Origin: Lachnospiraceae bacterium
Lineage (GTDB): Bacteria; Bacillota; Clostridia; Lachnospirales; Lachnospiraceae
Assembly: GCA_014804755.1 (NCBI GenBank)
Contig: JAAUZE010000008.1
Coordinates: 100,109-164,108, forward strand
DNA length: 64,000 bases
Reading direction: 5' to 3'
In this document: one piece after another, positions 1 through 64,000 of the stretch
Position numbering within the stretch: the first letter of the stretch is position 1
Layout of the letters: each line of letters begins with the position of its first letter
The notes under the pieces: generated by a model
Database searches by the model: none
What the model was told of the DNA's origin: nothing
Seen by the model: the letters and a program-made list of their open reading frames with translations, nothing else
Program-made: the position numbers and the translations under genes

Positions 1-55
1 CTGGGAGGAATATACGGAGCATACGAGAGAATGCTATATTGATCAGGACGAATAC

Positions 56-229
56 ATGCCGGAGCGAAAAGCGACGACGATGGAGGAACTCATGGAGGGA
101 ATCTGCGAGGTGCTGAAAGAGGATACTCATAAAGAGCAGCGCCATGTCTCGCGCAGACGGATGTTTGCGAAGACGGACGGCAGGTCGTGTGAGCGGTTGA
201 TCCGAAAGATTAAGGATATTAGGAAGTAA
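56..229 (+). CDS. small hypothetical protein (57 aa), below the ORF-track cutoff
   Basis: ATG at 56 preceded by AGGA; open to TAA at 227-229; charged composition. Weak support only. Confidence 0.2.
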   Translation: MPERKATTMEELMEGICEVLKEDTHKEQRHVSRRRMFAKTDGRSCERLIRKIKDIRK

Positions 230-271
230 GGTATCGGAAATGCCCCTAAAAGCGGGCGGATAGGAGCGGTT

Positions 272-982
272 ATGAATGTTGCAATGCTGATCGCCGGCGG
301 AAGCGGGCAGAGAATGAAGCAGGATATACCGAAACAGTTTATCAACGTAAATGACAGGCCTGTCATCGTATATACGTTGGAAGCGTTTCAGAAACATCCG
401 AATGTGGATGCGATCGCAGTCGTATGTCTGCAGGGCTGGGAGGAGATCTTAAGGGCATACGCAAAGCAGTTTAATATCACGAAGCTGCAATGGATTTTTC
501 CGGGTGGAGAAAACGGTCAGGAATCCCTTCGGAACGGTGTGATGGGATTAAAGGAAGTCTGCGACGGTGAAGATCTGGTGATCATTCATGATGCGATCCG
601 TCCGATGGTATCGCAGGAGATCATTTCGGAGAATATCAGCTGCTGCATGCGTCACGGTTCCGCGATCACAGTGATTCCGTGCGCGGAGGCGATGCTTTTG
701 ACGGATGATAAAAACAGCTCCACGGAAATGATACCGAGAGACCGCCTTGCAAGAACGCAGACGCCGCAGGCGTTTCCGCTGAAGAAGCTGGTGTGGGCGC
801 ACGAGGAGGCTGCAAAGCGGGGAATTAAGGAATCCATTGCGACCTGTACGCTCATGATCGAGCTTGGAGAGCAGATTTATTTTTCGACCGGTTCGGAGAA
901 AAATTTGAAATTGACGACGGCGGAGGACATTGAGATATTCAAGGCGCTGCTGCACTCAAAAAAGGATGACTGGATGAAGTAG
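272..982 (+). CDS. sugar/alcohol-phosphate cytidylyltransferase, IspD/TarI family
   Basis: N-terminal 'MLIAGGSGQRM' NTP-binding loop and overall IspD/TarI-like pattern; first gene of a glycosyltransferase operon. Confidence 0.8.
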   Translation: MNVAMLIAGGSGQRMKQDIPKQFINVNDRPVIVYTLEAFQKHPNVDAIAVVCLQGWEEILRAYAKQFNITKLQWIFPGGENGQESLRNGVMGLKEVCDGEDLVIIHDAIRPMVSQEIISENISCCMRHGSAITVIPCAEAMLLTDDKNSSTEMIPRDRLARTQTPQAFPLKKLVWAHEEAAKRGIKESIATCTLMIELGEQIYFSTGSEKNLKLTTAEDIEIFKALLHSKKDDWMK

Positions 983-996
983 CTCACACTGCAGGA

Positions 997-2106
997 ATGG
1001 AGGACATGATGCTGGAAAGCGCCCTGTATCAGGAGGATCTGAAAAAAATAAATGAGGTCGTCTTTTCGGGAGAGGAACTCGAACAGAAAAATGTTTTGAT
1101 CACGGGAGGAACCGGCCTGATCGGTTCCTGTCTTGTCGATGTGTTACTCTTCAGAAATGAACATCTGGGAACGCATATCGGTATCTGGGTGCTGTGCCGC
1201 AATGAGGCGCGCGCGAAAGAGGTATTCGGAACCTATTTGGATAAAGAATACTTTCACCTGATCGTTCAGGACGTTTCCGTACCGCTGCCGCCGGATGCTC
1301 CGAAATCCATGGACTATATCATTCACGCCGCAAGCAAGGGAGATCCGAACAGCTTTGTCACAGATCCGCTCGGTGTGATGAATGCGAATGTATTAGGAAT
1401 GCATTGGCTTTTAGAATATGCGAAGCAGGTAAAAGTAAAAAAAATCCTATATCTGTCCAGCGGGGAGGCATACGGAAAGGTGGATCTGCCGGAGGATCTT
1501 CCAATCTCAGAGACAATGACGGGGCTGCTTGACAGTCTGAAAGTCAGAAACTGTTATGGCATTTCAAAACGGGCGGCGGAGACGATGTGCGTCAGTGCGG
1601 CATGTGAATATCAGGTTCCGGTATGCATCGCAAGATTGTGCCATATCTATGGACCGACCATGACGACGGGTGAAAACAGAGTGATTTTTCAGTTCCTCCG
1701 GAAAGCATTGGATCAGGAGGAAATTGTATTAAAAAGCGAAGGGCTTCAAAGGCGGTCTTACTGCTATGTGGCGGATGCGGCGGCGGCACTGTTTACGATC
1801 CTTTTCCGGGGCGCTCCGGGGGAAGCTTATAATGTGTCGAATGAAAAATCCGTCGTGACGATCCGCGGGCTTGCGGAAATCCTCGGCAGCTATGCGGGAA
1901 GCGGCGTAAAATATGAACAGCAGACAGAGTCAGAGCGCAGAGGAAATTCCGGCATTATGCACGCGGTGCTTGATAATCAGAAGCTCTTAGAGCTCGGCGT
2001 TCGTATGGAATATGATATGGAGGCCGGATTAAAGAGGACGTTGGAAATTATGAAGGAGCAAGAAGATGAAAAAAGAAATCGGGATTGTCATATGCAATTA
2101 CAATAA
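997..2106 (+). CDS. NAD-dependent epimerase/dehydratase (extended SDR)
   Basis: Rossmann motif 'ITGGTGLIGSCLV' and catalytic 'YGISK' (YxxxK). The start may be the ATG at 1009, which has better SD spacing. Confidence 0.8.
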   Translation: MEDMMLESALYQEDLKKINEVVFSGEELEQKNVLITGGTGLIGSCLVDVLLFRNEHLGTHIGIWVLCRNEARAKEVFGTYLDKEYFHLIVQDVSVPLPPDAPKSMDYIIHAASKGDPNSFVTDPLGVMNANVLGMHWLLEYAKQVKVKKILYLSSGEAYGKVDLPEDLPISETMTGLLDSLKVRNCYGISKRAAETMCVSAACEYQVPVCIARLCHIYGPTMTTGENRVIFQFLRKALDQEEIVLKSEGLQRRSYCYVADAAAALFTILFRGAPGEAYNVSNEKSVVTIRGLAEILGSYAGSGVKYEQQTESERRGNSGIMHAVLDNQKLLELGVRMEYDMEAGLKRTLEIMKEQEDEKRNRDCHMQLQ

Positions 2107-3391
2107 ACAGGACTATGTGCTCAAATGTCTGGAATCTTTATTTGCTTCTGATACGGACGATTTTGATGTCTACGTCGTGGACAACGCATCGCAGGATGAT
2201 TCCGTAAAACTGATCAGAGAACAATTCGGGGATCGCGTAACGCTTTTGGTCAATCAGGAAAATCTGGGCGGCTCCGGCGGGTTCAACACAGGACTCAGAA
2301 AAGTGCTGGAGAGCGATTACAAATATTTGATGTGCGTGGATAACGATATTGTATTTGCTCCCGATGCGGTCAGCGCGCTGCGCCGCTTTTTGGAGGAGCA
2401 CGAGGATACGGCGGTGGTAGGCAGCAAAGCGTACTTTATGGACGAGCCGGATAAGATCTGGAATTTCGGCGGGATCATCCGCTTTGATACCTTTATTCAG
2501 CAGGATCAGCATAAAAATTGTATCGATGCGGGACAACTTCCGGAGGTGGTATACGGCGATTATGTTCCCGCCTGCTCTCTGATGGCGCGGGTGGATGCGG
2601 TCAGGAAGGTCGGTATCATGCCGGAGGATAATTTTATTTATTGGGACGATATGGAATGGGGGTATCGATTCCGGCAGGCAGGCTATAAGGTCGCGTCCTA
2701 CGGAAAATCGAAGGTGTGGCACAAGGCCGGGGGCAGGAATGCGGGAAACACCTTTATTCATTACTATATGTGGCGGAATCGGATTCATTTTTTCAGACAG
2801 TTTCTTCCGCCGGAGGACAGGGAACGTTTTGCGGAAAGTCTGCTGACAGAAATGTTCCGAATGATCTATAGCGTCAACCTAAAAGGAGAGACGAATATCA
2901 TACGGACGCTCATGTATGCCTTTGACGACGCCGTACACGGAGTAAGGGGAAAAGCAAAAGAGGGAAGAATTCTGCCAAGGCCTGCCGTGGCGAACCGGTT
3001 AGAGCAGGCATTGTCGGGAAAAGAAAGCGTGCTGATCCGATTTAACGGAAGCTTTGAGGGGATCGGAAACATTATCAAAAATATACGGAAAACCCTGCCG
3101 GATATGCGGATCGCGATTTCCACGGCGGACTGTCCTGAGCAAGTGAAAGAGCTGACAACGCAGTATCCGGACTGTGAAGTCACGGAGCGCTATGAGCCGG
3201 AGAAATTTGCGGCCCATCTGGTCATGTGCGAGCATATTTTTAAGCTGTCACCGGACATGGAAAAGGACTGTTATATCGATCCGTGGTGCAACCTGATCTA
3301 CACGGCAAAAGATTTTATCTATGCCAGCAGCTTTGAGCAGACCAAGGATTTGTTTGTGCTGTGTAAGAAAGAGCTTTTGTGCGGCGATTGA
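2066..3391 (+). CDS. family 2 glycosyltransferase (GT-A) with ~200 aa C-terminal extension
   Basis: 'IGIVICNYNK...' then 'VVDNASQD' and 'CVDNDIV' (DXD) motifs. SD AAGGAG precedes the ATG. Overlaps the upstream gene by 41 nt. Confidence 0.8.
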   Translation: MKKEIGIVICNYNKQDYVLKCLESLFASDTDDFDVYVVDNASQDDSVKLIREQFGDRVTLLVNQENLGGSGGFNTGLRKVLESDYKYLMCVDNDIVFAPDAVSALRRFLEEHEDTAVVGSKAYFMDEPDKIWNFGGIIRFDTFIQQDQHKNCIDAGQLPEVVYGDYVPACSLMARVDAVRKVGIMPEDNFIYWDDMEWGYRFRQAGYKVASYGKSKVWHKAGGRNAGNTFIHYYMWRNRIHFFRQFLPPEDRERFAESLLTEMFRMIYSVNLKGETNIIRTLMYAFDDAVHGVRGKAKEGRILPRPAVANRLEQALSGKESVLIRFNGSFEGIGNIIKNIRKTLPDMRIAISTADCPEQVKELTTQYPDCEVTERYEPEKFAAHLVMCEHIFKLSPDMEKDCYIDPWCNLIYTAKDFIYASSFEQTKDLFVLCKKELLCGD

Positions 3392-3422
3392 AAGCGGACG
3401 TAAAGTATGGAGGAGGAAAGCG

Positions 3423-4847
3423 ATGGATCCGGTTGTAGTATTTGGCGCAGGAACCGGCGGGAAGATCGTGAAGTGGATGCTGAATGATTTTGGTATTCCG
3501 GTCAGGGCCTTTACGGATAACGGCAAGGATAAGTGGGGTACAATACTGGACGGGATTCCGGTGATTCCTCCGGATTCTTTATATGATGACGAAAGCAGGA
3601 TTGTGATCGCAAGCACCTGGGAGAGTGAGATCAGGAAGCAATTGACTGAAATGGGATTGAAAGACCGTGTGGTTGAGAAAGAGGTCTTTATGTATCAATA
3701 CCTGGAACAAAGCGCGGGGGTATATTCCGACCTTTCCGGGTATCCGATCGACAGCAGTAAAAAGCCAACGTTTTTATTCGGCACGGATCTCGGGTTATAC
3801 CAGGGCGGCGTGGAGAGCTGGACCTATACGGTAGCGGACGAGTTAAGAAAAAGGGGATACGGGATCAAGATTCTGACCAATCAGACCTCGCAGCCTGCAC
3901 CGGAACGGTTTCAAAACGACACCTATTATCTGAATATGCGGGGGCGGGAATATTGCAGTGGTTTACGTGATACAGTCCATGTGATCATGGAAAATGCGCC
4001 CTGCGTGGTCATTGATTCCTGGCAGAGCATGACGATGCTTGCGGCGGCAATCGTGAAAAGGCAGAATCAGGTTGCTGTTCGACAACTGATAGAGATAGTA
4101 CATAATAATCTGCCACGGCTCTTTGGAATCGTGAAGAAATTTGAAGCTGAGATCAATGCCTGTATGGGAGTGAGCAGGGATATTAATCGGAGTCTGGTCG
4201 AAGAATATCAAATGGCGCCGGAGAAGGTGCATTATAAAGAGAGCCCGGTAAAATATGATGCAGGCATAGGGCGGGATTATATGTCTGACGAGAGTCAGCC
4301 GCTTCGGATCGGGTACGCGGCGAGGTTGTCGAAAAGTCAGAAAAGGGCGGATTTACTGCCGGAATTGATGGACAGACTGATGGAACGCAAGGTTCATTTC
4401 CGCATGCAGATTGCCGGAAGCGGAGCTCTGCGCGATATGATTCAAAACCATATCACGGAAAAGGGGTACGCGCAGTTTGTGTCCCTTACAGGCTATATTC
4501 CAAGGGAAGAGATGAATCGTTTTTGGAGCAGTCAGGATATTTTTATTAATCTGTCCGAATACGAAGGCACTAGTCTGTCAATGTTGGAGGCGATGGGGAA
4601 CGGATGTGTTCCGATCGTTACGAAAGTCGCCGGATGCGAGGAGTTTGTCGCAGAGGACATGGGATATCTCTGTGAAATCGGTGATCTGGATGCCATGGCG
4701 GAAAAAATTGCATATCTTGACCGGCATAGAGAAAAGCTTGGGCAGATGGGACAGAAAGCGTGTGAATCCGCTAGAAGAAAATGCAGTGTGGAAGCATATG
4801 TGGATCATCTGCTGGGATTGACGGCTGAGGGCAGGGAAAAGGGATAA
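3423..4847 (+). CDS. family 4 (GT-B) glycosyltransferase with N-terminal Rossmann-like domain
   Basis: GT4 E-x7-E motif 'EYEGTSLSMLEAMGNGCVPIV'. SD GGAGGAGG lies before the ATG at 3423; the upstream ORF extension overlaps the GT2 and is rejected. Confidence 0.75.
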   Translation: MDPVVVFGAGTGGKIVKWMLNDFGIPVRAFTDNGKDKWGTILDGIPVIPPDSLYDDESRIVIASTWESEIRKQLTEMGLKDRVVEKEVFMYQYLEQSAGVYSDLSGYPIDSSKKPTFLFGTDLGLYQGGVESWTYTVADELRKRGYGIKILTNQTSQPAPERFQNDTYYLNMRGREYCSGLRDTVHVIMENAPCVVIDSWQSMTMLAAAIVKRQNQVAVRQLIEIVHNNLPRLFGIVKKFEAEINACMGVSRDINRSLVEEYQMAPEKVHYKESPVKYDAGIGRDYMSDESQPLRIGYAARLSKSQKRADLLPELMDRLMERKVHFRMQIAGSGALRDMIQNHITEKGYAQFVSLTGYIPREEMNRFWSSQDIFINLSEYEGTSLSMLEAMGNGCVPIVTKVAGCEEFVAEDMGYLCEIGDLDAMAEKIAYLDRHREKLGQMGQKACESARRKCSVEAYVDHLLGLTAEGREKG

Positions 4848-4971
4848 GTTTATACTGCCGTAGGCGGTACGAGTGAAGAATATTGAATAGCCGGGAAATA
4901 TTATGAGGCGTTGCAGGAAGGCATGAGAGAGCATTGATTGTACTGTTAAACGTGTATATAGGAGGCTGCGC

Positions 4972-6294
4972 ATGGGCAAAAAAATTGGTATCGTCATTTG
5001 CAATTATAATAAAAAACAATTTGTATTATCGTGCATCCAATCAGTACTGGATTCAAGCAGAAAGGATTTTGACGTCTATGTGGTGGATAATGCCTCGACG
5101 GACGGCAGTGCGGACGCGGTGAAAGCGGCATATGGAGACAGGGTCATTCTGATTCAGAACGAGCAAAACCTCGGCGGCAGCGGGGGATTCAACACGGGAC
5201 TCCGCGCGGCAAGGCAGACGGGATACCCCTATTACATGTGCGTGGATAATGATATTGTGATGGATGAGCATAATATTGAAAACCTGCTTTGTTTTTTAGA
5301 AGAGCATCATGAGGTGGGAATCGTCGGTTCCAAGATCTGCCGCATGCAGCACCCGGAACGGCTCCAGGAGCTTGGAGCGCGGCTGGATTTTGAAAAATGC
5401 ACACATGTTCCTTATTATAAAGACCATTTAGACAATGAGGATATCCCGGAGGTGCAGGATTGCGATTATGTTCCGGCCTGTTCGCTGATGGTTCGGGATG
5501 AGGTGATCGATAAGATCGGGCTGCTCCCGGAAGAAAACTTCATTTATTGGGACGATATGGAATGGTGCTATAAGGCAAAGCTTGCGGGGTATCGGGTTGC
5601 GGCGTACCGACAGGCGAAGGTGCTGCATGATATGGGAACCAATTCCGGGGATACGTATTTTTCTACTTATTATTTCTGGCGAAACAGAATTCGTTTTTTT
5701 GCGAGGTATACACCGCAGGATCAAAGAGAAGCAGCGATAGGAACCTTGCTGGAAAATGTTTTTCAGACCATGTACGGCTGTTATTACAAGGGGAAGACAA
5801 ATCAGATTTCCATTATGATGCATGCGCTTGACGATGCGATTCATCATCTCACAGGGAAGGCGGCCGAGGGAAAAATCCTGCCGAAGGATGCGATCGAAGA
5901 CCGGGTGGCAGGATTGTTTGAGACCTATCATAATGTGGTCGTTGAATTTAACGGGGATTACAAGCTGCTTCAGGATATTGTGAAAAAGATACAAAAAGCG
6001 GAGACGGAAGTTTCTCTGCGGATTGTCAGTGACGATGCGGAGGAAGTGCAAAGACAATATCCGGAATATCCCGTTATAAAGAGGGATCAGGTGTCAATCG
6101 AAACGGTTGAGGACTTAAGCGTGTTGTGGCTTGCGATGTGTGAGCATGTATCCAAAGTGGAGGATCACAGCCTGAAAAAGGTTTATATTGACCCGTACAG
6201 TAACCTTTTGGAGAATGAGCGGGATTTGCAGCATTTTGCGGGGTATCAATATAATAAGGATTTGTTTGTGCGCATGTGGAAGGTGCTGCTGTAA
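4972..6294 (+). CDS. family 2 glycosyltransferase, paralog of 2066-3391
   Basis: 'IGIVICNYNKK', 'VVDNASTD' and 'CVDNDIV' motifs. Same two-domain architecture as 2066-3391. SD AGGAGG. Confidence 0.8.
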   Translation: MGKKIGIVICNYNKKQFVLSCIQSVLDSSRKDFDVYVVDNASTDGSADAVKAAYGDRVILIQNEQNLGGSGGFNTGLRAARQTGYPYYMCVDNDIVMDEHNIENLLCFLEEHHEVGIVGSKICRMQHPERLQELGARLDFEKCTHVPYYKDHLDNEDIPEVQDCDYVPACSLMVRDEVIDKIGLLPEENFIYWDDMEWCYKAKLAGYRVAAYRQAKVLHDMGTNSGDTYFSTYYFWRNRIRFFARYTPQDQREAAIGTLLENVFQTMYGCYYKGKTNQISIMMHALDDAIHHLTGKAAEGKILPKDAIEDRVAGLFETYHNVVVEFNGDYKLLQDIVKKIQKAETEVSLRIVSDDAEEVQRQYPEYPVIKRDQVSIETVEDLSVLWLAMCEHVSKVEDHSLKKVYIDPYSNLLENERDLQHFAGYQYNKDLFVRMWKVLL

Positions 6295-6490
6295 GCAGCA
6301 CAGAGATGTCGAATGAAAATGTGTATATTATCGCCGGATGTGCCGTTCTTGGGAATAAAATAGTACAAACGGGATAAAGTGTAGTGCAAAATAAAATAAA
6401 GTATGATATGATACAAGTTAGGTTAAATATATCGGACGCGTCCGGAGAGGGCGCAAAAATATCACGTTTATCATTAGGAGGAAAGAAAAC

Positions 6491-6967
6491 ATGAAAAAAG
6501 GCGGCGTAGCAGTATTTTCCACATTGGTCGGAGCGATTGCAGGGTTTGCGGGAAGCTCCTATCTGGGCAACAAGCAGGTTGCACAGAAGGCAGAGAAGGT
6601 TGACAAGTTCAAGGGTTATTACAACATGCTTAATCAGTGGCTTGTATTAAAGCAGGAGGGTAAATCCTTAGAGAAGTACTTCACGGACAACGGTTATAAG
6701 ACGATTGCCATCTACGGTATGGGAGAGATGGGAAACCGTCTGTATGACGAGCTGAAGGGGACTTCCGTAACCGTAAAATACGCGGTTGACAAAAATGCGG
6801 CAAGCACTTACTCCGAGTTGGATGTCATTGATCCCGAGGACGATTATGAAGAGGTTGACGCGATCGTTGTCAGCGCGATCTTCGCTTTTGATGAGATTGA
6901 GGAGATGCTGAGCGACAAAGTTGAATTCCCGATCGTATCCTTAGAGGATGTCGTGTACGAGGTATAA
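6491..6967 (+). CDS. membrane-anchored hypothetical protein
   Basis: N-terminal TM helix; the 'IAIYGMGEMGNRLYDEL' segment echoes the N-terminal domain of the GT4 at 3423. SD AGGAGG. Confidence 0.5.
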   Translation: MKKGGVAVFSTLVGAIAGFAGSSYLGNKQVAQKAEKVDKFKGYYNMLNQWLVLKQEGKSLEKYFTDNGYKTIAIYGMGEMGNRLYDELKGTSVTVKYAVDKNAASTYSELDVIDPEDDYEEVDAIVVSAIFAFDEIEEMLSDKVEFPIVSLEDVVYEV

Positions 6968-7038
6968 GCGCGGGAAGCGTTTGCCGGGAAGATCACAGAA
7001 GCTGTGATAGAACGGTTTTGTTTATGATGATAGTGGCA

Positions 7039-7071
7039 GGCGCCCAAGTCATAAGACTTGGGCGCTTTTCT
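7039..7071 (+). terminator. rho-independent terminator
   Basis: Stem GGCGCCCAAGTC/GACTTGGGCGC, loop ATAA, followed by TTTTC. Confidence 0.6.
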
Positions 7072-7449
7072 TAGCTTATAGGAAACTCTTTTTTACACGA
7101 TTCAACCGTCAGGTGAATTTTTATATCAAAACATCTGGTCATTGTAACAACGAATAGGATATCTGCTCTTGCTTTTTTGCCGATCAGGATTCATAATATT
7201 TGATAAGCAGCGATTGTGAATCGCAGAACATAATATGTGCGTAACTTTGCTTGTGGATAAGAGATAAGGAGGGATGCACGATGCTGTGTCATATGCGCAT
7301 TGACTTAGGATTCAATCTCTGTACAAGGTCTGATCGTTGGGCAATCCTTGTGCAGAGGGAAAACTAAGAGAATATTCATTGCCCGCATCGGATTTTGTAC
7401 TTATAGGGAACCGCAAATATGAAAAAATAACTATAAGGAGAGAAATTCG

Positions 7450-8724
7450 ATGAATCATAATTATAAAAAATATATTGTTTTTTGGTTAAGTCAGGCGGTA
7501 TCGCAGCTTGGAAGTCAGCTCACGGGGTTTGCATTGATTCTGTGGGCGTATTCACAGAACCATTCTGCGATGACGGTTTCTTTGATGTCCTTTTTTAACT
7601 ATGTACCTTACATTTTAGTGAGTCTGGCGGCGGGAGCGTTTGTTGACAGCCATAGCAAAAAGGGGATCATGCTGGTATCGGATACGATCGCGGCGATCTG
7701 TTCCGTGGTCGTACTCTTTTTAAGCATGTCGGGAGGGCTGCGGGTCTATCATATCTATATGGTCAATTTTGTGATCGGGCTGACGAGCGCGTTCCAAGGA
7801 CCCGCGTCCGCGGTGGCGGTCGGAAAAATGGTGCCGGAGGAGAAACTTGCACAGGTGAGCGGGATGAACTCTTTTTCGGGTAATCTGATCATGGTGTTGG
7901 CGCCGGTGCTTTCCGCGTCGTTATTTGCATTTGGCGGATTAACGATGGTATTAGTGGTTGATCTGTCAAGCTTTGTTTTTGCATTTGCGGTGCTGCTGTT
8001 ACTGATATATATTCCCGAAAATGAGCGGTTACAAGACGATAAAAAATCAATATTTGAAGGATGTGCGGAAGGGTTTCGTTATCTGGCGCGGCAGAAGGCG
8101 ATTTTCACGATCATCATTACGATGGCGCTGCTCAATTTTTTCTCAAGGCTTACCTATGAGAATATTTTGTCGCCCATGATCCTGGCAAGGAGCGGAAATG
8201 ATTCTTTGACGCTCGGGATCGTAAATGCGGTGATGGGGATCGGCGGCATTGCAGGCGGAATTTTGGTTGCCGCGGGGAAGTTTTCGAAGAATAGCGTAAA
8301 GATGATTTATTTTTCCGCGATGTTGTCTTTTTTGCTGGGCGATCTTCTGATGGGTATGGGACGCGGCGTTGTCCTGTGGTCGTTTGCGGGACTGATGGCA
8401 AGTCTGCCGATTCCGTTTATCAATGCGGGTCAGAATGTCATTTTTTATCGTACGGTGCCGACGGAAATGCAGGGCCGGGTATTTGCGGTGAGAAACGCCA
8501 TTCAGTTCTGCACGGTTCCGGTTGGCATCTTATTAGGAGGATTTTTGGCCGACTATGTCTTCGAACCGTTTATGGCGGCGGAATACGGTGTGGTTTCTGC
8601 GCTTCAATTGCTCGTCGGGAAAGGCGCAGGAAGCGGTATGGCGGTGATGTTTTTGTGCACGGGGCTGTTGGGAAGCTTTTTCAGTTATGTGTGCTACAGA
8701 ATCTATGAGAGTCATGCGGAATAA
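7450..8724 (+). CDS. MFS transporter
   Basis: 424 aa with about 12 predicted TM helices and MFS-like loop motifs. Confidence 0.85.
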   Translation: MNHNYKKYIVFWLSQAVSQLGSQLTGFALILWAYSQNHSAMTVSLMSFFNYVPYILVSLAAGAFVDSHSKKGIMLVSDTIAAICSVVVLFLSMSGGLRVYHIYMVNFVIGLTSAFQGPASAVAVGKMVPEEKLAQVSGMNSFSGNLIMVLAPVLSASLFAFGGLTMVLVVDLSSFVFAFAVLLLLIYIPENERLQDDKKSIFEGCAEGFRYLARQKAIFTIIITMALLNFFSRLTYENILSPMILARSGNDSLTLGIVNAVMGIGGIAGGILVAAGKFSKNSVKMIYFSAMLSFLLGDLLMGMGRGVVLWSFAGLMASLPIPFINAGQNVIFYRTVPTEMQGRVFAVRNAIQFCTVPVGILLGGFLADYVFEPFMAAEYGVVSALQLLVGKGAGSGMAVMFLCTGLLGSFFSYVCYRIYESHAE

Positions 8725-8792
8725 AAAGAAGAATTTAACGTAAGAGAATGTATAGCAGCGGAGCGGCAGATAAGGACTGAAAGGGGAAACGA

Positions 8793-9635
8793 TTGGACAG
8801 ACTGTTACTCATTGACGGAAGCAACCTGTTGTTTCAAATGTTTTTTGGCATGCCGGCAAGAATCGTAAACGGGCAGGGAAAAGCGATTCAGGGGACGCTC
8901 GGCTTTGTGGGCGCCATGTTAAAAATCATCCGCATGGTGGAACCCACGCATATGGCGGTCCTATTTGACGGAGAGCATGAAAATCCCCGATGTGAGCTGG
9001 ATTCCGCTTACAAAGCGAACCGGCCGGATTATAGCACGGTATGTGAGGAAGAAAACCCGTTTTCCCAGCTGCCGGATGTATATAAAGCGTTGGATTTCCT
9101 TGGAATCAGGTACATAGAAACGATGGATTGTGAGGCGGACGATCTGATCGCCGGTTATGCGCTGTCATTCGGTCGGAATGAGGAGGTCGTGATCGCATCG
9201 TTTGACAGTGATTTTTTTCAGCTTATCACGGACAAGGTATCCGTGCTTCGTTATCGCGGTGAAAAAACAATGATCTGCACGCCGGAATATGTCAAGGAGA
9301 AATTTGATATTGCGCCGGAGCAATATGCGGATTGGAAATCGCTTGTGGGCGATACGGCGGACAACATTAAAGGTGCGGAAAAGGTTGGCGCAAAGACGGC
9401 GGCTTCGCTGCTTCATGAGTTTGGCACGCTGGAACAGGTTCTTTTTTATGCGGAAAAGATCGCAAAACCGTCCGTGAGACAATCCATCCTCCGGAATGCA
9501 GACAGGCTTCGGGTCAACTATCAAATGATCAAGCTTGCGGGCGGGGCGGCGCTGCCGTTCAGCGGGCAGGAATTGAAGTACCGCTATGACGGAAGGACGA
9601 CCAATGAGGTGTTGACGGGGATCGGATTGCGGTGA
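8793..9635 (+). CDS. 5'-3' exonuclease (Pol I N-terminal/FEN-like)
   Basis: 'LLLIDGSNLLFQ...' PIN/5'-nuclease motifs and a helix-hairpin-helix (H3TH) region. Apparent TTG start. Confidence 0.8.
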   Translation: MDRLLLIDGSNLLFQMFFGMPARIVNGQGKAIQGTLGFVGAMLKIIRMVEPTHMAVLFDGEHENPRCELDSAYKANRPDYSTVCEEENPFSQLPDVYKALDFLGIRYIETMDCEADDLIAGYALSFGRNEEVVIASFDSDFFQLITDKVSVLRYRGEKTMICTPEYVKEKFDIAPEQYADWKSLVGDTADNIKGAEKVGAKTAASLLHEFGTLEQVLFYAEKIAKPSVRQSILRNADRLRVNYQMIKLAGGAALPFSGQELKYRYDGRTTNEVLTGIGLR

Positions 9636-9654
9636 TGAGGAAAGCGGGCTTTGC

Positions 9655-10482
9655 ATGAGGAGCGGAGAGATTGTGGAAAGAGACAAGACTGTGAACAGAA
9701 ATCAGACGATGGAGAACAGTGAGATTATTGAAAGCAATAAGGCGTACTGGAATGAACATGCCGATCTGTGGTTTGGGACAACTGCGCTCCCTGTGTATGG
9801 GGTTCGGTTTCCGACAGGGGATGAGCTGCATCTGTTTGGGGACGTTACGGGTAAGAGGATGTTGGAAATATGCTGCGGCAGCGGGCATTCTTTGAAGTAT
9901 CATGCCGAGAGGGGCGCGGGCGAGTTATGGGGTGTTGATCTGTCGCAGAAGCAGCTTGATAACGCCGCGAGGCTGTTAAAGGAGAGCGGATATTCGGCAA
10001 AGCTGATCTGCTCCAAAATGGAAGCGGAACTCGATGTGCCGAAGGATTATTTTGATTATGTTTATTCCATCTACGGGATCGGATGGACAACGGATCTGCA
10101 GGGGACGTTTGATCATATCGCCTCTTATCTGAAAAAGGATGGGATTTTCATTTTCAGCTGGCATCATACCTTGAATTATTGCGTGGGATGGTCGTGCGAC
10201 GAGAGGAAGGACGTATTTGAAGATGATAAGCTGGTGATGACAAAAAGCTATTACGACGAGTCCTGGTTTAAAATGCCGGTGCATGACAGTGAGGTCATTC
10301 TTTGCAACAGAAAAATGTCAACCTATATCAATGCGCTGGCGAAAGCGGGCTTTGCGATTGAACAGCTGGTGGAGGAAACGGATGACGGGTCCCTGCACGC
10401 CGCAGAGGACGCGGATGCAAAAACGAAAAAAGCACAAATGCTGCCGATCTCATTTTGTATGAAGGCGAGGAAAATGCATTGA
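9655..10482 (+). CDS. class I SAM-dependent methyltransferase
   Basis: Motif I 'MLEICCGSGHSL'. Start uncertain; ATG at 9709 is an alternative. Confidence 0.65.
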   Translation: MRSGEIVERDKTVNRNQTMENSEIIESNKAYWNEHADLWFGTTALPVYGVRFPTGDELHLFGDVTGKRMLEICCGSGHSLKYHAERGAGELWGVDLSQKQLDNAARLLKESGYSAKLICSKMEAELDVPKDYFDYVYSIYGIGWTTDLQGTFDHIASYLKKDGIFIFSWHHTLNYCVGWSCDERKDVFEDDKLVMTKSYYDESWFKMPVHDSEVILCNRKMSTYINALAKAGFAIEQLVEETDDGSLHAAEDADAKTKKAQMLPISFCMKARKMH

Positions 10483-10622
10483 ATTCGTTAAGTGACTGTG
10501 GTAGGATTTAGGGCGATCATAATGATATAAAAGAGTTTCAGATAAGGCGCGGGTTTAGGCGGATTTGTTGTGCAGAAATATTTAAGATTAAGATGATTCG
10601 TTTCTAAGGGGGTGAAGCAGTT

Positions 10623-10892
10623 ATGATGTATCCTTTTTTGACTTTAGAGGACAACACAGAAATTGTACATTCGGAGCAATTGGAAAATGGGGAGGTAAAG
10701 GTATATGTTGAGACACCTGATGAAAAGGATTGTTTTCACAACATGACCTGTTATCTGCCGTCTTATCGCATGGAGGTTCATGGTTATTCAGAGGAACAAG
10801 TCAAATATTATATGGATATTATTAAATCTACGGCACACCTTATTATGGAATTTTCACGAGAAGGAGGATTTATGAATGCCTCGGGTTTTTAA
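10623..10892 (+). CDS. hypothetical protein, partner of the DUF4160 gene
   Basis: 89 aa ORF with SD; overlaps the next gene by 17 nt. Confidence 0.4.
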   Translation: MMYPFLTLEDNTEIVHSEQLENGEVKVYVETPDEKDCFHNMTCYLPSYRMEVHGYSEEQVKYYMDIIKSTAHLIMEFSREGGFMNASGF

Positions 10893-11154
10893 AATCGGCT
10901 CCTATTGGGTTTACTTTTGGGCGAATGAAGGAAGACCGAGTGAGCCTGTACATGTGCATGTGTCAGAAGGAAATCCGTCAGCAAACGCTACAAAGATATG
11001 GATTACTGCTTCGGGTAAATGCCTGCTGGCACATAATAATTCCGATATACCACCAAATGCATTGCGGAATATTATGAGAATCATAGAAGCACGCAGTGAG
11101 GAAGTGATTCAGAAATGGATTTTATTTTTTGGGACGGAAACATATTATTGTTAA
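10876..11154 (+). CDS. DUF4160-like protein
   Basis: 'MPRVFKIGSYWVYFWANEG...PVHVHV' pattern typical of DUF4160. SD GAAGGAGGA. Confidence 0.55.
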   Translation: MPRVFKIGSYWVYFWANEGRPSEPVHVHVSEGNPSANATKIWITASGKCLLAHNNSDIPPNALRNIMRIIEARSEEVIQKWILFFGTETYYC

Positions 11155-11239
11155 TGTCGTTGCAATTAGTGAGTTTAGCCAATATTGGGCTTTTAAATTT
11201 GTGAAGAGGAGGTTTCTATGATGAAAGGAAAGCAGTTTT

Positions 11240-11998
11240 ATGAATAGAGATCACTTTAAAACCATTTGGAAACAGGAAGAGGAAATAGCGCATATTCACG
11301 GTTGGGATTTTTCGCATATTCATGGGAGATACGAAGAAGAAAATGACTTGCCGTGGGATTATGAAAAGATCGTCAGAAGTCACTTAAAAAGCCACTTGGA
11401 TATACTGGATTATGATACGGGCGGCGGCGAGCTTTTACTATCCTTACATCACCCATATGACAAAACATCCGCAACGGAAGGGTATCCGCCCAATGTGGAT
11501 TTGTGTAAGGAAACACTACTTCCGTTGGGGATAAATTTCAAGGAATGCAATGATCCGACAAACATCCCATTTGCCGATGAGGCATTTGACTTAATGATCA
11601 ATCGGCATGGTGATTTTGACGCAAGAGAAATATTTCGATTACTGCGGCAGGATGGTGTGTTTATCACAGAACAGGTGGGCGAAGATAATGATAGGGATTT
11701 AGTGGAAATGGTATTGCCCGGAACAGACAAGCCGTTTCCTGATCTGAATCTTGCAAAGCAGCGGAAGAACTTTGAAGAGGCAGGTTTTCAGATTATGCAG
11801 GCGGAAGAAGCCTACCGTCCGATCACGTTCTATGACGTAGGCGCATTCGTTTGGTTTGCACATATCATTGAATGGGAATTCCCTGATTTTTCGGTGGATC
11901 GGTGTTTTGAGCGGCTGTTGAAAATGCAGGAGATGATTGAAAAAGACGGAAAAGTGGAAGGAACTATTCATCGTTATTTGATCGTTGCAAAAAAATAA
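11240..11998 (+). CDS. SAM-dependent methyltransferase-like protein
   Basis: 'LDYDTGGGELL' motif I-like segment. Confidence 0.55.
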   Translation: MNRDHFKTIWKQEEEIAHIHGWDFSHIHGRYEEENDLPWDYEKIVRSHLKSHLDILDYDTGGGELLLSLHHPYDKTSATEGYPPNVDLCKETLLPLGINFKECNDPTNIPFADEAFDLMINRHGDFDAREIFRLLRQDGVFITEQVGEDNDRDLVEMVLPGTDKPFPDLNLAKQRKNFEEAGFQIMQAEEAYRPITFYDVGAFVWFAHIIEWEFPDFSVDRCFERLLKMQEMIEKDGKVEGTIHRYLIVAKK

Positions 11999-12002
11999 GG
12001 AA

Positions 12003-12040
12003 ATGAGCCGTTGCCCGCCGTGGGTGGCGGCTCATTTTGG
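12003..12040 (+). terminator. rho-independent terminator
   Basis: Stem ATGAGCCG...CGGCTCAT followed by TTTTGG. Confidence 0.55.
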
Positions 12041-12130
12041 CAGTTTGATGAAAGATTAAGAAGCAAAGGTCAAAAATATTTTTTTTTGAAAAACGAGAGA
12101 AAGTTTTGCGGTTACAAATCGCAAAACGCA

Positions 12131-12159
12131 TTGATTTTGAGAGAGAATAAGGGTATACT
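12131..12159 (+). promoter_or_regulatory. sigma-A type promoter (TTGATT-17-TATACT)
   Basis: Sequence match only; lies upstream of the ATPase gene. Confidence 0.4.
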
Positions 12160-12181
12160 TTTCTTGGAGAGGGGTGATTAC

Positions 12182-13393
12182 ATGATAGATAGGCCAATGT
12201 ATATTGATAAAGTGATGGCGTATACGGATGCGCCTTTCGTTAAAATTCTTACGGGTGTCCGTCGATGCGGTAAGTCTACCATACTTAAAATGATCATGGA
12301 GAGGCTGCGCGATGAAAGAGCCATACCGGAAAGTCAGATCGTTAGTTATCGGTTCGATTCGATGGAATATGAAGACATGACTGCAAAGCAGATGTATGCA
12401 GAATTGAAAAGCAGACTCAGCACGAACGGGAGAACTTACTTTTTTTTGGATGAAATACAGGAAGTTTCGGGTTGGGAAAAGGTTGTCAATTCTTTGGTAT
12501 CGGATTTTGATGTGGATTTGTATGTTACCGGGTCAAATTCTAAAATGATGTCTTCAGAGATATCTACGTATCTAACGGGAAGATATATTGCTTTTCGAAT
12601 TTACACACTGTCTTTTCAGGAGTATTTGACATTCAAAGGTCAGCATACTCTGCTAAAAGATACGAGAACGGAACTGGCAGATTATATTCGGCGTGGTGGT
12701 TTTCCGGCCGTTCATCTTCAAGACTATAGTTTGGATGAAATAGATACGATTGTTCGCGACATCTATAATTCCACGATTTTTTCAGATATTGTAAGGCGGA
12801 ATCAGGTTCGCAAGATTGACCAATTAGAGCGCGTTGTGAAATATACATTCCATAATGTAGGAAATACATTCTCAGCAAAATCAATTTCAGACTATTTGAA
12901 GGCGGAGCGCAGGTCTTTGGATAATGAGACGGTATACAGTTATTTGGAGAAACTGGAAAAGGCTTATCTGCTACATCGTTGCTCACGTTATGATTTGCGG
13001 GGCAAGGAAATATTGAAAACACAGGAGAAATTTTATTTGGCAGATACGTCGCTTCGCTATAGTGTTTTGGGATATCAGGCTAATATGACAGCATCTAGTC
13101 TTGAAAATATCGTCTATTTGGAATTATGCCGCCGTGGATATACGGTATATATCGGAAAGACAGACGATGGGGAAGTGGACTTTGTCGCAGTTCGCCAGAA
13201 TGAGAAAGTTTACGTTCAGGTTACGCAGAAGATTGATTCGGAAAAGACAGAGGAGCGGGAATATAAACGGCTGTTGGAAATTCGGGACAATTATCCGAAA
13301 TATGTGTTGCGGACAGATGAATTTGCCGAGGGTAATTATGATGGAATTAAGACGATGCATGTGGCGGATTTTTTGTTAAGTCAGGAATACTAA
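12182..13393 (+). CDS. AAA-family ATPase (DUF4143-type)
   Basis: Walker A 'GVRRCGKST'. SD GGAGAGGGG precedes the ATG at 12182; the longer ORF would run through the upstream terminator. Confidence 0.8.
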   Translation: MIDRPMYIDKVMAYTDAPFVKILTGVRRCGKSTILKMIMERLRDERAIPESQIVSYRFDSMEYEDMTAKQMYAELKSRLSTNGRTYFFLDEIQEVSGWEKVVNSLVSDFDVDLYVTGSNSKMMSSEISTYLTGRYIAFRIYTLSFQEYLTFKGQHTLLKDTRTELADYIRRGGFPAVHLQDYSLDEIDTIVRDIYNSTIFSDIVRRNQVRKIDQLERVVKYTFHNVGNTFSAKSISDYLKAERRSLDNETVYSYLEKLEKAYLLHRCSRYDLRGKEILKTQEKFYLADTSLRYSVLGYQANMTASSLENIVYLELCRRGYTVYIGKTDDGEVDFVAVRQNEKVYVQVTQKIDSEKTEEREYKRLLEIRDNYPKYVLRTDEFAEGNYDGIKTMHVADFLLSQEY

Positions 13394-13401
13394 TGCCTTG
13401 A

Positions 13402-14316
13402 ATGTGTAAAGGGATCATGTGGTTGGAGGAACTTATGAAAATCGGAGAAGTCAGTCTGCTGACAAATGATATAGCGGAAAGGAACATCCAATTGGACAGC
13501 AAAGACCTTATCCTATCAAAAGTCCATAAGCTGATGGCGGCATATCGGGACGGCCTGCTCGGCGGCGAAAGGCTGAAAGAATGCAATTCTTTCAACCACG
13601 AATCTGTACCGCATAGCACAAATTCACAGGCTGGAAAAGGGGCATGGATCATCAAGATGCCGGAACATGAGAACCCCGGTTTGGACAGGGCCTCGAAAGA
13701 GAACTACTTGTATTTTACGTTGCCGATGGCGTTGAATTATCAAAGAAATTCGTATGTTTTGTGGGAGTGCGCCAATCGGTTATACAAGAATGTGCCGGAG
13801 ATTTTTGACTGCGGACATGTATTGCGGATGGCGGAAGCCGATTTGAAAGATTTGCTGGTTCAATATAAGGTCGCATTGCAGCCGAATAAGCAGTCGGTCA
13901 TTTGGAAAACGCTCTGCGCCACGTTCCACGACAAATACGGTGGCGATGTACGGAGCTTTTTCTCGGCGATGAATTATGAAGTATCTGCCATAAAAGAATC
14001 CATAAGCAGGAATAAAAAAGCATTTCCTTATTTGGGCGGCAGTAAAATATGTAATTACTGGCTGTATGTGATGGAGCAGTACACCGATGCAAAATTTGTT
14101 GACCGCGAACATATTACTGTGGCGCCGGATACGCATGTCATCCAGGCGAGTGAGAAGCTGGGCGTGATCAGTGCGGAAGAGGCAAAAAGAGCAGATGTTC
14201 AGCAAATCGTTGCGGATAGATGGAATGAGCTGCTGCGCGGTACGGAATATGTTCCCATTGATATTCATACGCCGATGTGGCTGTGGAGCAGGGGGAAATT
14301 TAAAACAATATTGTAA
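13402..14316 (+). CDS. hypothetical protein with HhH-GPD-like signatures
   Basis: 'FPYLGGSKICNYWL' resembles an HhH hairpin and 'VAPDTHVIQASEKLGV' resembles the catalytic Asp region of endonuclease III-like glycosylases. Start could be 13417 or 13435. Confidence 0.45.
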   Translation: MCKGIMWLEELMKIGEVSLLTNDIAERNIQLDSKDLILSKVHKLMAAYRDGLLGGERLKECNSFNHESVPHSTNSQAGKGAWIIKMPEHENPGLDRASKENYLYFTLPMALNYQRNSYVLWECANRLYKNVPEIFDCGHVLRMAEADLKDLLVQYKVALQPNKQSVIWKTLCATFHDKYGGDVRSFFSAMNYEVSAIKESISRNKKAFPYLGGSKICNYWLYVMEQYTDAKFVDREHITVAPDTHVIQASEKLGVISAEEAKRADVQQIVADRWNELLRGTEYVPIDIHTPMWLWSRGKFKTIL

Positions 14317-14332
14317 AGCAAAAGCTAAACAA

Positions 14333-14365
14333 TTGCTTTACAAATACAGAACCGCGTGATAGAAT
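14333..14365 (+). promoter_or_regulatory. promoter TTGCTT-18-TGaTAGAAT (extended -10)
   Basis: Sequence match upstream of the toxin-antitoxin pair. Confidence 0.4.
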
Positions 14366-14393
14366 GGAAGGGTAAAAAGAAGGAGCGGTAATT

Positions 14394-14654
14394 ATGGCAC
14401 AGGCAATGATTAATTTTCGGATGGATGAAGAATTAAAAAAGAATATGGAAGAAATTTGCAAAGATTTAGGATTAAGCATGACAACCGCATTTACTATTTT
14501 TGCAAAAAAAATGACAAGAGAAAAAAGAATTCCGTTTGATGTATCGTTAGATCCGTTTTATTCAGAAAGTAATATGTCATATTTGAAAAAGGTAGTAGAC
14601 GATATTGAATCAGGAAAATCGGTTCTTTCTGAGCATGAATTACTCGAGGATTAA
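14394..14654 (+). CDS. type II antitoxin, RelB/DinJ family
   Basis: 'MAQAMINFRMDEELKK...FTIFAKKM' ribbon-helix-helix pattern; lies 3 nt upstream of the toxin gene. Confidence 0.7.
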   Translation: MAQAMINFRMDEELKKNMEEICKDLGLSMTTAFTIFAKKMTREKRIPFDVSLDPFYSESNMSYLKKVVDDIESGKSVLSEHELLED

Positions 14655-14657
14655 TGC

Positions 14658-14921
14658 ATGAAGATACTTTGGGAGGAGCGCGCCTGGGAAGAATACTTAG
14701 AGTGGCAGATACAAGACAAGAAAACATTAAAAAGGATTAATGCTCTCATCAAAGAGATACAAAGGAACTGCTACGAAGGGATTGGTAAGCCGGAACCATT
14801 AAAAAATAATTTAAGTGGGTGGTGGAGCAGGCGTATTGATGAAGTAAATCGAATTGTTTATAAAGAAAAAGATGGAGCGGTTATTATAGCATCATGCAAG
14901 GGACATTATGAGGATACATAA
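14658..14921 (+). CDS. yoeB: type II toxin YoeB/Txe family
   Basis: 'WEEYLEWQ...KPEPLKNNLSGWWSRRIDEVNRIVY' closely matches the YoeB consensus. Confidence 0.85.
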   Translation: MKILWEERAWEEYLEWQIQDKKTLKRINALIKEIQRNCYEGIGKPEPLKNNLSGWWSRRIDEVNRIVYKEKDGAVIIASCKGHYEDT

Positions 14922-14953
14922 TGTCCCTTGTTGCGGTATGAAGATCATTTGGG

Positions 14954-15820
14954 TTAGAAATTGTTGTGCCGCAAATAGCATCGAAACGCTTCCGCAACAT
15001 ATTCCGCAGAACCGGTGCCGTTTTTGGTGTCAAAAACGGATCTCAAATAGTCAGTGGAATAGAGATCGATGATCAGGCGGCAATAATTGGCCTGATCGCC
15101 GACCAATTCAGATGGGGCGTTTCCCTGTGCGCGGGCGATGATTTCCTGAACGATTTGCTGCACCTCATCTGAGGAAACGTCCTTTTCTTTATTGGCGGCC
15201 AATTTCACAAAAAGATCCTGCTTCATTTCTTCGGGGATTTCGGAAACCCATTTTTCCATGATCTCTGAAAAATGAGCCAGATTTTCTTTCATCGCCGCGG
15301 TATACGCTTCCATGCTGCCGAACTGTTTGATAGCAAGCTTTGCGACGTTCGGTTCGTCGTCCTTGATTTTTTGAATAAACAGATCATAATTCTCTACACT
15401 GCCCCAGTATTTGATCACCTCATTGGTATTGCGATTCTTGAACTCCTCCAACGCATGAATATAATCGGATAAGTCAAATTCCTTGAAACTCATACAGTTT
15501 TCTCCTTTCTCTAAACGGTCAAGGAGCTGTATCAGCCGGTCTGTGCGGTTGCGCTTTAACAGAAGCAGTTCTTTTTGCTTTTTGAAAGCAGCGATCCTGT
15601 CAAAATCGGGCTTCTCCAATATATCCCGGATATCCTTTAGCTTGAAACCTAATTCCTTGAAAAATAAGATCTGCTGTAATGTCTGTAACGCTTCATCATT
15701 GTACAGGCGGTAACCGGACGGCGTTGTTTCGCTTGGCTTGAGCAGTCCGATTTCGTCATAATACTGCAATGTGCGTACACTGACGTTGGTCAATTTCGCA
15801 ACTTGGCTTGTGGTCCGCAT
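14954..15820 (-). CDS. MerR-family regulator with C-terminal TipAS-like domain
   Basis: 'MRTTSQVAKLTNVSVRTLQYYDEIGLL' MerR helix-turn-helix. SD AAGGAG precedes the ATG at 15820. Confidence 0.8.
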   Translation of the reverse strand: MRTTSQVAKLTNVSVRTLQYYDEIGLLKPSETTPSGYRLYNDEALQTLQQILFFKELGFKLKDIRDILEKPDFDRIAAFKKQKELLLLKRNRTDRLIQLLDRLEKGENCMSFKEFDLSDYIHALEEFKNRNTNEVIKYWGSVENYDLFIQKIKDDEPNVAKLAIKQFGSMEAYTAAMKENLAHFSEIMEKWVSEIPEEMKQDLFVKLAANKEKDVSSDEVQQIVQEIIARAQGNAPSELVGDQANYCRLIIDLYSTDYLRSVFDTKNGTGSAEYVAEAFRCYLRHNNF

Positions 15821-15977
15821 GGGAATCAACTCCTTGCCGATCAGGATTGCGGAATGGTTTCGCAATCACTTGTGGGTTTATAGCCAATCAAAACAGGCTT
15901 AACATATCGTAGGAAGCAGGAAGGAACTGCCGGCCGGTATCATTACTGCTCTCCTGAAAAAAGAATACCGTATCACG

Positions 15978-16790
15978 TTACGTTGAAGTCAAGAGTTTTT
16001 TTGCCACAAAGAGAAAATGATTTGTCTTTCCAAGGTGCTCCGGTTTTTCACAATAAAAGAGGTGCAGTTTCAAATATTGCGCATATCCGGCATCATCAAG
16101 CTGATTGATTCGATCCTCCAATAATTCACTCATGCCGTCTGAGGCGATTTCGTGAATGATAGTAAGATCATTACGGGTGAGCATTTCACGACATTGATTT
16201 AGGTTAAAAAATACAAATGGGAAATTAACTGTTTTGAACGTTTCCCTATCATACTCACCGGTCAGAAGATAGTCCGGGTTATAGCCCCATTCCGTGTAGT
16301 GGAGCATGTCATTATTAATAAAAGCGACAAACAGGGTACCGTCTTTTTTCAACACTCGTTTCGCTTCCCTAATTGCTGTGTTCCGATCCTTTTCATCGTG
16401 CAAATGATAAAGCGGACCGAATAACAGGACAATATCAAACGTTTCATCGTCAAAATCGGATAGGTCGAGAGCGTTTCCCTGTCTGAGATCAATCGTAAGA
16501 CCGTCAGTTATCTTTTCACGGAAATCCGCCACGTTTTTATCCGCAAGTTCAACCGCATTCACGTGGTATCCCTTATTTGCAAAATAAAGACTGTACTCCC
16601 CGGCGCCTGCTCCGAGATCAAGAATTTTCATGCCCTGTTTTAGATATTTTTCAATATATGTGATCGTAGTCGTAAACTCAACTCTGGCTGCATTACTGCA
16701 GTTTAATCTGGATTTTTCATCAAAAAAATGGTAAACAGCATTCACGAGTTCCGCATCGTTCTTGATTTTTTTCAGTTCATTCAGATCCAT
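15978..16790 (-). CDS. class I SAM-dependent methyltransferase
   Basis: 'ILDLGAGAGEYSLYFA' motif I. Confidence 0.7.
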   Translation of the reverse strand: MDLNELKKIKNDAELVNAVYHFFDEKSRLNCSNAARVEFTTTITYIEKYLKQGMKILDLGAGAGEYSLYFANKGYHVNAVELADKNVADFREKITDGLTIDLRQGNALDLSDFDDETFDIVLLFGPLYHLHDEKDRNTAIREAKRVLKKDGTLFVAFINNDMLHYTEWGYNPDYLLTGEYDRETFKTVNFPFVFFNLNQCREMLTRNDLTIIHEIASDGMSELLEDRINQLDDAGYAQYLKLHLFYCEKPEHLGKTNHFLFVAKKLLTST

Positions 16791-16831
16791 TTTCGGTACC
16801 TATCTGAGTTGTTTTGGGGGTAATAGGAATG

Positions 16832-17248
16832 TTATTCTCTCCGAATAATCTTTCTCATACCGCAGCCGCAATATTCGTGCGGTATTTTTTTGAAACCGAG
16901 AGATTCGTAAAACGGTTCTTTTCCCGGCTCCGCAATGAGTTGAATACTTGACCTGCCGCCTGCGGGCGTGTGATCGGATACATAGGTTAACAGCATATTC
17001 AGAATGGTGGTGCCGATTTTTTGCTTTTGAAAATCAGGGCGCACGATGACATCCGCGATCAGATCATATTGTCCGTCGCCGATCAATCTGCCCATGGCGA
17101 TCGTTTCATTATGTTCAACCGCGGTTGCGATATACAGGCTGTTTCGGATCGCATTCTCTGATTGCTCCTTTGAAAAGTTGAGCCATCCGACACTTTCGCG
17201 CAGTTTCGCGTAGTCTTCATAAGATAAGGTATTTTCTTTGTATTCCAT
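16832..17248 (-). CDS. GNAT N-acetyltransferase
   Basis: GNAT motif A 'RPDFQKQKIGTTIL'. SD AAAGGATGA precedes the ATG at 17248. Confidence 0.7.
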   Translation of the reverse strand: MEYKENTLSYEDYAKLRESVGWLNFSKEQSENAIRNSLYIATAVEHNETIAMGRLIGDGQYDLIADVIVRPDFQKQKIGTTILNMLLTYVSDHTPAGGRSSIQLIAEPGKEPFYESLGFKKIPHEYCGCGMRKIIRRE

Positions 17249-17255
17249 GCTGTGT

Positions 17256-17516
17256 TCATCCTTTCCGATTATTCGGGGTGAAAAAGCCCCAGACACAATT
17301 GCTGAATTCTCCGGCGGCAAATGTATGCTGCTGACCATGAATCTTAGCAGTATAAATAGGAAACTTGTATTCCTGACCGTATAAGGGGTCATGAACCGTT
17401 GCGGATTCATGGGTCGGTTTCCATTTGTACTTAAATATATTGACGCCAAATAGGTTTGTATCTCCATCGACACCGGTTACTTCATGCTGCCATGCTTGTT
17501 CTTTCGGGGATTCCAT
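17256..17516 (-). CDS. hypothetical protein (86 aa)
   Basis: Good SD AGGAAAGGAA; ends 8 nt before the GNAT start. Confidence 0.4.
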   Translation of the reverse strand: MESPKEQAWQHEVTGVDGDTNLFGVNIFKYKWKPTHESATVHDPLYGQEYKFPIYTAKIHGQQHTFAAGEFSNCVWGFFTPNNRKG

Positions 17517-17713
17517 ATCGTCGGTTCCTTTCCTTGATAAGCCCTGTCAATCTGGTCTGTTTCATAAAATCATAGCATACTCGCGTTCATATTTCTATAA
17601 CAGTATTGATAAACTGGAATTTTCATGGTATTTGATCGTGAAAGAAATCAGATGGACAACCAGTGTGCGCAATTGCATAATGATTAAAAAACAAAAGAGG
17701 AGCGTGTCTGATT

Positions 17714-18640
17714 ATGAATACGTTACATTGTTGCATGAGGGAATATTTGGAATATTGTCATTATCGGAAGCGGTTGGATTCCAAGACATTGAAGGCTTAT
17801 CGTATTGACTTAAAACAGTATGAGGATTTTTGCGCCGGGGTATCTGATTGTTTTTCCCAAAATGCGGTGGACAATTTTATCACCTGTCTGCACAAACGGT
17901 ATAAGCCCAAAACGGTCAAGCGGAAGATCGCAAGCTTAAAAGCCTTTTTTCATTACATGGAATATAAAGAAATATTGCATGAAAATCCGTTCGTAAAGCT
18001 GGACGTCCGTTTTCGGGAAGCGAAGCTCTTGCCTAAGACCATTCCGTTTCATTCGATACAGGCATTTCTCTCTGCCATCTACACACAAAAAGAACAGGCA
18101 AAATCAGAATATCAGCGGCGATGCTGCGTCAGAGATATTGCCGTGATGGAGTTATTGTTTGCGACAGGAATGCGGATATCGGAGTTGTGTTCGTTAAAAC
18201 CCGCGGATATAGACCTTGAGAGCAATAACATTTTGATATACGGAAAAGGTGCAAAAGAGCGGATGATCCAGCTTGGTAATCGGGAGGTAATCGCTGCGTT
18301 GGTACAGTATCGGGAGACATTTAGAGAGGACATAGAGGTTTGCGGGTATTTTTTTGTGAATCGGTTACAGCATAAGCTATCCGATCAGTCGGTCCGTTTT
18401 ATGATCAATCACTATGCGGAGCTTGCGGGCATCACGCAGCACATCACGCCGCATATGTTCCGGCATTCTTTTGCCACACTTTTATTGGAGCAGGACGTCG
18501 ATATCCGCTATATTCAAAGGATGCTTGGGCACAGCTCCATTAGCACGACGGAGATTTATACGCATGTGTCGAACGCAAAGCAGAAGGATATTTTGGTGCG
18601 CAAGCATCCGAGGAATTTGATGGAGGTGAATGGAGGATAA
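17714..18640 (+). CDS. site-specific tyrosine recombinase (XerC/XerD-like)
   Basis: Catalytic 'HMFRHSFATLLL' and 'LGHSSISTTEIYTHV' (R..H-R-Y box). The stop codon lies inside the left inverted repeat. Confidence 0.85.
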   Translation: MNTLHCCMREYLEYCHYRKRLDSKTLKAYRIDLKQYEDFCAGVSDCFSQNAVDNFITCLHKRYKPKTVKRKIASLKAFFHYMEYKEILHENPFVKLDVRFREAKLLPKTIPFHSIQAFLSAIYTQKEQAKSEYQRRCCVRDIAVMELLFATGMRISELCSLKPADIDLESNNILIYGKGAKERMIQLGNREVIAALVQYRETFREDIEVCGYFFVNRLQHKLSDQSVRFMINHYAELAGITQHITPHMFRHSFATLLLEQDVDIRYIQRMLGHSSISTTEIYTHVSNAKQKDILVRKHPRNLMEVNGG

Positions 18641-18700
18641 TAAGAAATTATCTATTGAATAATGATTTGTATATTGTGAAAAACACCAATTTATCGGAGG
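18634..18700. repeat. IR-L: 67-bp inverted repeat AGGATAATAAGAAATTATCTATTGAATAATGATTTGTATATTGTGAAAAACACCAATTTATCGGAGG
   Basis: Exact reverse complement of 20587-20653. Ends in GGAGG, 5 nt before the ATG at 18706. Confidence 0.9.
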
Positions 18701-18705
18701 TTGAT

Positions 18706-19383
18706 ATGCATGTTCCTAAAGACGCTATTTTAATGCTATCTGGAGTATCATGTGTTGGAAAAACAACTGCAGCGTATGAGATAGTGAAGAATTATCCTGA
18801 ATTTAGAAGAGTAAGTGAATATGATTTGCTGAGAACAGTTGTGCGAACCGCATATGAATGTTTGGCTGAAGAAGCTTATATAGACAAGGATGAATTAATA
18901 AGTAAATATCATGCGTTGTTTGAGTCTATTACAAATAGCAATTTTGAAATTACCAAGTTACAGTCAGAACAATTACTTCCCTACGTTAAGGAGATAATTC
19001 TCAGACAACAAAGGCGACGGATACCAACTATAATAGAAGGTACTGGTATTATACCAAGCGCATATTTTCCTAATAATCAGCCATTAGCATGGTTATCAAA
19101 ACACGTAGTATTTATTAATCTATATATCTCTGACGAGGAAGATCACATTTCCCGAAGACAATCGCGTTCGGAGGAACGTGATTATCATGAATCGGCCAGT
19201 AAAACAGAAATAATTATTTCCCAATCTAGAGCAGGAAAAAATCAGTTATTACATATGCAGGCAATTAAGTTGCAGCAAAAATTTAAAAATGTGTTTAGCT
19301 TGGATGTTTCAAATTATACTCCAAGTCATATGGCAAGCAAAATAATGGAACTTGTTTTTGATTATTTTGATACCTATAACTAA
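18706..19383 (+). CDS. P-loop NTPase/kinase-like protein
   Basis: Walker A 'GVSCVGKTT'. ATG sits 5 nt after the IR-borne GGAGG. The track start 18655 is a TTG inside the repeat. Confidence 0.7.
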   Translation: MHVPKDAILMLSGVSCVGKTTAAYEIVKNYPEFRRVSEYDLLRTVVRTAYECLAEEAYIDKDELISKYHALFESITNSNFEITKLQSEQLLPYVKEIILRQQRRRIPTIIEGTGIIPSAYFPNNQPLAWLSKHVVFINLYISDEEDHISRRQSRSEERDYHESASKTEIIISQSRAGKNQLLHMQAIKLQQKFKNVFSLDVSNYTPSHMASKIMELVFDYFDTYN

Positions 19384-19392
19384 CAATATGAC

Positions 19393-20580
19393 TTATATAT
19401 CGTACAATTCGTTGTAGAGCTTTTCGGTCAAGGGAACCGCTTGTTCCCATACGTTTAAAAATGTATCATAAAGATGTTTTCCACGGCTTTGTATATCATT
19501 TTCGGAAATTTCTATTATTTCAAATGAAGAATTAGTAATTTGGAGAGGGTATCCTTCGCTGTCACATATTATTGGACTATAAAGCACGGCGTTATCACTT
19601 ATGATTATAGATTCTTTGCGTGGGCATTTGTATAGCCTAATCATTTCGCTTATAGGCAAGTGAAATCTATTTTGCATCCTAACAGCCGCTTCCAAACAGG
19701 TTTGTAAATCTGCTAAGAATCTCCTCTCTTTGTCTTTGCTTACAGCTTTGGTCATAGCTTCGCTTTTTGGATGTGGAAATAGACATTTAAAATCCACCCC
19801 ATTATTTATTCCTTCAATGGCTAGATACTTAAAAAAATCATCATTTTCACCTGTAAATATTTTTTTATTCCTTCTGCCATAAAACCATAAACGTTTGCCT
19901 TGATAATCAATTACATTTCGAATAAGTATTTTCGTAAGAACGCTGGTTGAAAATCCTTTATGAAAAAGAATATGCTCCTTGGTTATTTCAGGACTAACTA
20001 TTGTGAAATTTCCATGGTTGTCCTTCATAATTTGCTCAACCAAATCTCTGCAAGTGTCGGGAATCATTTGTTCACGTTGCAAGATCATTTTAACTTCTTT
20101 TATATATGCATTCCAGTGACTATTGAAGTTTTTGATATCTGTATTAGAATCTTTTGCCAATTCTTGTAAAAAACGTTTGAATTCCTCTCGTGATTTCTTA
20201 AAATTATCATTTTCATTATTTAAACGTATAGGGACATAACGATTTAGAGGTTTATCTACCCATGATGACCAATCGGGAATATGTTCAAATAATATTGGTA
20301 TAACTATACTTCCTCCTGGCTCTGCAAAATGTGCACCATACACTACACCTGCTTCATACATTAACCAAGGATTCTTAAAATTATCTGATGTTATACAAAC
20401 GATACATTTATCACTTCTCAAAAGATTATTATGTATTTCATTATCAACGGATGTCCCTTTATACATATCGGGAGAAAAAAACACTTCAATTTTATTTTCT
20501 AATGTATTCAAGATGAATTTTTTTGTTTCTAATGCTAATAATTTACTTTTATCTTTTGACCAGCTAATAAATATTTCCAC
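19393..20580 (-). CDS. TIR-domain protein with uncharacterised C-terminal domain
   Basis: 'IFISWSKDKS', 'EVFFSPD' and 'CIVCITSDNFKNPWLMYEAGVV' match bacterial TIR boxes, including the putative catalytic Glu. GTG start sits 6 nt after the IR-borne GGAGG. Confidence 0.7.
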   Translation of the reverse strand: MEIFISWSKDKSKLLALETKKFILNTLENKIEVFFSPDMYKGTSVDNEIHNNLLRSDKCIVCITSDNFKNPWLMYEAGVVYGAHFAEPGGSIVIPILFEHIPDWSSWVDKPLNRYVPIRLNNENDNFKKSREEFKRFLQELAKDSNTDIKNFNSHWNAYIKEVKMILQREQMIPDTCRDLVEQIMKDNHGNFTIVSPEITKEHILFHKGFSTSVLTKILIRNVIDYQGKRLWFYGRRNKKIFTGENDDFFKYLAIEGINNGVDFKCLFPHPKSEAMTKAVSKDKERRFLADLQTCLEAAVRMQNRFHLPISEMIRLYKCPRKESIIISDNAVLYSPIICDSEGYPLQITNSSFEIIEISENDIQSRGKHLYDTFLNVWEQAVPLTEKLYNELYDI

Positions 20581-20586
20581 TTTGTT

Positions 20587-20653
20587 CCTCCGATAAATTG
20601 GTGTTTTTCACAATATACAAATCATTATTCAATAGATAATTTCTTATTATCCT
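20587..20653. repeat. IR-R: reverse-complement copy of IR-L
   Basis: 100% identity over 67 bp to 18634-18700 in inverted orientation. Confidence 0.9.
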
Positions 20654-21025
20654 TTATCTTTAGAAACTACATCAACAGATACCGTTGAATACTTATTCGT
20701 CCAGCCCGTCAGACGACCTTTTATTACCCAATAACAAATGATCCAGTAGCATCCCATCTACCTAATTTTGTATTGTACTACACGATTGTGCGTATTTCAA
20801 CATCTTTCTCAAATATTCAGTAAATACATACAAGCATTCTTAACTGCTGTCTTTTGCCATGAATATTAAGTTTGCTAATCTCGCCGCTTTACACTATCCA
20901 AGATTTATGAGAAAATGGTTCTGAATTAAGTCAAAACAGTTGAATAAAGTTGCGCAAAGCCCAACTTGCCAATATATACCCATTAACACAGTCTCCGTTG
21001 CTGGAGTATGCGAAAGGAGTCCATC

Positions 21026-21559
21026 ATGTTCTACACCCTCAAAAACGGAAAATCAGTCACTATCAGAAAACCAATCACCAAGGACGCGCAGGACATCGTC
21101 TCCATCATTTCCACCGCAGATGTGGAGACGTTGTTTTTGGCGCGTAATCCGGGCGAGTTCCGCACGACCGCGGAGCGAGAAGAAGCGGTCATTGAAGGCG
21201 TCTTAGCCGATGATGACAGCACATGGTTTGTGGCAGAATACGAGGGCAGGCTGGTAGGTCAATGCTCTGTGGGACTTGTGAGGCGGTATCAGAGATATCG
21301 GCATAGAGCTGAGGTTGCGTTTGTGATCCTGAAAGATTATCAAGACTTAGGAATCGGTGGGAAGATGATGGAGGAATGCATCAAGTGGTGCAGGGAGAAA
21401 GAAGTCACGCAGATCGAACTGGATGTGGTCACAGCCAATCAAAAAGCGCTTTCCATGTATTTGGGCTTTGGATTTGAAGTGACAGGGACCTTGCCGAATG
21501 CATTGCGCTATATGGACGGGACATACGCAGACGAATATAAAATGGTAAAGCGTCTGTAG
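21026..21559 (+). CDS. GNAT N-acetyltransferase
   Basis: 'ILKDYQDLGIGGKMM' motif A. SD AAAGGAG. Confidence 0.75.
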   Translation: MFYTLKNGKSVTIRKPITKDAQDIVSIISTADVETLFLARNPGEFRTTAEREEAVIEGVLADDDSTWFVAEYEGRLVGQCSVGLVRRYQRYRHRAEVAFVILKDYQDLGIGGKMMEECIKWCREKEVTQIELDVVTANQKALSMYLGFGFEVTGTLPNALRYMDGTYADEYKMVKRL

Positions 21560-21703
21560 AAAAAAGATTTCATATCCAATGAAAGATGTTGCAAGCGATT
21601 TTGAGGCATAACGGCTGAAAGGACACGCTCTTTTTAAAATGGTGTGTCTTCAGAAAAGCGCGTATTCTTGTTTATCAAATTGGAGTTAGAGGAGAAAATC
21701 TGT

Positions 21704-22564
21704 ATGGCAGATGACGCACTTACCTGGTTGTTGGAGACAGGAAATCCGGCGGTAAAACATAGGACAAAAATAGAATTACTTGGGCTGGAGGATGACCCAG
21801 CTGAAGCATTCACATGGATTGTGTCAAAACTGCCTGACGATTGGTACAGAGTAAAAGGTTTGTGGTATGCATATTATATCAATGCTCTGGCAGAATGTGG
21901 TCTGAATCAATCCATGATGCCGTCCGAATGGTTCGAAACAGCAATGGACAGAATTCGGGCAGGCTTTGACTTTGGCTGCGAAGCATTCATGCTATTACAG
22001 GCAATGGTTGCCCTTGGATTTGGTGGAAATCCTGATGTGCAGAAAATATTTGCGCTGTTGCATGATAATCGCTTACCGGACGGAGGTTTTCTTTGCGAAA
22101 GACGAAAAGGCAGACTAAAGTATATTCCTAAAAGTTGTTATAAAGCAGATTATTATGCGTTAAGATTATGCTCATGTTGCCGCAAAAAGGGAATCATTCT
22201 CGATATAGAACAGGAGTTAATTCGTTATTTTCTGAGCAGAAATTTATTATTTAGACGGGATAATTTGGATAAATTAATACTTGGGGATAATGAGAAAGAA
22301 GGCTCGCGCAATTCAGATGTATTCTATCCGTTTGAACCGATGCGAATGGGAATTCAAAACATTATGGAAACGATTTCCTCACTTGGGTACGGAAATGATC
22401 CTGCAACTGCAGCCGGTTGGAATTGCTTGAATTCAGCAAAAGATGATATAGGGCGGGTAATTCTGGCCGGTACACTTACGAAGTCTTGGTTGCCAAAGGA
22501 AAAAGTAGGAAAACCAAGTGCGTGGGCAACGTTTTATGCGCTATTGGCTGAAAAAGAACGATAA
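21704..22564 (+). CDS. hypothetical protein
   Basis: SD GAGGAG before the ATG at 21704; no confident domain assignment. Confidence 0.5.
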   Translation: MADDALTWLLETGNPAVKHRTKIELLGLEDDPAEAFTWIVSKLPDDWYRVKGLWYAYYINALAECGLNQSMMPSEWFETAMDRIRAGFDFGCEAFMLLQAMVALGFGGNPDVQKIFALLHDNRLPDGGFLCERRKGRLKYIPKSCYKADYYALRLCSCCRKKGIILDIEQELIRYFLSRNLLFRRDNLDKLILGDNEKEGSRNSDVFYPFEPMRMGIQNIMETISSLGYGNDPATAAGWNCLNSAKDDIGRVILAGTLTKSWLPKEKVGKPSAWATFYALLAEKER

Positions 22565-22687
22565 ATCTTGAATTGCTGGACGTGACACCACAATTATAAC
22601 CACGAAAATGATACTTCCTTTTTGGAAGCGTTTGCCTTCTGAAAATAGCTTATACTGATTCTCAATACATCCGAATTGAGGGGAGAA

Positions 22688-23362
22688 ATGATAAAGGCGA
22701 TATACTTTGATTTGTTTTTTACATTGATTGTTCCGGCATACGAAAAAATAAATAATGAATTTGATATATTAAATTTGTCTGTTGGCGAGTGGGAACAGTA
22801 CGCCGAAAATGATATTTTATATCGTGAAAGGGCTTTGGGTTTCGTTAAAAATGAAAGAGAGATAATAGATAATATCGTGTCTCTTATGCCGTTTGAGGTT
22901 AGTATTGTTCAAAAACAGCAAGTTTTGAATGCTCGTGAAAAGAGGATGCAAAATGCCCTAAAAATGGTATCAAAAGAAATATTAGACGTTTTACAAAAAT
23001 TAAAAGCAGAGAATATCAAATTAGGGCTGATAAGTAATGCAGACTGCATTGATTGTAAATATTGGAACCAATCACCGTTATCTCCGTATTTTGATGATGC
23101 CATCTTTTCGTGTGACGTCGGATTGCTAAAGCCTGATAGACAGATTTATGAGTTAGCAATGCAGCGTTTGCATGTATCTCCGGAGGACAGTCTGTTTGTT
23201 GGTGACGGAGGTTCAAATGAATTATGCGATGCAAAGGAGGCAGGTATGGGTACTGTTTTTTCAGAAATGCTTGAAACGAAAAACGATGAGCAGAAAAAAA
23301 CAATTATCAAATATGCAGATTATCATATTAAGCATATGAGCGAACTGTTTTATTTGCTGTAA
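22688..23362 (+). CDS. HAD-family hydrolase
   Basis: 'IYFDLFFTL' (motif I-like), 'LISNAD' and 'FVGDGGSNEL' (motif IV). Confidence 0.7.
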   Translation: MIKAIYFDLFFTLIVPAYEKINNEFDILNLSVGEWEQYAENDILYRERALGFVKNEREIIDNIVSLMPFEVSIVQKQQVLNAREKRMQNALKMVSKEILDVLQKLKAENIKLGLISNADCIDCKYWNQSPLSPYFDDAIFSCDVGLLKPDRQIYELAMQRLHVSPEDSLFVGDGGSNELCDAKEAGMGTVFSEMLETKNDEQKKTIIKYADYHIKHMSELFYLL

Positions 23363-23452
23363 AGAAAAACTTCCGCTTTATCCAACAGCCAATCAAAAGC
23401 GCTTTCTATGTATCCATGAGTCAGAATATAAATTTAGTAGGAGGATTTCTGC

Positions 23453-23929
23453 ATGCCAATACAAATATCAGCCCAAGAGACAATCAATGCACTAAATGCA
23501 ATTTTTGAGAAACATAAAATGGAGCGTATTTGTGTTTTGGGAACAACATGTTGTGGTAAGACAACCTTGTTAAAACAAATTCCTGGTTGTGTAGATTTGG
23601 ATGATGAATTATGGCCGCAATTAACCAAAGAAGAAGCAGATTTTATCAGCCAAAAACCATGGACAAATGAAATTGGTGACTTTATAGATAAACTGGTTTA
23701 TGAAAAAATATCAGTAAAAGTTGGTCATCCGTTGTTCACTACAATCATTGTAGATTGCGATGTAGTAATATATTTGGATATCAGCGATGAGTTATTGGCT
23801 GAACATTGTAAGAAGCGGGGAAATGATTTTAAAGATTCCATAAATGTAAAGAAATCTATAGAAGGAGATTGGAATAATCACAGAAAAAGTGGTGGAAAAA
23901 CTTTTTATTATTTAACCGTCAATGAGTAA
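23453..23929 (+). CDS. P-loop kinase-like protein
   Basis: Walker A 'GTTCCGKTT'. SD AGGAGGA. Confidence 0.6.
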   Translation: MPIQISAQETINALNAIFEKHKMERICVLGTTCCGKTTLLKQIPGCVDLDDELWPQLTKEEADFISQKPWTNEIGDFIDKLVYEKISVKVGHPLFTTIIVDCDVVIYLDISDELLAEHCKKRGNDFKDSINVKKSIEGDWNNHRKSGGKTFYYLTVNE

Positions 23930-24007
23930 TAATCATGAAAAGAGAACTATAAAAAATAGCATCGCAGGGATACAACAGCATACCACCCGATGAGGAGCCA
24001 AAACCAT

Positions 24008-25162
24008 ATGGAACATAAAGGGACGGTCAGAAAAGAAACAGAAAGCTTGATCTTGCCGGAAATAAAAGAAAATAAACAGATCAAAGGCCTGAAACTGTGC
24101 GAAGACTTTTTCAACGATTGCGCAAAAGCAATTCTTGATGAAAACTTTCCTGAATTAAGATATTCAGCAGGGCTGATCGGCTATGGTTCCGATGTGTTAG
24201 GGTATGATGATGCCGTATCAACAGATCACATGTGGGGACCGCGGTTTTATCTTTTTTTAAGTAAAGAGGATCTGTCAAAAAAGAATGACATCCTTTCGGT
24301 ATTATCCGAAAAGCTCCCTTATACATACGAGGGTTATAGCGTGAATTTCACAGAACCCGATCCGAATGACTGCGGCGTGCAGCATCCCAAACTGATCAGC
24401 GAAGGAAAAGTGAATCCGCTGATCTTCATTTACACATTTGAGGAGTATTTGACGGAACAGATTGGGAAGTCCGATTTAGATCATATCAGTCCGCTAGAGT
24501 GGCTTGCGTTTTCGGAACACAGATTGTTATCATTGGTTTCGGGAAAATTCTTTGTCGATCAGCTAAATTGTGTCGGGACGATCTCCAAGCTGATATACTA
24601 TCCGAAGGACGTAAAGCTGTATCTGATCGCCTCCAATTGGGAATGCATCGCATCGGAGCAGGCTTTTATGAAACGTTGCGGCGCATGCGGGGACGAGATC
24701 GGTTCACGGATCATCTGCGCCAGAATTGCGGAGCGCCTGATGAGGTTATGTTTTTTGTATCAGGACACGTACGCGCCGTATAGCAAGTGGTTCGGAACGG
24801 CATTCAGTAAACTGCCGATTGCTGAGAAAATAAAGCGGGCGATAGAAGGCGCGCTGACTGCGAATTGTTTGACAGAACGGGAAGACCGACTCATCGAAGC
24901 ACAGGCGTTGGTCGCGGATATGCATAATGCAAGCGGGCTTACCGAGTTTGTTGCTTATCAGATCGAAAGCTATTTCGGCAGAAATATCAAGGTGATCTTT
25001 GCCGACAAGTTTGTTGAGGCAACAGTTAAAGAACTGAAAGGAACGGTATTTGAGAACATGCCGTTGATCGGGACATTCAGTCAGATCGGCGGACTCGCGG
25101 GATTTGCCGATGAAAAGGAATCTTACGGGCGGATGGCGAGATTATACTGCGGTGATGAATGA
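24008..25162 (+). CDS. hypothetical protein (possible nucleotidyltransferase-like fold)
   Basis: 'LIGYGSDVLGYDDAVSTDHMWG' resembles a nucleotidyltransferase G[SG]...D.D segment. Confidence 0.5.
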   Translation: MEHKGTVRKETESLILPEIKENKQIKGLKLCEDFFNDCAKAILDENFPELRYSAGLIGYGSDVLGYDDAVSTDHMWGPRFYLFLSKEDLSKKNDILSVLSEKLPYTYEGYSVNFTEPDPNDCGVQHPKLISEGKVNPLIFIYTFEEYLTEQIGKSDLDHISPLEWLAFSEHRLLSLVSGKFFVDQLNCVGTISKLIYYPKDVKLYLIASNWECIASEQAFMKRCGACGDEIGSRIICARIAERLMRLCFLYQDTYAPYSKWFGTAFSKLPIAEKIKRAIEGALTANCLTEREDRLIEAQALVADMHNASGLTEFVAYQIESYFGRNIKVIFADKFVEATVKELKGTVFENMPLIGTFSQIGGLAGFADEKESYGRMARLYCGDE

Positions 25163-25270
25163 GATGGTTAGATGATTGTAAAACGCTAACAACTTCACTA
25201 GTTCATATTGAGTTTTCTGGCCGCCTATGATAATATTCAGAGCAACAAATCGGGACCTGCGGAGGACAAT

Positions 25271-25747
25271 ATGGAGATTTATTCCAATCAGGTTGATGAA
25301 GCAATTAGGATTATGAAGGAAGTTGCTATGTGGGGGCGGAATAAGGGCTTTCGCATATGGCGGGATGAATGGCTGACAAAAGAAGAACTGATTACAATAG
25401 ATGCGCAGCCGGAGAACTTTTATATTGGTAAAATGGATGGTGTTGCAGTCTGTGCGTTTATTTTACAATGGAGGGATTCAGAGTACTGGCCTGATGCGGA
25501 AAATGAAGCTGTGTATTTGCACAAGCTTTGTGTAAGACGTGAATTTGCCGGTAAAAACATGACGCGCTTCATCATAGAAGCAATCAAGCAGCTTTGCAAA
25601 AAGAAGGGAATAAGGTATATACGGTTAGATACAGCACTTGATGAAAAGGTTGTAAGAAAGATATATTTAAAATTGGGATTTAAAATTGTGGATATTATAG
25701 ATTACCCCAATGGACGCTCTATGGCATTGTATGAGTTAGAGGTATAA
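25271..25747 (+). CDS. GNAT N-acetyltransferase
   Basis: 'LCVRREFAGKNMTRFII' motif A. SD GGAGGA. Confidence 0.7.
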   Translation: MEIYSNQVDEAIRIMKEVAMWGRNKGFRIWRDEWLTKEELITIDAQPENFYIGKMDGVAVCAFILQWRDSEYWPDAENEAVYLHKLCVRREFAGKNMTRFIIEAIKQLCKKKGIRYIRLDTALDEKVVRKIYLKLGFKIVDIIDYPNGRSMALYELEV

Positions 25748-25831
25748 ATATCTGTTTATCGGGTTGCTATCTGTTATGGCTGGCAACCCTAATCTGAAAA
25801 GGGAGAACACAAAAACCAAATGGATGGGTGA

Positions 25832-26404
25832 ATGATTCACATGAGTTCTTTATTGCAATCAACAAGAAACACGCGGGTGCTGCCGACAGGTACGATGCGA
25901 TATATTAGGAGCGATGTTCCGGAAAATTTGACTGGTCAGGAAATTCAGTGGCTGCTGGATCAGCATGTAACAACGATTGTGGATTTAAGGTCGGAGGAAG
26001 AATGTGTGAGAAGACCATGCTGTCTGAAAGGACAGGATGGTTTTAAGTATTTTCATCTCCCGGTTACCGGCGGTGGCGATACGCCCAAATCACTGGAACA
26101 TCTTCATGTGGTATATCGACAGATGATAGATGAAAAAATGGACAAGATCATCGATACAATCATGGGTGCGGAATCGAACGTGATGTATTTCTGTACAGCA
26201 GGCAAGGACCGTACCGGCGTCGTATCAGCAATGATCTTGAAACGGCTGGGATTCAGTAATGAAGTGATCATCAATGATTATATGGAGTCAAAGGATAATT
26301 TAATGGAGATGCTCACGGCATATGTGACTGAGCATCCGGAAGTGGATATCGAAATCATCATACCGCACAGGGAAAATATGGAACAATTGTTGAAACGTTT
26401 ATAG
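25832..26404 (+). CDS. protein-tyrosine/dual-specificity phosphatase
   Basis: CX5R P-loop 'CTAGKDRTGV'. Confidence 0.7.
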   Translation: MIHMSSLLQSTRNTRVLPTGTMRYIRSDVPENLTGQEIQWLLDQHVTTIVDLRSEEECVRRPCCLKGQDGFKYFHLPVTGGGDTPKSLEHLHVVYRQMIDEKMDKIIDTIMGAESNVMYFCTAGKDRTGVVSAMILKRLGFSNEVIINDYMESKDNLMEMLTAYVTEHPEVDIEIIIPHRENMEQLLKRL

Positions 26405-26513
26405 AGTTCAGAACGGTCACGTTATCAGGAACATACAAACGTGATGGAATTTTTTTGATGTAAATGCAAATGGCTTGTAATGGAGCAGAAAAGTCGGTAC
26501 GAGGTGACGAAAC

Positions 26514-27044
26514 ATGAGAAAAATCAGTTTATTTATTGCAATGAGCCTCGATGGGTATATAGCGGATAGTAAGGGCGGTGTCGATTGGCTGAAAGGACAA
26601 AGTAGCGATGAAGAGAATATTGACACCTATTCCGAGTTTGTAAAGAATATTGATACAATATTGATGGGGTGGAATACTTATCATCAAGTAGTTACAGAAC
26701 TTTCTCCCAATGAGTGGGTGTATAATGATTTTACAACTTATGTAATTACGCACAATGAGTATACTTCTTCAGAAAAAATTCGATTTACAAGCACAAATCC
26801 TGTTGATTTGATAAAAAGCTTAAAAAAAGAAAACGGAAAAGGTATTTGGATATGCGGTGGAGCTAATCTTATTCAGCAGTTAATAAATGAGGACTTAATT
26901 GACTGCTATTATATTACTATAATTCCAACACTTTTAGGCTCTGGTATTCGGCTTTTTGAAAATGCAAAATCTGAAATTAAGCTAAGATTGCGTAATATAC
27001 AGTCATATAATGGTATGGCAGATTTGATCTATACACGAAGATAA
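26514..27044 (+). CDS. dihydrofolate reductase family protein (RibD C-terminal-like)
   Basis: 'ISLFIAMSLDGYIADSKGGVDWL' and 'WICGGANL' motifs. Confidence 0.75.
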   Translation: MRKISLFIAMSLDGYIADSKGGVDWLKGQSSDEENIDTYSEFVKNIDTILMGWNTYHQVVTELSPNEWVYNDFTTYVITHNEYTSSEKIRFTSTNPVDLIKSLKKENGKGIWICGGANLIQQLINEDLIDCYYITIIPTLLGSGIRLFENAKSEIKLRLRNIQSYNGMADLIYTRR

Positions 27045-27169
27045 CTTGGCATTTATAGAGGGGATGGATATGACGGAAAAAGCTTTATTGTGGAATAGAT
27101 TTATTGAGGGAATTTGTAAAAAGTGCGTGGAGAAAATTTTTCGGGAGATTAGGGCGTAAGTGAGCAGCA

Positions 27170-28165
27170 TCATGTGGAAACCTGTCTTTGCAGTCTCGCT
27201 TTCAGACTGTTCAGGAATCTTTCATTTTCGAGCACAGTAAGCATAGGCCCAAAGGACATGACTTCAATCAGCAGTTCGGTCTCCATATTCCGGTTATAAT
27301 AGATGACGCATTCATAGGTATCCTCATCTATTTTTGTAGTATTTTTTTCATAGTTTGCAAAGTGCAGCATGGCACGCTCAAGGGCATTGCGTTTGTTGAC
27401 AATGCGCAGTTTAAGAGGTTCTTTATAGTAAGAACGCTGAATCATCGCGTCTAAGTCCACAGGGGAGGATAGCGTTTTTGGCATCAGTTTTACGCTCTGA
27501 ATACGGGAAACATTCAGAATTTCCAGCTTCATTCTTCCGTCCGCTTTAGCTTCATGGTGCGAATCTGAATCAAAAGCCGGACGGCAAGGTTTCAAGGCGA
27601 GAATCCGGAATTTGTCATTTTTGACCGAGTATTCCAGACGGGCGGGGATATAGTGGTGATGTACGCGGTTCCCGTTGGGCGCGGTGTAGTCGATGTCCAC
27701 GTACTGTTTCTGTTTCTGTGCCTGAAGCAGAGTCCGAAAGCAGTGGCGGTAATTTTCATCCTCGTAAGGGTCGCTGTCGGCGAACCGATCGAAATAATAG
27801 AACTGTTCCGGTCTCCAAAGCGGAGCAACGGAAGCCAGCATTTTATCCAATGTTTCCAGCTGATCCTGTTCCAGGAACAACCCTATGCGCGGGTCGGACA
27901 GCAGTGCCTTAAGATAGGACTTCTCAAGGCTGGAAACAGGGGTGATAAAGGAGGATGAGAGACGGGAATGGTATAGCTTCCCATCCTTTTCAAATAAATT
28001 CCATGTCCCGTCTTCCAGCCTGGGGATTATGGAGAGCAGGCTCTCCTCAAAACCTTCGTCGCAGATCCGGCGGCGGATGTCTTGCATGGTCAGTGCGTCC
28101 TGACTGCACAGTAAATGTCTTAATACCTGGTAGTAACAGCTATATATTTCTGAGAATACTTCCAT
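27170..28165 (-). CDS. WYL-domain protein with WCX-like C-terminus
   Basis: 'YVDIDYTAPNGNRVHHHYIPARLEYSVKNDKFRILALK' is a WYL-like beta-barrel and the C-terminal '...PMLTVLENERFLNSLKARL' is WCX-like. Lies 15 nt downstream of its paralog. Confidence 0.6.
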   Translation of the reverse strand: MEVFSEIYSCYYQVLRHLLCSQDALTMQDIRRRICDEGFEESLLSIIPRLEDGTWNLFEKDGKLYHSRLSSSFITPVSSLEKSYLKALLSDPRIGLFLEQDQLETLDKMLASVAPLWRPEQFYYFDRFADSDPYEDENYRHCFRTLLQAQKQKQYVDIDYTAPNGNRVHHHYIPARLEYSVKNDKFRILALKPCRPAFDSDSHHEAKADGRMKLEILNVSRIQSVKLMPKTLSSPVDLDAMIQRSYYKEPLKLRIVNKRNALERAMLHFANYEKNTTKIDEDTYECVIYYNRNMETELLIEVMSFGPMLTVLENERFLNSLKARLQRQVST

Positions 28166-28180
28166 AGGTCTTCTTCCTTT

Positions 28181-29425
28181 TCAAGAGTTGTCCTTTATTT
28201 GGTACATCCGGCACATTGTCTGTAGATCCCGATAAAAGCGATGTTCCACGGATTTGTCCGTACATTCCAGAGACAAGATCCTGCCTATGAAGGTGCGGAT
28301 CCAGGGCAGCATCTCATTGCAGTCGAATACTTCTATTTCGTACTGATAAACATTACGTTCTATTCTTGTGACCGTACCGCCTCTGCCCTCACGCTTTAAA
28401 CGTTCCACAATATATTGTTCGGAAGGTTCCAGAGCCTGTATTGTCATAGTCAGCCGGTTAAGGTGGTGTCGGGCATTCCCCTGAAAGGATACGCCCCACA
28501 GATGGCAGCGGTTCCGATCCAGCTGTGCCAGCAGTTCCTCATATTTCTCCGATTGGTCTAAGAGAGTGACGGTTTTGACGGTATCCAGGCGGTAGCAGGT
28601 GAAACGCTTACTTTTTTTCGCATATCCGCATAGAAAACGGCGGCCGCTTCTGGTGCTGGTGAAAATCTGCAGGGGCGTACAGTCGGCGGTATTCAGTGCT
28701 CCGTTTTTGGAGCTTTTTATTTCCAGACGTACATCTGTCTTATGGTTCATGGCATTCAGAAGGTCGAAAAGGATTTCCTCCTCCAAAGTATGTACGCAGA
28801 AGCTGTGTTTCACCCGGAAGGTCCGGTTGTGATGATCAAACTGTTCCGAAAGGTGGTTTCCGATGATCCCGAAGCTCCCTGCCATCTGGTAAAATGCAAG
28901 GGCGTCCAGCATGCTCTCATTGGATTTTATCCAGACAGCCAGAGAATTATCGATGGAAAAAACGATGGTTTTCCCAGATTTCTTTTTATGTAACAGCCCT
29001 TCTTTTTCATAGGCGTTGCATTTTCGGCGAACGGTCTGTATATCGAACAGCGCCTCATATTTCTCAAGCAGGCCGCCTGTTATTTCCTCCGCAGTCAATT
29101 CTGCGCCGTCCTGAAGCAGATCAAGTATCAGAAAATGGAGCACGATATCGTTGTCGGTGAAGCTTTTCGTCTTCCATACCCGAAACAGAGGGTTGGTATC
29201 CAGCAGGTTACTGTCTATGGCGAGAGAAATGTTGGAGCCGTTAGACACATGGTCTTTCCGCACATGATTCCCAAGCCAGCTTTCCAGTCGCCTCCGTTCA
29301 TTGTCGTAGGTTCGGGGGCTTTTGTCCTTGAATTCATCTCTGGTCTTGAAGCCGTAGACAAAAAAATCACGCACATATTCTCTTGTTTTGGGAAAGCTTT
29401 TGACCAGCTCCTGAAAATCAGACAT
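28181..29425 (-). CDS. HTH-WYL-WCX transcriptional regulator-like protein
   Basis: N-terminal wHTH 'KSPRTYDNERRRLESWL', a WYL-like 'PLQIFTSTRSGRRFLCGY' and C-terminal 'IQALEPSEQYIVERLK'. Confidence 0.6.
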   Translation of the reverse strand: MSDFQELVKSFPKTREYVRDFFVYGFKTRDEFKDKSPRTYDNERRRLESWLGNHVRKDHVSNGSNISLAIDSNLLDTNPLFRVWKTKSFTDNDIVLHFLILDLLQDGAELTAEEITGGLLEKYEALFDIQTVRRKCNAYEKEGLLHKKKSGKTIVFSIDNSLAVWIKSNESMLDALAFYQMAGSFGIIGNHLSEQFDHHNRTFRVKHSFCVHTLEEEILFDLLNAMNHKTDVRLEIKSSKNGALNTADCTPLQIFTSTRSGRRFLCGYAKKSKRFTCYRLDTVKTVTLLDQSEKYEELLAQLDRNRCHLWGVSFQGNARHHLNRLTMTIQALEPSEQYIVERLKREGRGGTVTRIERNVYQYEIEVFDCNEMLPWIRTFIGRILSLECTDKSVEHRFYRDLQTMCRMYQIKDNS

Positions 29426-29632
29426 ATTGCCTCCGAATGACCGCCGTTTATGGCAGTTAGTTTTTATTTAGGAATAAATATAACACACTTCGCAACATTT
29501 TTGAAATGATTATTTGGAAAATGTTTCATATACTGATTTTAGTTCATCAAGCAAAACCATATAAAATGCGGCTTTGCATCAGGGAACGGAAGATGAACCA
29601 TATACAAGATAGGAAGAAAGGATGGAGAGGAT

Positions 29633-30865
29633 ATGTTCGTATTGTATAACGAGAATACAAGATTTCCGGTAAAGGTGTGGCTGAAAGATGAGAGTGGGCT
29701 GGAGGGAAAATGTCTGGAGCAGGCATACAACCTGTCGAAGCTTCCTTTCATACATAAATGGGTATGTCTGATGCCTGATACCCATGCGGGTAAGGGAATG
29801 CCCATCGGCGGAGTGATCGCCACAAAGGATGTGATCATCCCCAATGCGGTTGGGGTAGATATCGGATGCGGTATGGATTTTATTCCTACCAATATTCGCG
29901 TGGAGGACATAAAAGGCATTCAGACCGGAAACGGCACCCTGATCCAGTCCATCATCGGAAGCATCATGCGGACGATTCCGCTAAATACAGAGAGATACAA
30001 GGTTCCGCAGGAGTCGGAAGTGCTGGATCGTGCACAGCGGGAAATGGAAAAATATGAGGAGGATGCAGAGCTGGTGCCATTGATTGAGGACGGATATTTT
30101 CAGGTGGGAAGTCTGGGCGGCGGTAATCATTTTATCGAGCTTCAGGAAGATCAGGAAGGATATCTCTGCATTATGATCCACTCCGGAAGCCGTCATCTCG
30201 GAAAGGCAATCTGCGATTACTTCCATAAGAAGGCGGGAGAGCTGAACAGAATGTGGCACAGCGAAGTCAAGGATGAGTATCATTTGTCTTTCTTGCCTGT
30301 CCAGACAAAAGAAGGGCAGCAGTATATCAACTGGATGAATCTGGCGCTGGATTATGCCTTCGAGAACCGCGCCCGTATGCTGGATAAGACCTGTGGCATT
30401 GTGAAAGAGCAGATTGAGAAGCACACGGACCTCACAGTGGAATTCGGAGAGGAGATCAACTGCCATCACAACTATGCGGCATTGGAAAATCATTATGACG
30501 CTAATGTCTGGGTACATAGGAAAGGCGCTACCAGAGTGAGGGAAGGAGAAATGGCTGTGATACCGGGAGCCATGGGATCTTACAGCTATGTGGTGGAAGG
30601 AAAAGGAAATAAGGAATCCTTCTGCACCTCCTCCCACGGTGCTGGCAGAAGATACTCCAGATCCGGCGCCATGCAGGCATTCAGCACAGAGCAGGTCATG
30701 GTGGATCTGAAGGAACAGGATGTTGTGCTGGGAAAGCGCAAGAAAAATGATGTTGCCGAGGAGTGCCGGTTTGCCTATAAGGATATTGACCAGGTTATGG
30801 CACAGCAGCTGGACATGGTCACGCCGGTGAGGAAGTTAAAGACAGTGGGCGTGGTGAAAGGATGA
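29633..30865 (+). CDS. rtcB: RNA-splicing ligase RtcB (E. coli type)
   Basis: 'LMPDTHAGKGMPIGGV', 'GVDIGCGM', 'GGGNHFIE', 'EINCHHNY', 'CTSSHGAGR' and C-terminal 'VGVVKG' are colinear with E. coli RtcB. Confidence 0.9.
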   Translation: MFVLYNENTRFPVKVWLKDESGLEGKCLEQAYNLSKLPFIHKWVCLMPDTHAGKGMPIGGVIATKDVIIPNAVGVDIGCGMDFIPTNIRVEDIKGIQTGNGTLIQSIIGSIMRTIPLNTERYKVPQESEVLDRAQREMEKYEEDAELVPLIEDGYFQVGSLGGGNHFIELQEDQEGYLCIMIHSGSRHLGKAICDYFHKKAGELNRMWHSEVKDEYHLSFLPVQTKEGQQYINWMNLALDYAFENRARMLDKTCGIVKEQIEKHTDLTVEFGEEINCHHNYAALENHYDANVWVHRKGATRVREGEMAVIPGAMGSYSYVVEGKGNKESFCTSSHGAGRRYSRSGAMQAFSTEQVMVDLKEQDVVLGKRKKNDVAEECRFAYKDIDQVMAQQLDMVTPVRKLKTVGVVKG

Positions 30866-30889
30866 GCTCAGCGGGGGTCAAATACCCCG

Positions 30890-30931
30890 CAGTATACTGA
30901 ACAGAAAAGCTGATATGGTGTCAGTATACTG
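30890..30931. promoter_or_regulatory. pair of identical 10-bp palindromes CAGTATACTG, 32 bp centre-to-centre
   Basis: Located at 30890-30899 and 30922-30931, just after the rtcB stop and a GC hairpin (30871-30890). Confidence 0.3.
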
Positions 30932-31039
30932 TGGGATATTTGACAAGGCACGGGTATTGGAAGTCACTTCCTGCCCGGCGGTGCCGACAGCGTGCTGTGC
31001 GGTATTCCACGAATATTCCAACCGGCTTAACGTGGTGTT

Positions 31040-31400
31040 AAGTGAAGGTTTGTGGTGTCGAGGGTTCGAATCCCTCCCGTGTAAACGGTAGCTCAGTGGG
31101 TAGAGTGCACAACATTATGGCAAGACCTGTAAAGTCTGCGGTTCGAATCCGCCCAAAGCAATACTTTTATCCCGATTTCAGGCAAATTCTGCATCTCTGT
31201 GAAGCGCAAAGGATTGCGAAGCAGGGAAAGCGTGAGGGCGCCAAATCAGTCTGCGGCCTGAAGGCCGGGGATACCGCAGATCGGAAGGAGGAACAACACT
31301 CTGTAAAGAATATTGAGAAACGGTGATGATATCCCTTTACAGAGTGCCCTTCCTCCCCACGGTCTGCTGAACCGGGCTTCCGCTTCAGACTGATGAATGA
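31040..31400 (+). ncRNA. structured tRNA-mimic RNA (Y-RNA/YrlA-like candidate)
   Basis: Two T-arm mimics (31060-31076 and 31137-31153, GGTTCGAATCC loops). D-arm mimic TAGCTCAGTGGGTAGAG at 31089-31106 with U8/A9/G18G19. 12-bp perfect hairpin 31297-31308/31335-31346 and long-range pairing 31255-31263/31386-31394. No acceptor or anticodon stems. Confidence 0.45.
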
Positions 31401-31447
31401 GGGATATCAGTATTACTAAAACAAATTAAGATCAGGAGGAGTAAGTT

Positions 31448-32554
31448 ATGAAGTATATTATCAGAGATAATCAGGCAGGGTTTGTATTGAAGAATGGCGT
31501 ATTTCAAAAGATGATCACCGCGGGAACCTGGCATTTTCCTAAGATAGCAGGTTACACGGTCGAGATTGAGGAGATGTCGAATGAACTGGATTATCAGGAG
31601 GTTCCCTATCAGGTGCTTTCCGGAGATGCTGCATTCCTTAATGCCACTGTACATACGGAAATACCGGATGGCTCTGTGGGTTTCATCTACATGAATGGCA
31701 AGCTGACAGCCTTTGCGAGCAGGAAGGATTATGTATTCTGGAATGTGTTTGATACGTATGAGGTCAAAGTTGTGTCCATGGCGGAGACGTTCATCGGAGC
31801 AGAAGTGACGAAGCAGATGCTTTCGCTGGTGCCGAAGCACCTTTATACGGAGGTGTCGGTGGGAGAGGGAGAAATCGGTCTGGTATACTATGACAACGTC
31901 ATGCAGACCCCACTTTCCAAAGGCGTATATCGTTTCTGGAATTACCATCATGTCGTTTCCTGCTGCGTGATTGATATGAAGCAGAAAGAACTGGATATCG
32001 TGGGTCAGGAAATTCTGACCAAAGACAAGATAGGCATCAGAATGAACGTTGCATGCATGTATAAAATACGGGATGCAGTAGAATTCGTTGCAACGATCTC
32101 GGATCTGAAAGGACAGCTTTACCCTGCGGTACAGCTTGTGATCAGAGAGGTCGTGGGCAATTACAAGCTGGACGAGATACTGGAGGCAAAGGAGCAGATC
32201 TCCGGGGAAATCTACGAGGCGCTTAAGGGGCGGGAAGAGATGTTCTGTGTGAATTTCCTCACCGCGGGAATCAAGGATATCATACTGCCCGGCGAGATCA
32301 GGGAGATCATGAATTCTGTCCTTGTGGCGGAAAAGGCAGCTCAGGCAAACGTGATCGCCAGAAGGGAGGAGGTGGCCTCTACCAGATCTCTGCTCAACAC
32401 GGCGAAGCTTATGGACGAGAACCAGACACTCTACAAGCTGAAGGAGCTTGAGTATCTGGAGAAGATCTGTGAGAAGGTAGGCGACATATCTGTCAATGGC
32501 AATGTGGGAATCATGGAGCAATTGGGGAAAATGATGGGGACGAGACAGGGATGA
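31448..32554 (+). CDS. SPFH/band-7 domain protein
   Basis: 'GIRMNVACMYKIRDAVEFV...REVVGNYKLDEIL...AEKAAQANVIARREEV' is a classic SPFH core. SD AGGAGGAG. Confidence 0.8.
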   Translation: MKYIIRDNQAGFVLKNGVFQKMITAGTWHFPKIAGYTVEIEEMSNELDYQEVPYQVLSGDAAFLNATVHTEIPDGSVGFIYMNGKLTAFASRKDYVFWNVFDTYEVKVVSMAETFIGAEVTKQMLSLVPKHLYTEVSVGEGEIGLVYYDNVMQTPLSKGVYRFWNYHHVVSCCVIDMKQKELDIVGQEILTKDKIGIRMNVACMYKIRDAVEFVATISDLKGQLYPAVQLVIREVVGNYKLDEILEAKEQISGEIYEALKGREEMFCVNFLTAGIKDIILPGEIREIMNSVLVAEKAAQANVIARREEVASTRSLLNTAKLMDENQTLYKLKELEYLEKICEKVGDISVNGNVGIMEQLGKMMGTRQG

Positions 32555-32597
32555 TCTAATTAGTTCTTCATGTTTTGGTTATATTGTGTTAAAATAA

Positions 32598-32640
32598 CAG
32601 ATATGGCTCCGGCGGGGAGCCATATCTGTGTTATAAATTC
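32598..32640 (+). terminator. rho-independent terminator
   Basis: 13-bp perfect stem CAGATATGGCTCC/GGAGCCATATCTG with loop GGCG. Confidence 0.6.
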
Positions 32641-32728
32641 AAATTTGTTTAAACAACCATTACTACAACTGAATAAATAACACAACGTCAGAGCGAAATC
32701 CCAATCGTAATTCACGGAGGAACATAGA

Positions 32729-33163
32729 ATGATAAAACAGGCAGAACAAGCAGATGCGTTAACCTTGGCAGAATTGGCAATCCAGATGTGGGAAGACAAT
32801 ACCATATCGGAGCTGGCATCCGAATTTGCGGAAATGATTGGCAGCGAGGATGCGGCTTGCTTTATTCAATATGCGGAGGACAAGCCGATCGGATTTGCGC
32901 AGTGTCAGCTTAGGCATGACTATGTCGAGGGCACGGAGACATCACCGGTCGGTTATTTAGAAGGAATCTTTGTTCAGGACGAGTTTCGCCATAAAGGCTA
33001 TGCAAAAGAACTGCTGCAGGAATGCGAAAAGTGGGCAAAGGGAAAAAACTGTTCTGAATTTGCAAGTGATTGTGAATTAGACAATGTGAATAGTCTCAAA
33101 TTTCATTTGGCAATGGGGTTTGAAGAAGCCAATCGGGTTATTTGTTTTCGAAAAGACATTTGA
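32729..33163 (+). CDS. GNAT acetyltransferase, aminoglycoside 6'-N-acetyltransferase-like
   Basis: Size and 'GYLEGIFVQDEFRHKGYAKELL' / 'KFHLAMGFEE' pattern resemble the AAC(6')-I family. Substrate is not established. Confidence 0.55.
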   Translation: MIKQAEQADALTLAELAIQMWEDNTISELASEFAEMIGSEDAACFIQYAEDKPIGFAQCQLRHDYVEGTETSPVGYLEGIFVQDEFRHKGYAKELLQECEKWAKGKNCSEFASDCELDNVNSLKFHLAMGFEEANRVICFRKDI

Positions 33164-33201
33164 GCAAGGTTAATTGATGCGGGACGAAAGGAATATATAA
33201 A

Positions 33202-33633
33202 GTGGAAAAGCTGAATCAGGAAACAAAAAAGATCATGGAAGAACGGTTCGGAAAAGACAATATTATCGCATTGGCGACGTTGGAAGGCGATATGCCCAGC
33301 GTCCGCAATGTGGACGGATTTTATGAGGATGGGGCGTTTTATACGATCACGTATGCGCTTTCCGACAAAATGAAGCAGATCGAAAAAAATCCGAATGTGG
33401 CGATTGCGGGAGAATGGTTTACCGCGCATGGGAAGGCGGTCAGTCTCGGTTATTTTGGCAGGGCGGAGAATGAGGACATTGCCGGAAAGTTGCGGACGGC
33501 TTTTGCAGAGTGGATTGATAACGGACACAACAATTTTGAAGATGAAAACACAGTCATCCTCTGTGTGCAGCTGACGGACGGTGTTCTTTTTTCACAGGGA
33601 GCAAGATACGAAATTGATTTTAGTGCGGATTGA
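33202..33633 (+). CDS. pyridoxamine 5'-phosphate oxidase-like FMN-binding protein
   Basis: 'IALATLEGDMPSVRNV' PNPOx-like split-barrel signature. Confidence 0.65.
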   Translation: MEKLNQETKKIMEERFGKDNIIALATLEGDMPSVRNVDGFYEDGAFYTITYALSDKMKQIEKNPNVAIAGEWFTAHGKAVSLGYFGRAENEDIAGKLRTAFAEWIDNGHNNFEDENTVILCVQLTDGVLFSQGARYEIDFSAD

Positions 33634-33650
33634 GGAGGGAATAGAAGACC

Positions 33651-34091
33651 ATGATTCATTTTGAAGCGATAACGGAAGAAAATTTTGATGCGGTCATCCA
33701 AATGAAGCGTCCACCGGAGGAGCATTTTGTAGCGTCAAATGCGTACTCTCTTGCGCAGGCGTGGCTGTATCGGGATGCGGGCGATGTGTATCCGTTTGCG
33801 ATCTGCAATAGCGGCGTATCGGTCGGTTTTATGATGCTGGATGAGGATTTGGAAGAACGCTGCCTCATCATATGGAGGATCATGTTCCCGCCGGAGCATC
33901 AGAACCAGGGTTATGGAACACAGGCCATCCAAGAGATTATTCGCATGGCCAAGGAATCCGGGAAATATGATTTTTTGCTTCTGAACTGCGCGCCCGAAAA
34001 TCACATTGCGGCGCATGTTTATGAAAAGCTGGGATTCAAACCGACCGGCGTTGTCAGTCACGGAGAGACGGAGTTAAAGCTGCTTTTTTGA
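33651..34091 (+). CDS. GNAT N-acetyltransferase
   Basis: 'QNQGYGTQAIQEII' motif A. Confidence 0.7.
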   Translation: MIHFEAITEENFDAVIQMKRPPEEHFVASNAYSLAQAWLYRDAGDVYPFAICNSGVSVGFMMLDEDLEERCLIIWRIMFPPEHQNQGYGTQAIQEIIRMAKESGKYDFLLLNCAPENHIAAHVYEKLGFKPTGVVSHGETELKLLF

Positions 34092-34148
34092 AGCTATATA
34101 ACATTTTTAAGAGGCAGAATGTTTCTGATGACAAGGAGGAGTACGCCT

Positions 34149-34685
34149 ATGAAAAGATGCAGATTATCCTATGATGAATGGAAATGTATCCTGTCAAAAG
34201 AGATGACCGGCAAAAGAGTGGTTGGGGACTTTTTTGAGGGATATATTGGTCTGATCGACATTCGACAGGTAAGTGAAGTGCAGAAATGGAAATTGGGCGG
34301 GGAAGAGATCGTGGTCTGCGACGGAGGCATCAAATGGCTGAGTATTTTGCCGCAGAATGATTTTTATTGTATCACTGCCATGATGAATGAAAAAAGCGAT
34401 ATATTGTTATGGTACATTGATATGATCGCGGGTCAGGGAACGGATACGGACGGTATGCCGTGGTTTGACGATCTGTACTTGGATCTGGTGGTTTATCCGA
34501 ACGGAGAAATTAAAGTGGATGACATGGATGAACTGGAAGAAGCGCTGCGGCAAAAAGACATCACGCAGGAACAATTTGATCTTGCGCTTCATACGGCCGA
34601 TCAATTGAAAAAAGGATTGTTAAAGGACATCCATTCTTTTAAGGACTATACATATGCATGCTATGAGCTCCTATGCAAAGATTGA
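34149..34685 (+). CDS. DUF402-like protein
   Basis: 'WFDDLYLDLVVYPNGEIKVDDMDEL' matches the DUF402 core. SD AGGAGGA before the ATG at 34149. Confidence 0.55.
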   Translation: MKRCRLSYDEWKCILSKEMTGKRVVGDFFEGYIGLIDIRQVSEVQKWKLGGEEIVVCDGGIKWLSILPQNDFYCITAMMNEKSDILLWYIDMIAGQGTDTDGMPWFDDLYLDLVVYPNGEIKVDDMDELEEALRQKDITQEQFDLALHTADQLKKGLLKDIHSFKDYTYACYELLCKD

Positions 34686-34793
34686 AAAATCAAAGATTTT
34701 TCTAAAGCGAACAAGTTCGCTTTGCAAATTTGTGCTGACGCCCAAATTCGCGGGCTGTTGGCAGCATGGAGGATTAGTTTGAAGGGAAAAACA

Positions 34794-35396
34794 ATGAATA
34801 TAGGCTTTCAGATCATAGCGATCGTGATATTACTCGTTTTTTACGGGTGCTATTTTACAAAAATGATATTGCAGAGAAAAAAGGGTATACAGACCAATCA
34901 GATGGGAAAAGGGAAAACGGGGCTTGTGAAGCGCATTGAGATTACAATGAAAATCACGTCACTCCTCGTCCCTGCGGCGGAGATTGTCAGTATTGTTTTG
35001 GACGTATCGCCCTTGCCGCTATGGGCAAGAATAGCGGGCGTGCTGATCGGAATCTGCGGAGCGGTGGTTTTTATTTTGGCGGTGGTGACGATGCGGGACA
35101 GCTGGCGTGCAGGCGTTTCGGAAATGGAGCGCACGGAGCTTGTCACAGGCGGTATTTATCAGATCAGCCGCAATCCGGCTTTCCTTGGATTTGACCTTGT
35201 TTACATAGGGATTGTGCTGATGTTTTTTAACTGGGTTCTGCTTGCGGTATCGGTATTTGCCGGTCTGATGTTCCATTTGCAGATCGTGAATGTGGAGGAA
35301 GATTTTTTGGTCCGAACGTTTGGACAAGCTTACCTTGATTATCGAAAAAAGGTGAACCGATATTTGGGGAGAAAGATTGGCAAACAAAATGGGTGA
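34794..35396 (+). CDS. isoprenylcysteine carboxyl methyltransferase-family membrane protein
   Basis: Multiple TM helices and 'NPAFLGFDLVYIG' ICMT/PEMT motif. Confidence 0.65.
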   Translation: MNIGFQIIAIVILLVFYGCYFTKMILQRKKGIQTNQMGKGKTGLVKRIEITMKITSLLVPAAEIVSIVLDVSPLPLWARIAGVLIGICGAVVFILAVVTMRDSWRAGVSEMERTELVTGGIYQISRNPAFLGFDLVYIGIVLMFFNWVLLAVSVFAGLMFHLQIVNVEEDFLVRTFGQAYLDYRKKVNRYLGRKIGKQNG

Positions 35397-35436
35397 GATT
35401 TGGGATTCTGTTTGAGCAGAATCATGGAGGATTAAC

Positions 35437-36159
35437 ATGAACATACACGAATTGGGAACGTGGGAACAGCTTCAGAAAAAATTGACATGGGAGCAGCTCG
35501 GGGGATTTTCGGGAAAACGGATTCTGGAGTTCGGCTGCGGAAACGGCGTGATGGGCGCGCATTATGCAAAGGATAACACTGTGATCGCGATAGAGCCGAA
35601 TGCGCAGGTTTTAACGGAGAATCCGTATGAAGATGTGGAGCAGATCTGCGGGGATTTCAAATTATTATCCCGATATGAGGACGAATCGTTTGATGTGATT
35701 TTTTGTCATAATGTACTGGAATACGCCGCAGAGCGCGCGGAAATCTTAAAGGAATTCCAACGACTGTTAAAAAAAGACGGACTTCTTTCCGTATTGAAGC
35801 ATAACCGTCCGGGGCGCGTCATGCAGATGACGGTACTGCTGAACAATTTTGAACATGCGAATGAATTGCTGGACGGAGCATGTGGCGTGAGTCCGCAGTT
35901 TGGGGAAATTCATTATTACGAGGACGAGGATCTGATCAAATGGGCACCAAAGCTGCGGATTGAAAAGATCCTGGGTATGCGGACATTTTGGGATTTACAG
36001 CAGAATCAGGACATACAGAAGGAAGAAGAATGGCAGCAAAAGATGATGCGTTTGGAGCAGCGGGTTTCCGGCATGGAAGAATATCGGAACATCGCGTTCT
36101 TTCACCATGTTTTTTTGAGAAAAGGGAACTGTTCAGAAAGTGCATCTTCAAAGCTGTGA
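35437..36159 (+). CDS. class I SAM-dependent methyltransferase
   Basis: 'ILEFGCGNGVMG' motif I. Confidence 0.7.
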   Translation: MNIHELGTWEQLQKKLTWEQLGGFSGKRILEFGCGNGVMGAHYAKDNTVIAIEPNAQVLTENPYEDVEQICGDFKLLSRYEDESFDVIFCHNVLEYAAERAEILKEFQRLLKKDGLLSVLKHNRPGRVMQMTVLLNNFEHANELLDGACGVSPQFGEIHYYEDEDLIKWAPKLRIEKILGMRTFWDLQQNQDIQKEEEWQQKMMRLEQRVSGMEEYRNIAFFHHVFLRKGNCSESASSKL

Positions 36160-36302
36160 GGAACGAGGTTTTGAACACTTACGAAGAAATAAAGTCAGCA
36201 TGAGCGAGGGAATACAAGCATGGACTTGTTCTCTATACGAATATGGCGCCTGTGGCATGAACGCATGCGCGTCGCGGTTTGCAGAAAGGCAGGGGGACTT
36301 TT

Positions 36303-37070
36303 ATGATCTTAACAGAGTTTGATTCGATAAAAAAAGCAGTCATCAATCCGGAAGATATTATCAAGCCGGTGGAGGGCATGCCGGAGGTGGCGGTCGCCTG
36401 CTATTCTCATATGACGTTTGAAAGAATGGTCGAGGAATTGGATGCAAAGATCTTTGCGGAGACAAGTACCGCAAATGGTGTGAAACCGGTTTACAAGGCA
36501 GTGTACAAGGGCATGGATGTTGCGCTGTTTATGGTCGACGTGGGCGCGCCTATGAGCGTGGGGATGTTGGAAGATGTATTTATGATGGGCGTTAAGAAAG
36601 CGATCATTTTCGGAACCTGCGGCGTGCTTGACAAAAGCATCGACGACTGTTCTGTCATTATTCCTGATTGCGCGGTGAGGGACGAGGGAACAAGCTACCA
36701 CTATGCGCCAGCATCGGATGAGATCGAAGTAAATAGGAAGTATCTGGAAGTGTTTACCGGTATGCTGGATGAACTTCAGGTGAAATATACGGTAGGGAAA
36801 ACATGGACGACGGATGCGTTTTATCGTGAGACGCCGGAAAAAGTCAGGCGCAGAAAAGAGCAGGGCTGTATCTGTGTGGATATGGAATGCTCGGCGGATG
36901 CGGCAGTCGCGCAGTTTCGCGAAAAAGACCTGATCCAGTTTTTCTATGCGGCGGATAATCTGGATGCGGAGGAATGGGATGTGCGGAGCTTAAGCAATCA
37001 TTCCAAATTGGAGGAAAAAGACCGGATCGCCATGATCGCGCTGGAGCTGGCGGCGCGGGTTTCGCGTTAG
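36303..37070 (+). CDS. nucleoside phosphorylase family protein (PNP/UDP/MTAP fold)
   Basis: 'IIFGTCGVL' and 'ICVDMECSA' motifs. Confidence 0.6.
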   Translation: MILTEFDSIKKAVINPEDIIKPVEGMPEVAVACYSHMTFERMVEELDAKIFAETSTANGVKPVYKAVYKGMDVALFMVDVGAPMSVGMLEDVFMMGVKKAIIFGTCGVLDKSIDDCSVIIPDCAVRDEGTSYHYAPASDEIEVNRKYLEVFTGMLDELQVKYTVGKTWTTDAFYRETPEKVRRRKEQGCICVDMECSADAAVAQFREKDLIQFFYAADNLDAEEWDVRSLSNHSKLEEKDRIAMIALELAARVSR

Positions 37071-37130
37071 GAGACGGTCCGGCCAAGAAAAGCGGTGCGG
37101 ACGATTGAAACGGTGAGGAAGGAGAGAAAT

Positions 37131-37760
37131 ATGAACGCGTATTGGAAGAAAAATCTTTTTCCGCTGGCGGTAGAAATTGCTTTTATCATTTCGTGCTTTG
37201 TGATTCCGGCGGAGTATTTTATCTATACGAATTTTCTGTTTTATTTTGTGCTGCTCCTTTATTTCGTCGCGGTAAAGGATTTCTCGGTAAAGGAGTGGGG
37301 AAGAAGCTTAAAAGCTGGGAAAGCGTTTTGGAAGCCCGTGGGGATCACCGTATTCTTTTTTATGCTGGCGTTTGCGGCAACCATGATATTGGAAAGCACG
37401 TTTCCGCAATGGGATACGGGAATGATCGGATTAAGGCGTGACAATTGGTTCACGCTTGTATTGTTTGCCATTTCGACGATCGTTCTGCCGCCCGTTGTAG
37501 AGGAGACCTTTTATCGGAAAAACCTGATTTTGACGGGAAATAAAAACGTGATGGCGGCGACCGTGATATGCAGCATGCTTCTTTATGCGGCGGAGCATTC
37601 CCTGACGCCATGGGGGATTTTTCTCACGATGCTCTGGGCGCTGCCGCTCAGCGTTTCCTATGTAAAAACCAAGAATGTATTTATCCCGATGACGGCGCAT
37701 TTCATGGTTAATTTCGTGGGAAACGGCGCGGACGTGGTATTTACGATCATCGGCATGTGA
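37131..37760 (+). CDS. CPBP-family intramembrane metalloprotease (CAAX protease-like)
   Basis: 'VVEETFYRK' EExxxR motif plus TM helices. Confidence 0.75.
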   Translation: MNAYWKKNLFPLAVEIAFIISCFVIPAEYFIYTNFLFYFVLLLYFVAVKDFSVKEWGRSLKAGKAFWKPVGITVFFFMLAFAATMILESTFPQWDTGMIGLRRDNWFTLVLFAISTIVLPPVVEETFYRKNLILTGNKNVMAATVICSMLLYAAEHSLTPWGIFLTMLWALPLSVSYVKTKNVFIPMTAHFMVNFVGNGADVVFTIIGM

Positions 37761-37799
37761 TAGTCGGCACGGATGGATCGCAGAAAAAGGAGGAATGGC

Positions 37800-38018
37800 A
37801 TGTTCGGAAAAAAGAAGCTTCAAGTGGAATACTATGACAAAGAAAATGTAAAGCCGGTCATCCGCGCCAGCATCTGCACGGGAGAGCAGGTTGCCGGATT
37901 TAAGAATATTCATACCGGAAAGTTTGAGGAGATCATGCTGATCCGGGACGAGCGGGATAAAGAAGTATTTTTGAGCAGGTACGGCATTTCGGCGGGGGAA
38001 ATCACAAAGGAATATTAA
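37800..38018 (+). CDS. small hypothetical protein (72 aa)
   Basis: SD AAGGAGGAA before the ATG at 37800. Confidence 0.4.
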   Translation: MFGKKKLQVEYYDKENVKPVIRASICTGEQVAGFKNIHTGKFEEIMLIRDERDKEVFLSRYGISAGEITKEY

Positions 38019-38043
38019 TTGCTGCAGAGAAAGAGAGATAAAT

Positions 38044-38787
38044 ATGCAGATAGATTTTTATTATTGGGGCGGCATGTGTCCTATTTCAGACGAAATCATT
38101 CAAATGCTGTCACGTTGGGATAACAAATTTGATATTCGGTTGCATGACATAACAAATGATTTTGATCTGGCAAAAAATAAAAGCATGTTCTTTCCGTTCC
38201 TCACGATTGTGAATCATAAAGAAAGATATTATGGCCCTGTTTCAGAAGCATTCTTACAAACGTTAAGTACGGGAATGCTGCCAAAAGAAACTCCATATAG
38301 AATTACGATGGGAACAGTCGAAAAAAGCGAGGTCATTCAGCCGATACATAAGGATAATTATTTTCTTGCGTCACAGTGTACCGGTAGAAGGAATTGTTCA
38401 GGATGTAGTTCAAAGGTTAAAATGTATCAGGATTTTCCGGATGGAATAATCGGGTTTATGAATATGGATAACGAAACATTGTTGGGGGGCGCGGAGTACG
38501 TTCCATCTTTGTACGTCCCATATGATATTCCTAAGGGACAGGAAATTGCATTTATTACCTGTGTTTATTTGTCAGATGAGACTTTTGATTATAAATCAGC
38601 ACCATTGAGGGCATTAGAACAATATCTGTCAAAGCGGTACAAAAAAGCGATTGTTATTTCAGATGAAGAAGGTACTTTTCCGAATGGGGATTTACAATTT
38701 TTCGAGAAAAACGGATATCATGATGAGAAAGTGATTTTTGAGGATCGTTATTGCAGACTGCATCTCTTAGTGAAAGATTTAATTTAA
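38044..38787 (+). CDS. hypothetical protein
   Basis: Open reading frame with downstream hairpin/T-tract at 38912-38960. Confidence 0.45.
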   Translation: MQIDFYYWGGMCPISDEIIQMLSRWDNKFDIRLHDITNDFDLAKNKSMFFPFLTIVNHKERYYGPVSEAFLQTLSTGMLPKETPYRITMGTVEKSEVIQPIHKDNYFLASQCTGRRNCSGCSSKVKMYQDFPDGIIGFMNMDNETLLGGAEYVPSLYVPYDIPKGQEIAFITCVYLSDETFDYKSAPLRALEQYLSKRYKKAIVISDEEGTFPNGDLQFFEKNGYHDEKVIFEDRYCRLHLLVKDLI

Positions 38788-39072
38788 TAAATAAAAATTT
38801 GATTGACATAGTTGAACTCCATTTATATAATACTAGTATAGATGAGCAATCATCAGGTGAGTCCTACCGATAAGTGGAATCGATAAGAGAGTATTTCCGT
38901 TGCGACGGATACTACCGAAAGGCTATGCTTTGGCGTAGCCTTTTCTATTATTTTTTAACACAAACATGACACACAGATGTCATGTTTTGCGTTCTATGAT
39001 AAATAAAAGCGGAGACAGAAGCGATAAAAGCGATGTGCCGCGGGCGAGGGTGCGGCATACAGGAGGACCGCC

Positions 39073-39987
39073 ATGAAAATAGACAGACTGATCGGAATTT
39101 TGTCCATATTACTGCAAAAGGATACCGTGACCGCGCCTGACCTGGCGGAGAAGTTTGAGGTTTCCAGACGAACGATCAACCGGGATATTGAAGATCTGTG
39201 TAAAGCGGGCATTCCCATTGTGACGCGGCAGGGAGCGGGCGGCGGCATCTCGATCATGGACAACTATAAGATAGACCGGACACTAGTGAATCACGCGGAG
39301 ATGCAGGATATTCTCGCGGGGCTTCGCAGCTTAGACAGCGTAAACGGAACCAATCGGTACGGACAATTGATGGAAAAATTATCGGTCGGTTCCTCGGATT
39401 TTTTAGTCGGAAATCAGTCAGTGCTGATCGATCTCTCCTCGTGGTATAAAGAATCACTTGCGCCCAAGATCGAATTGATACGCGCCGCGATCGATGTGAA
39501 AAAAGAACTGCTGTTTACCTACTATTCTCCGAGCGGTGAATCCGTCCGGCGCATCGAGCCGTATTATCTGATCTTTCGATGGTCAAGCTGGTATGTGTGG
39601 GGCTTTTGCAAAATGCGGGAGGATTTCCGGCTGTTCAAGCTAAACCGCATGGAGGATGTGCGCGTGTCGGAGGAGGTGTTTGTAAAGAGGAAAGCAGATG
39701 TGCCGGATTTAAATGATGAGGGTATCTTTCCCGGCGGAATCAAGGTGAAAGCACTTTTTGAACCGGAATGCAAATGGAGACTGGTCGAAGAGTTCGGGAC
39801 GGAATGCTTTCGGGAAACGGAGAACGGGAAGCTGCTTTTTCAGGCGGATTATACAAACAGGGAAAATCTGATCACGTGGCTCATGACGTTTCGGGAAAAA
39901 GTGGAGCTTTTGGAACCGGAGGAGATCCGGGCGGAGCTTATCGCGTGTTTTGAGAGGATACGCAGAAAATATGATTCGGGCAGCTAG
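39073..39987 (+). CDS. YafY-type HTH-WYL-WCX transcriptional regulator
   Basis: 'LAEKFEVSRRTINRDIEDL' HTH_11, WYL domain and C-terminal 'VELLEPEEIRAEL' WCX signature. Confidence 0.8.
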   Translation: MKIDRLIGILSILLQKDTVTAPDLAEKFEVSRRTINRDIEDLCKAGIPIVTRQGAGGGISIMDNYKIDRTLVNHAEMQDILAGLRSLDSVNGTNRYGQLMEKLSVGSSDFLVGNQSVLIDLSSWYKESLAPKIELIRAAIDVKKELLFTYYSPSGESVRRIEPYYLIFRWSSWYVWGFCKMREDFRLFKLNRMEDVRVSEEVFVKRKADVPDLNDEGIFPGGIKVKALFEPECKWRLVEEFGTECFRETENGKLLFQADYTNRENLITWLMTFREKVELLEPEEIRAELIACFERIRRKYDSGS

Positions 39988-40088
39988 AGAACGGCGGTTC
40001 GGGGGTAAATGGTACAGGCGATGGAGAGAAATAGGATACCTTGTGCATATACTTAAACGCATAGATGGAGTAAGATAGGAGGACAAAG

Positions 40089-40841
40089 ATGAGATATACA
40101 TGGATCGATGAATTTTTGTTAAGCAAACCGGGAGTGACGAAGGATTTGCAGAATGATTGGAATTGGCTTCGCTATCAGATCGGCGGCAAGATGTTCGCGG
40201 CCATCTGCATGGGGGAAAACGATGAGCCTTACTATATCACATTGAAACTGGAACCGATGGAGGGGGAGTTCTTCAGACAGCAATATGAGGACATTGTTCC
40301 CGGCTTTTATATGAATAAAGTGCATTGGAATTCCGTGAAGCCGGACGGCGCAGTACCGGATGAGCTGTTAAAAGATATGCTGGACAAGTCGTATCAGCTG
40401 GTACTTGGCGGACTGAGCAAGAAAAAGCAGAAGGAGATATTGGAAGGCGCGGCTTGCGGTCAGATTGCGGACAGCGAAAAAGGAGCATCGGGCGGAAGCG
40501 GGGATTATGGCAGGGAGGCTGCGCACGAAGCCGGAAACACTTGCGGCGGTACTGCGCACGAAGCACTCAGCTGCTGCGGTACGCAGTGCAGGGAATGCGC
40601 CTGCTATGGAACGATGTGCAAGGGCTGTAATGAGAGTGCCGGAAAAGTGTTCCACGCGCCGGAGGGACAGGCCTGCCCCATTTATGAATGCTCGGTTAAT
40701 CAAAAAAAGCAGAAAAACTGCGGCGGCTGTCAGAACCTTCCGTGCGATATTTGGAGAAACACGAAAGACCCGTCCATGTCGGATGAGGAATTTGAAAACA
40801 ATATCCGGCAGCGAGTCGAAAATGTGAGAAAAACTTGTTGA
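40089..40841 (+). CDS. MmcQ/YjbR-like domain fused to Cys-rich DUF3795-like domain
   Basis: N-terminal YjbR-like region, then 'CCGTQCRECACYGTMCKGC...CGGCQNLPC'. Confidence 0.55.
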   Translation: MRYTWIDEFLLSKPGVTKDLQNDWNWLRYQIGGKMFAAICMGENDEPYYITLKLEPMEGEFFRQQYEDIVPGFYMNKVHWNSVKPDGAVPDELLKDMLDKSYQLVLGGLSKKKQKEILEGAACGQIADSEKGASGGSGDYGREAAHEAGNTCGGTAHEALSCCGTQCRECACYGTMCKGCNESAGKVFHAPEGQACPIYECSVNQKKQKNCGGCQNLPCDIWRNTKDPSMSDEEFENNIRQRVENVRKTC

Positions 40842-40955
40842 ATTCGCGCTAATGATCGCAAACGCAGGAGAAACGAAAAAACCTAGGGCGGTATGCGTTT
40901 ACGGCGGAATGTTCGAAAACATGCAAAAGTAGAAAGAAAAGAGGAAGGAAAGCAC

Positions 40956-41591
40956 ATGGCATTTGATTATAAAAAAGAATACAAGCAATTTTACATGCCC
41001 AAAAACAAACCGGGTATTGTGGAAATACCGCCCATGAATTATCTGGCGGTTCGCGGCAGCGGAGATCCGAATGAAGAAGGAAGCGAGTACAAGCAGTCCA
41101 TCGGACTGCTCTACGCGATCGCGTTTACAATCAAAATGAGCAAAATGGGTGATCACCGGATCGAGGGATATTTCGACTATGTTGTTCCGCCGCTGGAAGG
41201 CTTTTGGTGGCAGGATGGTGTAAAGGGAATCGATTATAGCCATAAAGAAAATTTTCAATTTATTTCCGTTATCAGACTGCCCGATTTTGTGACAAAAGCA
41301 GATTTTGACTGGGCAATCGGGGAAGCGGAGCGGAAAAAGAAAGCGGATTTTTCAAAAGTGGAATGGATGACCTACAATGAGGGTCTGTGCGTGCAATGCA
41401 TGCATATCGGCGCATATGACGATGAGCCGAAAACGGTCCGACTGATGCATGATTTTATGGAGGAGCAGGGTTATGAGCTTGACATTACGGAAAGCCGTTA
41501 TCATCATGAGATTTATTTAAGCGACGCAAGAAAGGTGGCGCCTGAACGGCTTAAAACTGTTTTAAGACATCCAATCAAAAGCGCACTGTGA
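40956..41591 (+). CDS. GyrI-like small-molecule-binding domain protein
   Basis: GyrI-like/Rob C-terminal-like pattern. SD before the ATG at 40956. Confidence 0.65.
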   Translation: MAFDYKKEYKQFYMPKNKPGIVEIPPMNYLAVRGSGDPNEEGSEYKQSIGLLYAIAFTIKMSKMGDHRIEGYFDYVVPPLEGFWWQDGVKGIDYSHKENFQFISVIRLPDFVTKADFDWAIGEAERKKKADFSKVEWMTYNEGLCVQCMHIGAYDDEPKTVRLMHDFMEEQGYELDITESRYHHEIYLSDARKVAPERLKTVLRHPIKSAL

Positions 41592-41712
41592 TGAAAGGAT
41601 TGACATACGGGAGAGCAATTATAGTCTTATTCTTTTTACGGAATTGTGCACCCGTTTATAATTGGTTATAATTGCAATAACAATAAGAATTATACGGAAA
41701 AGGAGACTGAAA

Positions 41713-42135
41713 ATGCAGATCGTACCTACGCTAAGTTTTGGAGGAAATTGTCGGGAAGCCATTCATATGTATGAAAAGGCATTTAATGGGAAGATTAGTT
41801 GTCTGATTACATATGGAGAAGCGAATGATCCCGAATATAATCCGTTGCTTAAAGAAAATCAAAAAGAGTATATATACCATTCGGAACTTGTATTGGGCAA
41901 TCAAAGAATCATTATGAGCGACCATGTGGATATTGAATTTCAAACGTGCTATTCAAATTTCCTCACTGTTATGTATGATACAAAAGAAGAAGTGCAAAGA
42001 GCATATGAAATCATGAAAGAAGGAAGTAAGACAATATATCAACTGGAAGCGACTCCATATAGTTCTTGTCGAGTTGTTTTTGTTGATAAGTTTGGAATTC
42101 GTTGGGGAATTATGACCGAGCAAACAGCGGAATAA
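41713..42135 (+). CDS. VOC/glyoxalase-family protein (PhnB-like)
   Basis: 'MQIVPTLSFGGNCREAI' N-terminus typical of PhnB-like VOC proteins. Confidence 0.6.
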   Translation: MQIVPTLSFGGNCREAIHMYEKAFNGKISCLITYGEANDPEYNPLLKENQKEYIYHSELVLGNQRIIMSDHVDIEFQTCYSNFLTVMYDTKEEVQRAYEIMKEGSKTIYQLEATPYSSCRVVFVDKFGIRWGIMTEQTAE

Positions 42136-42159
42136 AGCAGAGATGCGGGAGAGTCAGTT

Positions 42160-42873
42160 ATGTGCGGACGCTACTATATGGAGGATGATACTGCAAAAGA
42201 GATCGAGAAAGTCATTCGCTGGGTGGATGAAAAACTGCGCGCACAGCGGACTGTGCAGGAAGCAACGCGGAAACAGGAGGCAGGAATTACGCAGGAGAAG
42301 AACCCTTGGAATGAAGGAAAAGGGAACGTTGCGGCAGGAATCGGGAAGGCGGGAGACATTTACCCTGCGGCACTTGCACCCGTGCTCGGCGCCGGGATGG
42401 AAACCGCCGGATACAGAACCTTAGATTGCCGCATGCTGCGCTGGGGACTGCCGGGATATACGCTGAAGGGAAACGGCAAAAAAGGACAGGTTATTTTTAA
42501 TGCACGGAGCGAAACTGCGATGGAGAAACCGACCTTTCGGGAGGGGATAAAAAACCATCGCATTGTGATCCCGGCGGCGGGCTTTTATGAGTGGAACCAC
42601 AAAAAAGAAAAATATCGTTTTCGCAGAACCGATTCGCCCGTACTTTTTATGGCGGGATGTTTTCGGCGTTATGAGGACGGCGATCGGTTTGTCATCCTGA
42701 CAACGGCGGCGAATGCATCTATGGAACCGGTGCATGACCGCATGCCGCTTATTTTGGAACCGGACGAGATCGCGGATTGGATATGGGACGGGGAGCGGAC
42801 GAAAAATCTGTTGGAAAAACAACCCTGCCTTTTAGAGCGCACGACGGACTATGAGCAGATGACGCTCTTTTAA
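42160..42873 (+). CDS. SOS-response-associated peptidase (SRAP/YedK family), abasic-site processing protein
   Basis: N-terminal 'MCGRY' with catalytic Cys2; size 237 aa. Confidence 0.85.
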   Translation: MCGRYYMEDDTAKEIEKVIRWVDEKLRAQRTVQEATRKQEAGITQEKNPWNEGKGNVAAGIGKAGDIYPAALAPVLGAGMETAGYRTLDCRMLRWGLPGYTLKGNGKKGQVIFNARSETAMEKPTFREGIKNHRIVIPAAGFYEWNHKKEKYRFRRTDSPVLFMAGCFRRYEDGDRFVILTTAANASMEPVHDRMPLILEPDEIADWIWDGERTKNLLEKQPCLLERTTDYEQMTLF

Positions 42874-42892
42874 GCGCATGGAAAAAAATACC
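42823..42892. repeat. direct repeat, left copy (3' end of SRAP gene plus 19 bp)
   Basis: 64/70 identical to 45547-45616. Confidence 0.8.
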
Positions 42893-43212
42893 CACAACGT
42901 GCATTTTAGATATATTCCTGAATTGTAAAGTTAACTTCCATATGAAACGGTAAATTCTACATGCACTTTGAAAACGCCATAAATTTTAAAGTTTTTAGTT
43001 ACGATAACTTCCGAAATGTGGTATACTCATCTCAAATTTATGCTAAAAATCGTGTTTAGAAGCATGGCAAACAGGCCTCTGGAAGATGGGTGTGTCAGAC
43101 TAACTTCTACAGGCCGTTAGAGATATGTTTGATTTCTGACCAGCGGCGGTTTTGCATAAGTTTATAAAGCTACTTAAGCAGCTTCGGGGACAGCTTTACT
43201 TCATCGGGTGCG

Positions 43213-43503
43213 ATGTACCGGAGCTGCAGCTTTTGTAGCGTCTCCAGATCTGAGAGGATGGTTCCTTTAAAAATAGTTAGTGCATTATTAATTGTTTCAC
43301 CAATTATTGTACCCATTTCTCCAATTAACAACATTGATATTATATTATCTATTCCGCTAGCATTTTTGGGATTGGCAATTATTGTTGCATGCTCTGTTAA
43401 TGATTATGAGAGCAAAGAACCTTTAGAGTTGAAAGATAAAATTGACCATAATAAATGTACAATAGGTTCTTGTAATCAACTAATTAATTATTTATCAAAA
43501 TAA
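43213..43503 (+). CDS. small hydrophobic hypothetical protein
   Basis: Low-GC ORF with two predicted TM segments; start uncertain (43258 possible). Confidence 0.3.
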   Translation: MYRSCSFCSVSRSERMVPLKIVSALLIVSPIIVPISPINNIDIILSIPLAFLGLAIIVACSVNDYESKEPLELKDKIDHNKCTIGSCNQLINYLSK

Positions 43504-43736
43504 GCATTTAAGTCAAACACATAGTCGTAAGTAACAGGTAGTAAAATTTGAAATACTTAAAGCATAATATAGTGTTACAAAAGAAATAAGACATCAACTA
43601 ATGTGTTTTTATTGTACGACTACCCTTTCATATTATGCAAAAATATGTTCTGTATAGTATTGACACGCAATATGTAGTATAATGTCAATATTGGTATTTT
43701 ATTATAAAACCATTGACAATTGCGAGGAAAATATTA

Positions 43737-44480
43737 ATGAAATCGATAGGAACTTCAATGCATGAAGATTTATCACTATTTATAGATGAATCTGGCAGCA
43801 TAACTAAAACTAATATATCTTTTAATAGGTACTTTATTATTGCCATTCTATTTACACGGAAATATAGTAGATTGCAAAGATATTTTCAAAAGGGAATTGC
43901 GTCTTTATTGCAAAACCCCAAATATAAAATAATGCTGGAAGAAAATGGAGAAATAAAGGGAAGTAAGTTATCGGAAACAAAAAAGAAACCTATTTACGAT
44001 CGTATTATAAGAAATTGCTCAGAAGATTTTGAATTGGGAATAATTGTTTTAGATAATACATATACTACAGATGAGTTTATAAAAAATCATGCTAGAACAT
44101 TCAATTATATATTGCAACTCTACTTAGATAATATGTTTAGACATTGTAGTAAGTATTCTAAAAATACAAGAGATATGAGAATATTGATAGATGAACAAAA
44201 TATTTCTACAGATGCTAAGTATACATTGGATGATTATCTAGAACAGCATTTTACTGTTATGAATCCATTATGTCGCACGGTAGATGTTAAATATACAGAT
44301 TCTAAAAACCACCCTATGATTCAATTAATTGACTTTATATCTAACACTTTTTATCGAAACCTTGAAAAACATGATAAAACAAGTATAGAAACTGTAAAAA
44401 TGTTACTTCCCTATGTTTGTGGCGGAAAAATATTTGATTTTTCAACTAATCATGACACAAGATTAATGTTGGATGAATAA
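43737..44480 (+). CDS. DUF3800-like protein
   Basis: N-terminal 'LFIDESGS' hallmark of DUF3800. SD GAGGAAA before the ATG at 43737. Low GC. Confidence 0.55.
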   Translation: MKSIGTSMHEDLSLFIDESGSITKTNISFNRYFIIAILFTRKYSRLQRYFQKGIASLLQNPKYKIMLEENGEIKGSKLSETKKKPIYDRIIRNCSEDFELGIIVLDNTYTTDEFIKNHARTFNYILQLYLDNMFRHCSKYSKNTRDMRILIDEQNISTDAKYTLDDYLEQHFTVMNPLCRTVDVKYTDSKNHPMIQLIDFISNTFYRNLEKHDKTSIETVKMLLPYVCGGKIFDFSTNHDTRLMLDE

Positions 44481-44883
44481 TATAGAATGTACTTGACAAC
44501 ATTATTATGGTATGTTATATTTACTTCACCAAGTAATTTCCCTTATACGGTGCATGAGGATGTAAGGCGGCTGTAATGTCGTCCACCATAGGGTTTTGGT
44601 AGAAAGACATTCCAGATATGGGATGTTTTTTCGCTTTATAAGTAAATATTTTCATATATAAAAGAGACGGGATTGATCACCTCGTCTCTTTTATTACAAT
44701 GCCCTTTTATTAATTTTAGAAAGGATGTGATCTGATCAATCTAATACTACCACATAGTCCTACAATTAGATTGTGTCAATCACCAAAGCTGTTAACCAAG
44801 CTTTTACAGACTCAGGAGAAACTTAAGAAGAATGTTGTGAAAAAGCAAGAAATGTTGACGTGTGTTTGCTGTTCTTATTTATG

Positions 44884-44912
44884 TTGAACTGCAGGCCTTT
44901 TTCGGGTATAAT
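44884..44912 (+). promoter_or_regulatory. consensus sigma-A promoter TTGAAC-17-TATAAT
   Basis: Exact -10 and near-consensus -35 with 17-bp spacer, 58 nt upstream of the antitoxin ATG. Confidence 0.6.
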
Positions 44913-44970
44913 TCATTCATGGCAGGAAAATAGGTTTCCGATTGGTTCGATCATGAGAGGGGGATTTCCC

Positions 44971-45213
44971 ATGAGCACTTTAGATGCAACAGTTTCCATG
45001 CTGGAAGCAATGCCGGAGGAGGCAAGAATCAAGGTTTTGGAATTTACGAAGCAGTTGTTCAACTCCAGAAAGCCGGCCAATCCGTTTGTCCCGGTCAGTC
45101 AGAGGCAGGTTCATTCCGACCTTACGGAATCACGTCAGCAGATTGCTGCCGGACAGGGATTGAATATGGAAGACGCTTTAGACAGAATGGGAAAACAGCA
45201 TGAATTCATTTGA
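44971..45213 (+). CDS. type II antitoxin (partner of RelE/ParE toxin)
   Basis: 80 aa; SD GAGGGGG; overlaps the toxin start by 14 nt. Confidence 0.6.
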   Translation: MSTLDATVSMLEAMPEEARIKVLEFTKQLFNSRKPANPFVPVSQRQVHSDLTESRQQIAAGQGLNMEDALDRMGKQHEFI

Positions 45214-45523
45214 TGTAATTATTTCACCAAAAGCATTGTCTCAACTGAACAGTTATGTTGATTATCTGCAATATACGCTGCTGAATGATCAGGCAGCTCG
45301 TAATGTGTGGCAGGATGCCATGGAAACACGGGATCAGCTTTCAAAAGCTGTCGAGGGTCTGAAACCCTGTTCTTATCCTCTGCTAAAAAAGAACGAATAC
45401 TGTGTCATCCATTTCATGCGGCACCGCTATCTGATGCTTTATCGGATAGAGGGATCGACCATTTATGTGGATGCGATATATCATCAGCTTCAGGACTATG
45501 AAAATATTTTTGCAGATGAATGA
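45200..45523 (+). CDS. type II toxin, RelE/ParE family
   Basis: 107 aa; 'YRIEGSTIYVDAIYHQLQDYE' C-terminal RelE/ParE pattern. Confidence 0.75.
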   Translation: MNSFDVIISPKALSQLNSYVDYLQYTLLNDQAARNVWQDAMETRDQLSKAVEGLKPCSYPLLKKNEYCVIHFMRHRYLMLYRIEGSTIYVDAIYHQLQDYENIFADE

Positions 45524-45546
45524 GGCCGGTCAAAGCACAAAGGCGG

Positions 45547-45616
45547 CCCTGTCTTTTAGAGCGTACGACGGACTATGAGCAGATGACGCTCGTTTAAACA
45601 TATGGAAAAAAATACC
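45547..45616. repeat. direct repeat, right copy (degenerate)
   Basis: 64/70 identical to 42823-42892; the reading frame is interrupted by TAG. Confidence 0.8.
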
Positions 45617-45661
45617 GGTTGAAAGCAGAACGTATGTTTGCTATAATGTGTCACACAGGAG

Positions 45662-46936
45662 GTGAACACACGTTTGAAATCAGTGATATTTCATATTGAT
45701 GTGAATGCAGCCTTCCTTAGTTGGGAGGCTGTTTATCGTCTGTATCATAAAGGAGGGACAGTGGATCTTCGCGAGATCCCTTCAGCGGTAGCGGGAGATG
45801 CAAGTCTGCGCCACGGCATTATTCTTGCCAAGTCCATACCGGCGAAGCGATATGGCATACAGACGGGCGAGAGCATACCGGAGGCAAAAAGAAAGTGTCC
45901 GGGGCTCACGCTTGCCGCGCCGAACTATAACCTGTATGAGCGCTGCTCTGCGGCGGTGATGGAGATCCTGCGGGAATACTCGGACACCGTGGAGCAGTAC
46001 AGCATTGACGAGGCATTTGTGGATATGACGCAGACCTGCCATTTGTTCGGGGAGCCGGAGCAGACTGCGGAAATGATAAAGGATCGGATTCATCGTGAAT
46101 TGGGATTTACGGTGAATGTGGGGGTGTCGGAAAACAAGCTGCTCGCTAAGATGGCGTCTGATTTTCGGAAGCCGGATAAGGTGCATACACTGTGGAAGTC
46201 GGAAATACAGAGGAAAATGTGGCCGCTCTCCGTATCGGAGCTGTTTTTTGTGGGAAGGGCGACCGCGAAAAAACTATTTTCTGTCGGGATCAGGACGATC
46301 GGGGAGCTTGCGCAGGCGGATCCGGCATATATCAAGAGCATACTCAAAAAGCAGGGAGAGATCGTGTGGGCATTTGCGAACGGGCTGGATTCTTCCCCGG
46401 TGATGAAGCAGGCTCCGGCCAACAAAGGATACGGGAACAGCACAACCACTCCTTTTGACGTGACGGATGCGCCGACAGCCAAAAAAGTGTTGTTGGCGCT
46501 GTCGGAAACGGTGGCGGCAAGGCTTCGCGCAGATGGCGTGCAGATCGGTGTGGCTGCCGTGGGGATCAAAGGAACGGATTTCTCCTACTGCTCGCACCAG
46601 CGTGTACTGCCGGTTTCCACCAATATTACGCTGGAGATTTATCAGGCGGCGTGCGGGCTGTTTGACGAGCTTTGGGGCGGGAGTCCGATCCGGCATCTGG
46701 GCGTGCATACCTCCGGCGTATGCAGAGAGAACTTCACAAGACAGATGAGCCTGTTTGACGGGGCGGACTACGAAAAGCTGGCACGACTGGATACGGCGGT
46801 GGACGCTGTTCGGGAACGGTTCGGCGCGGATGCGTTGATGAGGGCAGCCTTTTTAAATCAACCGATTGACCATATGAGCGGAGGAATCTCAAGAGAAAAG
46901 AGAGAGGCGGATTACAGCGGAATGAAACCGGAATAG
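45662..46936 (+). CDS. Y-family DNA polymerase (DinB/Pol IV-like)
   Basis: 'IFHIDVNAAFLSWE' and 'YSIDEAFVDMT' catalytic motifs; 424 aa. Confidence 0.85.
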   Translation: MNTRLKSVIFHIDVNAAFLSWEAVYRLYHKGGTVDLREIPSAVAGDASLRHGIILAKSIPAKRYGIQTGESIPEAKRKCPGLTLAAPNYNLYERCSAAVMEILREYSDTVEQYSIDEAFVDMTQTCHLFGEPEQTAEMIKDRIHRELGFTVNVGVSENKLLAKMASDFRKPDKVHTLWKSEIQRKMWPLSVSELFFVGRATAKKLFSVGIRTIGELAQADPAYIKSILKKQGEIVWAFANGLDSSPVMKQAPANKGYGNSTTTPFDVTDAPTAKKVLLALSETVAARLRADGVQIGVAAVGIKGTDFSYCSHQRVLPVSTNITLEIYQAACGLFDELWGGSPIRHLGVHTSGVCRENFTRQMSLFDGADYEKLARLDTAVDAVRERFGADALMRAAFLNQPIDHMSGGISREKREADYSGMKPE

Positions 46937-46946
46937 GAGGTGCGCG

Positions 46947-47258
46947 ATGGCATTCGGGGCAGGAAAAGAACATCAGGACGGGCATGCAGGGCAGATACGC
47001 GGGAGGCAGCAGGAGGTTGCCTGTGAGTGCTGGTTTACCAGTACCGGGAGGCTGATACCATTGATGCTGAAGTTAAAAGACGAGGACGGAATGTGCCGAA
47101 CCGTCAGACCGATCATGGTGCATTCCGCTGAGAAAAAAATGTATGCGGGCACGCCCTTTATCGAGTTTGACTGTGAGATTGTGGTGAGGGAACAAAGGAT
47201 ACGCGTATGGCTGATCTATTATCAGAGTGAGAACCGCTGGGTGTTGAACTTCCGGTGA
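46947..47258 (+). CDS. hypothetical protein, possibly YolD-like (commonly found after Y-family polymerase genes in Firmicutes)
   Basis: Position and size only. Confidence 0.35.
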   Translation: MAFGAGKEHQDGHAGQIRGRQQEVACECWFTSTGRLIPLMLKLKDEDGMCRTVRPIMVHSAEKKMYAGTPFIEFDCEIVVREQRIRVWLIYYQSENRWVLNFR

Positions 47259-47270
47259 CGGTGGGAACTG

Positions 47271-49178
47271 TCACCGGAAATTTTCTTTCTTAATAAATTC
47301 AATAAATGCCTTTGCTTCCAGGGGCTTTGAGAAATAATAGCCTTGGATATAGTCGATACCCAGCTCTTCAAGCACGGTCAACTGCTCTTTTGTCTCCACG
47401 CCCTCAGAGACGACCTTTAAGTGCATATCGTGGATCATGTTCATGGCGGCGCGCAGGACGAACTTTGCTTTTTCACCCTTAAAGTATGACTGCGTCATAT
47501 CGCGGTCGAATTTCACGATCTGAACCGGCATGTCCACGATATAGTTTAAGTTCGACTGCCCGCTTCCGAAATCATCCAGCGAAAAGGACACGCCGTAATC
47601 GATTAAGCACCGCATGTTTTCAAGCAGCGTCTTTCGCGTGTTGATCGATGCGGATTCCGTGATTTCCAGATTGATGGATTCGGGAGCGATATGATGTTTT
47701 TGCATAATACTGATGTACGTGTTTGCGAGGGCCTCGCTGTCGCACTGTATGACGGAGAGGTTTGCCTCAATATATTGAATGCCGTAGTCGTTCAGATTCT
47801 GCTCTTTTATAAAACGGCAGGTTTTGTCGAATAGGATCTCGCCGACCTCGCTGATAAGCCCGGTCTCCTCCGCGATGGGGATAAAAAGTCCCGGCGGGAT
47901 GATGCTGCCGTCTTCCCTGCGGATACGCGCCAATGCCTCTGCGGATACGAATTTCTTTTCTTTTGTGGAGTAAATGGGCTGATAAAACACCTCAATCCGG
48001 TCTTCCTTTATGGCGCGCACAAGCGTGCCGAGCATTTCGTCATGCTCGCGTCGTTTTTTCACACTGTCTTCATCTATCGTTATGACAGAGTCCTCCGATG
48101 ATTCCGCACAGTGAGAACGGAAATATTTGAGAACGCCGAGCATTTCCTCTGCATTTTCTGCCACCTTGCAGGAGGGAATGAGGATGTAATTCGGCTGTAA
48201 AAATACCGGCTCCTCATCAGCGTGGTCTGTAAGCCAGCTGCGTCGAAAACGGTCGTAAATGATGCCGCAGGCGTGATAGAGTGCCTCTTTCTCTTCAAAT
48301 TCCAGTGAAAACTCCCGATCGTCCGTCTTGAACACCCGGACTTTCGGAATCCGGCGGATAAACTGTACGATCTCCGCCATGGCTTTCTCCATTTTGGCAG
48401 GCGTCATATTGTTGATGACATGCACATTTTCAAGGGAAAGAAGGATGCCGCAGCAGTCAATGTCCATGTGGTAGCGCTGTTTGATAAATTCAACAAATGC
48501 ATAGCTGTTAAAAAAACCGGTGCTCCTGTCAATGTAAATTTCAGGATTTTCAAGCTCGAAAAATAAAATGACCATTCCCATAACGCTCGCGAAACCGACC
48601 AACAAAAGCTTGCTGTTTAAGAATTGGGTCAGGGCAGCCACAATCCATATCAGCAGCCACAGACGGATGGCGCTGCGGCGTTTGGGGTTCATTGTTTTTC
48701 CGTGCAGAAAAATCTTGAGCAGCGTTGCCAGAATCAAGAGCAGCGCGCCTGCATAGGTGGCGGAGCACGCCAGACCGTGTGTGTATACAATATTGTGACC
48801 GTCATAATAAGTAGAAATGGGAAGCGCAAAGATCAGGATGCCGATCACAATGACCACAACTCCCAGTCTGCGGGTAAACTTGTCCGCCTTGACTAAATGA
48901 TGAATATCGGCGCTTGCGTAGGCAAATGCGATATAACCGGTAGTGATGAGGGAGACGAGATACGCCTTGCATTCGGTTTTCACCAGCCATATCGGGAGAT
49001 GCGCCTGATTGATGATGAGAACGATCGATAAAATATCCAGGATCAGACAAGCGATCGTAATGTAAAGCGCACGCAAAAAGAGTCTTCCGGTATACAGCCC
49101 GATGGTATGCTGGCGTTTGTAGAAATAAAGCAGCAGTAATAGAATGAATACGCCGCCTGTTTGCATCTGAATATTCAT
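47271..49178 (-). CDS. membrane-anchored EAL-domain c-di-GMP phosphodiesterase with degenerate GGDEF
   Basis: N-terminal multi-TM region; 'EALARIRR' and 'LDDFGSG' EAL motifs; no GGDEF motif. Confidence 0.8.
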   Translation of the reverse strand: MNIQMQTGGVFILLLLLYFYKRQHTIGLYTGRLFLRALYITIACLILDILSIVLIINQAHLPIWLVKTECKAYLVSLITTGYIAFAYASADIHHLVKADKFTRRLGVVVIVIGILIFALPISTYYDGHNIVYTHGLACSATYAGALLLILATLLKIFLHGKTMNPKRRSAIRLWLLIWIVAALTQFLNSKLLLVGFASVMGMVILFFELENPEIYIDRSTGFFNSYAFVEFIKQRYHMDIDCCGILLSLENVHVINNMTPAKMEKAMAEIVQFIRRIPKVRVFKTDDREFSLEFEEKEALYHACGIIYDRFRRSWLTDHADEEPVFLQPNYILIPSCKVAENAEEMLGVLKYFRSHCAESSEDSVITIDEDSVKKRREHDEMLGTLVRAIKEDRIEVFYQPIYSTKEKKFVSAEALARIRREDGSIIPPGLFIPIAEETGLISEVGEILFDKTCRFIKEQNLNDYGIQYIEANLSVIQCDSEALANTYISIMQKHHIAPESINLEITESASINTRKTLLENMRCLIDYGVSFSLDDFGSGQSNLNYIVDMPVQIVKFDRDMTQSYFKGEKAKFVLRAAMNMIHDMHLKVVSEGVETKEQLTVLEELGIDYIQGYYFSKPLEAKAFIEFIKKENFR

Positions 49179-49242
49179 AGCCTGAGTAACTCTCCTCTCC
49201 GATATGACCTCATTTTACCATATTTTACATTTAGATGACAAT

Positions 49243-49319
49243 TCCTGTCAGAGTTATTTTTATGCTGTTTATGACAGGAAAAAATAACTGTGGTAGATTT
49301 TCCTGTCATACGTTATAAT
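49243..49319. promoter_or_regulatory. three alternating copies of TCCTGTCA/TGACAGGA overlapping a TATAAT -10
   Basis: Copies at 49243-49250, 49272-49279 and 49301-49308, spaced 29 bp apart; TATAAT at 49314-49319 in the EAL/tmk divergent intergenic region. Confidence 0.3.
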
Positions 49320-49392
49320 GAATTACATGGAGCAGCACAGATGCTGCATGTAAAAATGTTCTGACAAAGAATAGCAGGAGAACGAAACACAT

Positions 49393-50049
49393 ATGGGGAA
49401 GGTAACTGATAGCAGGGAAAACACAGGGCGGGGCAGTCTGATCGCCCTAGAGGGCATTGACGGGAGCGGAAAGAGCACACAGGCGGCGTATCTTTATGAG
49501 CGGTTAAAAAAAGAAGGCGTCTGCTGTGAGCTGACAATGGAGCCGACTGCTTCGCCGATCGGGGCGTTGATCCGGCAAATTTTGAAGGGGGAGTTTCGGA
49601 CGGACAACCGTGTGATCGCGGGGTTATTTGTTGCGGATCGTTTAGATCATTTATTAAACGAAGCGGACGGGATCGCGGCGAAGGTGGAATCCGGTACGAC
49701 CGTGATCACGGACAGATACTATTTTTCTTCCTATGCCTATAACAGTGTGGATATGCCGATGGACTGGGTCATTCAGGCAAATAAGCCGAGCAGCGCGATC
49801 CTAAGACCCGCCGTGAATCTGTTTATTGACGTTGATCCGGATGTCGCGTTGGAGAGAATCGCGAAGAACCGCCGTCATGTGGAGCTGTTTGAGACAAAGG
49901 AAAGACTGAAGCTTGTGCGGGAAAATTACAGGAAAGCGTTTCAGATGCTGGAAAATGAGGAGCGTTGTGTGATCATTGACGGAAACCGCCCACAGGAGGA
50001 GATTGCGGAGAGCGTATGGGAAGCCGTACGGGAGATCCTGTCTAAGTAG
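49393..50049 (+). CDS. tmk: thymidylate kinase
   Basis: 'LIALEGIDGSGKSTQ' P-loop and 'DRY' lid region. Confidence 0.85.
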   Translation: MGKVTDSRENTGRGSLIALEGIDGSGKSTQAAYLYERLKKEGVCCELTMEPTASPIGALIRQILKGEFRTDNRVIAGLFVADRLDHLLNEADGIAAKVESGTTVITDRYYFSSYAYNSVDMPMDWVIQANKPSSAILRPAVNLFIDVDPDVALERIAKNRRHVELFETKERLKLVRENYRKAFQMLENEERCVIIDGNRPQEEIAESVWEAVREILSK

Positions 50050-50118
50050 ACCTCTCATTGGATCAGCGATTCCCAGAGTAAAATATATAGAAACCCTGAT
50101 TGAATCCGTGTTTCCGTA

Positions 50119-50167
50119 AAAAACAGACCGACCTGGTACAATGGTGTATCGGATCGGTCTGTTTTTA
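50119..50167. terminator. bidirectional rho-independent terminator
   Basis: Stem AAACAGACCGA/TCGGTCTGTTT flanked by A/T tracts, between convergent genes. Confidence 0.6.
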
Positions 50168-50269
50168 TGTATCGGAATTTTCGTGCGCTCATTTTTTTTA
50201 TCAACAGAAACTTTCGTGCACGCGAGTTTTGCGTAGCAAAATCTCGCAAAGAATGCCTTGCATTCTTTT

Positions 50270-50701
50270 TTATTCTATCGTGGAAATCTCTTCCTGCTCC
50301 GCTGCCTTTGCCTTTTTGCGGTCAAAGGGTTTGGTTGACGGATCAGCCTGAGCGGTCGTCATGGTACACTTGCCGTCAAAGCATGCATCCTCGTCCACGA
50401 TCAAAGAGCGCGCGGTAACATTGCCGGTAACTTTTGCGGTGGAGAAAAGCTCCAGCCTGCCCTGCACGTGAATATCGCCCGTTACCCTGCCTGAAAGTGT
50501 GACATTCAGAGCCGATATATTGCCGATGATCACGCCGTCCGTGCCGAGTATGACATTTTCCTTACACGTACAGTCGCCGTTTAAGCTGCCGTCAATGCGG
50601 ATGGTTTCGGGGGCGTTGATGTTTCCGTCAAAAACGGCTCCGGCGCCGATCAGTGTGCCGACTGTCTGTGTTTTTCCAACGTCAGTATTTTTTTTTCTCA
50701 T
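50270..50701 (-). CDS. bactofilin
   Basis: Repetitive beta-helix 'GTLIGAGAVFDGNINAPETIRIDGSLNG...' typical of DUF583/bactofilin. SD GGGAGGAA before the ATG at 50701. Confidence 0.75.
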   Translation of the reverse strand: MRKKNTDVGKTQTVGTLIGAGAVFDGNINAPETIRIDGSLNGDCTCKENVILGTDGVIIGNISALNVTLSGRVTGDIHVQGRLELFSTAKVTGNVTARSLIVDEDACFDGKCTMTTAQADPSTKPFDRKKAKAAEQEEISTIE

Positions 50702-50767
50702 AAATTTGTTCCTCCCTTTAGTGCATTGCATTTTGCGATGCCTGTGTTAATGTACGAAGCTCATTTT

Positions 50768-51541
50768 TTAGCCCTTGGTATCCATAATGGAGAGCGGATC
50801 GATCCATTCTTCTCCAAACAGTACCCCATAATCTAATTCCGTGCCTTCAGAAGTGATCGTGAACAGGGAATCTCCTTTATTTACCTGTGCACCTTCTTCC
50901 ACCTTCAATTCGGCATTCTGGCGGTAGAGATAGTAGGTCGTATAGCCGCTTTCATGCACGATCTCGATCATGTAGCGGTAGGTGTCATCCGAATTGATCG
51001 ACCTGACCGTGCCGTTGCCGGCTGCGATAACATCGGTTCCCGACTCAACGGTAAATGAGGTGTACGGGTGTTCATTAGAAAAGGTGGAAGTGATTACTCC
51101 CACGCCGGAGGATGGATATAAAGTGGGAACCAATGCCTCCGCCGCTTCGCGTTCCGCCGCTTCCGCCGCTTCCCGCTCGGCATCTGCGATCGCCTGCAGC
51201 TCCTGTTCCCGCAAATCCAAATCTGAGCGAACTGCAGCCAGTTCCTCCTCCAATGCCTGTTTTTCCTGTGTCCAATTATCTTTTTCGTCTTCCCATTCCG
51301 AAACAAGCCGTTCTTCCGCAAGCTGTTGTTCACGAAGCTGCTGCTGCAATCCGCTCTCGTGCTGTATCTGGGTCAGCGCCTGATAGCTGAGCCATCCGGC
51401 AGCGGCAAGGATCGTGAAAAAGAGAACAAACAACAGACGCAGCGTAGAGCGTGCAATGCGAAAACGCCGATTGCGTCTGTCTATGTTGGAGACAAAAAGT
51501 ACGGAATAGGATTCCTTGCGTTTATGTCGTCGGTTCTTCAT
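50768..51541 (-). CDS. M23-family peptidase with coiled-coil N-terminal region
   Basis: C-terminal LytM-like domain 'HESGYTTYYLY...VNKGDSLF'. SD GAGGGAGG before the ATG at 51541. Confidence 0.75.
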   Translation of the reverse strand: MKNRRHKRKESYSVLFVSNIDRRNRRFRIARSTLRLLFVLFFTILAAAGWLSYQALTQIQHESGLQQQLREQQLAEERLVSEWEDEKDNWTQEKQALEEELAAVRSDLDLREQELQAIADAEREAAEAAEREAAEALVPTLYPSSGVGVITSTFSNEHPYTSFTVESGTDVIAAGNGTVRSINSDDTYRYMIEIVHESGYTTYYLYRQNAELKVEEGAQVNKGDSLFTITSEGTELDYGVLFGEEWIDPLSIMDTKG

Positions 51542-51821
51542 ACGCAAAACCTCCCTCGGAGTCCTGTAAGTACTCGGTACGCATATTATAGTAGCAAATC
51601 GCAAGAAAAGCAAATGGAAAATGCGTTTTAGGGGGTAGAAATTACCGCGTTTTGGTAAAATAAAGCGATGGAAAGCACTTTGCAGCGATTTTTGCTCTTG
51701 TTTTTACCGGGGAGGCACACTATAATGGGAATGCAGGAATCCGGCGTGCGGGGGCATAAAGAGCGTGTGCCGGAAAAAGAAAACCGGATTTGCGGGCAGC
51801 AGAAAGGCATGAGTATCGGTT

Positions 51822-52916
51822 ATGAAAGTAGTTTTACAGAATTTGACAAAAAAATTTCCGAACCGCAATAAAAAAGCGGGCGGCGAGGTCGTTGCAGTGG
51901 ATGATTTTTCCTTTGAAATTCCGGACGGGAAGCTTGTCGGGCTGCTCGGACCCTCGGGCTGCGGAAAAAGTACGACGCTTTTTATGATATGCGGGCTGCA
52001 AAAGCCGACAAGCGGTAAAATCTTTTTCGGCGAGGACGATGTGACGGATTTACCGCCCGAAAACAGGGGGGTCGGTGTGGTGTTCCAAAATTATGCGCTC
52101 TATCCGCATTTGACAGTCAGACAGAATATCACGTTTCCGCTGGAGAACCTCAAGGGTGAGGACAAGCTCACGAAGCAGCAGATGCAGGACAAAGCGCATG
52201 AAGCGGCAAAGCTCGTGCAGATCGAGGAATTGATGGACAGAAAGCCGAACGAGCTTTCCGGCGGTCAGCAGCAGCGCGTTGCGATCGCGCGTGCGATGGT
52301 GAAGATGCCGAAGGTGCTTTTGCTGGACGAGCCGCTTTCGAATCTCGATGCGCGCCTGCGCTTACAGACGCGGGAGGAAATTCGGCGCATTCAGCGGGAG
52401 ACGGGCATTACGACCGTGTTTGTGACGCATGATCAGGAGGAAGCGATGAGCATTTCCGATGTGATCGTCGTTATGAAGGACGGCGTAGTGCAGCAGATCG
52501 GAAAGCCGCAGGAGGTGTATGACGATCCGGTCAATTTATTTGTTGCCAAATTTTTAGGCACGCCGCCGGTCAATCTCTTTGACGGCGAGGTCAAAGCGGG
52601 AATGCTCCATATCGGTGACGACGCCGTACTGTCTGTTCCGGGCGCAGCGGACGGGGCAGTGGATGTCGGCATCCGTCCCGAGGGCTTTCTTTTAAAAGAA
52701 GACGGGGTATTATGCTGTGCGCTGACGGGAGTAGAGGTCATGGGACGCGATATCAGCGTCGTATCGACGAATCCGCATGCGCAGAGCAAGGCGATCCGCT
52801 CCATTATCAACGCGGAGAACAAGGTGGACACGGATGCAAAGGACGTCCGGTTTGCGTTAAAACCGAATAAGGTGCTTCTGTTTCAGAAAGAGACGGGAGA
52901 ACGGATTTATTTTTAA
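51822..52916 (+). CDS. sugar ABC transporter ATP-binding protein (MalK/UgpC-like)
   Basis: Walker A 'GPSGCGKST', signature 'LSGGQQQR', Walker B 'LLLDEP' and a C-terminal regulatory domain. Confidence 0.85.
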   Translation: MKVVLQNLTKKFPNRNKKAGGEVVAVDDFSFEIPDGKLVGLLGPSGCGKSTTLFMICGLQKPTSGKIFFGEDDVTDLPPENRGVGVVFQNYALYPHLTVRQNITFPLENLKGEDKLTKQQMQDKAHEAAKLVQIEELMDRKPNELSGGQQQRVAIARAMVKMPKVLLLDEPLSNLDARLRLQTREEIRRIQRETGITTVFVTHDQEEAMSISDVIVVMKDGVVQQIGKPQEVYDDPVNLFVAKFLGTPPVNLFDGEVKAGMLHIGDDAVLSVPGAADGAVDVGIRPEGFLLKEDGVLCCALTGVEVMGRDISVVSTNPHAQSKAIRSIINAENKVDTDAKDVRFALKPNKVLLFQKETGERIYF

Positions 52917-52937
52917 TACTCAGGAAGGCAGACTAAC

Positions 52938-53708
52938 ATGTCGAAGATTAGTTCCTATGACGAATATATCGAAAAGTTGGATGGGCGGGGCGATGTCATT
53001 GTGTTCCGAGGACAGGCAAACAGCGAGTTTGTGCTGATCCCGTCAGGGCTTCGCGGGGATCACATCCACATTGCGGACAGTCAGATGTTCCGCTTTGTTG
53101 ATGAAATGAAGCAACTGTTTAATTTTGATGAGCTGACCTGTATTGAGATCGCGCAGCATTTTGCACTTCCGACGAGAATGCTGGATTTTTCCTATTCCTT
53201 TGACGTGGCCTTGTTTTTTGCATGCCATGACGCCAAGGGGCGGTACGCGGAAAATGACGGCAAGGTGTTCATTTTTAATAAGAGTAAATATGAGCAAGCG
53301 CTCAGGGAAAGAAGAAAGCTTTCCAGCGAGGTCATCCGGAATAATAAATTTCTGTATGAATGGCTGCAAAAATACATAGATAAGGAATCAACGCTCATGG
53401 GAAACGAGGGCGTTGATATGCCGATCTTTGTGGATGCGACGCAGCAGTTCGACCGGTTGTATATGCAGAAGGGATTGTTCCTGCTCTGGGGGCGGGACGA
53501 GTGCTCCCTTGAAAAAATACTGGAAAATGAACGAATACCGATGTCGCAGCTCATCGATACGATCACGATCGACGCGTGCGCCAAGCCGCGTATTTTGTCC
53601 GAGCTTGCAAAAAAACACATCAGTGAGGATACACTGTATATGAACATCGGAAAGATCAAGGATTTGGTTTACCATATCAAGTATGGAGATAAACCAAAAC
53701 AGGAATGA
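52938..53708 (+). CDS. FRG-domain protein
   Basis: 'VIVFRGQANSEF' FRG motif region; overlaps the permease start by 4 nt. Confidence 0.55.
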   Translation: MSKISSYDEYIEKLDGRGDVIVFRGQANSEFVLIPSGLRGDHIHIADSQMFRFVDEMKQLFNFDELTCIEIAQHFALPTRMLDFSYSFDVALFFACHDAKGRYAENDGKVFIFNKSKYEQALRERRKLSSEVIRNNKFLYEWLQKYIDKESTLMGNEGVDMPIFVDATQQFDRLYMQKGLFLLWGRDECSLEKILENERIPMSQLIDTITIDACAKPRILSELAKKHISEDTLYMNIGKIKDLVYHIKYGDKPKQE

Positions 53709-54610
53709 GGAATTGTATGGAAAAAAATAAATTGAAGGGTTGGCTGTATCTGCTGCCGGCTATTTTGTTTTTGGGATGCTTTATGGTATATCCGCTCATT
53801 GACGTATTTGTGTATTCGTTCGAGGAAAGCTACAATTTTGCTTCCCAGACCTATCAGGGAACCGGTGGCTATAATTTTGCGTATGTTCTGCATGACACGT
53901 ATTTTTTGCAGGCGGTAAAAAATACCTTCCTCATGGTGGTCATCACCGTGCCGCTCTCAACAGGCATCGCGCTTTTGATCTCCGTGGGTTTAAGCTCCAT
54001 CAAACCGCTTCGCAGGCTTTTTCAGACGGTTTATTTTCTGCCGTATGTGACGAATACGCTTGCCGTCGGTCTTGTCTTTATGATCCTGTTCAAAAAGACG
54101 GAGTATACGGACGGACTCGTGAACCTGCTCATTCATTGGTTCGGCGGAGAGTCGGTCGATTTTATTTCCGGACCGTACTGGGCGAAAATGTTTGTCATGT
54201 GTTTTTATATCATATGGGTCGTTATGCCGTTTAAGATCCTGCTCCTCACAAGCGCGCTCTTATCTGTGGATCAGAGCTATTACAACGCGGCAAAGGTGGA
54301 TGGCACGTCGGGCGCGCGTATTTTTAGAAAGATCACGCTGCCGATGATTTCGCCTACGATCTTTTATCTTGTCATCACGGGCTTTATCGGCGCGTTCAAG
54401 GAATACAGCGACGCTGTCGCATTATTCGGGACGAACTTAAATGCGGCGGGAATGAATACGATCGTCGGATATGTGTACGACATGCTTTACGGGGACAGCG
54501 GCGGCTATCCGTCGTATGCCTCGGCGGCGGCGATCATATTATTTGTGATCGTCTTGACGATCACCTGTATCAACCTGCTCATCAGCAGTAAGCACACGAC
54601 GTACAATTAA
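53705..54610 (+). CDS. sugar ABC transporter permease (MalF/UgpA-like)
   Basis: Six TM helices with an EAA-like loop. Confidence 0.85.
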   Translation: MRNCMEKNKLKGWLYLLPAILFLGCFMVYPLIDVFVYSFEESYNFASQTYQGTGGYNFAYVLHDTYFLQAVKNTFLMVVITVPLSTGIALLISVGLSSIKPLRRLFQTVYFLPYVTNTLAVGLVFMILFKKTEYTDGLVNLLIHWFGGESVDFISGPYWAKMFVMCFYIIWVVMPFKILLLTSALLSVDQSYYNAAKVDGTSGARIFRKITLPMISPTIFYLVITGFIGAFKEYSDAVALFGTNLNAAGMNTIVGYVYDMLYGDSGGYPSYASAAAIILFVIVLTITCINLLISSKHTTYN

Positions 54611-54623
54611 GGAGGAATCCTTC

Positions 54624-55499
54624 ATGGCAAAAACGGATACTTATAAGGAGATTGAGCGCACGGCGGCGCGGCGCAAAAAAGGTGTGCGCACGGTCACTTA
54701 TATCCTGCTCACATTGTGGGCGCTCATCGTGCTGTTTCCTTTTTACTGGATGCTGCTGACGAGCATCAAAAGCTACGGCGCGTACAACTCAGAATATATT
54801 CCGCAATTTATTACCCTGTCGCCGACGCTTCAGAACTATGCGGATGCGTTCAGCGCCGTTCCGCTCGGCAGATACCTGCTCAACACGTTTATTTTTACGG
54901 TGGCGACGACCGCGATCATGATGGTGGTCATCACATTGGCGGCGTTCGCGTTTGCGCGTTTGAACTTTCGGGGAAAAAATCTCGTGTTCACGCTGTTTCT
55001 GGCGCTGATGATGATACCGAACGAGCTTGTCATCATTACGAACTTTGCGACGATCACAAACATGAACATGCGCAATTCGTTTTTGGGACTGATCTTACCG
55101 TCCGTCACATCCGTTTTTTATATCTATTTGCTAAAAGAGAATTTTGCGCAGGTGCCGGATTCGCTTTATTATGCGGCGAAAGTGGATGGTACCTCCGACT
55201 TAAAGTATCTGTGCAAGGTGATGGTGCCGATCTGCCGCCCGACGCTCATTACGATCGTGATCTTAAAGGTGATCGAGTGCTGGAATTCCTATGTGTGGCC
55301 GCGCCTCATCACCGACGACGAGCGCTATTTTCTGGTGTCGAACGGCATTCAGGAGATCCGGGAGAACGGTTTCGGCCGTGAAAATATCCCCGCGATGATG
55401 GCGGCGGTCGTTGTGATCTCGCTGCCGCTCATCGTGCTGTTTCTCATTTTCCGCGAAAAGATCATGGCGGGTGTATCAAGAGGGGGGACAAAAGGGTGA
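54624..55499 (+). CDS. sugar ABC transporter permease (MalG/UgpE-like)
   Basis: 'YYAAKVDGTS' EAA loop; six TM helices. Confidence 0.85.
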   Translation: MAKTDTYKEIERTAARRKKGVRTVTYILLTLWALIVLFPFYWMLLTSIKSYGAYNSEYIPQFITLSPTLQNYADAFSAVPLGRYLLNTFIFTVATTAIMMVVITLAAFAFARLNFRGKNLVFTLFLALMMIPNELVIITNFATITNMNMRNSFLGLILPSVTSVFYIYLLKENFAQVPDSLYYAAKVDGTSDLKYLCKVMVPICRPTLITIVILKVIECWNSYVWPRLITDDERYFLVSNGIQEIRENGFGRENIPAMMAAVVVISLPLIVLFLIFREKIMAGVSRGGTKG

Positions 55500-57097
55500 C
55501 GAAAAAAAGAAAGACCGTTCGTTTTTTGCTGTTATCTCTGCTTTTTGCATTTGCCGCGCTGCTTGCAGGCTGTCACGGGTCGAAGGGGCTTGACCCGTTC
55601 GGGATGCCGGAAGAATTCGACACCTCAAGGAATTATACGATCACGTTTTGGGCAAAAAACGATACGAACAAGACGCAGGCGGACATTTACGAGCGGGCGA
55701 TCGCTGAGTTTGAACAGCTGTATCCGAATATCAAGGTGAATCTGCGTTTGTATACGGATTATGGAGTGATCTATAATGACGTCATTACGAATATTTCCAC
55801 GAATACGACGCCGAATGTCTGTATCACTTATCCGGATCACATCGCAACTTATCTGACCGGAACAAATGTCGTGGTTCCTCTGGACGAATTGTTTGCCGAT
55901 GAACGTTATGGTTTCGGAGGGAGCGAGGTGCGTTTTGACGCGGTGGCACAAAACGAGGTCGTTTCCCGTTTCTTGGAAGAGGGTGCGTTTGACGGGCACT
56001 ATTACGCGATCCCGTTCATGCGTTCCACCGAGGCGTGCTATGTGAATAAAACCTATGTGGAAGCGCTGGGTTATACACTGCCCGATGTGCTGACATGGGA
56101 TTTTGTGTGGGAGGTATCCGAGGCGGCTCTGGCGGCGGACGCGGACGGAAATTATATCGTCAACGGGCAGAACGTGCTGATCCCGTTTATCTACAAATCC
56201 ACGGATAACATGATGATCCAGATGCTTAAGCAGACGGGCGGCGACTATTCCACGGATGAGGGGGACATCCTTCTTTTTAACGATACGACGAAGGCGCTTC
56301 TCTATACGATTGCGGAGCATGGAAAGACCAAAGCGTTTTCCACATTTAAGATATCGAGTTATCCCGCCAATTTCCTCAATGCGGGACAGTGTATTTTTGC
56401 GGTCGATTCCACGGCGGGCGCGACATGGATGGGAACGGATGCGCCGCTTCGGGACATCAGCGATGAGAAACTGGTGCAGTTTGAGACCGAGATCAGGATG
56501 GTCCCGCAGTTTGACACGGATGCGCCGCAGATGATCTCGCAGGGACCGTCCGTGTGCTTGTTTAACAAGTCTGACCCGCAGGAGGTATTGGCGTCATGGC
56601 TGTTTGCGCAGTATCTTCTGACGAACAACGTGCAGATCGCGTATGCCGAGACGGAGGGTTATATCCCCGTGACAACGAGGGCGCAGAATGCGGCGGAGTA
56701 TACGGACTATCTGGCGAGGGGCGGCGAGGACAACGCTCTGCACTATGACATCAAGATCAAGGCGGCGAAGCTCCTGATTGACAATATTGACAATACTTTT
56801 GTTACGCCGGTGTTTAACGGCTCGGCATCCTTGCGCAATGCCGCAGGGCAGTTGGTCGAGGAGACAGTGAAGGCAGTCAGGAGGGGGCAGACCGTGGATG
56901 AGGCGTTTATAGAGACGCTCTATGCCGACACGACATCACTGTACCGCTTAGATCAGGGCGGGTCATCCGCGACGGGAAAAACAGACTTAGGTCCGCTCCC
57001 GAAAACGGCGGTTGTTCTGCTTGTTTCGCTGGCGGTCGTATGGATTTTGATCATACTTTATGTCATTTTGCAGGCAAAAAAGCAGAAAAGCTATTGA
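55496..57097 (+). CDS. ABC transporter substrate-binding lipoprotein with C-terminal TM anchor
   Basis: Lipobox 'LLAGCHG', SBP fold, C-terminal hydrophobic 'VVLLVSLAVVWILIILYVIL'. Confidence 0.8.
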   Translation: MTKKRKTVRFLLLSLLFAFAALLAGCHGSKGLDPFGMPEEFDTSRNYTITFWAKNDTNKTQADIYERAIAEFEQLYPNIKVNLRLYTDYGVIYNDVITNISTNTTPNVCITYPDHIATYLTGTNVVVPLDELFADERYGFGGSEVRFDAVAQNEVVSRFLEEGAFDGHYYAIPFMRSTEACYVNKTYVEALGYTLPDVLTWDFVWEVSEAALAADADGNYIVNGQNVLIPFIYKSTDNMMIQMLKQTGGDYSTDEGDILLFNDTTKALLYTIAEHGKTKAFSTFKISSYPANFLNAGQCIFAVDSTAGATWMGTDAPLRDISDEKLVQFETEIRMVPQFDTDAPQMISQGPSVCLFNKSDPQEVLASWLFAQYLLTNNVQIAYAETEGYIPVTTRAQNAAEYTDYLARGGEDNALHYDIKIKAAKLLIDNIDNTFVTPVFNGSASLRNAAGQLVEETVKAVRRGQTVDEAFIETLYADTTSLYRLDQGGSSATGKTDLGPLPKTAVVLLVSLAVVWILIILYVILQAKKQKSY

Positions 57098-57113
57098 TTT
57101 CAAAAGAAATCTA

Positions 57114-57142
57114 TTGATTTCTTTGCGATTGTTGAGTACAAT
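57114..57142 (+). promoter_or_regulatory. sigma-A promoter TTGATT-17-TACAAT
   Basis: Sequence match upstream of the lipoprotein gene. Confidence 0.45.
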
Positions 57143-57213
57143 GTCAACGTGTGATTGTTGAAGGGAGCTCTGAAAGGGACTTCCGCGCATAAAGAAAAAG
57201 AGGAGAGAAAAAA

Positions 57214-57939
57214 ATGAAAAAAAGTGTGGCATTGATTTTAACGTTTTCCCTGATGCTTGCGCTCGCAGGCTGCGGTGGAAAGGGTGATGCAGGAAGCGAT
57301 GTAAAGTCCGAGGGTGTCATGACCCATGCGGAGTACGTGGCTGCGGCAGTGGACGCGCAGGTCGTCGTAGAGACCTATGTACAGGCAAAGCAGGCTTGGT
57401 GGGATAATAAGGCGACGATTTATACGCAGGATAAGGACGGCGCATATTTTATTTACGAGATGGCTTGCTCCGAGGCGGACTACGATAAGCTGACGCCGGG
57501 TACGAAGATCAAGGTTACGGGCTATAAGGCAGAGTGGTCAGGCGAGGTTGAGATTATTGACGCAACGTTCGAGATCGAGGATGGCAATTATGTTGCATCA
57601 GCGCTTGACGTAACGAGCATGCTCGGATCGGATGACCTGATCGCACATCAAAATGAATTTGTATCGTTCAAGGGGATGACCGTGGAGGATGCGGGCAACG
57701 GCGCTGCATTCATGTATAAGTGGGACAATTCCGGTACGGACGGCGACGATCTGTACTTCAATGTTTCCTTAAACGGACAGACCTATACGTTTACGGTAGA
57801 GTCCTATCTGTGTGATAACACGACGGATGTTTACGCGGCAGTCAAGAATCTACAGATCGGCGATGTAGTCGATATGGAAGGTTTCTTATACTGGTATGAG
57901 GGCGTGAATCCGCACATCACATCCGTGACTGTAAAGTAA
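57214..57939 (+). CDS. hypothetical lipoprotein
   Basis: Lipobox 'LALAGCGG'. SD GAGGAGAG. Confidence 0.6.
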   Translation: MKKSVALILTFSLMLALAGCGGKGDAGSDVKSEGVMTHAEYVAAAVDAQVVVETYVQAKQAWWDNKATIYTQDKDGAYFIYEMACSEADYDKLTPGTKIKVTGYKAEWSGEVEIIDATFEIEDGNYVASALDVTSMLGSDDLIAHQNEFVSFKGMTVEDAGNGAAFMYKWDNSGTDGDDLYFNVSLNGQTYTFTVESYLCDNTTDVYAAVKNLQIGDVVDMEGFLYWYEGVNPHITSVTVK

Positions 57940-58039
57940 TCGGACAAAAGGATCATAGCACGTAAAATGAGCGATACATTTGCCAAAACGGCGGGGTACC
58001 GCTCATTTTGTTATCATTGGCGTAAAGAGGAAGCACATT

Positions 58040-60169
58040 ATGAGGTATCAGATACGGCATGCGCTGGTGCAGTACGGCGCGGACACGATTATAGAGGATG
58101 TAAATTTTGAGATTCACGACCATGAGAAAATTGCGGTGGTCGGACGGAACGGCTGCGGAAAGACAACGCTCCTAAAGCTGATCAACGGTGACATTACCAT
58201 GAATAATTTGGACAGCGACGAGACGTGCGGCATTACGATGGCGGGAAAGCAGGAGATTGGTTTTTTACATCAGATCAGCTTTCCGGACGCGGACCTCAGC
58301 GTGGAAGAGGAGATCAAGAAAACCTTTGCCGCGGTGTTTGCCTGCGAGGCGCGCATGAAAGAGATTGAGTGTCAGTTGGAGAGCGGCACGGCGTACAGAA
58401 ACGGCAGCGAAGAGGAAGCTGACGGGATGCAGGACGCAGAACCGCAGAGCGAAGAACAACGGCGGCTGCTCGGCGAATACAATGCGCTGCAAAGGCGGAT
58501 GGAGGCGCTCAGAGGATATAGCTGGCGCAGGGACATGGAGATCATGTTTCAGCAGTTCGGTTTTGCGCTTGCGGACTTACAGCGTCCGATTGGGAGCTTT
58601 TCGGGCGGGCAGCAGACGAAGATCGCGTTTATTAAGCTGCTGCTCTCAAGACCGGACATCATGCTATTGGACGAGCCGACCAACCACCTTGACCTGCAGA
58701 CGATCGAATGGCTGGAAGATTATTTGAAAAAATATGACAAAGCTGTCGTTATTGTATCGCATGACCGCATGTTCCTGGACCGCGTGATCGACGTGACCTA
58801 TGAGATCGAGTATCACCGCATCAAGCGTTATCCGGGCAATTACAGCGCATTCATGAAGCGCAAGGAGGAAGACCTGCAGAAGCAGGAGAAGGATTATGAG
58901 GCGCAGCAGAAGGAGATCAAGCGTCTGACGGAGTGGATCGAAAAGTGGAAGAACACGCCGACAAAGGTGGCGTCCGCGCATTCCAAGCAGATGGCGATCG
59001 AGCATATGGTGAAGATCGAGAAGCCGAGGCGGTTTGACACAAAAACCTTCCGCGCCATGTTTATGCCGCGCATCGAAAGCTATACGGAAGTATTGAATGT
59101 CAAAAACCTAAAGATCGGTTATGACAAAGAGCTTGCGGAGGTTTCTTTTTTATTGGAAAAGGGGCAAAAGCTGGCGATTCTCGGGGAGAACGGTATCGGA
59201 AAATCGACGCTGCTCAAAACGCTTGTCGGGTTGATCCCGCCGCTTTCGGGGAGATTCTCATTCGGTCACAATGTGGAGTGGGGGTATTTCGACCAGCAGG
59301 AAGCGGTCATGAAAGACGCGCCGCCGGAGCAGACGATATTGGATAATTTTTGGGAGGAATATCCGAAGCTTTTGCGCGAGCAAGTGCGGAGCGCGCTCGG
59401 TGCGTTTCTTTTTTCGGGGGAGGATGTCATGAAGCAGATGGGGCAGCTTTCCGGAGGGGAGAAAGTGCGCCTGGAGCTCTGTAAAATGTTTTATCGTAAG
59501 CCGAATCTGCTCATTTTGGATGAGCCGACCAACCATATGGATATGGCGGGAAAGGATGCGCTGGAAAAAATGCTGGGGGATTTTCCGGGGACGATCCTGT
59601 TTGTTTCGCATGACCGCTATTTTGTCAGCCGGATCGCGACGGGCGTGCTGGAATTTGACTTGGGCGAGGTGCGGCAGTATCGGGGCGGTTACGAGGAATA
59701 TTTAGAGGAAAAACAGAAGCGCATGAGCGGGGTCGTGAAGGATACCGTGCGGGAGAACGGAACCGCCGCGCAGGGAAAAAAGAATGCCGCCGGAGAGAAA
59801 GCGGGCGGTGCGGGAACGAATGGCAGTCCGGTACAGGCCGGGCAAAGTAATGCAGGGATGAACGGCAGCGGGAACGCCGCAAAGAATCCGACGCTGGACG
59901 ATGTATTTGACAAGAAAACATATTATAATCCGGGAAAGGTTCTGTCCCGGCTCAAAAAGCAGCTGGAAAAGTATGAAAAGCAGCTTGAGGAGAGCGAGGC
60001 GCGGGCGGCGGAGCTGTCTTTACGCCTCATGGAGCCAGAGCTTGCCTCGGACTATCAGAAGCTGATGGAGCTGCAGGAGCAGTTAGACGGCGAGGAGCAT
60101 TTGCAGGAGACACTGTTGGAGCGGATGATGGAGACCGAGACCGAGTTGCAGGAGATGGAGCAGGCATAA
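58040..60169 (+). CDS. ABC-F family ATPase (Uup-like, two ABC domains plus C-terminal coiled coil)
   Basis: Two Walker A ('GRNGCGKTT', 'GENGIGKST') and two signature motifs ('FSGGQQTK', 'LSGGEKVR'). Low-complexity linker and coiled-coil tail. Confidence 0.85.
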   Translation: MRYQIRHALVQYGADTIIEDVNFEIHDHEKIAVVGRNGCGKTTLLKLINGDITMNNLDSDETCGITMAGKQEIGFLHQISFPDADLSVEEEIKKTFAAVFACEARMKEIECQLESGTAYRNGSEEEADGMQDAEPQSEEQRRLLGEYNALQRRMEALRGYSWRRDMEIMFQQFGFALADLQRPIGSFSGGQQTKIAFIKLLLSRPDIMLLDEPTNHLDLQTIEWLEDYLKKYDKAVVIVSHDRMFLDRVIDVTYEIEYHRIKRYPGNYSAFMKRKEEDLQKQEKDYEAQQKEIKRLTEWIEKWKNTPTKVASAHSKQMAIEHMVKIEKPRRFDTKTFRAMFMPRIESYTEVLNVKNLKIGYDKELAEVSFLLEKGQKLAILGENGIGKSTLLKTLVGLIPPLSGRFSFGHNVEWGYFDQQEAVMKDAPPEQTILDNFWEEYPKLLREQVRSALGAFLFSGEDVMKQMGQLSGGEKVRLELCKMFYRKPNLLILDEPTNHMDMAGKDALEKMLGDFPGTILFVSHDRYFVSRIATGVLEFDLGEVRQYRGGYEEYLEEKQKRMSGVVKDTVRENGTAAQGKKNAAGEKAGGAGTNGSPVQAGQSNAGMNGSGNAAKNPTLDDVFDKKTYYNPGKVLSRLKKQLEKYEKQLEESEARAAELSLRLMEPELASDYQKLMELQEQLDGEEHLQETLLERMMETETELQEMEQA

Positions 60170-60175
60170 GGCAGT

Positions 60176-61081
60176 ATGGATGAGAAGCTATTTAGGATAC
60201 TAAAAAAGGTATATTATAAAAAAGACTATATCAAAGATGAAAAAGGAAATAAAATACGAGTCAAAACGGGGGATGTATTTGATCTGAAATCGAATACCAG
60301 ACAGTATTCTATAGAAAATCTTTCACCAGAAGAGGTCCTGTATTTACAGGAAAGCGGATTTGTTGTAAATGACATCGTCTATGATACACATGACGATAAC
60401 ATTCATAAGTTAAAGGAAATAATCGGTAATTCAAATCTGACATTGCATAATGTGCTTTCTGCCTATATTGCTGGGTTTGGGAGTTTCCCAAGGGGACGGC
60501 AGCCGATTATGAGCTATTTGTTCGCGCGTGCAGTGCCGCTTCATCATTTTTGCAATTCGCAGGGGAGAGATATATGCGAAATCTGCACAATAAAAAGGGA
60601 TTTTTGGTCCGAAAGGGGAAAGGAAATATTTCGCAGATATTGGGGATATTCCTGGAATGAGTTTGTCGATCGGTTTTATATTGATTTAGAAGAATTTGTG
60701 AAATTGCCCCCACGGACAGCTACGGAAGAAGATTTGCAGATTTTCCGCTCTGTAATTGATATGATACGGAATGCGCCGGAGGATGAAACACCCGGACAGT
60801 TGGAACAACGTATCAAAAAGTCAAAACTGATTCCAAACTGTGAAAAATATAGGTTGCGGGGGCAGCTCATGACATTAGCAGAGCTTGGTGTTATGTATAA
60901 TCCATTTATCAAACCATTGTTTGATGGTTTTACGAATTTTAATACCCGCTGCGAGATAGGACGGAAAGTGCCGGGAAGCAGCCGTTCAGATATAATCCTT
61001 CCGCTAAGCGGTTGGCGTGGCAAATATGGAGTCTGTGAAGAACGGTTTGAGGAACTCTTCGGTTCGTTCTATCGCGAATGA
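60176..61081 (+). CDS. hypothetical protein
   Basis: 301 aa ORF with no recognisable domain. Confidence 0.45.
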   Translation: MDEKLFRILKKVYYKKDYIKDEKGNKIRVKTGDVFDLKSNTRQYSIENLSPEEVLYLQESGFVVNDIVYDTHDDNIHKLKEIIGNSNLTLHNVLSAYIAGFGSFPRGRQPIMSYLFARAVPLHHFCNSQGRDICEICTIKRDFWSERGKEIFRRYWGYSWNEFVDRFYIDLEEFVKLPPRTATEEDLQIFRSVIDMIRNAPEDETPGQLEQRIKKSKLIPNCEKYRLRGQLMTLAELGVMYNPFIKPLFDGFTNFNTRCEIGRKVPGSSRSDIILPLSGWRGKYGVCEERFEELFGSFYRE

Positions 61082-61137
61082 GGATCAAATGATACAAGAT
61101 GCATTTTATAAAGAGCTCAGAAAGTAGGAGAACCGGC

Positions 61138-61998
61138 ATGGACGTGCAATGTCTGATCGTGGACGATGAGGTGGAACTTGCGCAGATGACCTGCGAGTAT
61201 TTTGAGATGTTCGGCGTAAGCTGCAAGTATGTGGAGTCGGCGCGGGAGTGCCTTGCTTTTTTAGCCGAAAACACGGTGGGGCTCATTCTGCTTGACATTA
61301 ATCTGGTGAACGAGAGTGGTTTTTCTCTGTGTAAAAAAATAAGGGAAACCTTGGATATTCCTATCTTATTCATCAGTGCGCGCGATAGCGACAGTGATGT
61401 GCTGATCGCCTTAAACATCGGCGGGGACGATTATATCAAAAAGCCCTATTCTTTAAGCGTGCTGCTTGCGAAGGTACAGGTGGTCTTAAAACGCATGGAA
61501 GCGGGGAGGCGGGCGGCAGCGTGTATAAAAGAAGAAGCATTGCAACAGGAAGCCGGCAGGATGGATGGGACAGGAACGGTGAATGATGCAGAGATGGACG
61601 GCGGAGCGGACAATGTCAAAGGAGCCGGAAGCGCTGCGGGAAGCGGGACGGATCAGGGCGGCGCGGACGCGGGGGAACAGGACGGTCCGCTCCGCCTTGC
61701 GGAGGAAAAGCTGTGCGTGTACCTGAAAAAGAATAGGACCGGAGCAACGAGCAGCGCGGAGGAACAGGAGATTCCCTTAAAGGCGAAGGAGTTTGCGCTG
61801 CTTAAATGCTTATATGAGCACCGCGGAACGATCGTGACGAAGGAGCAGTTGTTTCTTTCGGTGTGGGGCGATGCGTTTTACAGTGACGGCACCCTGAACG
61901 TTCATATCAGGAGGCTGCGGGAAAAGCTGGAGGAGGATCCGTCCGATCCCAGGCTCATCAAAACGATCTGGGGAACGGGATATATGCTGGAAGGATGA
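61138..61998 (+). CDS. OmpR-family response regulator with unusually long low-complexity linker
   Basis: Receiver domain 'LIVDDE...ILLDINL', winged helix 'IKTIWGTGYML', and a ~90 aa Gly/Ala/Asp-rich insert. Confidence 0.8.
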   Translation: MDVQCLIVDDEVELAQMTCEYFEMFGVSCKYVESARECLAFLAENTVGLILLDINLVNESGFSLCKKIRETLDIPILFISARDSDSDVLIALNIGGDDYIKKPYSLSVLLAKVQVVLKRMEAGRRAAACIKEEALQQEAGRMDGTGTVNDAEMDGGADNVKGAGSAAGSGTDQGGADAGEQDGPLRLAEEKLCVYLKKNRTGATSSAEEQEIPLKAKEFALLKCLYEHRGTIVTKEQLFLSVWGDAFYSDGTLNVHIRRLREKLEEDPSDPRLIKTIWGTGYMLEG

Positions 61999-62083
61999 TC
62001 AGGATGCCCGCCCGCAAGATGGAAAGTGCAGGCTTTTGGGGGGCGGCGTTGTCGGTACGACGTAATCAGGGAGAGGAAATTTC

Positions 62084-63349
62084 ATGACGAAACTGCGGTA
62101 TTGGCTTTTCTGTTATCTGGCGGTCATGCTTTTGCTTTTACTGTTCATCGGATACGGTTTTGAGCGGACGGATGCGGAAGGCAGAGACATGGTTTTTTAT
62201 CATGAGCAGCGCACATTGGCACAGCAGGCGCTGAGGCGGGGGGAGAACCGGGAGCGCGTGGAACGGGAATACGGCTGCCGGATTCTTCTTTTTTCTGATG
62301 AGGATTATGAGATTGCGCTTGGCAGCGCATACCAAAGTGAGGCGCTCATCATGGATTTGATGTGGGAACAAGAGCCGGAGACAGTCCGGCAGGATGGGGA
62401 GTGCGCCGGCAAGATCGTTTGGAATGTGTCTGAACAACGTTATCGGAGCATGGAGCGGATATTATACAGGCGCATGCTGATCATGTGGGGGATTCTTTTG
62501 GCTGGCGGTCTGCTGCTATTCGGTTTTTTCTATGTGCGCTTTATCCGTCCGTTTACGCAATTGCAGACATTTGCGAGGCAGATCGCAAAGGGGAATCTCG
62601 ATTTTCCGCTGCCGATGCGGAAACGCCAGTATTTCGGCGCATTTACGGAAAGCTTTGACCTGATGCGCGAGGAGCTGAAGCGGGCGAAGGAGAGCGAGTA
62701 TCAGGCGAACCGAAGTAAAAGGGAGCTGGTCGCGGAGCTGTCGCACGATATTAAGACGCCGATCGCCACGATCCGGGCAACCTGCGAGGTATTGCAGGTT
62801 AAGGAACAGAATCCCGATACAAAGGCAAAGGTTGCGGTCATTCATGCGAAGGCGGGTATGGTGGATGCGCTGGCGAACAATCTGTTTCAGGCAAGCTTAG
62901 AGGAGCTGGAGGTTCTGAAAGTGGAACCGGCGGAGGAGCAGTCCCCGTGTATCCGCGAGATGTTTGAAGAGTTACAGGATTACAGCGAGATTCGTATAGA
63001 GGGGGATGTGCCGCACTGCCTTGTGTGGATGGACAGGCTCAGGCTTCGTCAGGTCATTGATAATGTTGTCAGCAATTCGTGGAAATATGCGGGTACGCCC
63101 GTGACAGTTACTTTTTTTGAGACGGATCAAAGGCTCGGAATGCGGATCCGGGACGAGGGTGCGGGCGTGGAGACGGACGAGCTTGTCCTGCTCGGCGAGA
63201 AATTTTACCGGGGAAGCAACGCGAAGGGAAAGAGCGGTTCGGGACTCGGGCTGTATCTGGCAAAGCTGTTTATGGAGCGGATGTACGGAGAAATTCATTT
63301 TTGGCAGGAGGGAGGCTTTGTTGTGGAGCTTTCCCTGAAAAAAGTATAA
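62084..63349 (+). CDS. sensor histidine kinase
   Basis: TM region with HAMP-like segment, H-box 'ELSHDIKTP' and ATPase G-boxes 'GSGLGLYLAK'. Confidence 0.85.
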   Translation: MTKLRYWLFCYLAVMLLLLLFIGYGFERTDAEGRDMVFYHEQRTLAQQALRRGENRERVEREYGCRILLFSDEDYEIALGSAYQSEALIMDLMWEQEPETVRQDGECAGKIVWNVSEQRYRSMERILYRRMLIMWGILLAGGLLLFGFFYVRFIRPFTQLQTFARQIAKGNLDFPLPMRKRQYFGAFTESFDLMREELKRAKESEYQANRSKRELVAELSHDIKTPIATIRATCEVLQVKEQNPDTKAKVAVIHAKAGMVDALANNLFQASLEELEVLKVEPAEEQSPCIREMFEELQDYSEIRIEGDVPHCLVWMDRLRLRQVIDNVVSNSWKYAGTPVTVTFFETDQRLGMRIRDEGAGVETDELVLLGEKFYRGSNAKGKSGSGLGLYLAKLFMERMYGEIHFWQEGGFVVELSLKKV

Positions 63350-63357
63350 AAGACAAA

Positions 63358-63403
63358 AGAAACAGCATCGAAGCCATAAACGGTTTCGATGCTGTTTTTA
63401 GGC
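63358..63403 (+). terminator. rho-independent terminator
   Basis: Stem AACAGCATCGA/TCGATGCTGTT followed by TTTA. Confidence 0.65.
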
Positions 63404-63507
63404 CCGGATGAATAGTCTTGCCATTCCTTCGATAAAGGAATTTTCGTAAAAGGCCGCACATTCCGCATGGCGAAAACGTTATACATGATGAGAGGAGGTT
63501 ATAAGCG

Positions 63508-63957
63508 GTGAATGATCTGGCTGACATTTATGATAAAATATACCGTTTTTGCTTTTATAAAGTGAGAAATTCCTTTGTCGCCGAAGACATCACGCAGGAA
63601 ACCTTTCTCAAATATTTCGGGCAGCAGTCCAAAATACGTCGCGGTCAGGATATGGCTTATCTGTACACGATCGCCAAGAACCTGTGTGTCGATCACTTCC
63701 GGCGAAAGCAGGCTTTGGGATTGACCGAAGATTACCCTGCGGAGGATTTCGCGGAGCAGAGAGAAATCAAGGTAGCTGTCCGAGGCGCGCTCGAAAAGCT
63801 TGACGAGCGGCAGCGCGAGATCATTGTTTTACGATATATCGGCGAGTTGTCAGTGAACGAAACCGCATGCGCGGCGGGAATTTCAAGATTCGCGGTATAT
63901 CGTCTTGAGAAAGCTGCCTTGAAAGAATTGAAAAAACTGATGGAGGGAGTGTTGTAG
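63508..63957 (+). CDS. ECF-subfamily RNA polymerase sigma-70 factor
   Basis: Region 2 'DITQETFLKYF' and region 4 'ETACAAGISRFAVYR'. Confidence 0.8.
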   Translation: MNDLADIYDKIYRFCFYKVRNSFVAEDITQETFLKYFGQQSKIRRGQDMAYLYTIAKNLCVDHFRRKQALGLTEDYPAEDFAEQREIKVAVRGALEKLDERQREIIVLRYIGELSVNETACAAGISRFAVYRLEKAALKELKKLMEGVL

Positions 63958-64000
63958 TATGAAAATCAGGGAGGCTCTGCGAGGCGCTTTTACACCGCCC

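What the first reader, a model, noticed from the sequence alone, without database searches (positions are those of the whole stretch)
17714..20653. Recombinase-linked invertible cassette: perfect 67-bp inverted repeats bracket convergent TIR-domain and P-loop genes
18634-18700 is the exact reverse complement of 20587-20653 (67/67). A XerC/D-like tyrosine recombinase gene sits immediately upstream, and its TAA stop codon lies inside the left repeat. The bracketed 1.9 kb is markedly AT-rich relative to the ~50% GC flanks. It holds exactly two genes pointing at each other, a P-loop kinase-like gene (ATG 18706) and a TIR-domain gene (GTG 20580). Inference: the recombinase flips the segment, swapping which gene sits behind the integrase operon or an outside promoter. 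That would be a phase-variable toggle between a putative NADase-type TIR effector and a kinase-like partner. Whole-gene invertons with repeats this long and a TIR payload are not an architecture I know to be described.
Basis: partly seen in the sequence, partly recalled or inferred. Interest (0 to 1): 0.85.

Follow-up and report, generated by a model that had tools for sequence, protein, structure and literature searches.

The report
Flip-switch cassette: TIR gene versus kinase gene
A 2-kb DNA segment carrying two head-to-head-ending genes, a TIR immune-type enzyme and a small kinase, is flipped by a neighbouring recombinase, so that one or the other gene sits behind the upstream genes; the switching principle is known, but using it on immune-type enzymes is not.

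Summary
Window 18634-18700 is the exact reverse complement of 20587-20653 (67/67). It brackets two convergent genes next to an intact Xer-like tyrosine recombinase.

In five related lineages, assemblies with identical flanks carry the cassette in both orientations. The breakpoints always fall in a short dyad, RATAAY-N5-RTTATY. In the window this motif occurs only twice in 64 kb, at the outer ends of the two repeats.

Contigs that run exactly from repeat to repeat, with repeats of only 19-21 bp, recur in dozens of samples. That points to mixed orientations within single samples.

Each repeat also carries the ribosome-binding site of the gene it precedes. Flipping therefore puts either the kinase gene (the state in this window) or the TIR gene behind the recombinase gene.

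Three things remain inferred: whether expression is mutually exclusive, what the kinase does, and whether this particular locus still flips.

The logic matches Mycoplasma vpma/vsp switching by Xer1 and the phage Mu G segment. The payload and the modular, horizontally exchanged cassette are new. Related loci hold Thoeris-like effectors, and one has a second flip cassette. I rate it a new variant of a known kind, of fairly high interest.

The parts
17653..17681 (+). Promoter-like site (TGGACA-17-CATAAT) upstream of the recombinase gene. It is the candidate promoter of the recombinase-plus-proximal-gene transcript.
   Evidence: One search gives 10 of 12 matches. The number of such sites in the region is not above the shuffles, so this is a lead only.
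17714..18640 (+). Xer-like tyrosine recombinase, 308 aa, with its stop codon inside the left repeat.
   Evidence: Phage_integrase 8e-42, residues R154/H247/R250/H273/Y282 present, below the XerC/XerD equivalog cut-offs. Homologous recombinases (29-83% identity) sit next to the cassette in most lineages.
18634..18700 (+). Left inverted-repeat arm, made of the dyad, a 43-nt leader and the ribosome-binding site.
18635..18652 (.). Left dyad GGATAAT-AAGAA-ATTATC, the proposed recombinase core site and crossover point.
   Evidence: The motif RATAAY-N5-RTTATY occurs twice in 64 kb against 0.11 expected. Inversion breakpoints in relatives map to this dyad.
18706..19383 (+). P-loop small-molecule or nucleotide kinase-like protein, 225 aa. 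In this window it occupies the position next to the recombinase.
19393..20580 (-). TIR-domain protein, 395 aa, with a C-terminal PLD-like-fold domain. In this window it occupies the far position.
20587..20653 (-). Right inverted-repeat arm, with the ribosome-binding site of the TIR gene at its inner end and the dyad at its outer end (20635-20652).
20672..20800 (-). Far-flank promoter-like site (TTGAAA-17-TACAAT, 20800-20772), followed by a weak terminator-like hairpin (20688-20672). Both face the cassette. Their role is uncertain.
   Evidence: The feature is not conserved in relatives: five lineages have no such site in the far flank, while L033 has a strong one.

Best explanation
This is a site-specific invertible two-gene cassette.

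Proposed mechanism. The adjacent Xer-like tyrosine recombinase, or a paralogue acting in trans, recombines the two inverted copies of an approximately 19-bp dyad, GGATAAT-N5-ATTATC, at the outer ends of the 67-bp repeats. This flips the 2-kb segment.

Each gene is preceded by the same leader and ribosome-binding site, which lie inside the repeat. After each flip, whichever gene lies next to the recombinase gene is read as the second gene of the recombinase transcript. In the window that gene is the kinase-like one. After inversion it would be the TIR gene.

The two genes end 9 nt apart with no terminator between them. The transcript of the proximal gene should therefore run antisense through the distal one. 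That favours either/or expression.

The cell population would thus hedge between a kinase-on state, the commoner state in assemblies, and a TIR-on state. The TIR protein most likely acts as an NAD-consuming or signal-producing immune component of the Thoeris/SpbK kind.

What is shown:
- The repeat, the dyad and the gene content.
- Inversion, with breakpoints in the dyad, in related lineages.
- Evidence for mixed orientations within single samples.

What is inferred:
- That this recombinase is the invertase.
- That expression comes from the recombinase side only.
- That expression is mutually exclusive.
- The biochemical roles of the two proteins.
For: Both orientations occur between identical flanks:
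- P0032 lineage: in L013 versus L014 the flanks are reversed and the 1973-bp cassette is 99.9% identical. The crossover lies inside a 21-bp core, because mismatches just outside it change partners.
- P0043 lineage: the recombinase is followed by the kinase gene in L044, L045 and L048, and by the TIR gene in L046 and L047. The repeat here is the 21-bp dyad alone.
- P0173 lineage: L054 versus L055 and L058.
- P0110 lineage: L065 versus L066, with 100% identical flanks.
- P0001 lineage, 91% identical to the window's TIR protein: L076 versus L077.
- The window versus L025: the recombinase is collinear and the cassette is inverted.

Mixed orientations within samples:
- Contigs run exactly from repeat to repeat, with terminal repeats of only 19-21 nt. 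That is shorter than the 30-nt overlap at which these k=31 contigs otherwise break (compare L002 and L068).
- They recur in at least 6 samples (L021) and at least 20 samples (L062).
- L058 is chimeric for the two states of a neighbouring cassette.

The dyad:
- The motif occurs only at the two repeat ends in the 64-kb window, twice against 0.11 expected.
- It flanks the cassette in nearly every lineage.

Recombinase linkage: a recombinase is adjacent in most lineages, on either side and in either direction.

Expression site:
- In loci with a divergent recombinase, a near-consensus promoter (TTGTGA or TTGTAA, 17 nt, TATAAT) lies 12-14 nt before the dyad on that side only.
- Five lineages have no promoter-like site in the far flank.

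Both ORFs are intact across TIR identities of 31-100%.
Against: - There are no reads or second long assembly for this exact locus. Its only other contigs (L002, L075) break at the 67-bp repeat, which exceeds k-1, so they say nothing about orientation.
- All 10 places shown for the P0007 lineage (23 contigs read) have one orientation. Some lineages may therefore be biased or locked.
- The promoter scans are weak evidence. The window's far flank has a 10-of-12 promoter-like site facing the cassette. L033 has a near-consensus one. L003, L044, L024 and L025 have genes pointing into the far side. The distal gene may therefore also be transcribed.
- The kinase domain is fused to TIR domains in other organisms. 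One non-invertible relative, L036, has a P-loop gene and a TIR gene in an operon. Both facts suggest the two proteins work together, which fits poorly with strict either/or expression.
- L023, L064 and L065 have no recombinase nearby.
Confidence: 0.72

Rival explanations
1. Promoter swap rather than on/off. Both flanks supply transcription into the cassette, so both genes are always expressed. Inversion exchanges which gene gets the stronger or differently regulated promoter. This resets the TIR-to-kinase ratio, as in a toxin/antidote or enzyme/regulator pair.
For: - Promoter-like sites face the cassette from the far flank in the window, L033, L029 and L030.
- Genes point into the cassette on the far side in L003 and L044 with no terminator-like site in the gap.
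- In L024 and L025 the far-side genes also point inward.
- The Rosetta-stone fusion of the kinase domain to TIR domains and the operon in L036 argue that the two proteins act in one pathway.
Against: - Convergent genes 9 nt apart, or overlapping by 4 nt (L044, L054), with no terminator between them would collide if both were transcribed strongly.
- Five lineages have no promoter-like site in the far flank.
- The duplicated promoter-dyad-RBS module in L054 lies on one side only of each cassette.
Confidence: 0.2
2. Mobile cassette first, switch second. The dyads are primarily the boundaries of a horizontally exchanged gene cassette, swapped by recombinase-mediated double crossover between loci. 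Inversion is then a by-product with little regulatory meaning.
For: - The window cassette is 92% identical to L024 and 89% identical to L023 exactly from dyad to dyad (18636-20652). The flanks are unrelated, and the recombinase is only 46% identical or absent.
- The cassette is 32.6% GC against 41-44% around it.
- Some leaders carry two or three tandem dyads with different spacers (L023, L076, L077).
Against: - Inversion is frequent enough to split assemblies in dozens of samples.
- The ribosome-binding site sits next to or inside the repeat on both sides in all lineages. That placement is a design for expression switching and is not needed for mobility.
- No cassette was found on phage or plasmid records.
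Confidence: 0.3
3. Fixed relic in this genome. The repeats are kept identical for shared regulation of two genes, or by gene conversion. The neighbouring recombinase serves another function, such as an island integrase or a dif-type resolvase, and this locus no longer flips.
For: - Only one orientation has been seen for this locus.
- The 10 places shown for the P0007 lineage (23 contigs read) all have one orientation.
- The recombinase resembles XerC/XerD over its full length.
Against: - It scores below the XerC/XerD equivalog cut-offs.
- Its stop codon overlaps the dyad, here and in L025.
- The closest lineages do flip: P0001 at 91%, and L025 is inverted relative to the window.
- The recombinase's catalytic residues, the two perfect dyads and both ORFs are all intact.
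Confidence: 0.12
4. The repeats are the terminal inverted repeats of a transposon or insertion sequence.
For: Perfect terminal inverted repeats and AT-rich cargo.
Against: - There is no transposase inside. The cargo is a kinase-like gene and a TIR gene.
- There is no target-site duplication: the flanks read ...gtgaatgg and ttatcttt....
- Relatives show inversion in place between unchanged flanks, not insertion and empty sites.
Confidence: 0.02

Closest known systems
Mycoplasma agalactiae vpma and M. bovis vsp switching by the Xer1/Mbr tyrosine recombinases (PMC2268961)
   Same: - A Xer-like tyrosine recombinase is encoded at the locus.
- The recombination sites lie in the conserved 5' leader of each alternative gene. 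They fall within -1 to -72 of the start codon there, and within -5 to -72 here.
- Site-specific inversion links a whole, previously silent gene to an expression site outside the inverted segment.
   Different: - The payload here is two unrelated cytoplasmic enzymes, not a family of surface lipoproteins.
- Only two genes are involved, arranged convergently in one compact cassette.
- A single outside promoter has not been shown.
- The hosts are gut Clostridia and relatives.
- The cassette appears to be exchanged horizontally as a unit.
Phage Mu G segment with Gin, and P1 C segment with Cin (from my own knowledge; not tested here)
   Same: An invertible segment of 2-3 kb is bounded by short inverted repeats. 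It holds two opposed sets of alternative genes, is expressed from outside, and has the invertase gene next to it.
   Different: - Gin and Cin are serine invertases that need an enhancer and Fis.
- Their switch exchanges the variable part of a tail-fibre gene fused to a constant part outside the segment.
- Here the recombinase is a tyrosine enzyme, whole genes with their own ribosome-binding sites are exchanged, and the payload is not a tail fibre.
Thoeris (ThsB TIR signal producer plus ThsA effector with a SLOG/STALD sensor) and the single-protein TIR defence SpbK
   Same: - The TIR domain has the invariant glutamate. Its best structural match is the SpbK TIR domain.
- In three related lineages the cassette sits next to STALD-domain effectors: PNP-STALD and TIR-STALD.
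   Different: - No STALD/SLOG effector is found anywhere in this 64-kb window.
- The TIR protein carries a PLD-like-fold C-terminal domain that is not part of ThsB.
- PADLOC matches only its N-terminal part, to the model 'TIR-TM'.
- No known Thoeris type includes a P-loop kinase or an invertible layout.
Programmed inversions in defence systems: Type I R-M hsdS shufflons, BREX and DISARM (PMC9881135, PMC7672463)
   Same: Recombinase-driven inversions create heterogeneity within a population in anti-phage genes.
   Different: Those inversions recombine parts of specificity genes to change target recognition. Here two complete, unrelated genes are exchanged at an expression site.

Membership tests
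Recombinase-driven invertible DNA segment (inverton in the broad sense) | Inverted repeats bound the segment. | tested here: met
   67/67 complementary arms.
Recombinase-driven invertible DNA segment (inverton in the broad sense) | A site-specific recombinase with intact catalytic residues is linked to the segment. | tested here: met
   Linkage is conserved across lineages.
Recombinase-driven invertible DNA segment (inverton in the broad sense) | Both orientations occur in natural populations of the same locus. | tested here: inconclusive
   This exact locus was seen in one orientation only. The feature is met in five related lineages, including two with the same layout, with within-sample evidence.
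Recombinase-driven invertible DNA segment (inverton in the broad sense) | Inversion depends on the linked recombinase. | not testable with these tools
   This needs co-expression or a knock-out. L065/L066 invert without a recombinase within 4 kb, so action in trans is possible.
vpma/vsp-type gene-to-promoter switching | Recombination sites lie in the 5' leader of each alternative gene. | tested here: met
   The dyads lie 54-71 nt upstream of both start codons. In short-repeat lineages the dyad abuts the ribosome-binding site.
vpma/vsp-type gene-to-promoter switching | There is a single promoter outside the invertible DNA, and the other gene is silent. | tested here: inconclusive
   One-sided promoter modules occur in L054 and L030, and five lineages have no far-flank site. 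However, promoter-like sites exist in the far flank of the window and L033.
vpma/vsp-type gene-to-promoter switching | The payload is a family of variable surface lipoproteins. | tested here: not met
   The payload is a TIR protein and a P-loop kinase-like protein.
Thoeris | A TIR-domain protein with the catalytic glutamate. | tested here: met
Thoeris | An adjacent ThsA-type effector with a SLOG/STALD or Macro sensor domain. | tested here: not met
   tblastn with three STALD effectors finds nothing in the 64-kb window. Such effectors are present next to the cassette in L013, L054, L065, L024 and L025.
Gin/Hin/Cin-type invertible segments | A serine invertase. | tested here: not met
   The recombinase is a tyrosine enzyme.
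Transposon or insertion sequence | A transposase between the terminal repeats, and a target-site duplication. | tested here: not met

The most novel reading that the evidence does not exclude
These loci may represent a family of dyad-delimited 'flip cassettes'. Each would hold two convergent immune-type genes with the recombination site and ribosome-binding site in a shared leader. The cassettes would be exchanged horizontally from dyad to dyad and could be chained behind one recombinase.

In L054, one cassette chooses between a mini-TIR protein and a PNP-STALD effector. The next chooses between the kinase and the TIR-PLD-like protein. That gives four combinations.

On this reading, gut Clostridia and relatives run a combinatorial, phase-variable choice among Thoeris-like signal producers, effectors and a TIR-associated kinase. 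It would be a recombinase-driven way of hedging costly innate immunity, which the field has so far only speculated about (PMC13552941).
Probability: 0.35. Interest if true: 0.85.

Novelty: new variant of a known kind. Interest (0 to 1): 0.7.

Why it matters
- **Regulation of defence genes.** Anti-phage genes of the TIR type are costly or lethal when active, and how bacteria regulate them at the population level is largely unknown. Here a heritable, reversible DNA switch appears to decide between a TIR immune protein and a kinase whose relatives are fused to TIR domains. In related loci the same kind of switch governs Thoeris-like effectors.
- **A tractable system.** It offers a way to study phase-variable innate immunity in gut commensals. 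Cassettes occur in a cultured strain (Petralouisia muris NM01_1-7b, L035) and in a non-MAG genome record (Lachnospiraceae bacterium 47-T17, L037).
- **A clue to the kinase.** The pairing links an uncharacterised kinase family to TIR biology.
- **A possible tool.** The compact recombinase and approximately 19-bp site pair could serve for two-state gene switching.
- **A warning for metagenomics.** These cassettes systematically fragment assemblies into contigs of about 1.9-2.0 kb.

Tried and rejected
- **Transposon or IS reading:** rejected. There is no transposase and no target duplication, and relatives invert in place.
- **RNA element in the shared leader:** no Rfam match in 17000-21500. The leader folds no better than shuffles (z = -0.11), apart from the dyad hairpin.
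- **Promoter inside the repeat:** none was convincing by eye or by scan. In several lineages the repeat is the dyad alone.
- **Known defence families:** PADLOC gives only a partial N-terminal match of the TIR protein to 'TIR-TM', and nothing for the kinase or the recombinase. NCBIfam gives only weak kinase matches far below cut-off.
- **Sequence searches against solved structures:** uninformative for both proteins.
- **Phage or plasmid carriage:** there were no full-length matches.
- **STALD or ThsB genes in the window:** none found.
- **Neighbours of non-invertible distant TIR homologues:** L036 has a guanylate-kinase-like gene upstream, but it resembles the cassette kinase only at the Walker A motif. 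L038 has an unrelated membrane protein. The 'operon ancestor' idea therefore rests on one case.
- **Searches that failed:** The afdb50 fold library was unavailable.
- **Other sites in the window:** a search for further dyad sites found only a one-mismatch site inside the kinase gene. It is probably chance.
Full report
**1. The observation**

The repeat is real and exact. Window 18634-18700 and 20587-20653 are 67 nt and 100% complementary, with 1886 nt between them. It is the only long inverted repeat in the whole window.

Upstream lies a 308-aa tyrosine recombinase gene, 17714-18640.
- It matches Phage_integrase at 8e-42 plus the SAM-like N-terminal domain.
- It aligns over its full length to the XerD and XerC models but scores 239-247 bits against cut-offs of 330-335. 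It is therefore Xer-like, not the housekeeping XerC or XerD.
- R154, H247, R250, H273 and Y282 are in place.
- Its TAA stop (18638-18640) lies inside the left arm.

Two ORFs lie between the arms and converge, with stops 9 nt apart.
- The P-loop gene runs from ATG 18706 to 19383.
- The TIR gene runs from GTG 20580 to 19393.
- Both starts are confirmed by alignments of homologues.

The cassette interior is 32.6% GC. The recombinase gene is 44.1% and the flanks are 41-42%. The contrast is real, but the flanks are not about 50% GC.

**2. Anatomy of the repeat**

Each arm has three parts:
- At the outer end, a dyad: GGATAAT-AAGAA-ATTATC (18635-18652, mirrored at 20635-20652).
- A leader of about 43 nt.
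- At the inner end, GGAGG, which lies 5 nt before the ATG of the kinase gene and 6 nt before the GTG of the TIR gene.

Both genes therefore share one translation-initiation region.

The generalised motif RATAAY-N5-RTTATY occurs exactly twice in 64 kb, at these two places. The expectation from shuffles is 0.11, and no shuffle reached 2. Two short inverted arms around a 5-7-nt spacer is what a core site of a tyrosine recombinase looks like. That last point rests on established knowledge of the family and is an inference here.

The leader has no Rfam match. Beyond the dyad hairpin it has no structure above shuffles.

**3. The proteins**

The TIR protein:
- It has 94 homologues at 35-91% identity.
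- E76, in the motif PWLMYEAG, is invariant.

The P-loop protein:
- It has a Walker A motif and invariant LID-type arginines.
- No sequence-level family assignment was possible.

An exhaustive profile search finds a small family, with 89 representatives at E ≤ 1e-10. Several distant members are C-terminal domains of fusion proteins:
- TIR fused to the kinase domain: P0196, P0219 and P0220.
- DUF4062 fused to the kinase domain: P0232.
- Metallophos fused to the kinase domain: P0262 and P0271.

P0196 aligns to the whole kinase profile (225 columns, 31% identity, probability 99.8). This fusion pattern ties the kinase domain functionally to TIR domains.

**4. Does it flip?**

Many homologues of both proteins sit on contigs of about 1.9-2.0 kb. 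Assemblies break at the repeats.

Longer contigs show both orientations between identical flanks in five lineages.

| Lineage | Contrast | Detail |
|---|---|---|
| P0032 (63% TIR identity) | L013 vs L014 | Flanks reversed at 100% identity; 1973-bp cassette direct at 99.9%. Mismatches just outside a 21-bp core change partners, so the crossover lies in the core. |
| P0043 | L044/L045/L048 vs L046/L047 | Recombinase followed by the kinase gene, versus recombinase followed by the TIR gene. The repeat is the dyad AAGGATAATTCTTTATTATCC alone. |
| P0173 | L054 vs L055/L058 | 19-bp repeat. |
| P0110 | L065 vs L066 | 34-bp repeat, 100% identical flanks. |
| P0001 (91% TIR identity) | L076 vs L077 | Far flank joined to TIR, versus recombinase joined to TIR. 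The breakpoint is at the outermost of three tandem dyads. |

The window's nearest relative with a homologous recombinase is L025 (83% aa identity). Its recombinase is collinear with the window's, and its cassette is inverted.

Orientation counts, including places the tool collapsed as similar:

| Lineage | Kinase gene on the recombinase or operon side | TIR gene on that side |
|---|---|---|
| P0032 | about 13 | 6-7 |
| P0043 | 5 | 2 |
| P0173 | 8 | 5 |
| P0110 | 2 | 1 |
| P0007 | 10 | 0 |

Among the species-representative genomes, both arrangements occur.

**5. Mixed orientations within samples**

The Logan contigs behave as k=31 assemblies. L002 and L068 end exactly 30 nt into repeats of 67 and 34 bp. 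A repeat shorter than 30 nt should not break such contigs by itself.

Yet L021 has terminal repeats of 21 nt and was seen in 6 samples. L062 has terminal repeats of 19 nt and was seen in 20 or more samples. L051 is an ENA contig of the same kind. All three run exactly from repeat to repeat.

A break at that point means two different continuations exist in the same sample. That is, both orientations coexist. L058 is in addition chimeric for the two states of a neighbouring cassette.

This is inference from assembly behaviour, not from reads. It is consistent across lineages.

**6. Context in relatives**

A homologous recombinase (29-83% identity) is adjacent in most lineages. It may be co-directional with the kinase gene, co-directional with the TIR gene, or divergent. 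L023 and L064/L065 have none nearby.

Three lineages place the cassette beside Thoeris-like effectors:
- ThsB plus PNP_UDP_1-STALD upstream, in L013 and L014.
- PNP-STALD, in L054.
- A 612-aa TIR-STALD protein, in L065, L024 and L025.

In L054 the PNP-STALD gene is itself half of a second flip cassette.
- A 30-bp repeat carrying a dyad and a ribosome-binding site (1814-1843 and 3510-3539) brackets it.
- Its convergent partner is a 105-aa gene whose sequence looks like a minimal TIR domain. That reading is by eye (FISY...SKWVLKELE); there is no Pfam hit.
- This second cassette also occurs in both orientations (L054 versus L056).

The window has no STALD or ThsB gene in its 64 kb.

**7. The cassette as a module**

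The window's cassette is 92% identical to L024 and 89% identical to L023, exactly from dyad to dyad (18636-20652). The flanks are unrelated. The L024 recombinase is only 46% identical, and L023 has none. Together with the low GC, this indicates horizontal exchange of the cassette as a unit.

**8. Expression logic (inferred)**

Where the recombinase is divergent, a near-consensus promoter ends 12-14 nt before the dyad on that side. It reads TTGTGA or TTGTAA, then 17 nt, then TATAAT. In L054 this promoter-dyad-RBS module is duplicated in front of both cassettes.

Where the recombinase is co-directional, as in the window, no promoter lies between it and the dyad. The proximal gene should therefore be co-transcribed with the recombinase.

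Five lineages show no promoter-like site in the far flank. The window does show one (20800-20772, followed by a weak hairpin), L033 has a strong one, and some far flanks hold inward-pointing genes.

The convergent genes have no terminator between them and sometimes overlap. Either/or expression is therefore the simplest reading, but a promoter-swap model is not excluded.

**9. Comparison with known systems**

The mechanism is that of Mycoplasma vpma/vsp switching. There, a Xer-like recombinase at the locus acts on sites within the 72-nt 5' leaders of the alternative genes, and inversion links a silent gene to an expression site (PMC2268961). The window's repeat spans -5 to -72 of both start codons.

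The geometry, with opposed alternative genes in one invertible segment and the invertase next door, is that of the phage Mu G segment. That system uses a serine invertase. This comparison rests on my own knowledge.

Programmed inversions in defence systems are known for the specificity genes of R-M, BREX and DISARM (PMC9881135).

Searches for TIR or Thoeris combined with inversion, and checks of three surveys of invertons and programmed inversions, found no description of this cassette. A 2026 paper only speculates that inversion may regulate defence genes (PMC13552941).

**10. Verdict**

Direct evidence for this locus, the expression consequence and the biochemical roles are still missing.

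It is a new variant of a known kind of switch, with an unexpected payload and a modular, possibly combinatorial organisation.

Noticed in passing
L054:1814-3539: A second invertible cassette lies next to the TIR/kinase cassette. A 30-bp repeat with a dyad and a ribosome-binding site brackets a 105-aa gene (apparently a minimal TIR protein) and a convergent PNP_UDP_1-STALD effector gene. It is seen in both orientations (L054 versus L056). The contig L058 is chimeric for the two states.
   Followed up: partly
window 18779-18797: A dyad-like site, GGATAATTCTTCACTATC on the minus strand with one mismatch, lies inside the kinase gene. It may be chance or a pseudo-site.
   Followed up: no
L076:3858-3958 and L077:147-247: Three tandem dyads with different central spacers (tgaat, tttta, aagta) precede the TIR gene. 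L023 has two. Both contigs, from different assemblies, also end at the same point inside the kinase gene, equivalent to window position 19024. This suggests a further rearrangement point.
   Followed up: no
L025:8952-12541: The far flank of this cassette holds four genes, all pointing into the cassette: a thymidylate-synthase-like gene, a 5-hmdU DNA kinase (HMUDK_hel) gene, a thymidylate kinase gene and a TIR-STALD gene. This could be a thymidine hypermodification module in a defence context.
   Followed up: no
L023:6882-8993: An orphan cassette in a Butyrivibrio MAG has a 113-bp repeat with one mismatch. No recombinase lies within 7 kb. Its neighbours are GGDEF/EAL genes and a DUF4143 fragment.
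   Followed up: partly
L013:3729-4861: An IS3-family element (HTH_Tnp_1 plus rve) is inserted directly beside the far dyad of the cassette in the P0032 lineage.
   Followed up: no
L054:1-140 and L054:6339-8681: The two-cassette locus has other defence-type neighbours: a PycTM gene fragment, and a DUF2971, DUF4238 and Nuc_deoxyrib_tr gene trio.
   Followed up: no
L035 and L037: More distant cassettes (TIR identity 31-33%) occur in a cultured mouse-gut strain, Petralouisia muris NM01_1-7b, and in a non-MAG genome record, Lachnospiraceae bacterium 47-T17. These could serve for experiments. In L035 the contig ends in the 55-bp repeat.
   Followed up: no
L036:6426-8143: A non-invertible distant homologue of the TIR-PLD-like protein is preceded by an overlapping guanylate-kinase-like P-loop gene in the same direction. 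This is a possible operon form of a TIR-plus-kinase pair.
   Followed up: partly
window 14394-14921: A RelB/YoeB toxin-antitoxin pair lies about 3 kb upstream of the recombinase, followed by MerR-family, methyltransferase and GNAT genes. The immediate surroundings are not an obvious defence island.
   Followed up: no
window 31276-31367 and 32584-32642: Two hairpin-type imperfect inverted repeats: 33 nt at 79% with a 26-nt gap, and 27 nt at 78% with a 5-nt gap. They were not examined.
   Followed up: no

What the first reader, a model, noticed from the sequence alone, without database searches (positions are those of the whole stretch)
18634..18708. The inverted repeat doubles as a shared translation-initiation leader; integrase frame terminates inside it
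Both repeat copies end in CGGAGG, placed 5 nt (ATG 18706) and 6 nt (GTG 20580) before the starts of the two inward-facing genes. Each gene is therefore fully contained in the invertible segment but borrows its Shine-Dalgarno from the repeat. After inversion either gene would acquire the same ribosome-binding context and sit directly after the integrase stop, which is inside IR-L. A design like this is expected when a promoter lies outside the invertible DNA, so it predicts mutually exclusive sense expression (and antisense read-through) of the two genes.
Basis: partly seen in the sequence, partly recalled or inferred. Interest (0 to 1): 0.5.

Follow-up and report, generated by a model that had tools for sequence, protein, structure and literature searches.

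The report
Invertible two-gene defence cassette beside its recombinase
The repeat is one end of a small DNA cassette, carrying a TIR immune gene and a kinase-like partner, that a neighbouring recombinase can flip; it belongs to a widespread and apparently undescribed family of flippable, swappable defence-gene cassettes in gut Lachnospiraceae.

Summary
A perfect 67-nt inverted repeat (18634-18700 / 20587-20653) brackets two convergent genes. The recombinase stop codon lies inside the left arm, and both arms end in CGGAGG 5 or 6 nt before the start codons.

Eighty related Lachnospiraceae loci show a conserved platform: promoter, Xer-like recombinase, dif-like site GGATAAT-N5-ATTATC overlapping its stop codon, cassette, inverted copy of the site, then usually a near-consensus promoter pointing back into the cassette.

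Crossover maps to the outer core site, not to the Shine-Dalgarno end. In three species, homologous TIR/kinase cassettes occur in both orientations between identical flanks, with breakpoints at 19-21-nt core repeats. So each gene carries its own leader when it flips; nothing is borrowed.

Transcription seems to enter from both sides. This fits a swap of which outside promoter drives which gene, not strictly mutually exclusive expression. Related cassettes put Thoeris thsA and thsB on opposite arms, and those two must be co-expressed.

Close relatives hold different cassettes at the same chromosomal locus, and one empty/occupied pair was found. I found no description of this platform in the literature. 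The expression logic is inferred, not measured.

The parts
17653..17681 (+). P_int, promoter-like site of the recombinase gene (TGGACA-17-CATAAT)
   Evidence: Found by the consensus scan. The same T[AGT]GACA-N16-18-[CT]ATAAT element lies within 90 nt upstream of the recombinase in 73 of 80 related loci, whatever lies further upstream.
17714..18640 (+). Xer-type tyrosine recombinase, 308 aa; its stop codon TAA (18638-18640) lies inside IR-L
   Evidence: Pfam Phage_integrase 8e-42 plus the N-terminal SAM-like domain. NCBIfam XerD/XerC models give E about 1e-70 but fall below the equivalog cut-offs. The best solved relative is XerD, 1a0p. The motifs GMR, KGAKER, HMFRHSFA and LGHSSISTTEIYTH are readable in the translation. 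Eighty relatives at 75-97% identity exist in Lachnospiraceae genomes.
18634..18700 (.). IR-L, left arm of the 67-nt perfect inverted repeat
   Evidence: I1.
18635..18652 (.). Left recombination core, dif-like: GGATAAT-AAGAA-ATTATC; contains the recombinase stop codon
   Evidence: This motif matches only at the two repeat arms, plus one 1-mismatch site; 0.21 matches are expected by chance. The stop codon lies inside GGATAAT in 61/80 relatives, and the full GGATAAT-N5-RTTAT core is present in 54/80. Inversion breakpoints in relatives map to this core.
18665..18705 (+). Cassette-borne leader of gene A, with SD GGAGG at 18696-18700. It is identical to the leader of gene B as far as 18700.
   Evidence: The arms are identical within a genome but differ between genomes (window, L012, L086).
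18706..19383 (+). Gene A: 225-aa P-loop protein with a nucleoside-monophosphate-kinase fold
   Evidence: Walker A motif GVSCVGKT is present. Pfam AAA_33/AAA_18 hits are weak. The AlphaFold model has pLDDT 94, and its best PDB folds are CMP, TMP and adenylate kinases. Ninety-five homologue clusters were found, mostly on cassette-sized contigs.
19393..20580 (-). Gene B: 395-aa protein with an N-terminal TIR domain and an uncharacterised C-terminal alpha/beta domain; GTG start
   Evidence: Pfam TIR_2 1.7e-8. PADLOC TIR-TM 2.7e-16, over the TIR part only. The model has pLDDT 84 and TIR folds are the top PDB matches. Ninety-four homologue clusters were found, many on contigs of about 1.9-2.05 kb.
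20587..20653 (.). IR-R, right arm of the inverted repeat; SD of gene B at 20587-20591 (minus strand); right core at 20635-20652
20654..20771 (-). 118-nt spacer between P_R and IR-R, which would be part of the 5' leader of a P_R transcript. It is absent from the syntenic relative L006.
   Evidence: Pairwise alignment. No Rfam match and no significant fold. It holds a weak terminator-like hairpin at 20688..20672 on the minus strand.
20772..20800 (-). P_R, promoter-like site pointing into the cassette (TTGAAA-17-TACAAT)
   Evidence: Found by the scan, 10/12. It aligns with the TTGAAA-17-TATAAT site that directly abuts IR-R in L006. Equivalent sites occur in 14 of 28 related loci, against 1.65% of random windows. 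In the empty/occupied pair L018/L010 it lies in the shared flank.

Best explanation
The 67-nt repeat marks the two ends of a cassette that the adjacent Xer-type tyrosine recombinase can invert.

Each arm has two parts:
- The outer 18-31 nt is a dif-like recombination site, GGATAAT-N5-ATTATC. Its outer half-site also encodes the last codons and the stop of the recombinase.
- The inner 36 nt is the cassette's own 5' leader, ending in the Shine-Dalgarno sequence. It is present as two identical copies, one per gene.

Strand exchange happens in the outer core, so each gene keeps its own leader and ribosome-binding site when the cassette flips.

The cassette carries a two-gene, probably anti-phage module: a TIR-domain protein and an NMP-kinase-like protein. 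It has no evident promoters of its own. It sits in a conserved platform that feeds transcription inward from both sides. From the left comes the recombinase promoter, with read-through across a terminator-less 65-nt gap. From the right comes a promoter in the non-coding flank.

Inversion therefore swaps which outside promoter drives which gene. It also changes which gene is hit by antisense read-through. The result is a change in the ratio of the two products, not the switching on of one gene and the switching off of the other.

The same sites also act as a docking point at which whole cassettes are replaced.

Shown:
- the anatomy of the repeat and genes;
- conservation of the core and both promoters across the family;
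- inversion of homologous cassettes in nature;
- cassette replacement at the same chromosomal locus;
- one empty/occupied site pair.

Inferred:
- activity of both promoters;
- the effect of inversion on expression;
- the defence function.
For: 1. Family architecture. Eighty related loci have recombinases 75-97% identical. In 25 of them an IR-L overlapping the recombinase stop pairs with an IR-R 1.8-6.4 kb downstream. Twenty-seven of 80 contigs end within 130 nt of the stop, as expected when assembly breaks at a repeat.

2. Core site. It is conserved at the outer end of the repeat. The window and its syntenic relative L006 diverge immediately after GGATAAT.

3. Natural inversion. The TIR protein is identical and the flanks are the same, but the cassette is reversed, in three species:
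- L106/L109 against L107/L108, with breakpoints at the 21-nt AAGGATAATTCTTTATTATCC;
- L096/L097 against L098/L099;
- L124 against L125/L130, with breakpoints at the 19-nt AAAATAACGATGTATTATT.
L012 and L027 also carry this cassette type in the opposite orientation to the window. Five of about seven recurrent cassette types occur in both orientations.

4. Outside promoters. P_int is present in 73/80 loci. P_R scores at least 10/12 within 70 nt of IR-R in 14/28 loci, against 14/848 random windows. The window's P_R aligns with that of L006.

5. No terminator was found between the recombinase and gene A, or between the convergent genes. These are 9 nt apart here and often overlap in relatives.

6. 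The two arms behave as parts of one system. TIR and kinase homologues have matching distributions, 94 against 95 clusters, mostly on cassette-sized contigs. L084 and L068 carry ThsA (E = 6.5e-101) on one arm and a ThsB-like TIR protein on the other.

7. Docking and exchange. The window, L006 and L007/L008 share flanks at 90-95% identity but differ from the core spacer onward. L006 carries a different cassette; the L007/L008 contigs end in the repeat, so their cargo is unseen. L018 has a lone palindrome where L010 has a 5029-bp cassette, between the same flanks.
Against: - No expression data exist. Both promoters are only consensus matches.
- In the window, P_R lies 118 nt from IR-R, with a weak terminator-like hairpin in between.
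- Half of the related loci lack a recognisable P_R next to IR-R. In some of these a gene reads into the cassette instead (L012).
- In the L106 lineage a strong intrinsic terminator follows the recombinase gene. There the recombinase-proximal gene may really be silent.
- In one well-sampled species all 10 long contigs show the same orientation, so flipping can be rare or strongly biased.
- For the window's own organism only one orientation is on record. The second assembly merely breaks at the repeat.
Confidence: 0.6

Rival explanations
1. A single outside promoter, reading through the recombinase gene, expresses whichever gene lies next to IR-L. The other gene is silent and receives only antisense read-through. 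The cassette is then a true either/or switch.
For: - There is no terminator and only 65 nt between the recombinase stop and gene A.
- The convergent genes have no terminator between them.
- Both leaders are identical.
- In the L106 lineage one side is insulated by a terminator, so a one-sided drive exists at least there, although from the other flank.
Against: - A second inward-facing promoter on the far flank is strongly enriched across the family, and it is present in the window.
- The two genes are always inherited together.
- Sister cassettes split Thoeris thsA and thsB between the arms. From established knowledge, Thoeris needs both genes.
Confidence: 0.2
2. The repeats are mainly the ends of a mobile gene module, like Acinetobacter dif modules. 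Inversion is then an incidental by-product of the recombinase acting on inverted sites and has no regulatory purpose.
For: - Cassettes are replaced at a fixed locus among close relatives.
- An empty/occupied pair exists.
- The same cassette type appears in unrelated genomic contexts and in arrays.
- Cassette G+C is about 31-33% against 43-48% in the flanks.
Against: - Both orientations were seen in three of the four species sampled on several contigs.
- Conserved inward promoters on both flanks suggest that orientation matters.
- This reading overlaps with the best explanation more than it excludes it.
Confidence: 0.25
3. Each gene has its own promoter inside the repeat or leader. Orientation would then be irrelevant for expression, and the repeat is simply a duplicated promoter-plus-leader unit.
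For: - The inner 36 nt is cassette-specific and is kept identical on both sides.
- A TTGAAT (18654-18659) and a TATATT (18670-18675) can be read in the arm.
- The scan reports a 9/12 site that uses the core's GATAAT as its -10 on the IR-R side only.
Against: - The TTGAAT and TATATT are only 10 nt apart, and no site of 9/12 or better was found on the plus strand within IR-L.
- In many relatives the start codon lies 20-60 nt from a repeat of only about 23 nt, which leaves no room for a promoter.
- In L073 the start codon follows the equivalent TTGAAT by 17 nt.
Confidence: 0.1
4. Inversion occurs by general homologous recombination (RecA) between the 67-nt repeats. The neighbouring recombinase would then be an unrelated integrase.
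For: 67 nt of perfect identity is enough for low-frequency RecA-dependent inversion (established knowledge).
Against: - Relatives invert with repeats of only 19-21 nt that coincide with the conserved dif-like motif.
- In 61/80 loci the recombinase stop codon is embedded in that motif.
Confidence: 0.05

Closest known systems
Acinetobacter dif (pdif) modules
   Same: Both are discrete gene modules bounded by inversely oriented Xer-type (dif-like) sites. Both are found in different contexts and in either orientation, and both carry accessory genes (PMC6449649, read).
   Different: dif modules use the host's XerC/XerD acting on 28-bp 11-6-11 sites, on plasmids of a gammaproteobacterium. Here a dedicated Xer-like recombinase is encoded right at the site, with its stop codon inside it. 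The core is about 10-5-10. The platform supplies inward promoters, the cargo is two convergent arms, and the hosts are Lachnospiraceae.
Integrons
   Same: Both combine a tyrosine recombinase, an adjacent docking site and a platform promoter that expresses promoterless, exchangeable cassettes. Empty platforms and arrays exist in both.
   Different: The recombinase scores far below the integron-integrase cut-off (112 against 265 bits). There are no attC hairpin sites. The cassettes are bounded by inverted copies of one site, carry two convergent units and are invertible. The recombinase gene points toward the cassette, not away from it.
Invertible segments that swap alternative genes behind an outside promoter (phage Mu G / P1 C segments; pneumococcal hsdS inversions by the tyrosine recombinase PsrA)
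   Same: In both, a recombinase sits next to a segment bounded by inverted repeats, inward-facing alternative coding units are flipped, and the promoter lies outside the segment (PsrA: PMC7096588; Mu and P1 from established knowledge).
   Different: In those systems the repeat lies inside a gene, so a constant 5' part is fused to alternative 3' parts. Here whole genes with their own leaders are flipped, nothing is fused, and both flanks appear to supply transcription.
Invertible promoter switches (fimS with FimB/FimE; Clostridioides difficile RecV switches; Bacteroides invertons)
   Same: Both use a tyrosine recombinase and short inverted repeats, and both produce population heterogeneity.
   Different: In those switches the promoter is the element that flips and the genes stay fixed. 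Here the genes flip and the promoters stay fixed.
Recombinase-mediated cassette exchange with inverted sites (an engineering method)
   Same: Inverted identical sites allow a cassette to be flipped and exchanged but not simply excised. This matches the replacement seen at one locus. The resemblance is recalled from established knowledge and was not tested.
   Different: That method is artificial. Here the core spacers differ between cassettes (AAGAA, TTGAG, TCCTG), so a simple double reciprocal crossover between unlike cassettes is not obviously possible.

Membership tests
Tyrosine recombinases, Xer-like branch | Phage_integrase catalytic domain with the R-K-H-R-H-Y residues and an N-terminal SAM-like domain | tested here: met
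   PF00589 8e-42 and PF02899 1.5e-8. The motifs GMR, KGAKER, HMFRHSFA and LGHSSISTTEIYTH are readable in the ORF.
XerC/XerD chromosome-dimer resolvases (orthologues) | Score above the NCBIfam equivalog cut-off | tested here: not met
   XerD 246.6 bits against a cut-off of 329.6; XerC 238.7 against 335.2. The protein is Xer-like but is not the housekeeping Xer.
Site-specific DNA inversion systems | Segment bounded by inverted repeats, with a recombinase gene adjacent | tested here: met
Site-specific DNA inversion systems | Both orientations are found between identical flanks in natural populations | tested here: met
   Met for homologous TIR/kinase cassettes in three species. For the window's own organism only one orientation is on record, and the second assembly breaks at the repeat.
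Site-specific DNA inversion systems | The adjacent recombinase catalyses the inversion | not testable with these tools
   This is inferred. The conserved core overlaps the recombinase stop codon in 61/80 loci, and breakpoints fall at the core.
Integrons | IntI-type integrase | tested here: not met
   TIGR02249 112.4 bits against a cut-off of 265; PRK15417 80 against 435.
Integrons | Cassettes each ending in an attC hairpin site, all in one orientation downstream of attI and Pc | tested here: not met
   The cassettes are bounded by two inverted copies of one dif-like site and contain convergent genes.
Acinetobacter dif modules | Module flanked by inversely oriented XerC/XerD binding sites (11-6-11) | tested here: inconclusive
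   Inverted dif-like sites are present, but the geometry is GGATAAT-N5-ATTATC, about 10-5-10. Which protein binds them is not known.
Acinetobacter dif modules | Recombination by the host's housekeeping XerC/XerD, with no dedicated recombinase in the element | tested here: not met
   A dedicated Xer-like gene abuts the site in all 80 loci.
Thoeris defence system | ThsB (TIR) together with a ThsA effector (SIR2 or Macro plus SLOG) | tested here: not met
   The window's cassette has a TIR protein and an NMP-kinase-like protein, with no ThsA hit. Sister cassettes L084 and L068 do meet this feature.
Serine-invertase segments (Gin/Hin/Cin/Pin) | Serine recombinase, and repeats inside a gene so that a constant part is fused to alternative parts | tested here: not met
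   The recombinase is of the tyrosine type. Only the last two sense codons and the stop codon of the recombinase overlap the repeat, and the flipped genes are complete.

The most novel reading that the evidence does not exclude
This locus belongs to an undescribed gene-cassette platform of gut Lachnospiraceae that combines features of integrons, dif modules and phase-variable invertons.

Its proposed parts are:
- a dedicated Xer-like recombinase whose own 3' end forms half of a palindromic docking site;
- two fixed promoters that face each other across that site;
- promoterless two-armed conflict-system cassettes that are docked between inverted copies of the site.

Cargo seen in relatives includes TIR/kinase, Thoeris, SIR2, STAND NTPases, radical-SAM/ATP-grasp enzymes and glycosyltransferases.

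Once docked, a cassette can be flipped to swap its promoter input, can be exchanged for another cassette, and can be strung into arrays.
Probability: 0.45. Interest if true: 0.85.

Novelty: new variant of a known kind. Interest (0 to 1): 0.7.

Why it matters
If the platform works as inferred, abundant gut Firmicutes have a dedicated device for storing, exchanging and re-tuning immune gene pairs.

- It would account for a class of assembly breaks. Cassette-sized contigs of about 2 kb recur in hundreds of metagenomes.
- The conserved recombinase and core motif would be a simple bait for finding new defence systems. Many cargo proteins have no family assignment.
- A compact recombinase plus a site of about 21 bp that inverts DNA in Bacillota could be useful as a genetic tool.
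- It makes a concrete question testable: does flipping a two-gene immune module between a strong and a weak promoter set the balance between protection and self-harm?

Tried and rejected
- **Regulatory RNA or riboswitch.** Rfam found no match at E <= 1 across 17400-21200.
- **RNA structure.** The putative P_R leader (z = -0.34) and the junction of the convergent genes (z = -1.5) fold no better than shuffles, and no terminator is visible.
- **Transposon or MITE ends.** I rejected this reading. The repeat is anchored on the recombinase stop codon across 61/80 loci, and it is the only long inverted repeat in the window.
- **Integron.** Rejected on integrase score and site type.
- **Opposite orientation in the window's own organism.** Only two assemblies carry it. 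One is a long contig in the orientation of the window; the other is broken exactly at the repeat into a flank contig and a 1946-bp cassette contig. That break is uninformative, because a 67-nt repeat exceeds the assembler's k-mer.
- **One well-sampled species.** P0007 showed the same orientation in 10 of 10 contigs.
- **Literature.** Seven full-text searches found general work on invertons, dif modules and recombinases as defence markers. None described this platform.
- **Remnant hypothesis.** I looked for homology between the window's 118-nt spacer and the 3' end of the thymidylate-synthase-like gene that flanks L012. The resemblance was too weak to use.
- **Failed search.** The first homology search for gene A timed out and was repeated.
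- **Not used.** The metagenome-contig scan and the representative-protein search.
Full report
**1. The observation.**
A perfect 67-nt inverted repeat occupies 18634-18700 and 20587-20653, with 1886 nt between the arms. It is the only inverted repeat of 30 nt or more within 12 kb in the whole 64-kb window.

A 308-aa tyrosine recombinase gene (17714-18640) ends with TAA at 18638-18640, five bases into the left arm. The left arm ends in CGGAGG, 5 nt before ATG 18706. The right arm, read on the other strand, ends in CGGAGG, 6 nt before GTG 20580.

Homologues support both start codons. Kinase-like homologues are mostly 222-227 aa. TIR homologues align from residue 1.

**2. The genes.**
- Gene A (18706-19383, plus strand) has a Walker A motif. 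Its confident model (pLDDT 94) has a nucleoside-monophosphate-kinase fold.
- Gene B (19393-20580, minus strand) has an N-terminal TIR domain and an unassigned C-terminal domain.
- The recombinase is Xer-like but scores below the XerC/XerD equivalog cut-offs and far below the integron-integrase cut-off.
- The cassette has about 31-33% G+C, against 43-48% in the flanks.
- The two genes are 9 nt apart, tail to tail. No terminator is detectable between them, or between the recombinase gene and gene A.

**3. This is one member of a large family.**
Searching one genome per species with the recombinase returned 80 loci, almost all Lachnospiraceae, with 75-97% protein identity.
- In 61 of the 80, the stop codon sits inside the heptamer GGATAAT.
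- In 54 of the 80, the full motif GGATAAT-N5-RTTAT is present.
- Twenty-seven contigs end within 130 nt of the stop, the signature of an assembly-breaking repeat.
- In 25 loci with enough downstream DNA, a repeat arm overlapping the stop codon pairs with an inverted arm 1.8-6.4 kb away. Exact arm length ranges from 20 to 166 nt.

Only the outer GGATAAT-N5-ATTATC part is common to all. This is a dif-like pseudo-palindrome, in keeping with a Xer-type enzyme.

Between the arms there are almost always two convergent gene units, whose 3' ends abut or overlap. The cargo is typical of biological-conflict systems:
- TIR, SIR2 and SIR2-STALD (ThsA) proteins;
- TIR-TPR and STAND NTPases;
- pentapeptide-repeat proteins;
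- ATP-grasp/radical-SAM enzymes;
- glycosyltransferases, including 'GT4-conflict';
- polyprenyl synthetase and methyltransferase.

**4. The cassettes really invert, and they do so at the core.**
L012 and L027 carry the same TIR/kinase cassette type in the opposite orientation to the window. Five of about seven recurrent cassette types are seen in both orientations.

More directly, I looked up exact TIR or kinase proteins across assemblies. Three species have the same flanks and an identical protein but a reversed cassette:
- L106/L109 against L107/L108;
- L096/L097 against L098/L099;
- L124 against L125/L130.

Pairwise BLAST places the breakpoints at repeats of only 21, 21 and 19 nt. These read AAGGATAAT-TCTTT-ATTATCC, AATA[A/G]C-TATAA-ATTATT and AATAAC-GATGT-ATTATT, that is, the core motif.

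Such short repeats point to site-specific rather than homologous recombination. One other well-sampled species showed a single orientation in 10 of 10 contigs, so switching can be rare or biased.

For the window's own organism only one orientation is recorded. The second assembly just breaks at the repeat.

**5. Consequence for the 'shared leader' idea.**
The crossover site is the outer core (18635-18652 and its mirror). The inner 36 nt, including the Shine-Dalgarno sequence, therefore lies within the DNA that flips. Each gene keeps its own leader; nothing is borrowed from a static repeat.

The extension of the repeat down to the SD is found in the window, L012 and L086. There the two arms are identical within a genome but differ at many positions between genomes. 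That pattern indicates continuing homogenisation or selection.

It is not a family rule. Many cassettes have only a repeat of about 23 nt, with unrelated leaders. In more distant TIR/kinase cassettes the core directly abuts the SD (ATTATT-GGGAGG). The inner end of the window's repeat (AAAAAC-ACCAA-TTTATC-GGAGG) may therefore be a decayed second site. This last point is my inference.

**6. Where transcription comes from.**
Upstream of the recombinase, T[AG]GACA-17-CATAAT is conserved in 73 of 80 loci, whatever lies further upstream.

On the far side of the cassette, 14 of 28 loci have a site scoring at least 10/12, usually TTGAAA/TTGAAT-17-TATAAT. It lies within 70 nt of IR-R, on the strand reading into the cassette. 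Only 1.65% of random windows from the same loci score as well.

The window's counterpart is TTGAAA-17-TACAAT at 20800..20772. It aligns with the site that directly abuts IR-R in the syntenic relative L006. The window has an extra 118 nt between this site and the repeat.

In other loci, such as L012, a gene reads into the cassette and ends inside IR-R with the same VNKG-stop as the recombinase.

But the platform feeds transcription in from both sides. Each gene faces a promoter in either orientation, and flipping exchanges their promoters.

This fits two further facts:
- The TIR and kinase genes are always found together, 94 against 95 homologue clusters, mostly on cassette-sized contigs.
- The sister cassettes L084 and L068 place Thoeris thsA and a thsB-like gene on opposite arms. 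By established knowledge these two must act together.

Convergent transcription without a terminator still makes antisense interference likely. The realistic outcome is a change in the ratio of the two products.

In the L106 lineage a perfect terminator follows the recombinase gene. There a one-sided, on/off logic is possible. None of this has been measured.

**7. The sites are also a docking point.**
The window, L006 and L007/L008 share flanks at 90-95% identity on the left. For L006 the right flank is shared as well. They differ from the core spacer onward: AAGAA, TTGAG and TCCTG. L006 carries a different cassette. The L007/L008 contigs end in the repeat, so their cargo is unseen.

L018 has a lone perfect palindrome, AACAAAGGATAAT-ATCGG-ATTATCCTTTGTT. 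L010, with the same flanks including the far-side promoter, has a 5029-bp cassette there. It lies between AACAAAGGATAAT-ACCAG-ATTATCGG... and its mirror image.

Arrays of such cassettes also exist (L124). How cassettes enter or leave between inverted sites is unknown. Possibilities are single-strand exchange resolved by replication, and recombination of folded single strands. Both are speculation.

**8. Comparison with known systems.**
- The nearest analogue for modules bounded by inverted Xer sites is the Acinetobacter dif module (PMC6449649). Those use host XerC/D on plasmids and have no dedicated recombinase or platform promoters.
- The platform logic resembles an integron, but the integrase and site tests fail.
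- Swapping inward-facing units behind outside promoters recalls the Mu G segment and the pneumococcal hsdS inversions. Here, however, whole genes flip and no gene fusion occurs.
- Seven literature searches found no description of this platform. A 2025 preprint only speculates that inversion by recombinases might regulate defence genes (PMC12632615).

**9. Verdict.**
- The feature is a real, invertible, recombinase-linked defence cassette. It belongs to a widespread family that appears undescribed.
- I rate it a new variant of a known kind: site-specific inversion combined with Xer-site modules.
- The main open points are whether both promoters are active, what flipping does to expression, and how cassettes are exchanged.

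Noticed in passing
L018:5535-5660 and L010:7470-12640: This is an empty/occupied pair. L018 has a lone perfect palindrome, AACAAAGGATAAT-ATCGG-ATTATCCTTTGTT, right after the recombinase. L010 has the same flanks (91-93% identity) and a 5029-bp cassette inserted there. The far-side promoter lies in the shared flank. L017, L022, L040 and L058 look like further empty or near-empty sites.
   Followed up: partly
L012:9952-10956 (minus strand): A 334-aa thymidylate-synthase-like ORF on the far flank reads into the cassette. It ends ...GRKGVNKG-stop inside IR-R, mirroring the recombinase's C-terminus, which is encoded by the other arm. L012 shares parts of this flank with L083 and L060.
   Followed up: partly
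L124:814-4897: Two invertible cassettes lie in tandem next to one recombinase. The first is bounded by a 30-nt repeat, CTCAAAATAATAAGTAATTATTGGGAGGAA, and holds a 105-aa ORF plus a PNP_UDP-STALD protein. The second is the TIR/kinase cassette. DUF2971 and DUF4238 genes follow.
   Followed up: partly
L026:10220-10333 and L040:6191-6332: A second, directly repeated copy of the recombinase's 3' end lies about 2 kb downstream of the intact gene. In L026 the first core is disrupted, and a 356-aa and a 206-aa ORF lie in between. The meaning is unknown.
   Followed up: no
window 18780-18797 (minus strand): A third core-like match with one mismatch (GGATAATTCTTCACTATC) lies inside gene A, 80 nt from IR-L. 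It is probably chance, but it could be a secondary site.
   Followed up: no
L106:4936-5030 (minus strand; shown): In this lineage a textbook intrinsic terminator (CCTTCTGTACA-CAATT-TGTACAGAAGG followed by TTTTTGCTTTT) sits between the recombinase stop and the core. In the window's subfamily the stop codon is inside the core, with no terminator.
   Followed up: no
window about 11700-17520 (L001:1-5803): Upstream of the platform lie an AAA_14/DUF4143 ATPase, a RelB/YoeB toxin-antitoxin pair, a MerR regulator, a methyltransferase and a GNAT gene. Another GNAT gene follows the cassette at 21026. The platform therefore sits in an accessory-gene neighbourhood.
   Followed up: no
homologue tables: Dozens of TIR and kinase homologues have a longest contig of 1.9-2.05 kb, the size of the cassette plus k-mer overhangs. 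Public short-read assemblies evidently fragment at these repeats routinely, which hides the platform from context-based defence-gene surveys.
   Followed up: partly

Follow-up and report, generated by a model that had tools for sequence, protein, structure and literature searches.

Several described systems resemble parts of the locus analyzed here. PafBC, an activator of the DNA-damage response in Actinobacteria, is encoded at the Pup-proteasome locus. In the description of Müller et al. (2019), PafBC consists of two modules, and the A. aurescens chains in structure 6SJ9 are about 640-660 aa long. The helix-turn-helix (HTH) of PafB reads DNA, the HTH of PafC contacts sigma-A, and single-stranded DNA (ssDNA) bridges both WYL domains (PMC11804915). 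DriD of Caulobacter activates promoters that lack a recognizable -35 element, and driD is divergently transcribed from its target operon (PMC13004042). Müller et al. also point out that the Sm-fold of WYL and the ferredoxin-like fold of WCX are characteristic of RNA-binding proteins (PMC6789036), and WYL and CARF transcription factors have been proposed as sensors of cyclic-phosphate RNA that regulate RNA repair (PMC9503650).

RNA repair has its own dedicated regulator in E. coli and Salmonella. There, rtcB lies beside the genes for the cyclase RtcA and for RtcR, a divergently encoded, ligand-sensing activator of the CARF-AAA+ enhancer-binding type that acts at a sigma-54 (-24/-12) promoter; the Salmonella operon also includes an RNA (YrlA/Y RNA) and the scaffold protein Rsr. 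BrxR and CapW share the HTH-WYL-WCX fold class and are local regulators of conflict- or stress-related operons, in their case for phage defense; they are homodimeric repressors with palindromic operators and are usually co-directional with the operon. Finally, Burroughs and Aravind (2016), as relayed in 10.1101/312249, predicted a system in which RtcB and a Band-7 protein are neighbors, separated by a tRNA-like non-coding RNA (b7a-tRNA), and related cassettes in which DUF2828+vWA replaces Band-7. We found no literature description of a paired or fused WYL regulator, an operator or a promoter geometry for this system, to the extent that the 2016 work is represented in 10.1101/312249.

The RNA-repair cassette

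The window analyzed here is a 64-kb stretch of DNA from a Lachnospiraceae bacterium, and all coordinates are positions within it. Two regulator genes lie on the minus strand, B (27170-28165, 331 aa) and A (28181-29425, 414 aa). On the plus strand, rtcB (29633-30865) encodes an RNA 3'-phosphate/2',3'-cyclic-phosphate ligase of the short bacterial (E. coli) type. A sequence-only reading had reported these ORFs with a 15-nt spacer between A and B and a 207-bp divergent gap to rtcB, and a re-check reproduced all of them exactly. Its description of rtcB as an E. coli-type gene, colinear through the motifs, also holds: the product matches Pfam RtcB (3.6e-108) and aligns along its full length to E. 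coli RtcB (37% identity, E 2e-77). The motifs DIGCGM, GNHFIE, HSGSR, CHHNY and SHGAGR, which we take to be the metal and His-GMP sites, align with both the E. coli and the P. horikoshii proteins. The unit is larger than that reading recognized, however. It correctly joined the regulators to rtcB but overlooked the remainder of the plus-strand operon, which runs from rtcB through a tRNA-like/YrlA-like RNA to an SPFH/Band-7 gene (31448-32554, plus strand, 368 aa, Pfam Band_7 2.3e-26), the final gene of the cassette. Together, rtcB, the RNA and the Band-7 gene correspond to the RtcB / b7a-tRNA / Band-7 system of Burroughs and Aravind, as that prediction is set out in 10.1101/312249.

The RNA (30933-31154, or about 30932-31185, plus strand) is conserved and structured. 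Its 5' part forms a three-way junction (30933-31019) and a hairpin (about 31026-31042), and its tRNA-like core (31047-31154) contains a T-arm, a mini-hairpin and a YrlA-like D-arm closed by UGUG/CACA, followed by an anticodon-arm-like hairpin and a second T-arm. The structure comprises 63 pairs (95.5% paired) and has double changes at 17 of them, compared with 6.5±1.5 in shuffles (0 of 500 reach 17) and 2-6 in slid controls. Searched with a covariance model (R1), 56 of 100 metagenomic loci contain a full-length homologue, and every cargo class is represented. The match to Rfam YrlA (RF02553) is partial (35.7 bits, E 5e-5, model positions 23-88 only) and below the gathering score of 69; the match to Rfam tRNA is also partial, and ARAGORN called no tRNA in the RNA. 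Whereas the RNA of Burroughs and Aravind is a near-authentic tRNA in the account given by 10.1101/312249, the one found here is at least 220 nt long and combines a three-way junction at its 5' end with two T-arms and a permuted module resembling YrlA. It also differs from YrlA and other bacterial Y RNAs in its sub-threshold score and in having no Ro60 (Rsr) partner in the 64-kb window; in related cassettes, a DUF2828+vWA protein stands where YrlA systems have Ro60. A second conserved non-coding block (31247-31410, plus strand), located between this RNA and the SPFH gene, forms a very stable long hairpin (MFE -74.9 kcal/mol for 190 nt), and its alignment is too gappy for trusted covariation. 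This block could be either part of the tRNA-like RNA or an SPFH leader.

The components of the RtcR system are absent. Searches with E. coli RtcA and RtcR (tblastn) gave no match in the 64-kb window (best E 2.2 and 0.067, respectively) or in 200 related loci, Pfam found no RtcR, RtcA or archease among 14 neighboring genes, and sigma-54 motifs between 29426 and 29632 were limited to three-mismatch matches, which is chance level. These results agree with the earlier suggestion that rtcB is regulated here without RtcR, rtcA or archease nearby. The locus resembles RtcR-RtcBA in its rtcB, which follows the E. coli gene colinearly and carries the RtcB motifs, in the dedicated divergent activator that we propose below and, as regards Salmonella, in an operon shared with an RNA and a putative scaffold. 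It differs in having a WYL pair in place of a CARF-AAA+ enhancer-binding protein, and in lacking RtcA and a sigma-54 promoter.

Is the cassette a recurrent unit? Seventeen window genes were compared with 80 species loci labelled Lachnospiraceae or related Clostridia (two are mislabelled “Bacteroides sp.”). A recurs in 80 loci, B in 76, RtcB in 72 and SPFH in 53, the Band-7 gene following rtcB and the RNA in these 53. Each flanking gene recurs in 0-1 of the 80, and no additional recurrent gene was found around them.

Two coupled WYL regulators

A and B are HTH-WYL-WCX regulators. The AlphaFold models are of moderate quality (pLDDT 70.6 and 61.9, with the N-terminus of A below 50; global TM-scores 0.2-0.44), and the ~30 top Foldseek PDB matches for each are all WYL-domain proteins (E 1e-9 to 1e-4, probability 1.00, about 350 aligned columns). 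They are the regulators DriD, PafBC, BrxR and CapW, along with CRISPR-associated 6OAW; A matches DriD, PafBC and CapW at E 4e-9, and B matches DriD, PafBC, BrxR and CapW at E 1e-9. On A alone, Pfam WYL reaches 18.8 bits, under the 21.8 cutoff, and on B alone it gives no match. In family-level searches, it matches 18 of 33 A homologues (best 1.2e-8) and 16 of 33 B homologues, and Pfam WCX matches 14 of 33 B homologues. PADLOC WYL matches the single sequences, A at about 1e-8 and B at 4.8e-9. The A profile also matches a 7P5X/9FND chain (E 0.0024; 9FND is PafBC by its Foldseek label), and B has the same sequence (100% identity) as P0121, a “WYL domain-containing protein” in the NCBI naming. The WYL/WCX identity claimed earlier for both proteins stands at the level of fold and family profile, single-sequence Pfam matches being weak.

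A begins with a highly conserved basic extension (aa 1-100), followed by a winged HTH (wHTH; about aa 91-160, recognition helix QTVRRK), a WYL domain (about aa 215-290) and a WCX-like C-terminus that is visible at fold level only, via full-length alignment to DriD and PafBC. The wHTH resembles ArsR/SmtB-type structures as well as full-length DriD and PafBC (Foldseek). B consists of a degenerate N-terminal wHTH-like region, a WYL domain (about aa 140-230) and a WCX domain (about aa 236-331). The sequence-only reading was right to place an N-terminal winged helix in the larger protein but probably wrong to make A its sole carrier: the N-terminus of B falls within the full-length Foldseek alignment, though pLDDT there is <50. 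The features of the PafBC-like class A of Müller et al. (2019), HTH-WYL-WCX, are found as a wHTH in A, WYL in both proteins, and WCX in the B family and, by fold, in A. The homologue alignment shows R15, R19, K27, R29, RTYD.E.RR, Q130, R133 and K135 to be invariant in A, and no conserved basic residues in aa 1-80 of B. A bears conserved basic surfaces that are predicted to read DNA, and B lacks them. In the beta4/beta5 R-L-D-R-I loop of the WYL domain, Arg1 is retained in A and Arg2 in B (R279 and D281 are invariant in A, and R221 is retained in B); PafBC needs the equivalent arginines for its function (PMC6789036).

The two genes are closely coupled and apparently co-translated. A and B are in tandem in 76 of the 80 species loci, with B absent from a few (L018, L019). 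Their ORFs overlap by 11-14 nt in many lineages, and natural A-B fusion proteins of 728-855 aa fall into nine 50%-identity clusters from several lineages. Six of the nine clusters contain several independent full-length variants, and fusions are seen in many independent contigs. This favors the PafB/PafC-style pairing suggested earlier, and A and B look like one heteromeric PafBC-like factor. Like PafBC (6SJ9, 7P5X, 9FND), the pair comprises tandem HTH-WYL-WCX modules that are fused in some lineages, and the labor is likely split, in that only one of the two HTHs reads DNA. There are also clear differences. First, PafB and PafC are close paralogues, whereas A and B are not; their WYL domains alone align (hhalign, E 3e-4). 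Second, A adds a conserved basic N-terminal extension of 90-100 aa. Third, the host belongs to the Lachnospiraceae, and the neighboring genes are unrelated, without Pup-proteasome linkage. Fourth, the cargo is RNA repair rather than DNA repair.

The promoter box and its cargo

The DNA between A and rtcB contains a near-invariant promoter/operator box, TTCGCAACATTTTTGAAATGAT (29489-29510, plus strand), which is conserved across 58 aligned intergenic regions and occurs once in the 64-kb window. The spacing between the near-invariant sequence, aagTTCGCAaCTTTTTTgAAATGAT, and a TAnnnT -10 is constant at 18 nt, and the sequence takes in the -35 position. The rtcB-directed -10 hexamer is TATACT (29529-29534, plus strand), with the family consensus TATAAT, and is of the sigma-A type. 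Among 143 distinct promoters, 96.5% have TAnnnT at the fixed position, with zero indels between box and hexamer. The 3' end of the box (ATGATT) sits at the -35 position of the rtcB promoter, which reads ATGATW across the family, and just 18 of the 143 promoters have an extended -10 TG. As with PafBC, the promoters lack a proper -35, and an asymmetric, non-palindromic motif keeps a constant distance to the -10. The box has its own sequence, however, and, compared by position, it spans about -54 to -31, whereas the PafBC motif (RecA-NDp) is at -26 (PMC11804915).

The box follows the cargo. The 80 loci were collected by protein similarity and are therefore unbiased for it, and 76 of them have it. 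Insertions split some loci; in 15 of the 17 where rtcB is >450 nt from A, the box lies 60-150 nt upstream of rtcB. A metagenome scan required an exact box match, making it blind to A/B pairs with other operators; of 113 boxes that could be evaluated, ~101 lie ahead of rtcB (72), RNA + SPFH/Band-7 (16) or RNA + DUF2828-vWA (13), and no DNA-repair genes were found behind these boxes. A is divergently upstream of 77 metagenomic boxes, with about 31-58% identity in divergent clades (tblastn). It is missing within 3 kb at 17 box-cargo loci, which counts against a heteromeric activator. The earlier proposal that the pair controls rtcB is upheld in its computable part, namely the fixed distance to the -10, the behavior of the box in split loci and its presence in the same architecture at such low regulator identity. 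Because the box appears to drive rtcB, the RNA and Band-7, and elsewhere operons without rtcB, genomic association ties the pair to the RNA-repair module, not to rtcB by itself.

Could the adjacency be inherited synteny with no functional coupling? All 80 loci carry Lachnospiraceae or related Clostridia labels, as such inheritance would predict. However, the cassette persists while all flanking genes differ between species, and the architecture is kept to the lowest regulator identities and with three cargo types. Changing flanks, divergent clades and cargo variety effectively refute synteny alone, and we give it almost no credence. A second possibility is that A and B are RNA-binding accessory subunits of the RtcB/RNA/Band-7 machinery and that something else reads the box. 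The structural matches include 6OAW, a CRISPR-Cas-related protein that we take to be WYL1, and WYL1 serves Cas13d as an RNA-binding accessory subunit. The folds of WYL and WCX are also typical for RNA binding (PMC6789036). This role nevertheless seems very unlikely: the wHTH of A is canonical and its basic recognition helix invariant; the box accompanies the cargo, from which the regulators are in every case divergent or separable; and the invariance of the operator mirrors that of the predicted DNA-reading N-terminal region of A.

A consensus scan also gave a weak candidate promoter for the regulator operon (29477-29505, minus strand; TTCAAA - 17 nt - TGnTATATT), the -10 part of which is kept among close relatives only. 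The box encloses the -35 of this candidate, which makes autoregulation of the A/B operon possible in this genome.

Proposed activation and the probable ligand

Directly computed here are the domain architecture, the co-conservation of the cassette, the geometry of the box and promoter, the coupling and fusion of A with B, and the structured RNA. On this basis, we propose, with a probability of roughly 0.6, that A/B is a PafBC-like heteromeric HTH-WYL-WCX activator of the rtcB/RNA/Band-7 operon, probably with damaged RNA as its ligand. Subunit A would read the asymmetric, near-invariant box TTCGCAaCTTTTTTgAAATGAT upstream of a sigma-A-type promoter that combines a good TAnnnT -10, rigidly 18 nt away, with a poor -35. 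B, with no conserved basic residues in its N-terminal domain, would touch RNA polymerase/sigma or co-sense, like PafC. With a nucleic-acid ligand in both WYL domains, the complex would switch on the divergent rtcB, tRNA-like RNA and Band-7 genes. The likeliest ligand would be damaged RNA, for instance fragments of tRNA that end in a 2',3'-cyclic phosphate or a 5'-OH, and the output would be the ligase plus a putative RNA/scaffold cofactor for RNA repair.

We infer activation rather than repression from the promoter. WYL proteins have been described as repressors of defense operons (PMC11888443). A/B might act likewise, as a BrxR/CapW-like repressor that binds the box, occludes the rtcB -35 and is released by its ligand. 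BrxR and CapW are among the Foldseek matches, the overlap of the box with the -35 makes its placement equally fit for a repressor, and the candidate regulator promoter likewise overlaps the box in this genome. Such derepression seems unlikely, though, as the promoter looks activator-dependent, with ATGATW at -35, a rare extended -10 and rigid box-to-hexamer spacing like that of PafBC and DriD. The layout is divergent and DriD-like, and the box is asymmetric, unlike the palindromic operators of BrxR and CapW. DriD is also among the best structural matches and is an activator, but it is a homodimer that senses ssDNA and has a DNA-damage regulon.

The identity of the ligand raises a further alternative, in which the pair senses ssDNA arising from DNA damage and the RNA-repair cassette is one output. 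Indeed, the established ligand of PafBC (PMC11804915) and DriD (PMC13004042) is ssDNA, not RNA, which counts against an RNA ligand. A CapW-ssDNA structure is among the Foldseek PDB matches, and the Salmonella rtc operon is expressed in the SOS response (PMC9879122). Yet all box cargo is RNA-centered (RtcB, tRNA-like RNA, Band-7 and DUF2828-vWA), with no DNA-repair gene at about 101 boxes, and the WYL and WCX folds are those of RNA binders (PMC6789036). We consider an ssDNA sensor improbable, and damaged RNA remains our preferred ligand; the pair would then sense nucleic-acid damage products, as suggested earlier.

What are the implications for RNA repair in these bacteria? If A/B activates the operon, the pair fills the role of the CARF/sigma-54 activator RtcR in Proteobacteria, and paired WYL regulators look like the Lachnospiraceae replacement for the E. 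coli RtcR switch. A more speculative version, which we hold to be rather doubtful, is that the pair is the first RNA-sensing WYL transcription activator, with PafBC-like “sigma adaptation” outside Actinobacteria. The pair would respond to the state of cleavage of tRNA-like molecules; the RNA of the cassette might be among these and serve as decoy or sentinel for ribotoxins and anticodon nucleases, and 2',3'-cyclic-phosphate fragments would bridge the two complementary WYL pockets (Arg1 of A, Arg2 of B). If true, gut Clostridia would possess a self-contained circuit that detects RNA damage and repairs it, and the locus makes testable the idea that a WYL sensor responds to damage of RNA, not DNA.

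Two WYL subunits proposed to act as one regulator

ORF analysis places two adjacent genes on the minus strand, encoding regulator subunit B (27170–28165, 331 aa) and regulator subunit A (28181–29425, 414 aa), with a spacer of 15 nt between them and a divergent gap of 207 bp between A and rtcB. All three ORFs, the spacer, and the gap match exactly those of a sequence-only reading of this DNA, which had proposed that a pair of WYL-domain proteins controls rtcB in place of RtcR.

Are both proteins WYL regulators? In single-sequence Pfam searches, A scores 18.8 bits for WYL, under the cutoff of 21.8, and B has no match; NCBIfam searches of the two sequences gave nothing useful. With shallow alignments (67%–92% identity), hhalign detects no similarity between A and B, and PDB profile searches are marginal or empty. 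Detecting the family similarity required divergent homologues, which were recovered by scanning for the box, a near-invariant putative operator between A and rtcB. With these homologues added, Pfam WYL is found in 18/33 A-family and 16/33 B-family members, Pfam WCX is found in 14/33 B-family members, and A and B can be aligned through their WYL domains (E 3e-4). In Pfam, the signatures of the sequence-only reading thus fail for the single sequences, whereas WYL holds for both families and WCX for the B family. An A-family profile matches a PDB chain (7P5X/9FND, E 0.0024) that Foldseek labels PafBC, and the PADLOC WYL model matches both proteins (~1e-8). AlphaFold models are of moderate quality (pLDDT 70.6 for B and 61.9 for A), with shallow alignments underneath. 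The top ~30 Foldseek PDB matches for each model are WYL-domain proteins throughout, namely the regulators DriD, PafBC, BrxR, and CapW, as well as the CRISPR-associated 6OAW (E 1e-9 to 1e-4, probability 1.00, ~350 columns aligned). Taken together, the family-level Pfam, PADLOC, and Foldseek results identify both as WYL proteins, which the two sequences alone could not prove. The A family is large, with >300 protein clusters (50% identity, E <= 1e-30), and is abundant in Lachnospiraceae of the mouse and human gut.

The PafB/PafC-style paired layout suggested from the sequence is backed by two further observations. First, the A and B ORFs overlap by 11–14 nt in many lineages. Second, nine of the best 150 A-family representatives (clustered at 50% identity) are natural fusions of 728–855 aa, with A at residues 1–410 and full-length B at ~445–790 (P0372, P0375, P0376/P0511, P0394, P0425, P0426, P0445, P0476, and P0485). 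NCBI, Logan, and ENA together hold 36 contigs with the 855-aa fusion P0511; 5 variants of a 775-aa form are spread over 17 contigs, and a form of 794–799 aa has 7 variants. Because several are known as multiple independent variants of the same length, the fusions are not frameshift artefacts. They would also be handy single-chain constructs for biochemistry. PafBC of A. aurescens, described as two modules (Müller et al. 2019, PMC6789036), has chains of ~640–660 aa in structure 6SJ9, and given this length and the two modules, we read it as a single-polypeptide fusion like the natural A–B fusions. If A and B act together as proposed, they would extend the heteromeric or fused design of PafBC beyond Actinobacteria.

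In sequence, A and B are asymmetric subunits. A has many invariant Arg/Lys residues within residues 1–100, and others in the recognition helix of its winged helix–turn–helix (Q130, R133, K135); no invariant Arg/Lys was found in the first 80 residues of the B family. In the WYL beta4/beta5 loop, A retains the first Arg and the Asp (R279-L-D281-x-I), and B retains the second Arg (N218-L-x-R221-I). In PafBC, both arginines of this loop matter, with an effect that is additive over the two subunits (PMC6789036). The N-terminal extension of A (residues 1–100, 29126–29425, minus strand; REYVRDFFVYGFK..KS.RTYDNERRR.ESWL ... NPL ... KSFTDND..LHF) is conserved more strongly than any other part of the family and is modelled at pLDDT <50. 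Neither Pfam nor the PDB offers a match for this extension, which may represent a new module for binding DNA or contacting RNA polymerase.

Operator, promoter, and sign of control

An alignment of 58 rtcB–A intergenic regions contains a single strongly conserved block. This is the invariant box at 29489–29510 (TTCGCAACATTTTTGAAATGAT), followed at 29529–29534 by a near-perfect −10 hexamer, TATACT, pointing at rtcB. The stretch between the two varies in sequence and has no indels. The box occurs once in the window and in 76 of 80 species loci, which were chosen by protein similarity. In 17 loci, rtcB lies >450 nt from A (454 nt to 5 kb), and in 15 of these the box is kept 60–150 nt upstream of rtcB, the exceptions being L073 and L077. 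No rtcB was detected in L052, and here the box lies directly upstream of the tRNA-like RNA and SPFH gene described below. Conservation of the box mirrors the near-invariance of the basic N-terminal 100 residues and recognition helix of A.

Across 143 distinct promoters, the consensus is aagTTCGCAaCTTTTTTgAAATGAT-N18-TATaAT, with TAnnnT at the fixed position in 96.5%, and the −35 position is occupied by the 3' end of the box itself (ATGATW). Other promoter architectures fit poorly: the TG of an extended −10 is found in only 18/143 promoters, use of TTGAAA inside the box as a −35 would give a spacer of 22 nt, and there is no sigma-54 motif above chance, with the TGGAAAATG region, when read, also speaking against such a promoter.

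Does the pair activate or repress rtcB? In PafBC, the HTH of PafB reads a −26 motif and that of PafC contacts domain 4 of sigma-A, with one ssDNA bridging both WYL domains (PMC11804915). No −35 is present in DriD promoters, and driD is transcribed away from one of its targets (PMC13004042). By analogy, A and B would act at the rtcB promoter as an activator of the PafBC/DriD type, a reading to which we assign a probability of about 0.6–0.65. A repressor of the BrxR/CapW type would be the opposite arrangement, and both BrxR and CapW are among the structural matches; we consider it less likely, because an activator better explains an asymmetric box covering the −35 region, its rigid distance from a good −10, the poor −35, and the divergent orientation of the regulators.

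The cassette and its alternative cargos

The rtcB gene (29633–30865, plus strand; Pfam 3.6e-108) encodes a protein that is 37% identical to E. coli K-12 RtcB and colinear with it end to end (E 2e-77); colinearity was also noted in the sequence-only reading. The motifs DIGCGM, GNHFIE, HSGSR, CHHNY, and SHGAGR, which we take to be the metal and His-GMP sites, align with those of E. coli and P. horikoshii RtcB. The reported lack of RtcR, rtcA, and archease nearby also stands: tblastn with E. coli RtcA and RtcR found nothing in the 64-kb window or any related locus, and Pfam found no archease, RtcA, or enhancer-binding protein among 14 neighboring genes.

The unit is larger than the WYL pair and rtcB of that earlier reading. 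A non-coding gap of 580 nt separates rtcB from an SPFH/Band-7 gene (31448–32554, plus strand; Pfam 2.3e-26). Directly after the rtcB stop codon, at 30871–30890, is a GC-rich hairpin (GCGGGG-GTCAAATA-CCCCGC) that has no U-run and is not conserved in sequence; it does not readily qualify as an intrinsic terminator, which agrees with transcription reading on into the RNA and SPFH gene. Within the gap, ~30932–31185 is conserved across species above the surrounding DNA. The tRNA-like module of YrlA, a Y-RNA-like family, matches at 31052–31113 with a sub-threshold but significant score (35.7 bits, E 5e-5), overlapped by a partial tRNA match; ARAGORN finds no tRNA anywhere in the window. A structure from 36 sequences has 63 pairs in 11 helices, with 95.5% paired. 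Compensatory double changes support 17 pairs, versus 6.5 ± 1.5 in column shuffles (0/500) and 2–6 with slid partners. From the 5' end, the RNA consists of a three-way junction and a hairpin; then a T-arm, a mini-hairpin, and a D-arm closed by a UGUG/CACA stem, forming a YrlA-like permuted tRNA module; and finally an anticodon-arm-like hairpin with a 7-nt loop and a second T-arm. A second conserved non-coding block (31247–31410), whose alignment is unreliable, lies between this RNA and the SPFH start, with conserved motifs flanking a long, very stable hairpin of variable length (−74.9 kcal/mol, 190 nt). This block may belong to the tRNA-like RNA as its 3' portion, act as a processing site, or form the SPFH leader.

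Wang et al. (bioRxiv 10.1101/312249) attribute to Burroughs & Aravind 2016 a system in which RtcB adjoins a Band-7 protein together with a “band-7-associated tRNA” that is predicted but experimentally unvalidated, its place sometimes being filled by YrlA. The rtcB/tRNA-like RNA/Band-7 unit here matches that system as they describe it.

A protein-based scan of one genome per species gave 80 loci (A identity 67%–92%), nearly all labelled Lachnospiraceae or related Clostridia. Among 17 window genes (21.6–36.2 kb), only B (76 loci), A (80), RtcB (72), and SPFH (53) recur; every flanking gene is found in 0–1 of the 80 loci, and clustering of all ORFs in these loci revealed no additional recurrent gene. 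The cassette thus persists while its genomic surroundings change completely, arguing for functional linkage rather than inherited synteny. In one human-gut species, independent gene calls give the order Band_7 and RtcB, divergent from A and then B, with housekeeping genes on the flanks. Individual parts of this modular cassette can be lost: 11 species loci have the regulators and rtcB with no RNA or SPFH detected downstream (L048, L053, L059, L060, L068, L070, L073, L075, L076, L079, and L080), rtcB and B are missing from L018, and no B lies within 6 kb in L019.

In the window, the genes on either side of the cassette (21644–27044 and 32729–36159) encode a series of unrelated small accessory enzymes: four GNAT acetyltransferases, HAD, DUF4037, a Tyr-phosphatase-family protein, RibD_C, PNPOx, DUF402, ICMT/PEMT, and a methyltransferase. 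None is kept beside the cassette in any other species. The P-loop kinase-like, Tyr-phosphatase, DUF4037, and GNAT neighbors were considered as RNA-end-modifying partners and rejected, since none recurs in related loci.

How far does the box extend? Scanning metagenome contigs for the exact box, which covers only A/B pairs using that exact sequence, gave at least 120 loci. Among the matches listed are 122 boxes, 113 with enough downstream sequence for evaluation; ~101 of the 113 lie ahead of a cargo (72 of rtcB, 16 of SPFH, and 13 of a ~500-aa protein), and the other 12 do not. Within 3 kb upstream, 77 cases among these matches have a divergent A homologue. Divergent clades among them are ~31%–58% (A), 29%–51% (B), and mostly 49%–76% (RtcB) identical to the window proteins by tblastn; with A so divergent, the operator is conserved far beyond overall protein identity. 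Searched with a covariance model built on the tRNA-like core of the window, 56 of 100 metagenomic loci among the matches listed have a full-length homologue. It lies between rtcB and SPFH or, in loci lacking rtcB, between the box and SPFH; homologues in the leaders of the third cargo are weaker matches.

This third cargo is a DUF2828 + DUF7788/vWA protein (L081, L086, L097, L118, L119, L146, L151, L176, L178, L185, L153, and L156). Its architecture resembles that of Ro60 (TROVE + vWA), and the module may be the “Rot/TROVE” module reportedly described by Burroughs & Aravind. In this sister clade, the box is followed by a tRNA-like leader RNA, the DUF2828-vWA gene, and sometimes rtcB; the Rfam tRNA model exceeds its gathering score in the leaders of L119, L081, L176, and L146. 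L153 and L156 have two boxes each, every box predicted to drive a different cargo. In L153 (boxes at 1709–1729 and 3792–3812, minus strand), the first box precedes DUF2828-vWA, and the second precedes two tRNA-model matches (67 and 54 bits) followed by a distant RtcB paralogue (30% identity). L156 has its boxes at 3098 and 6839, with the regulators between the two box-driven units and co-directional with rtcB. Separately, a lysine riboswitch (99.9 bits) lies in the neighboring region of L123 (1010–1179, minus strand) and is unrelated to the cassette.

Some exact boxes have no cassette genes nearby, being, for example, upstream of MATE efflux genes (L082, L088, L108, L110, L132, L161, L169, L181, L184, L192, and L194). 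The ~12 cassette-free boxes probably arose by chance, as the 18-base pattern is AT-rich and the collection very large; less probably, some are additional regulon members.

Ligand and functional implications

What might the pair sense? The reported ligand of the WYL transcription factors PafBC (PMC11804915) and DriD (PMC13004042) is ssDNA. The Aravind group has proposed that WYL and CARF transcription factors detect RNAs ending in a cyclic phosphate and control RNA-repair pathways (PMC9503650; PMC7824862), and RtcR is reported to respond to damaged tRNAs (PMC7790460). Given these two points and the RNA-centred nature of all cargos, we tentatively favor damaged RNA over ssDNA as the ligand.

The RtcB/Band-7/tRNA-like RNA module is already in the comparative-genomics literature, as are WYL regulators in RNA-repair contexts generally. 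In the literature other than Burroughs & Aravind 2016, we found no description of a paired or fused WYL regulator of rtcB, of the box operator with its fixed-spacing promoter, or of WYL regulator use with three alternative cargos.

We know of no switch for RNA repair in bacteria that lack RtcR. What would the functional implications be if the proposed control is true? First, the locus would be a concrete, widespread candidate for such a switch, with a defined operator and a simple promoter geometry. Second, WYL domains have been proposed to bind RNA on account of their Sm-fold, and a WYL pair devoted to RNA-repair cargo would be a natural place for testing RNA sensing. Third, a regulator would be tied to the still-unvalidated b7a-tRNA/Band-7 and DUF2828-vWA ribonucleoprotein modules, and its inducing conditions would provide a handle on their substrates. 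On the computational evidence, this system is well defined, is abundant in gut bacteria, and could be used to ask whether RNA damage is what a WYL sensor detects.
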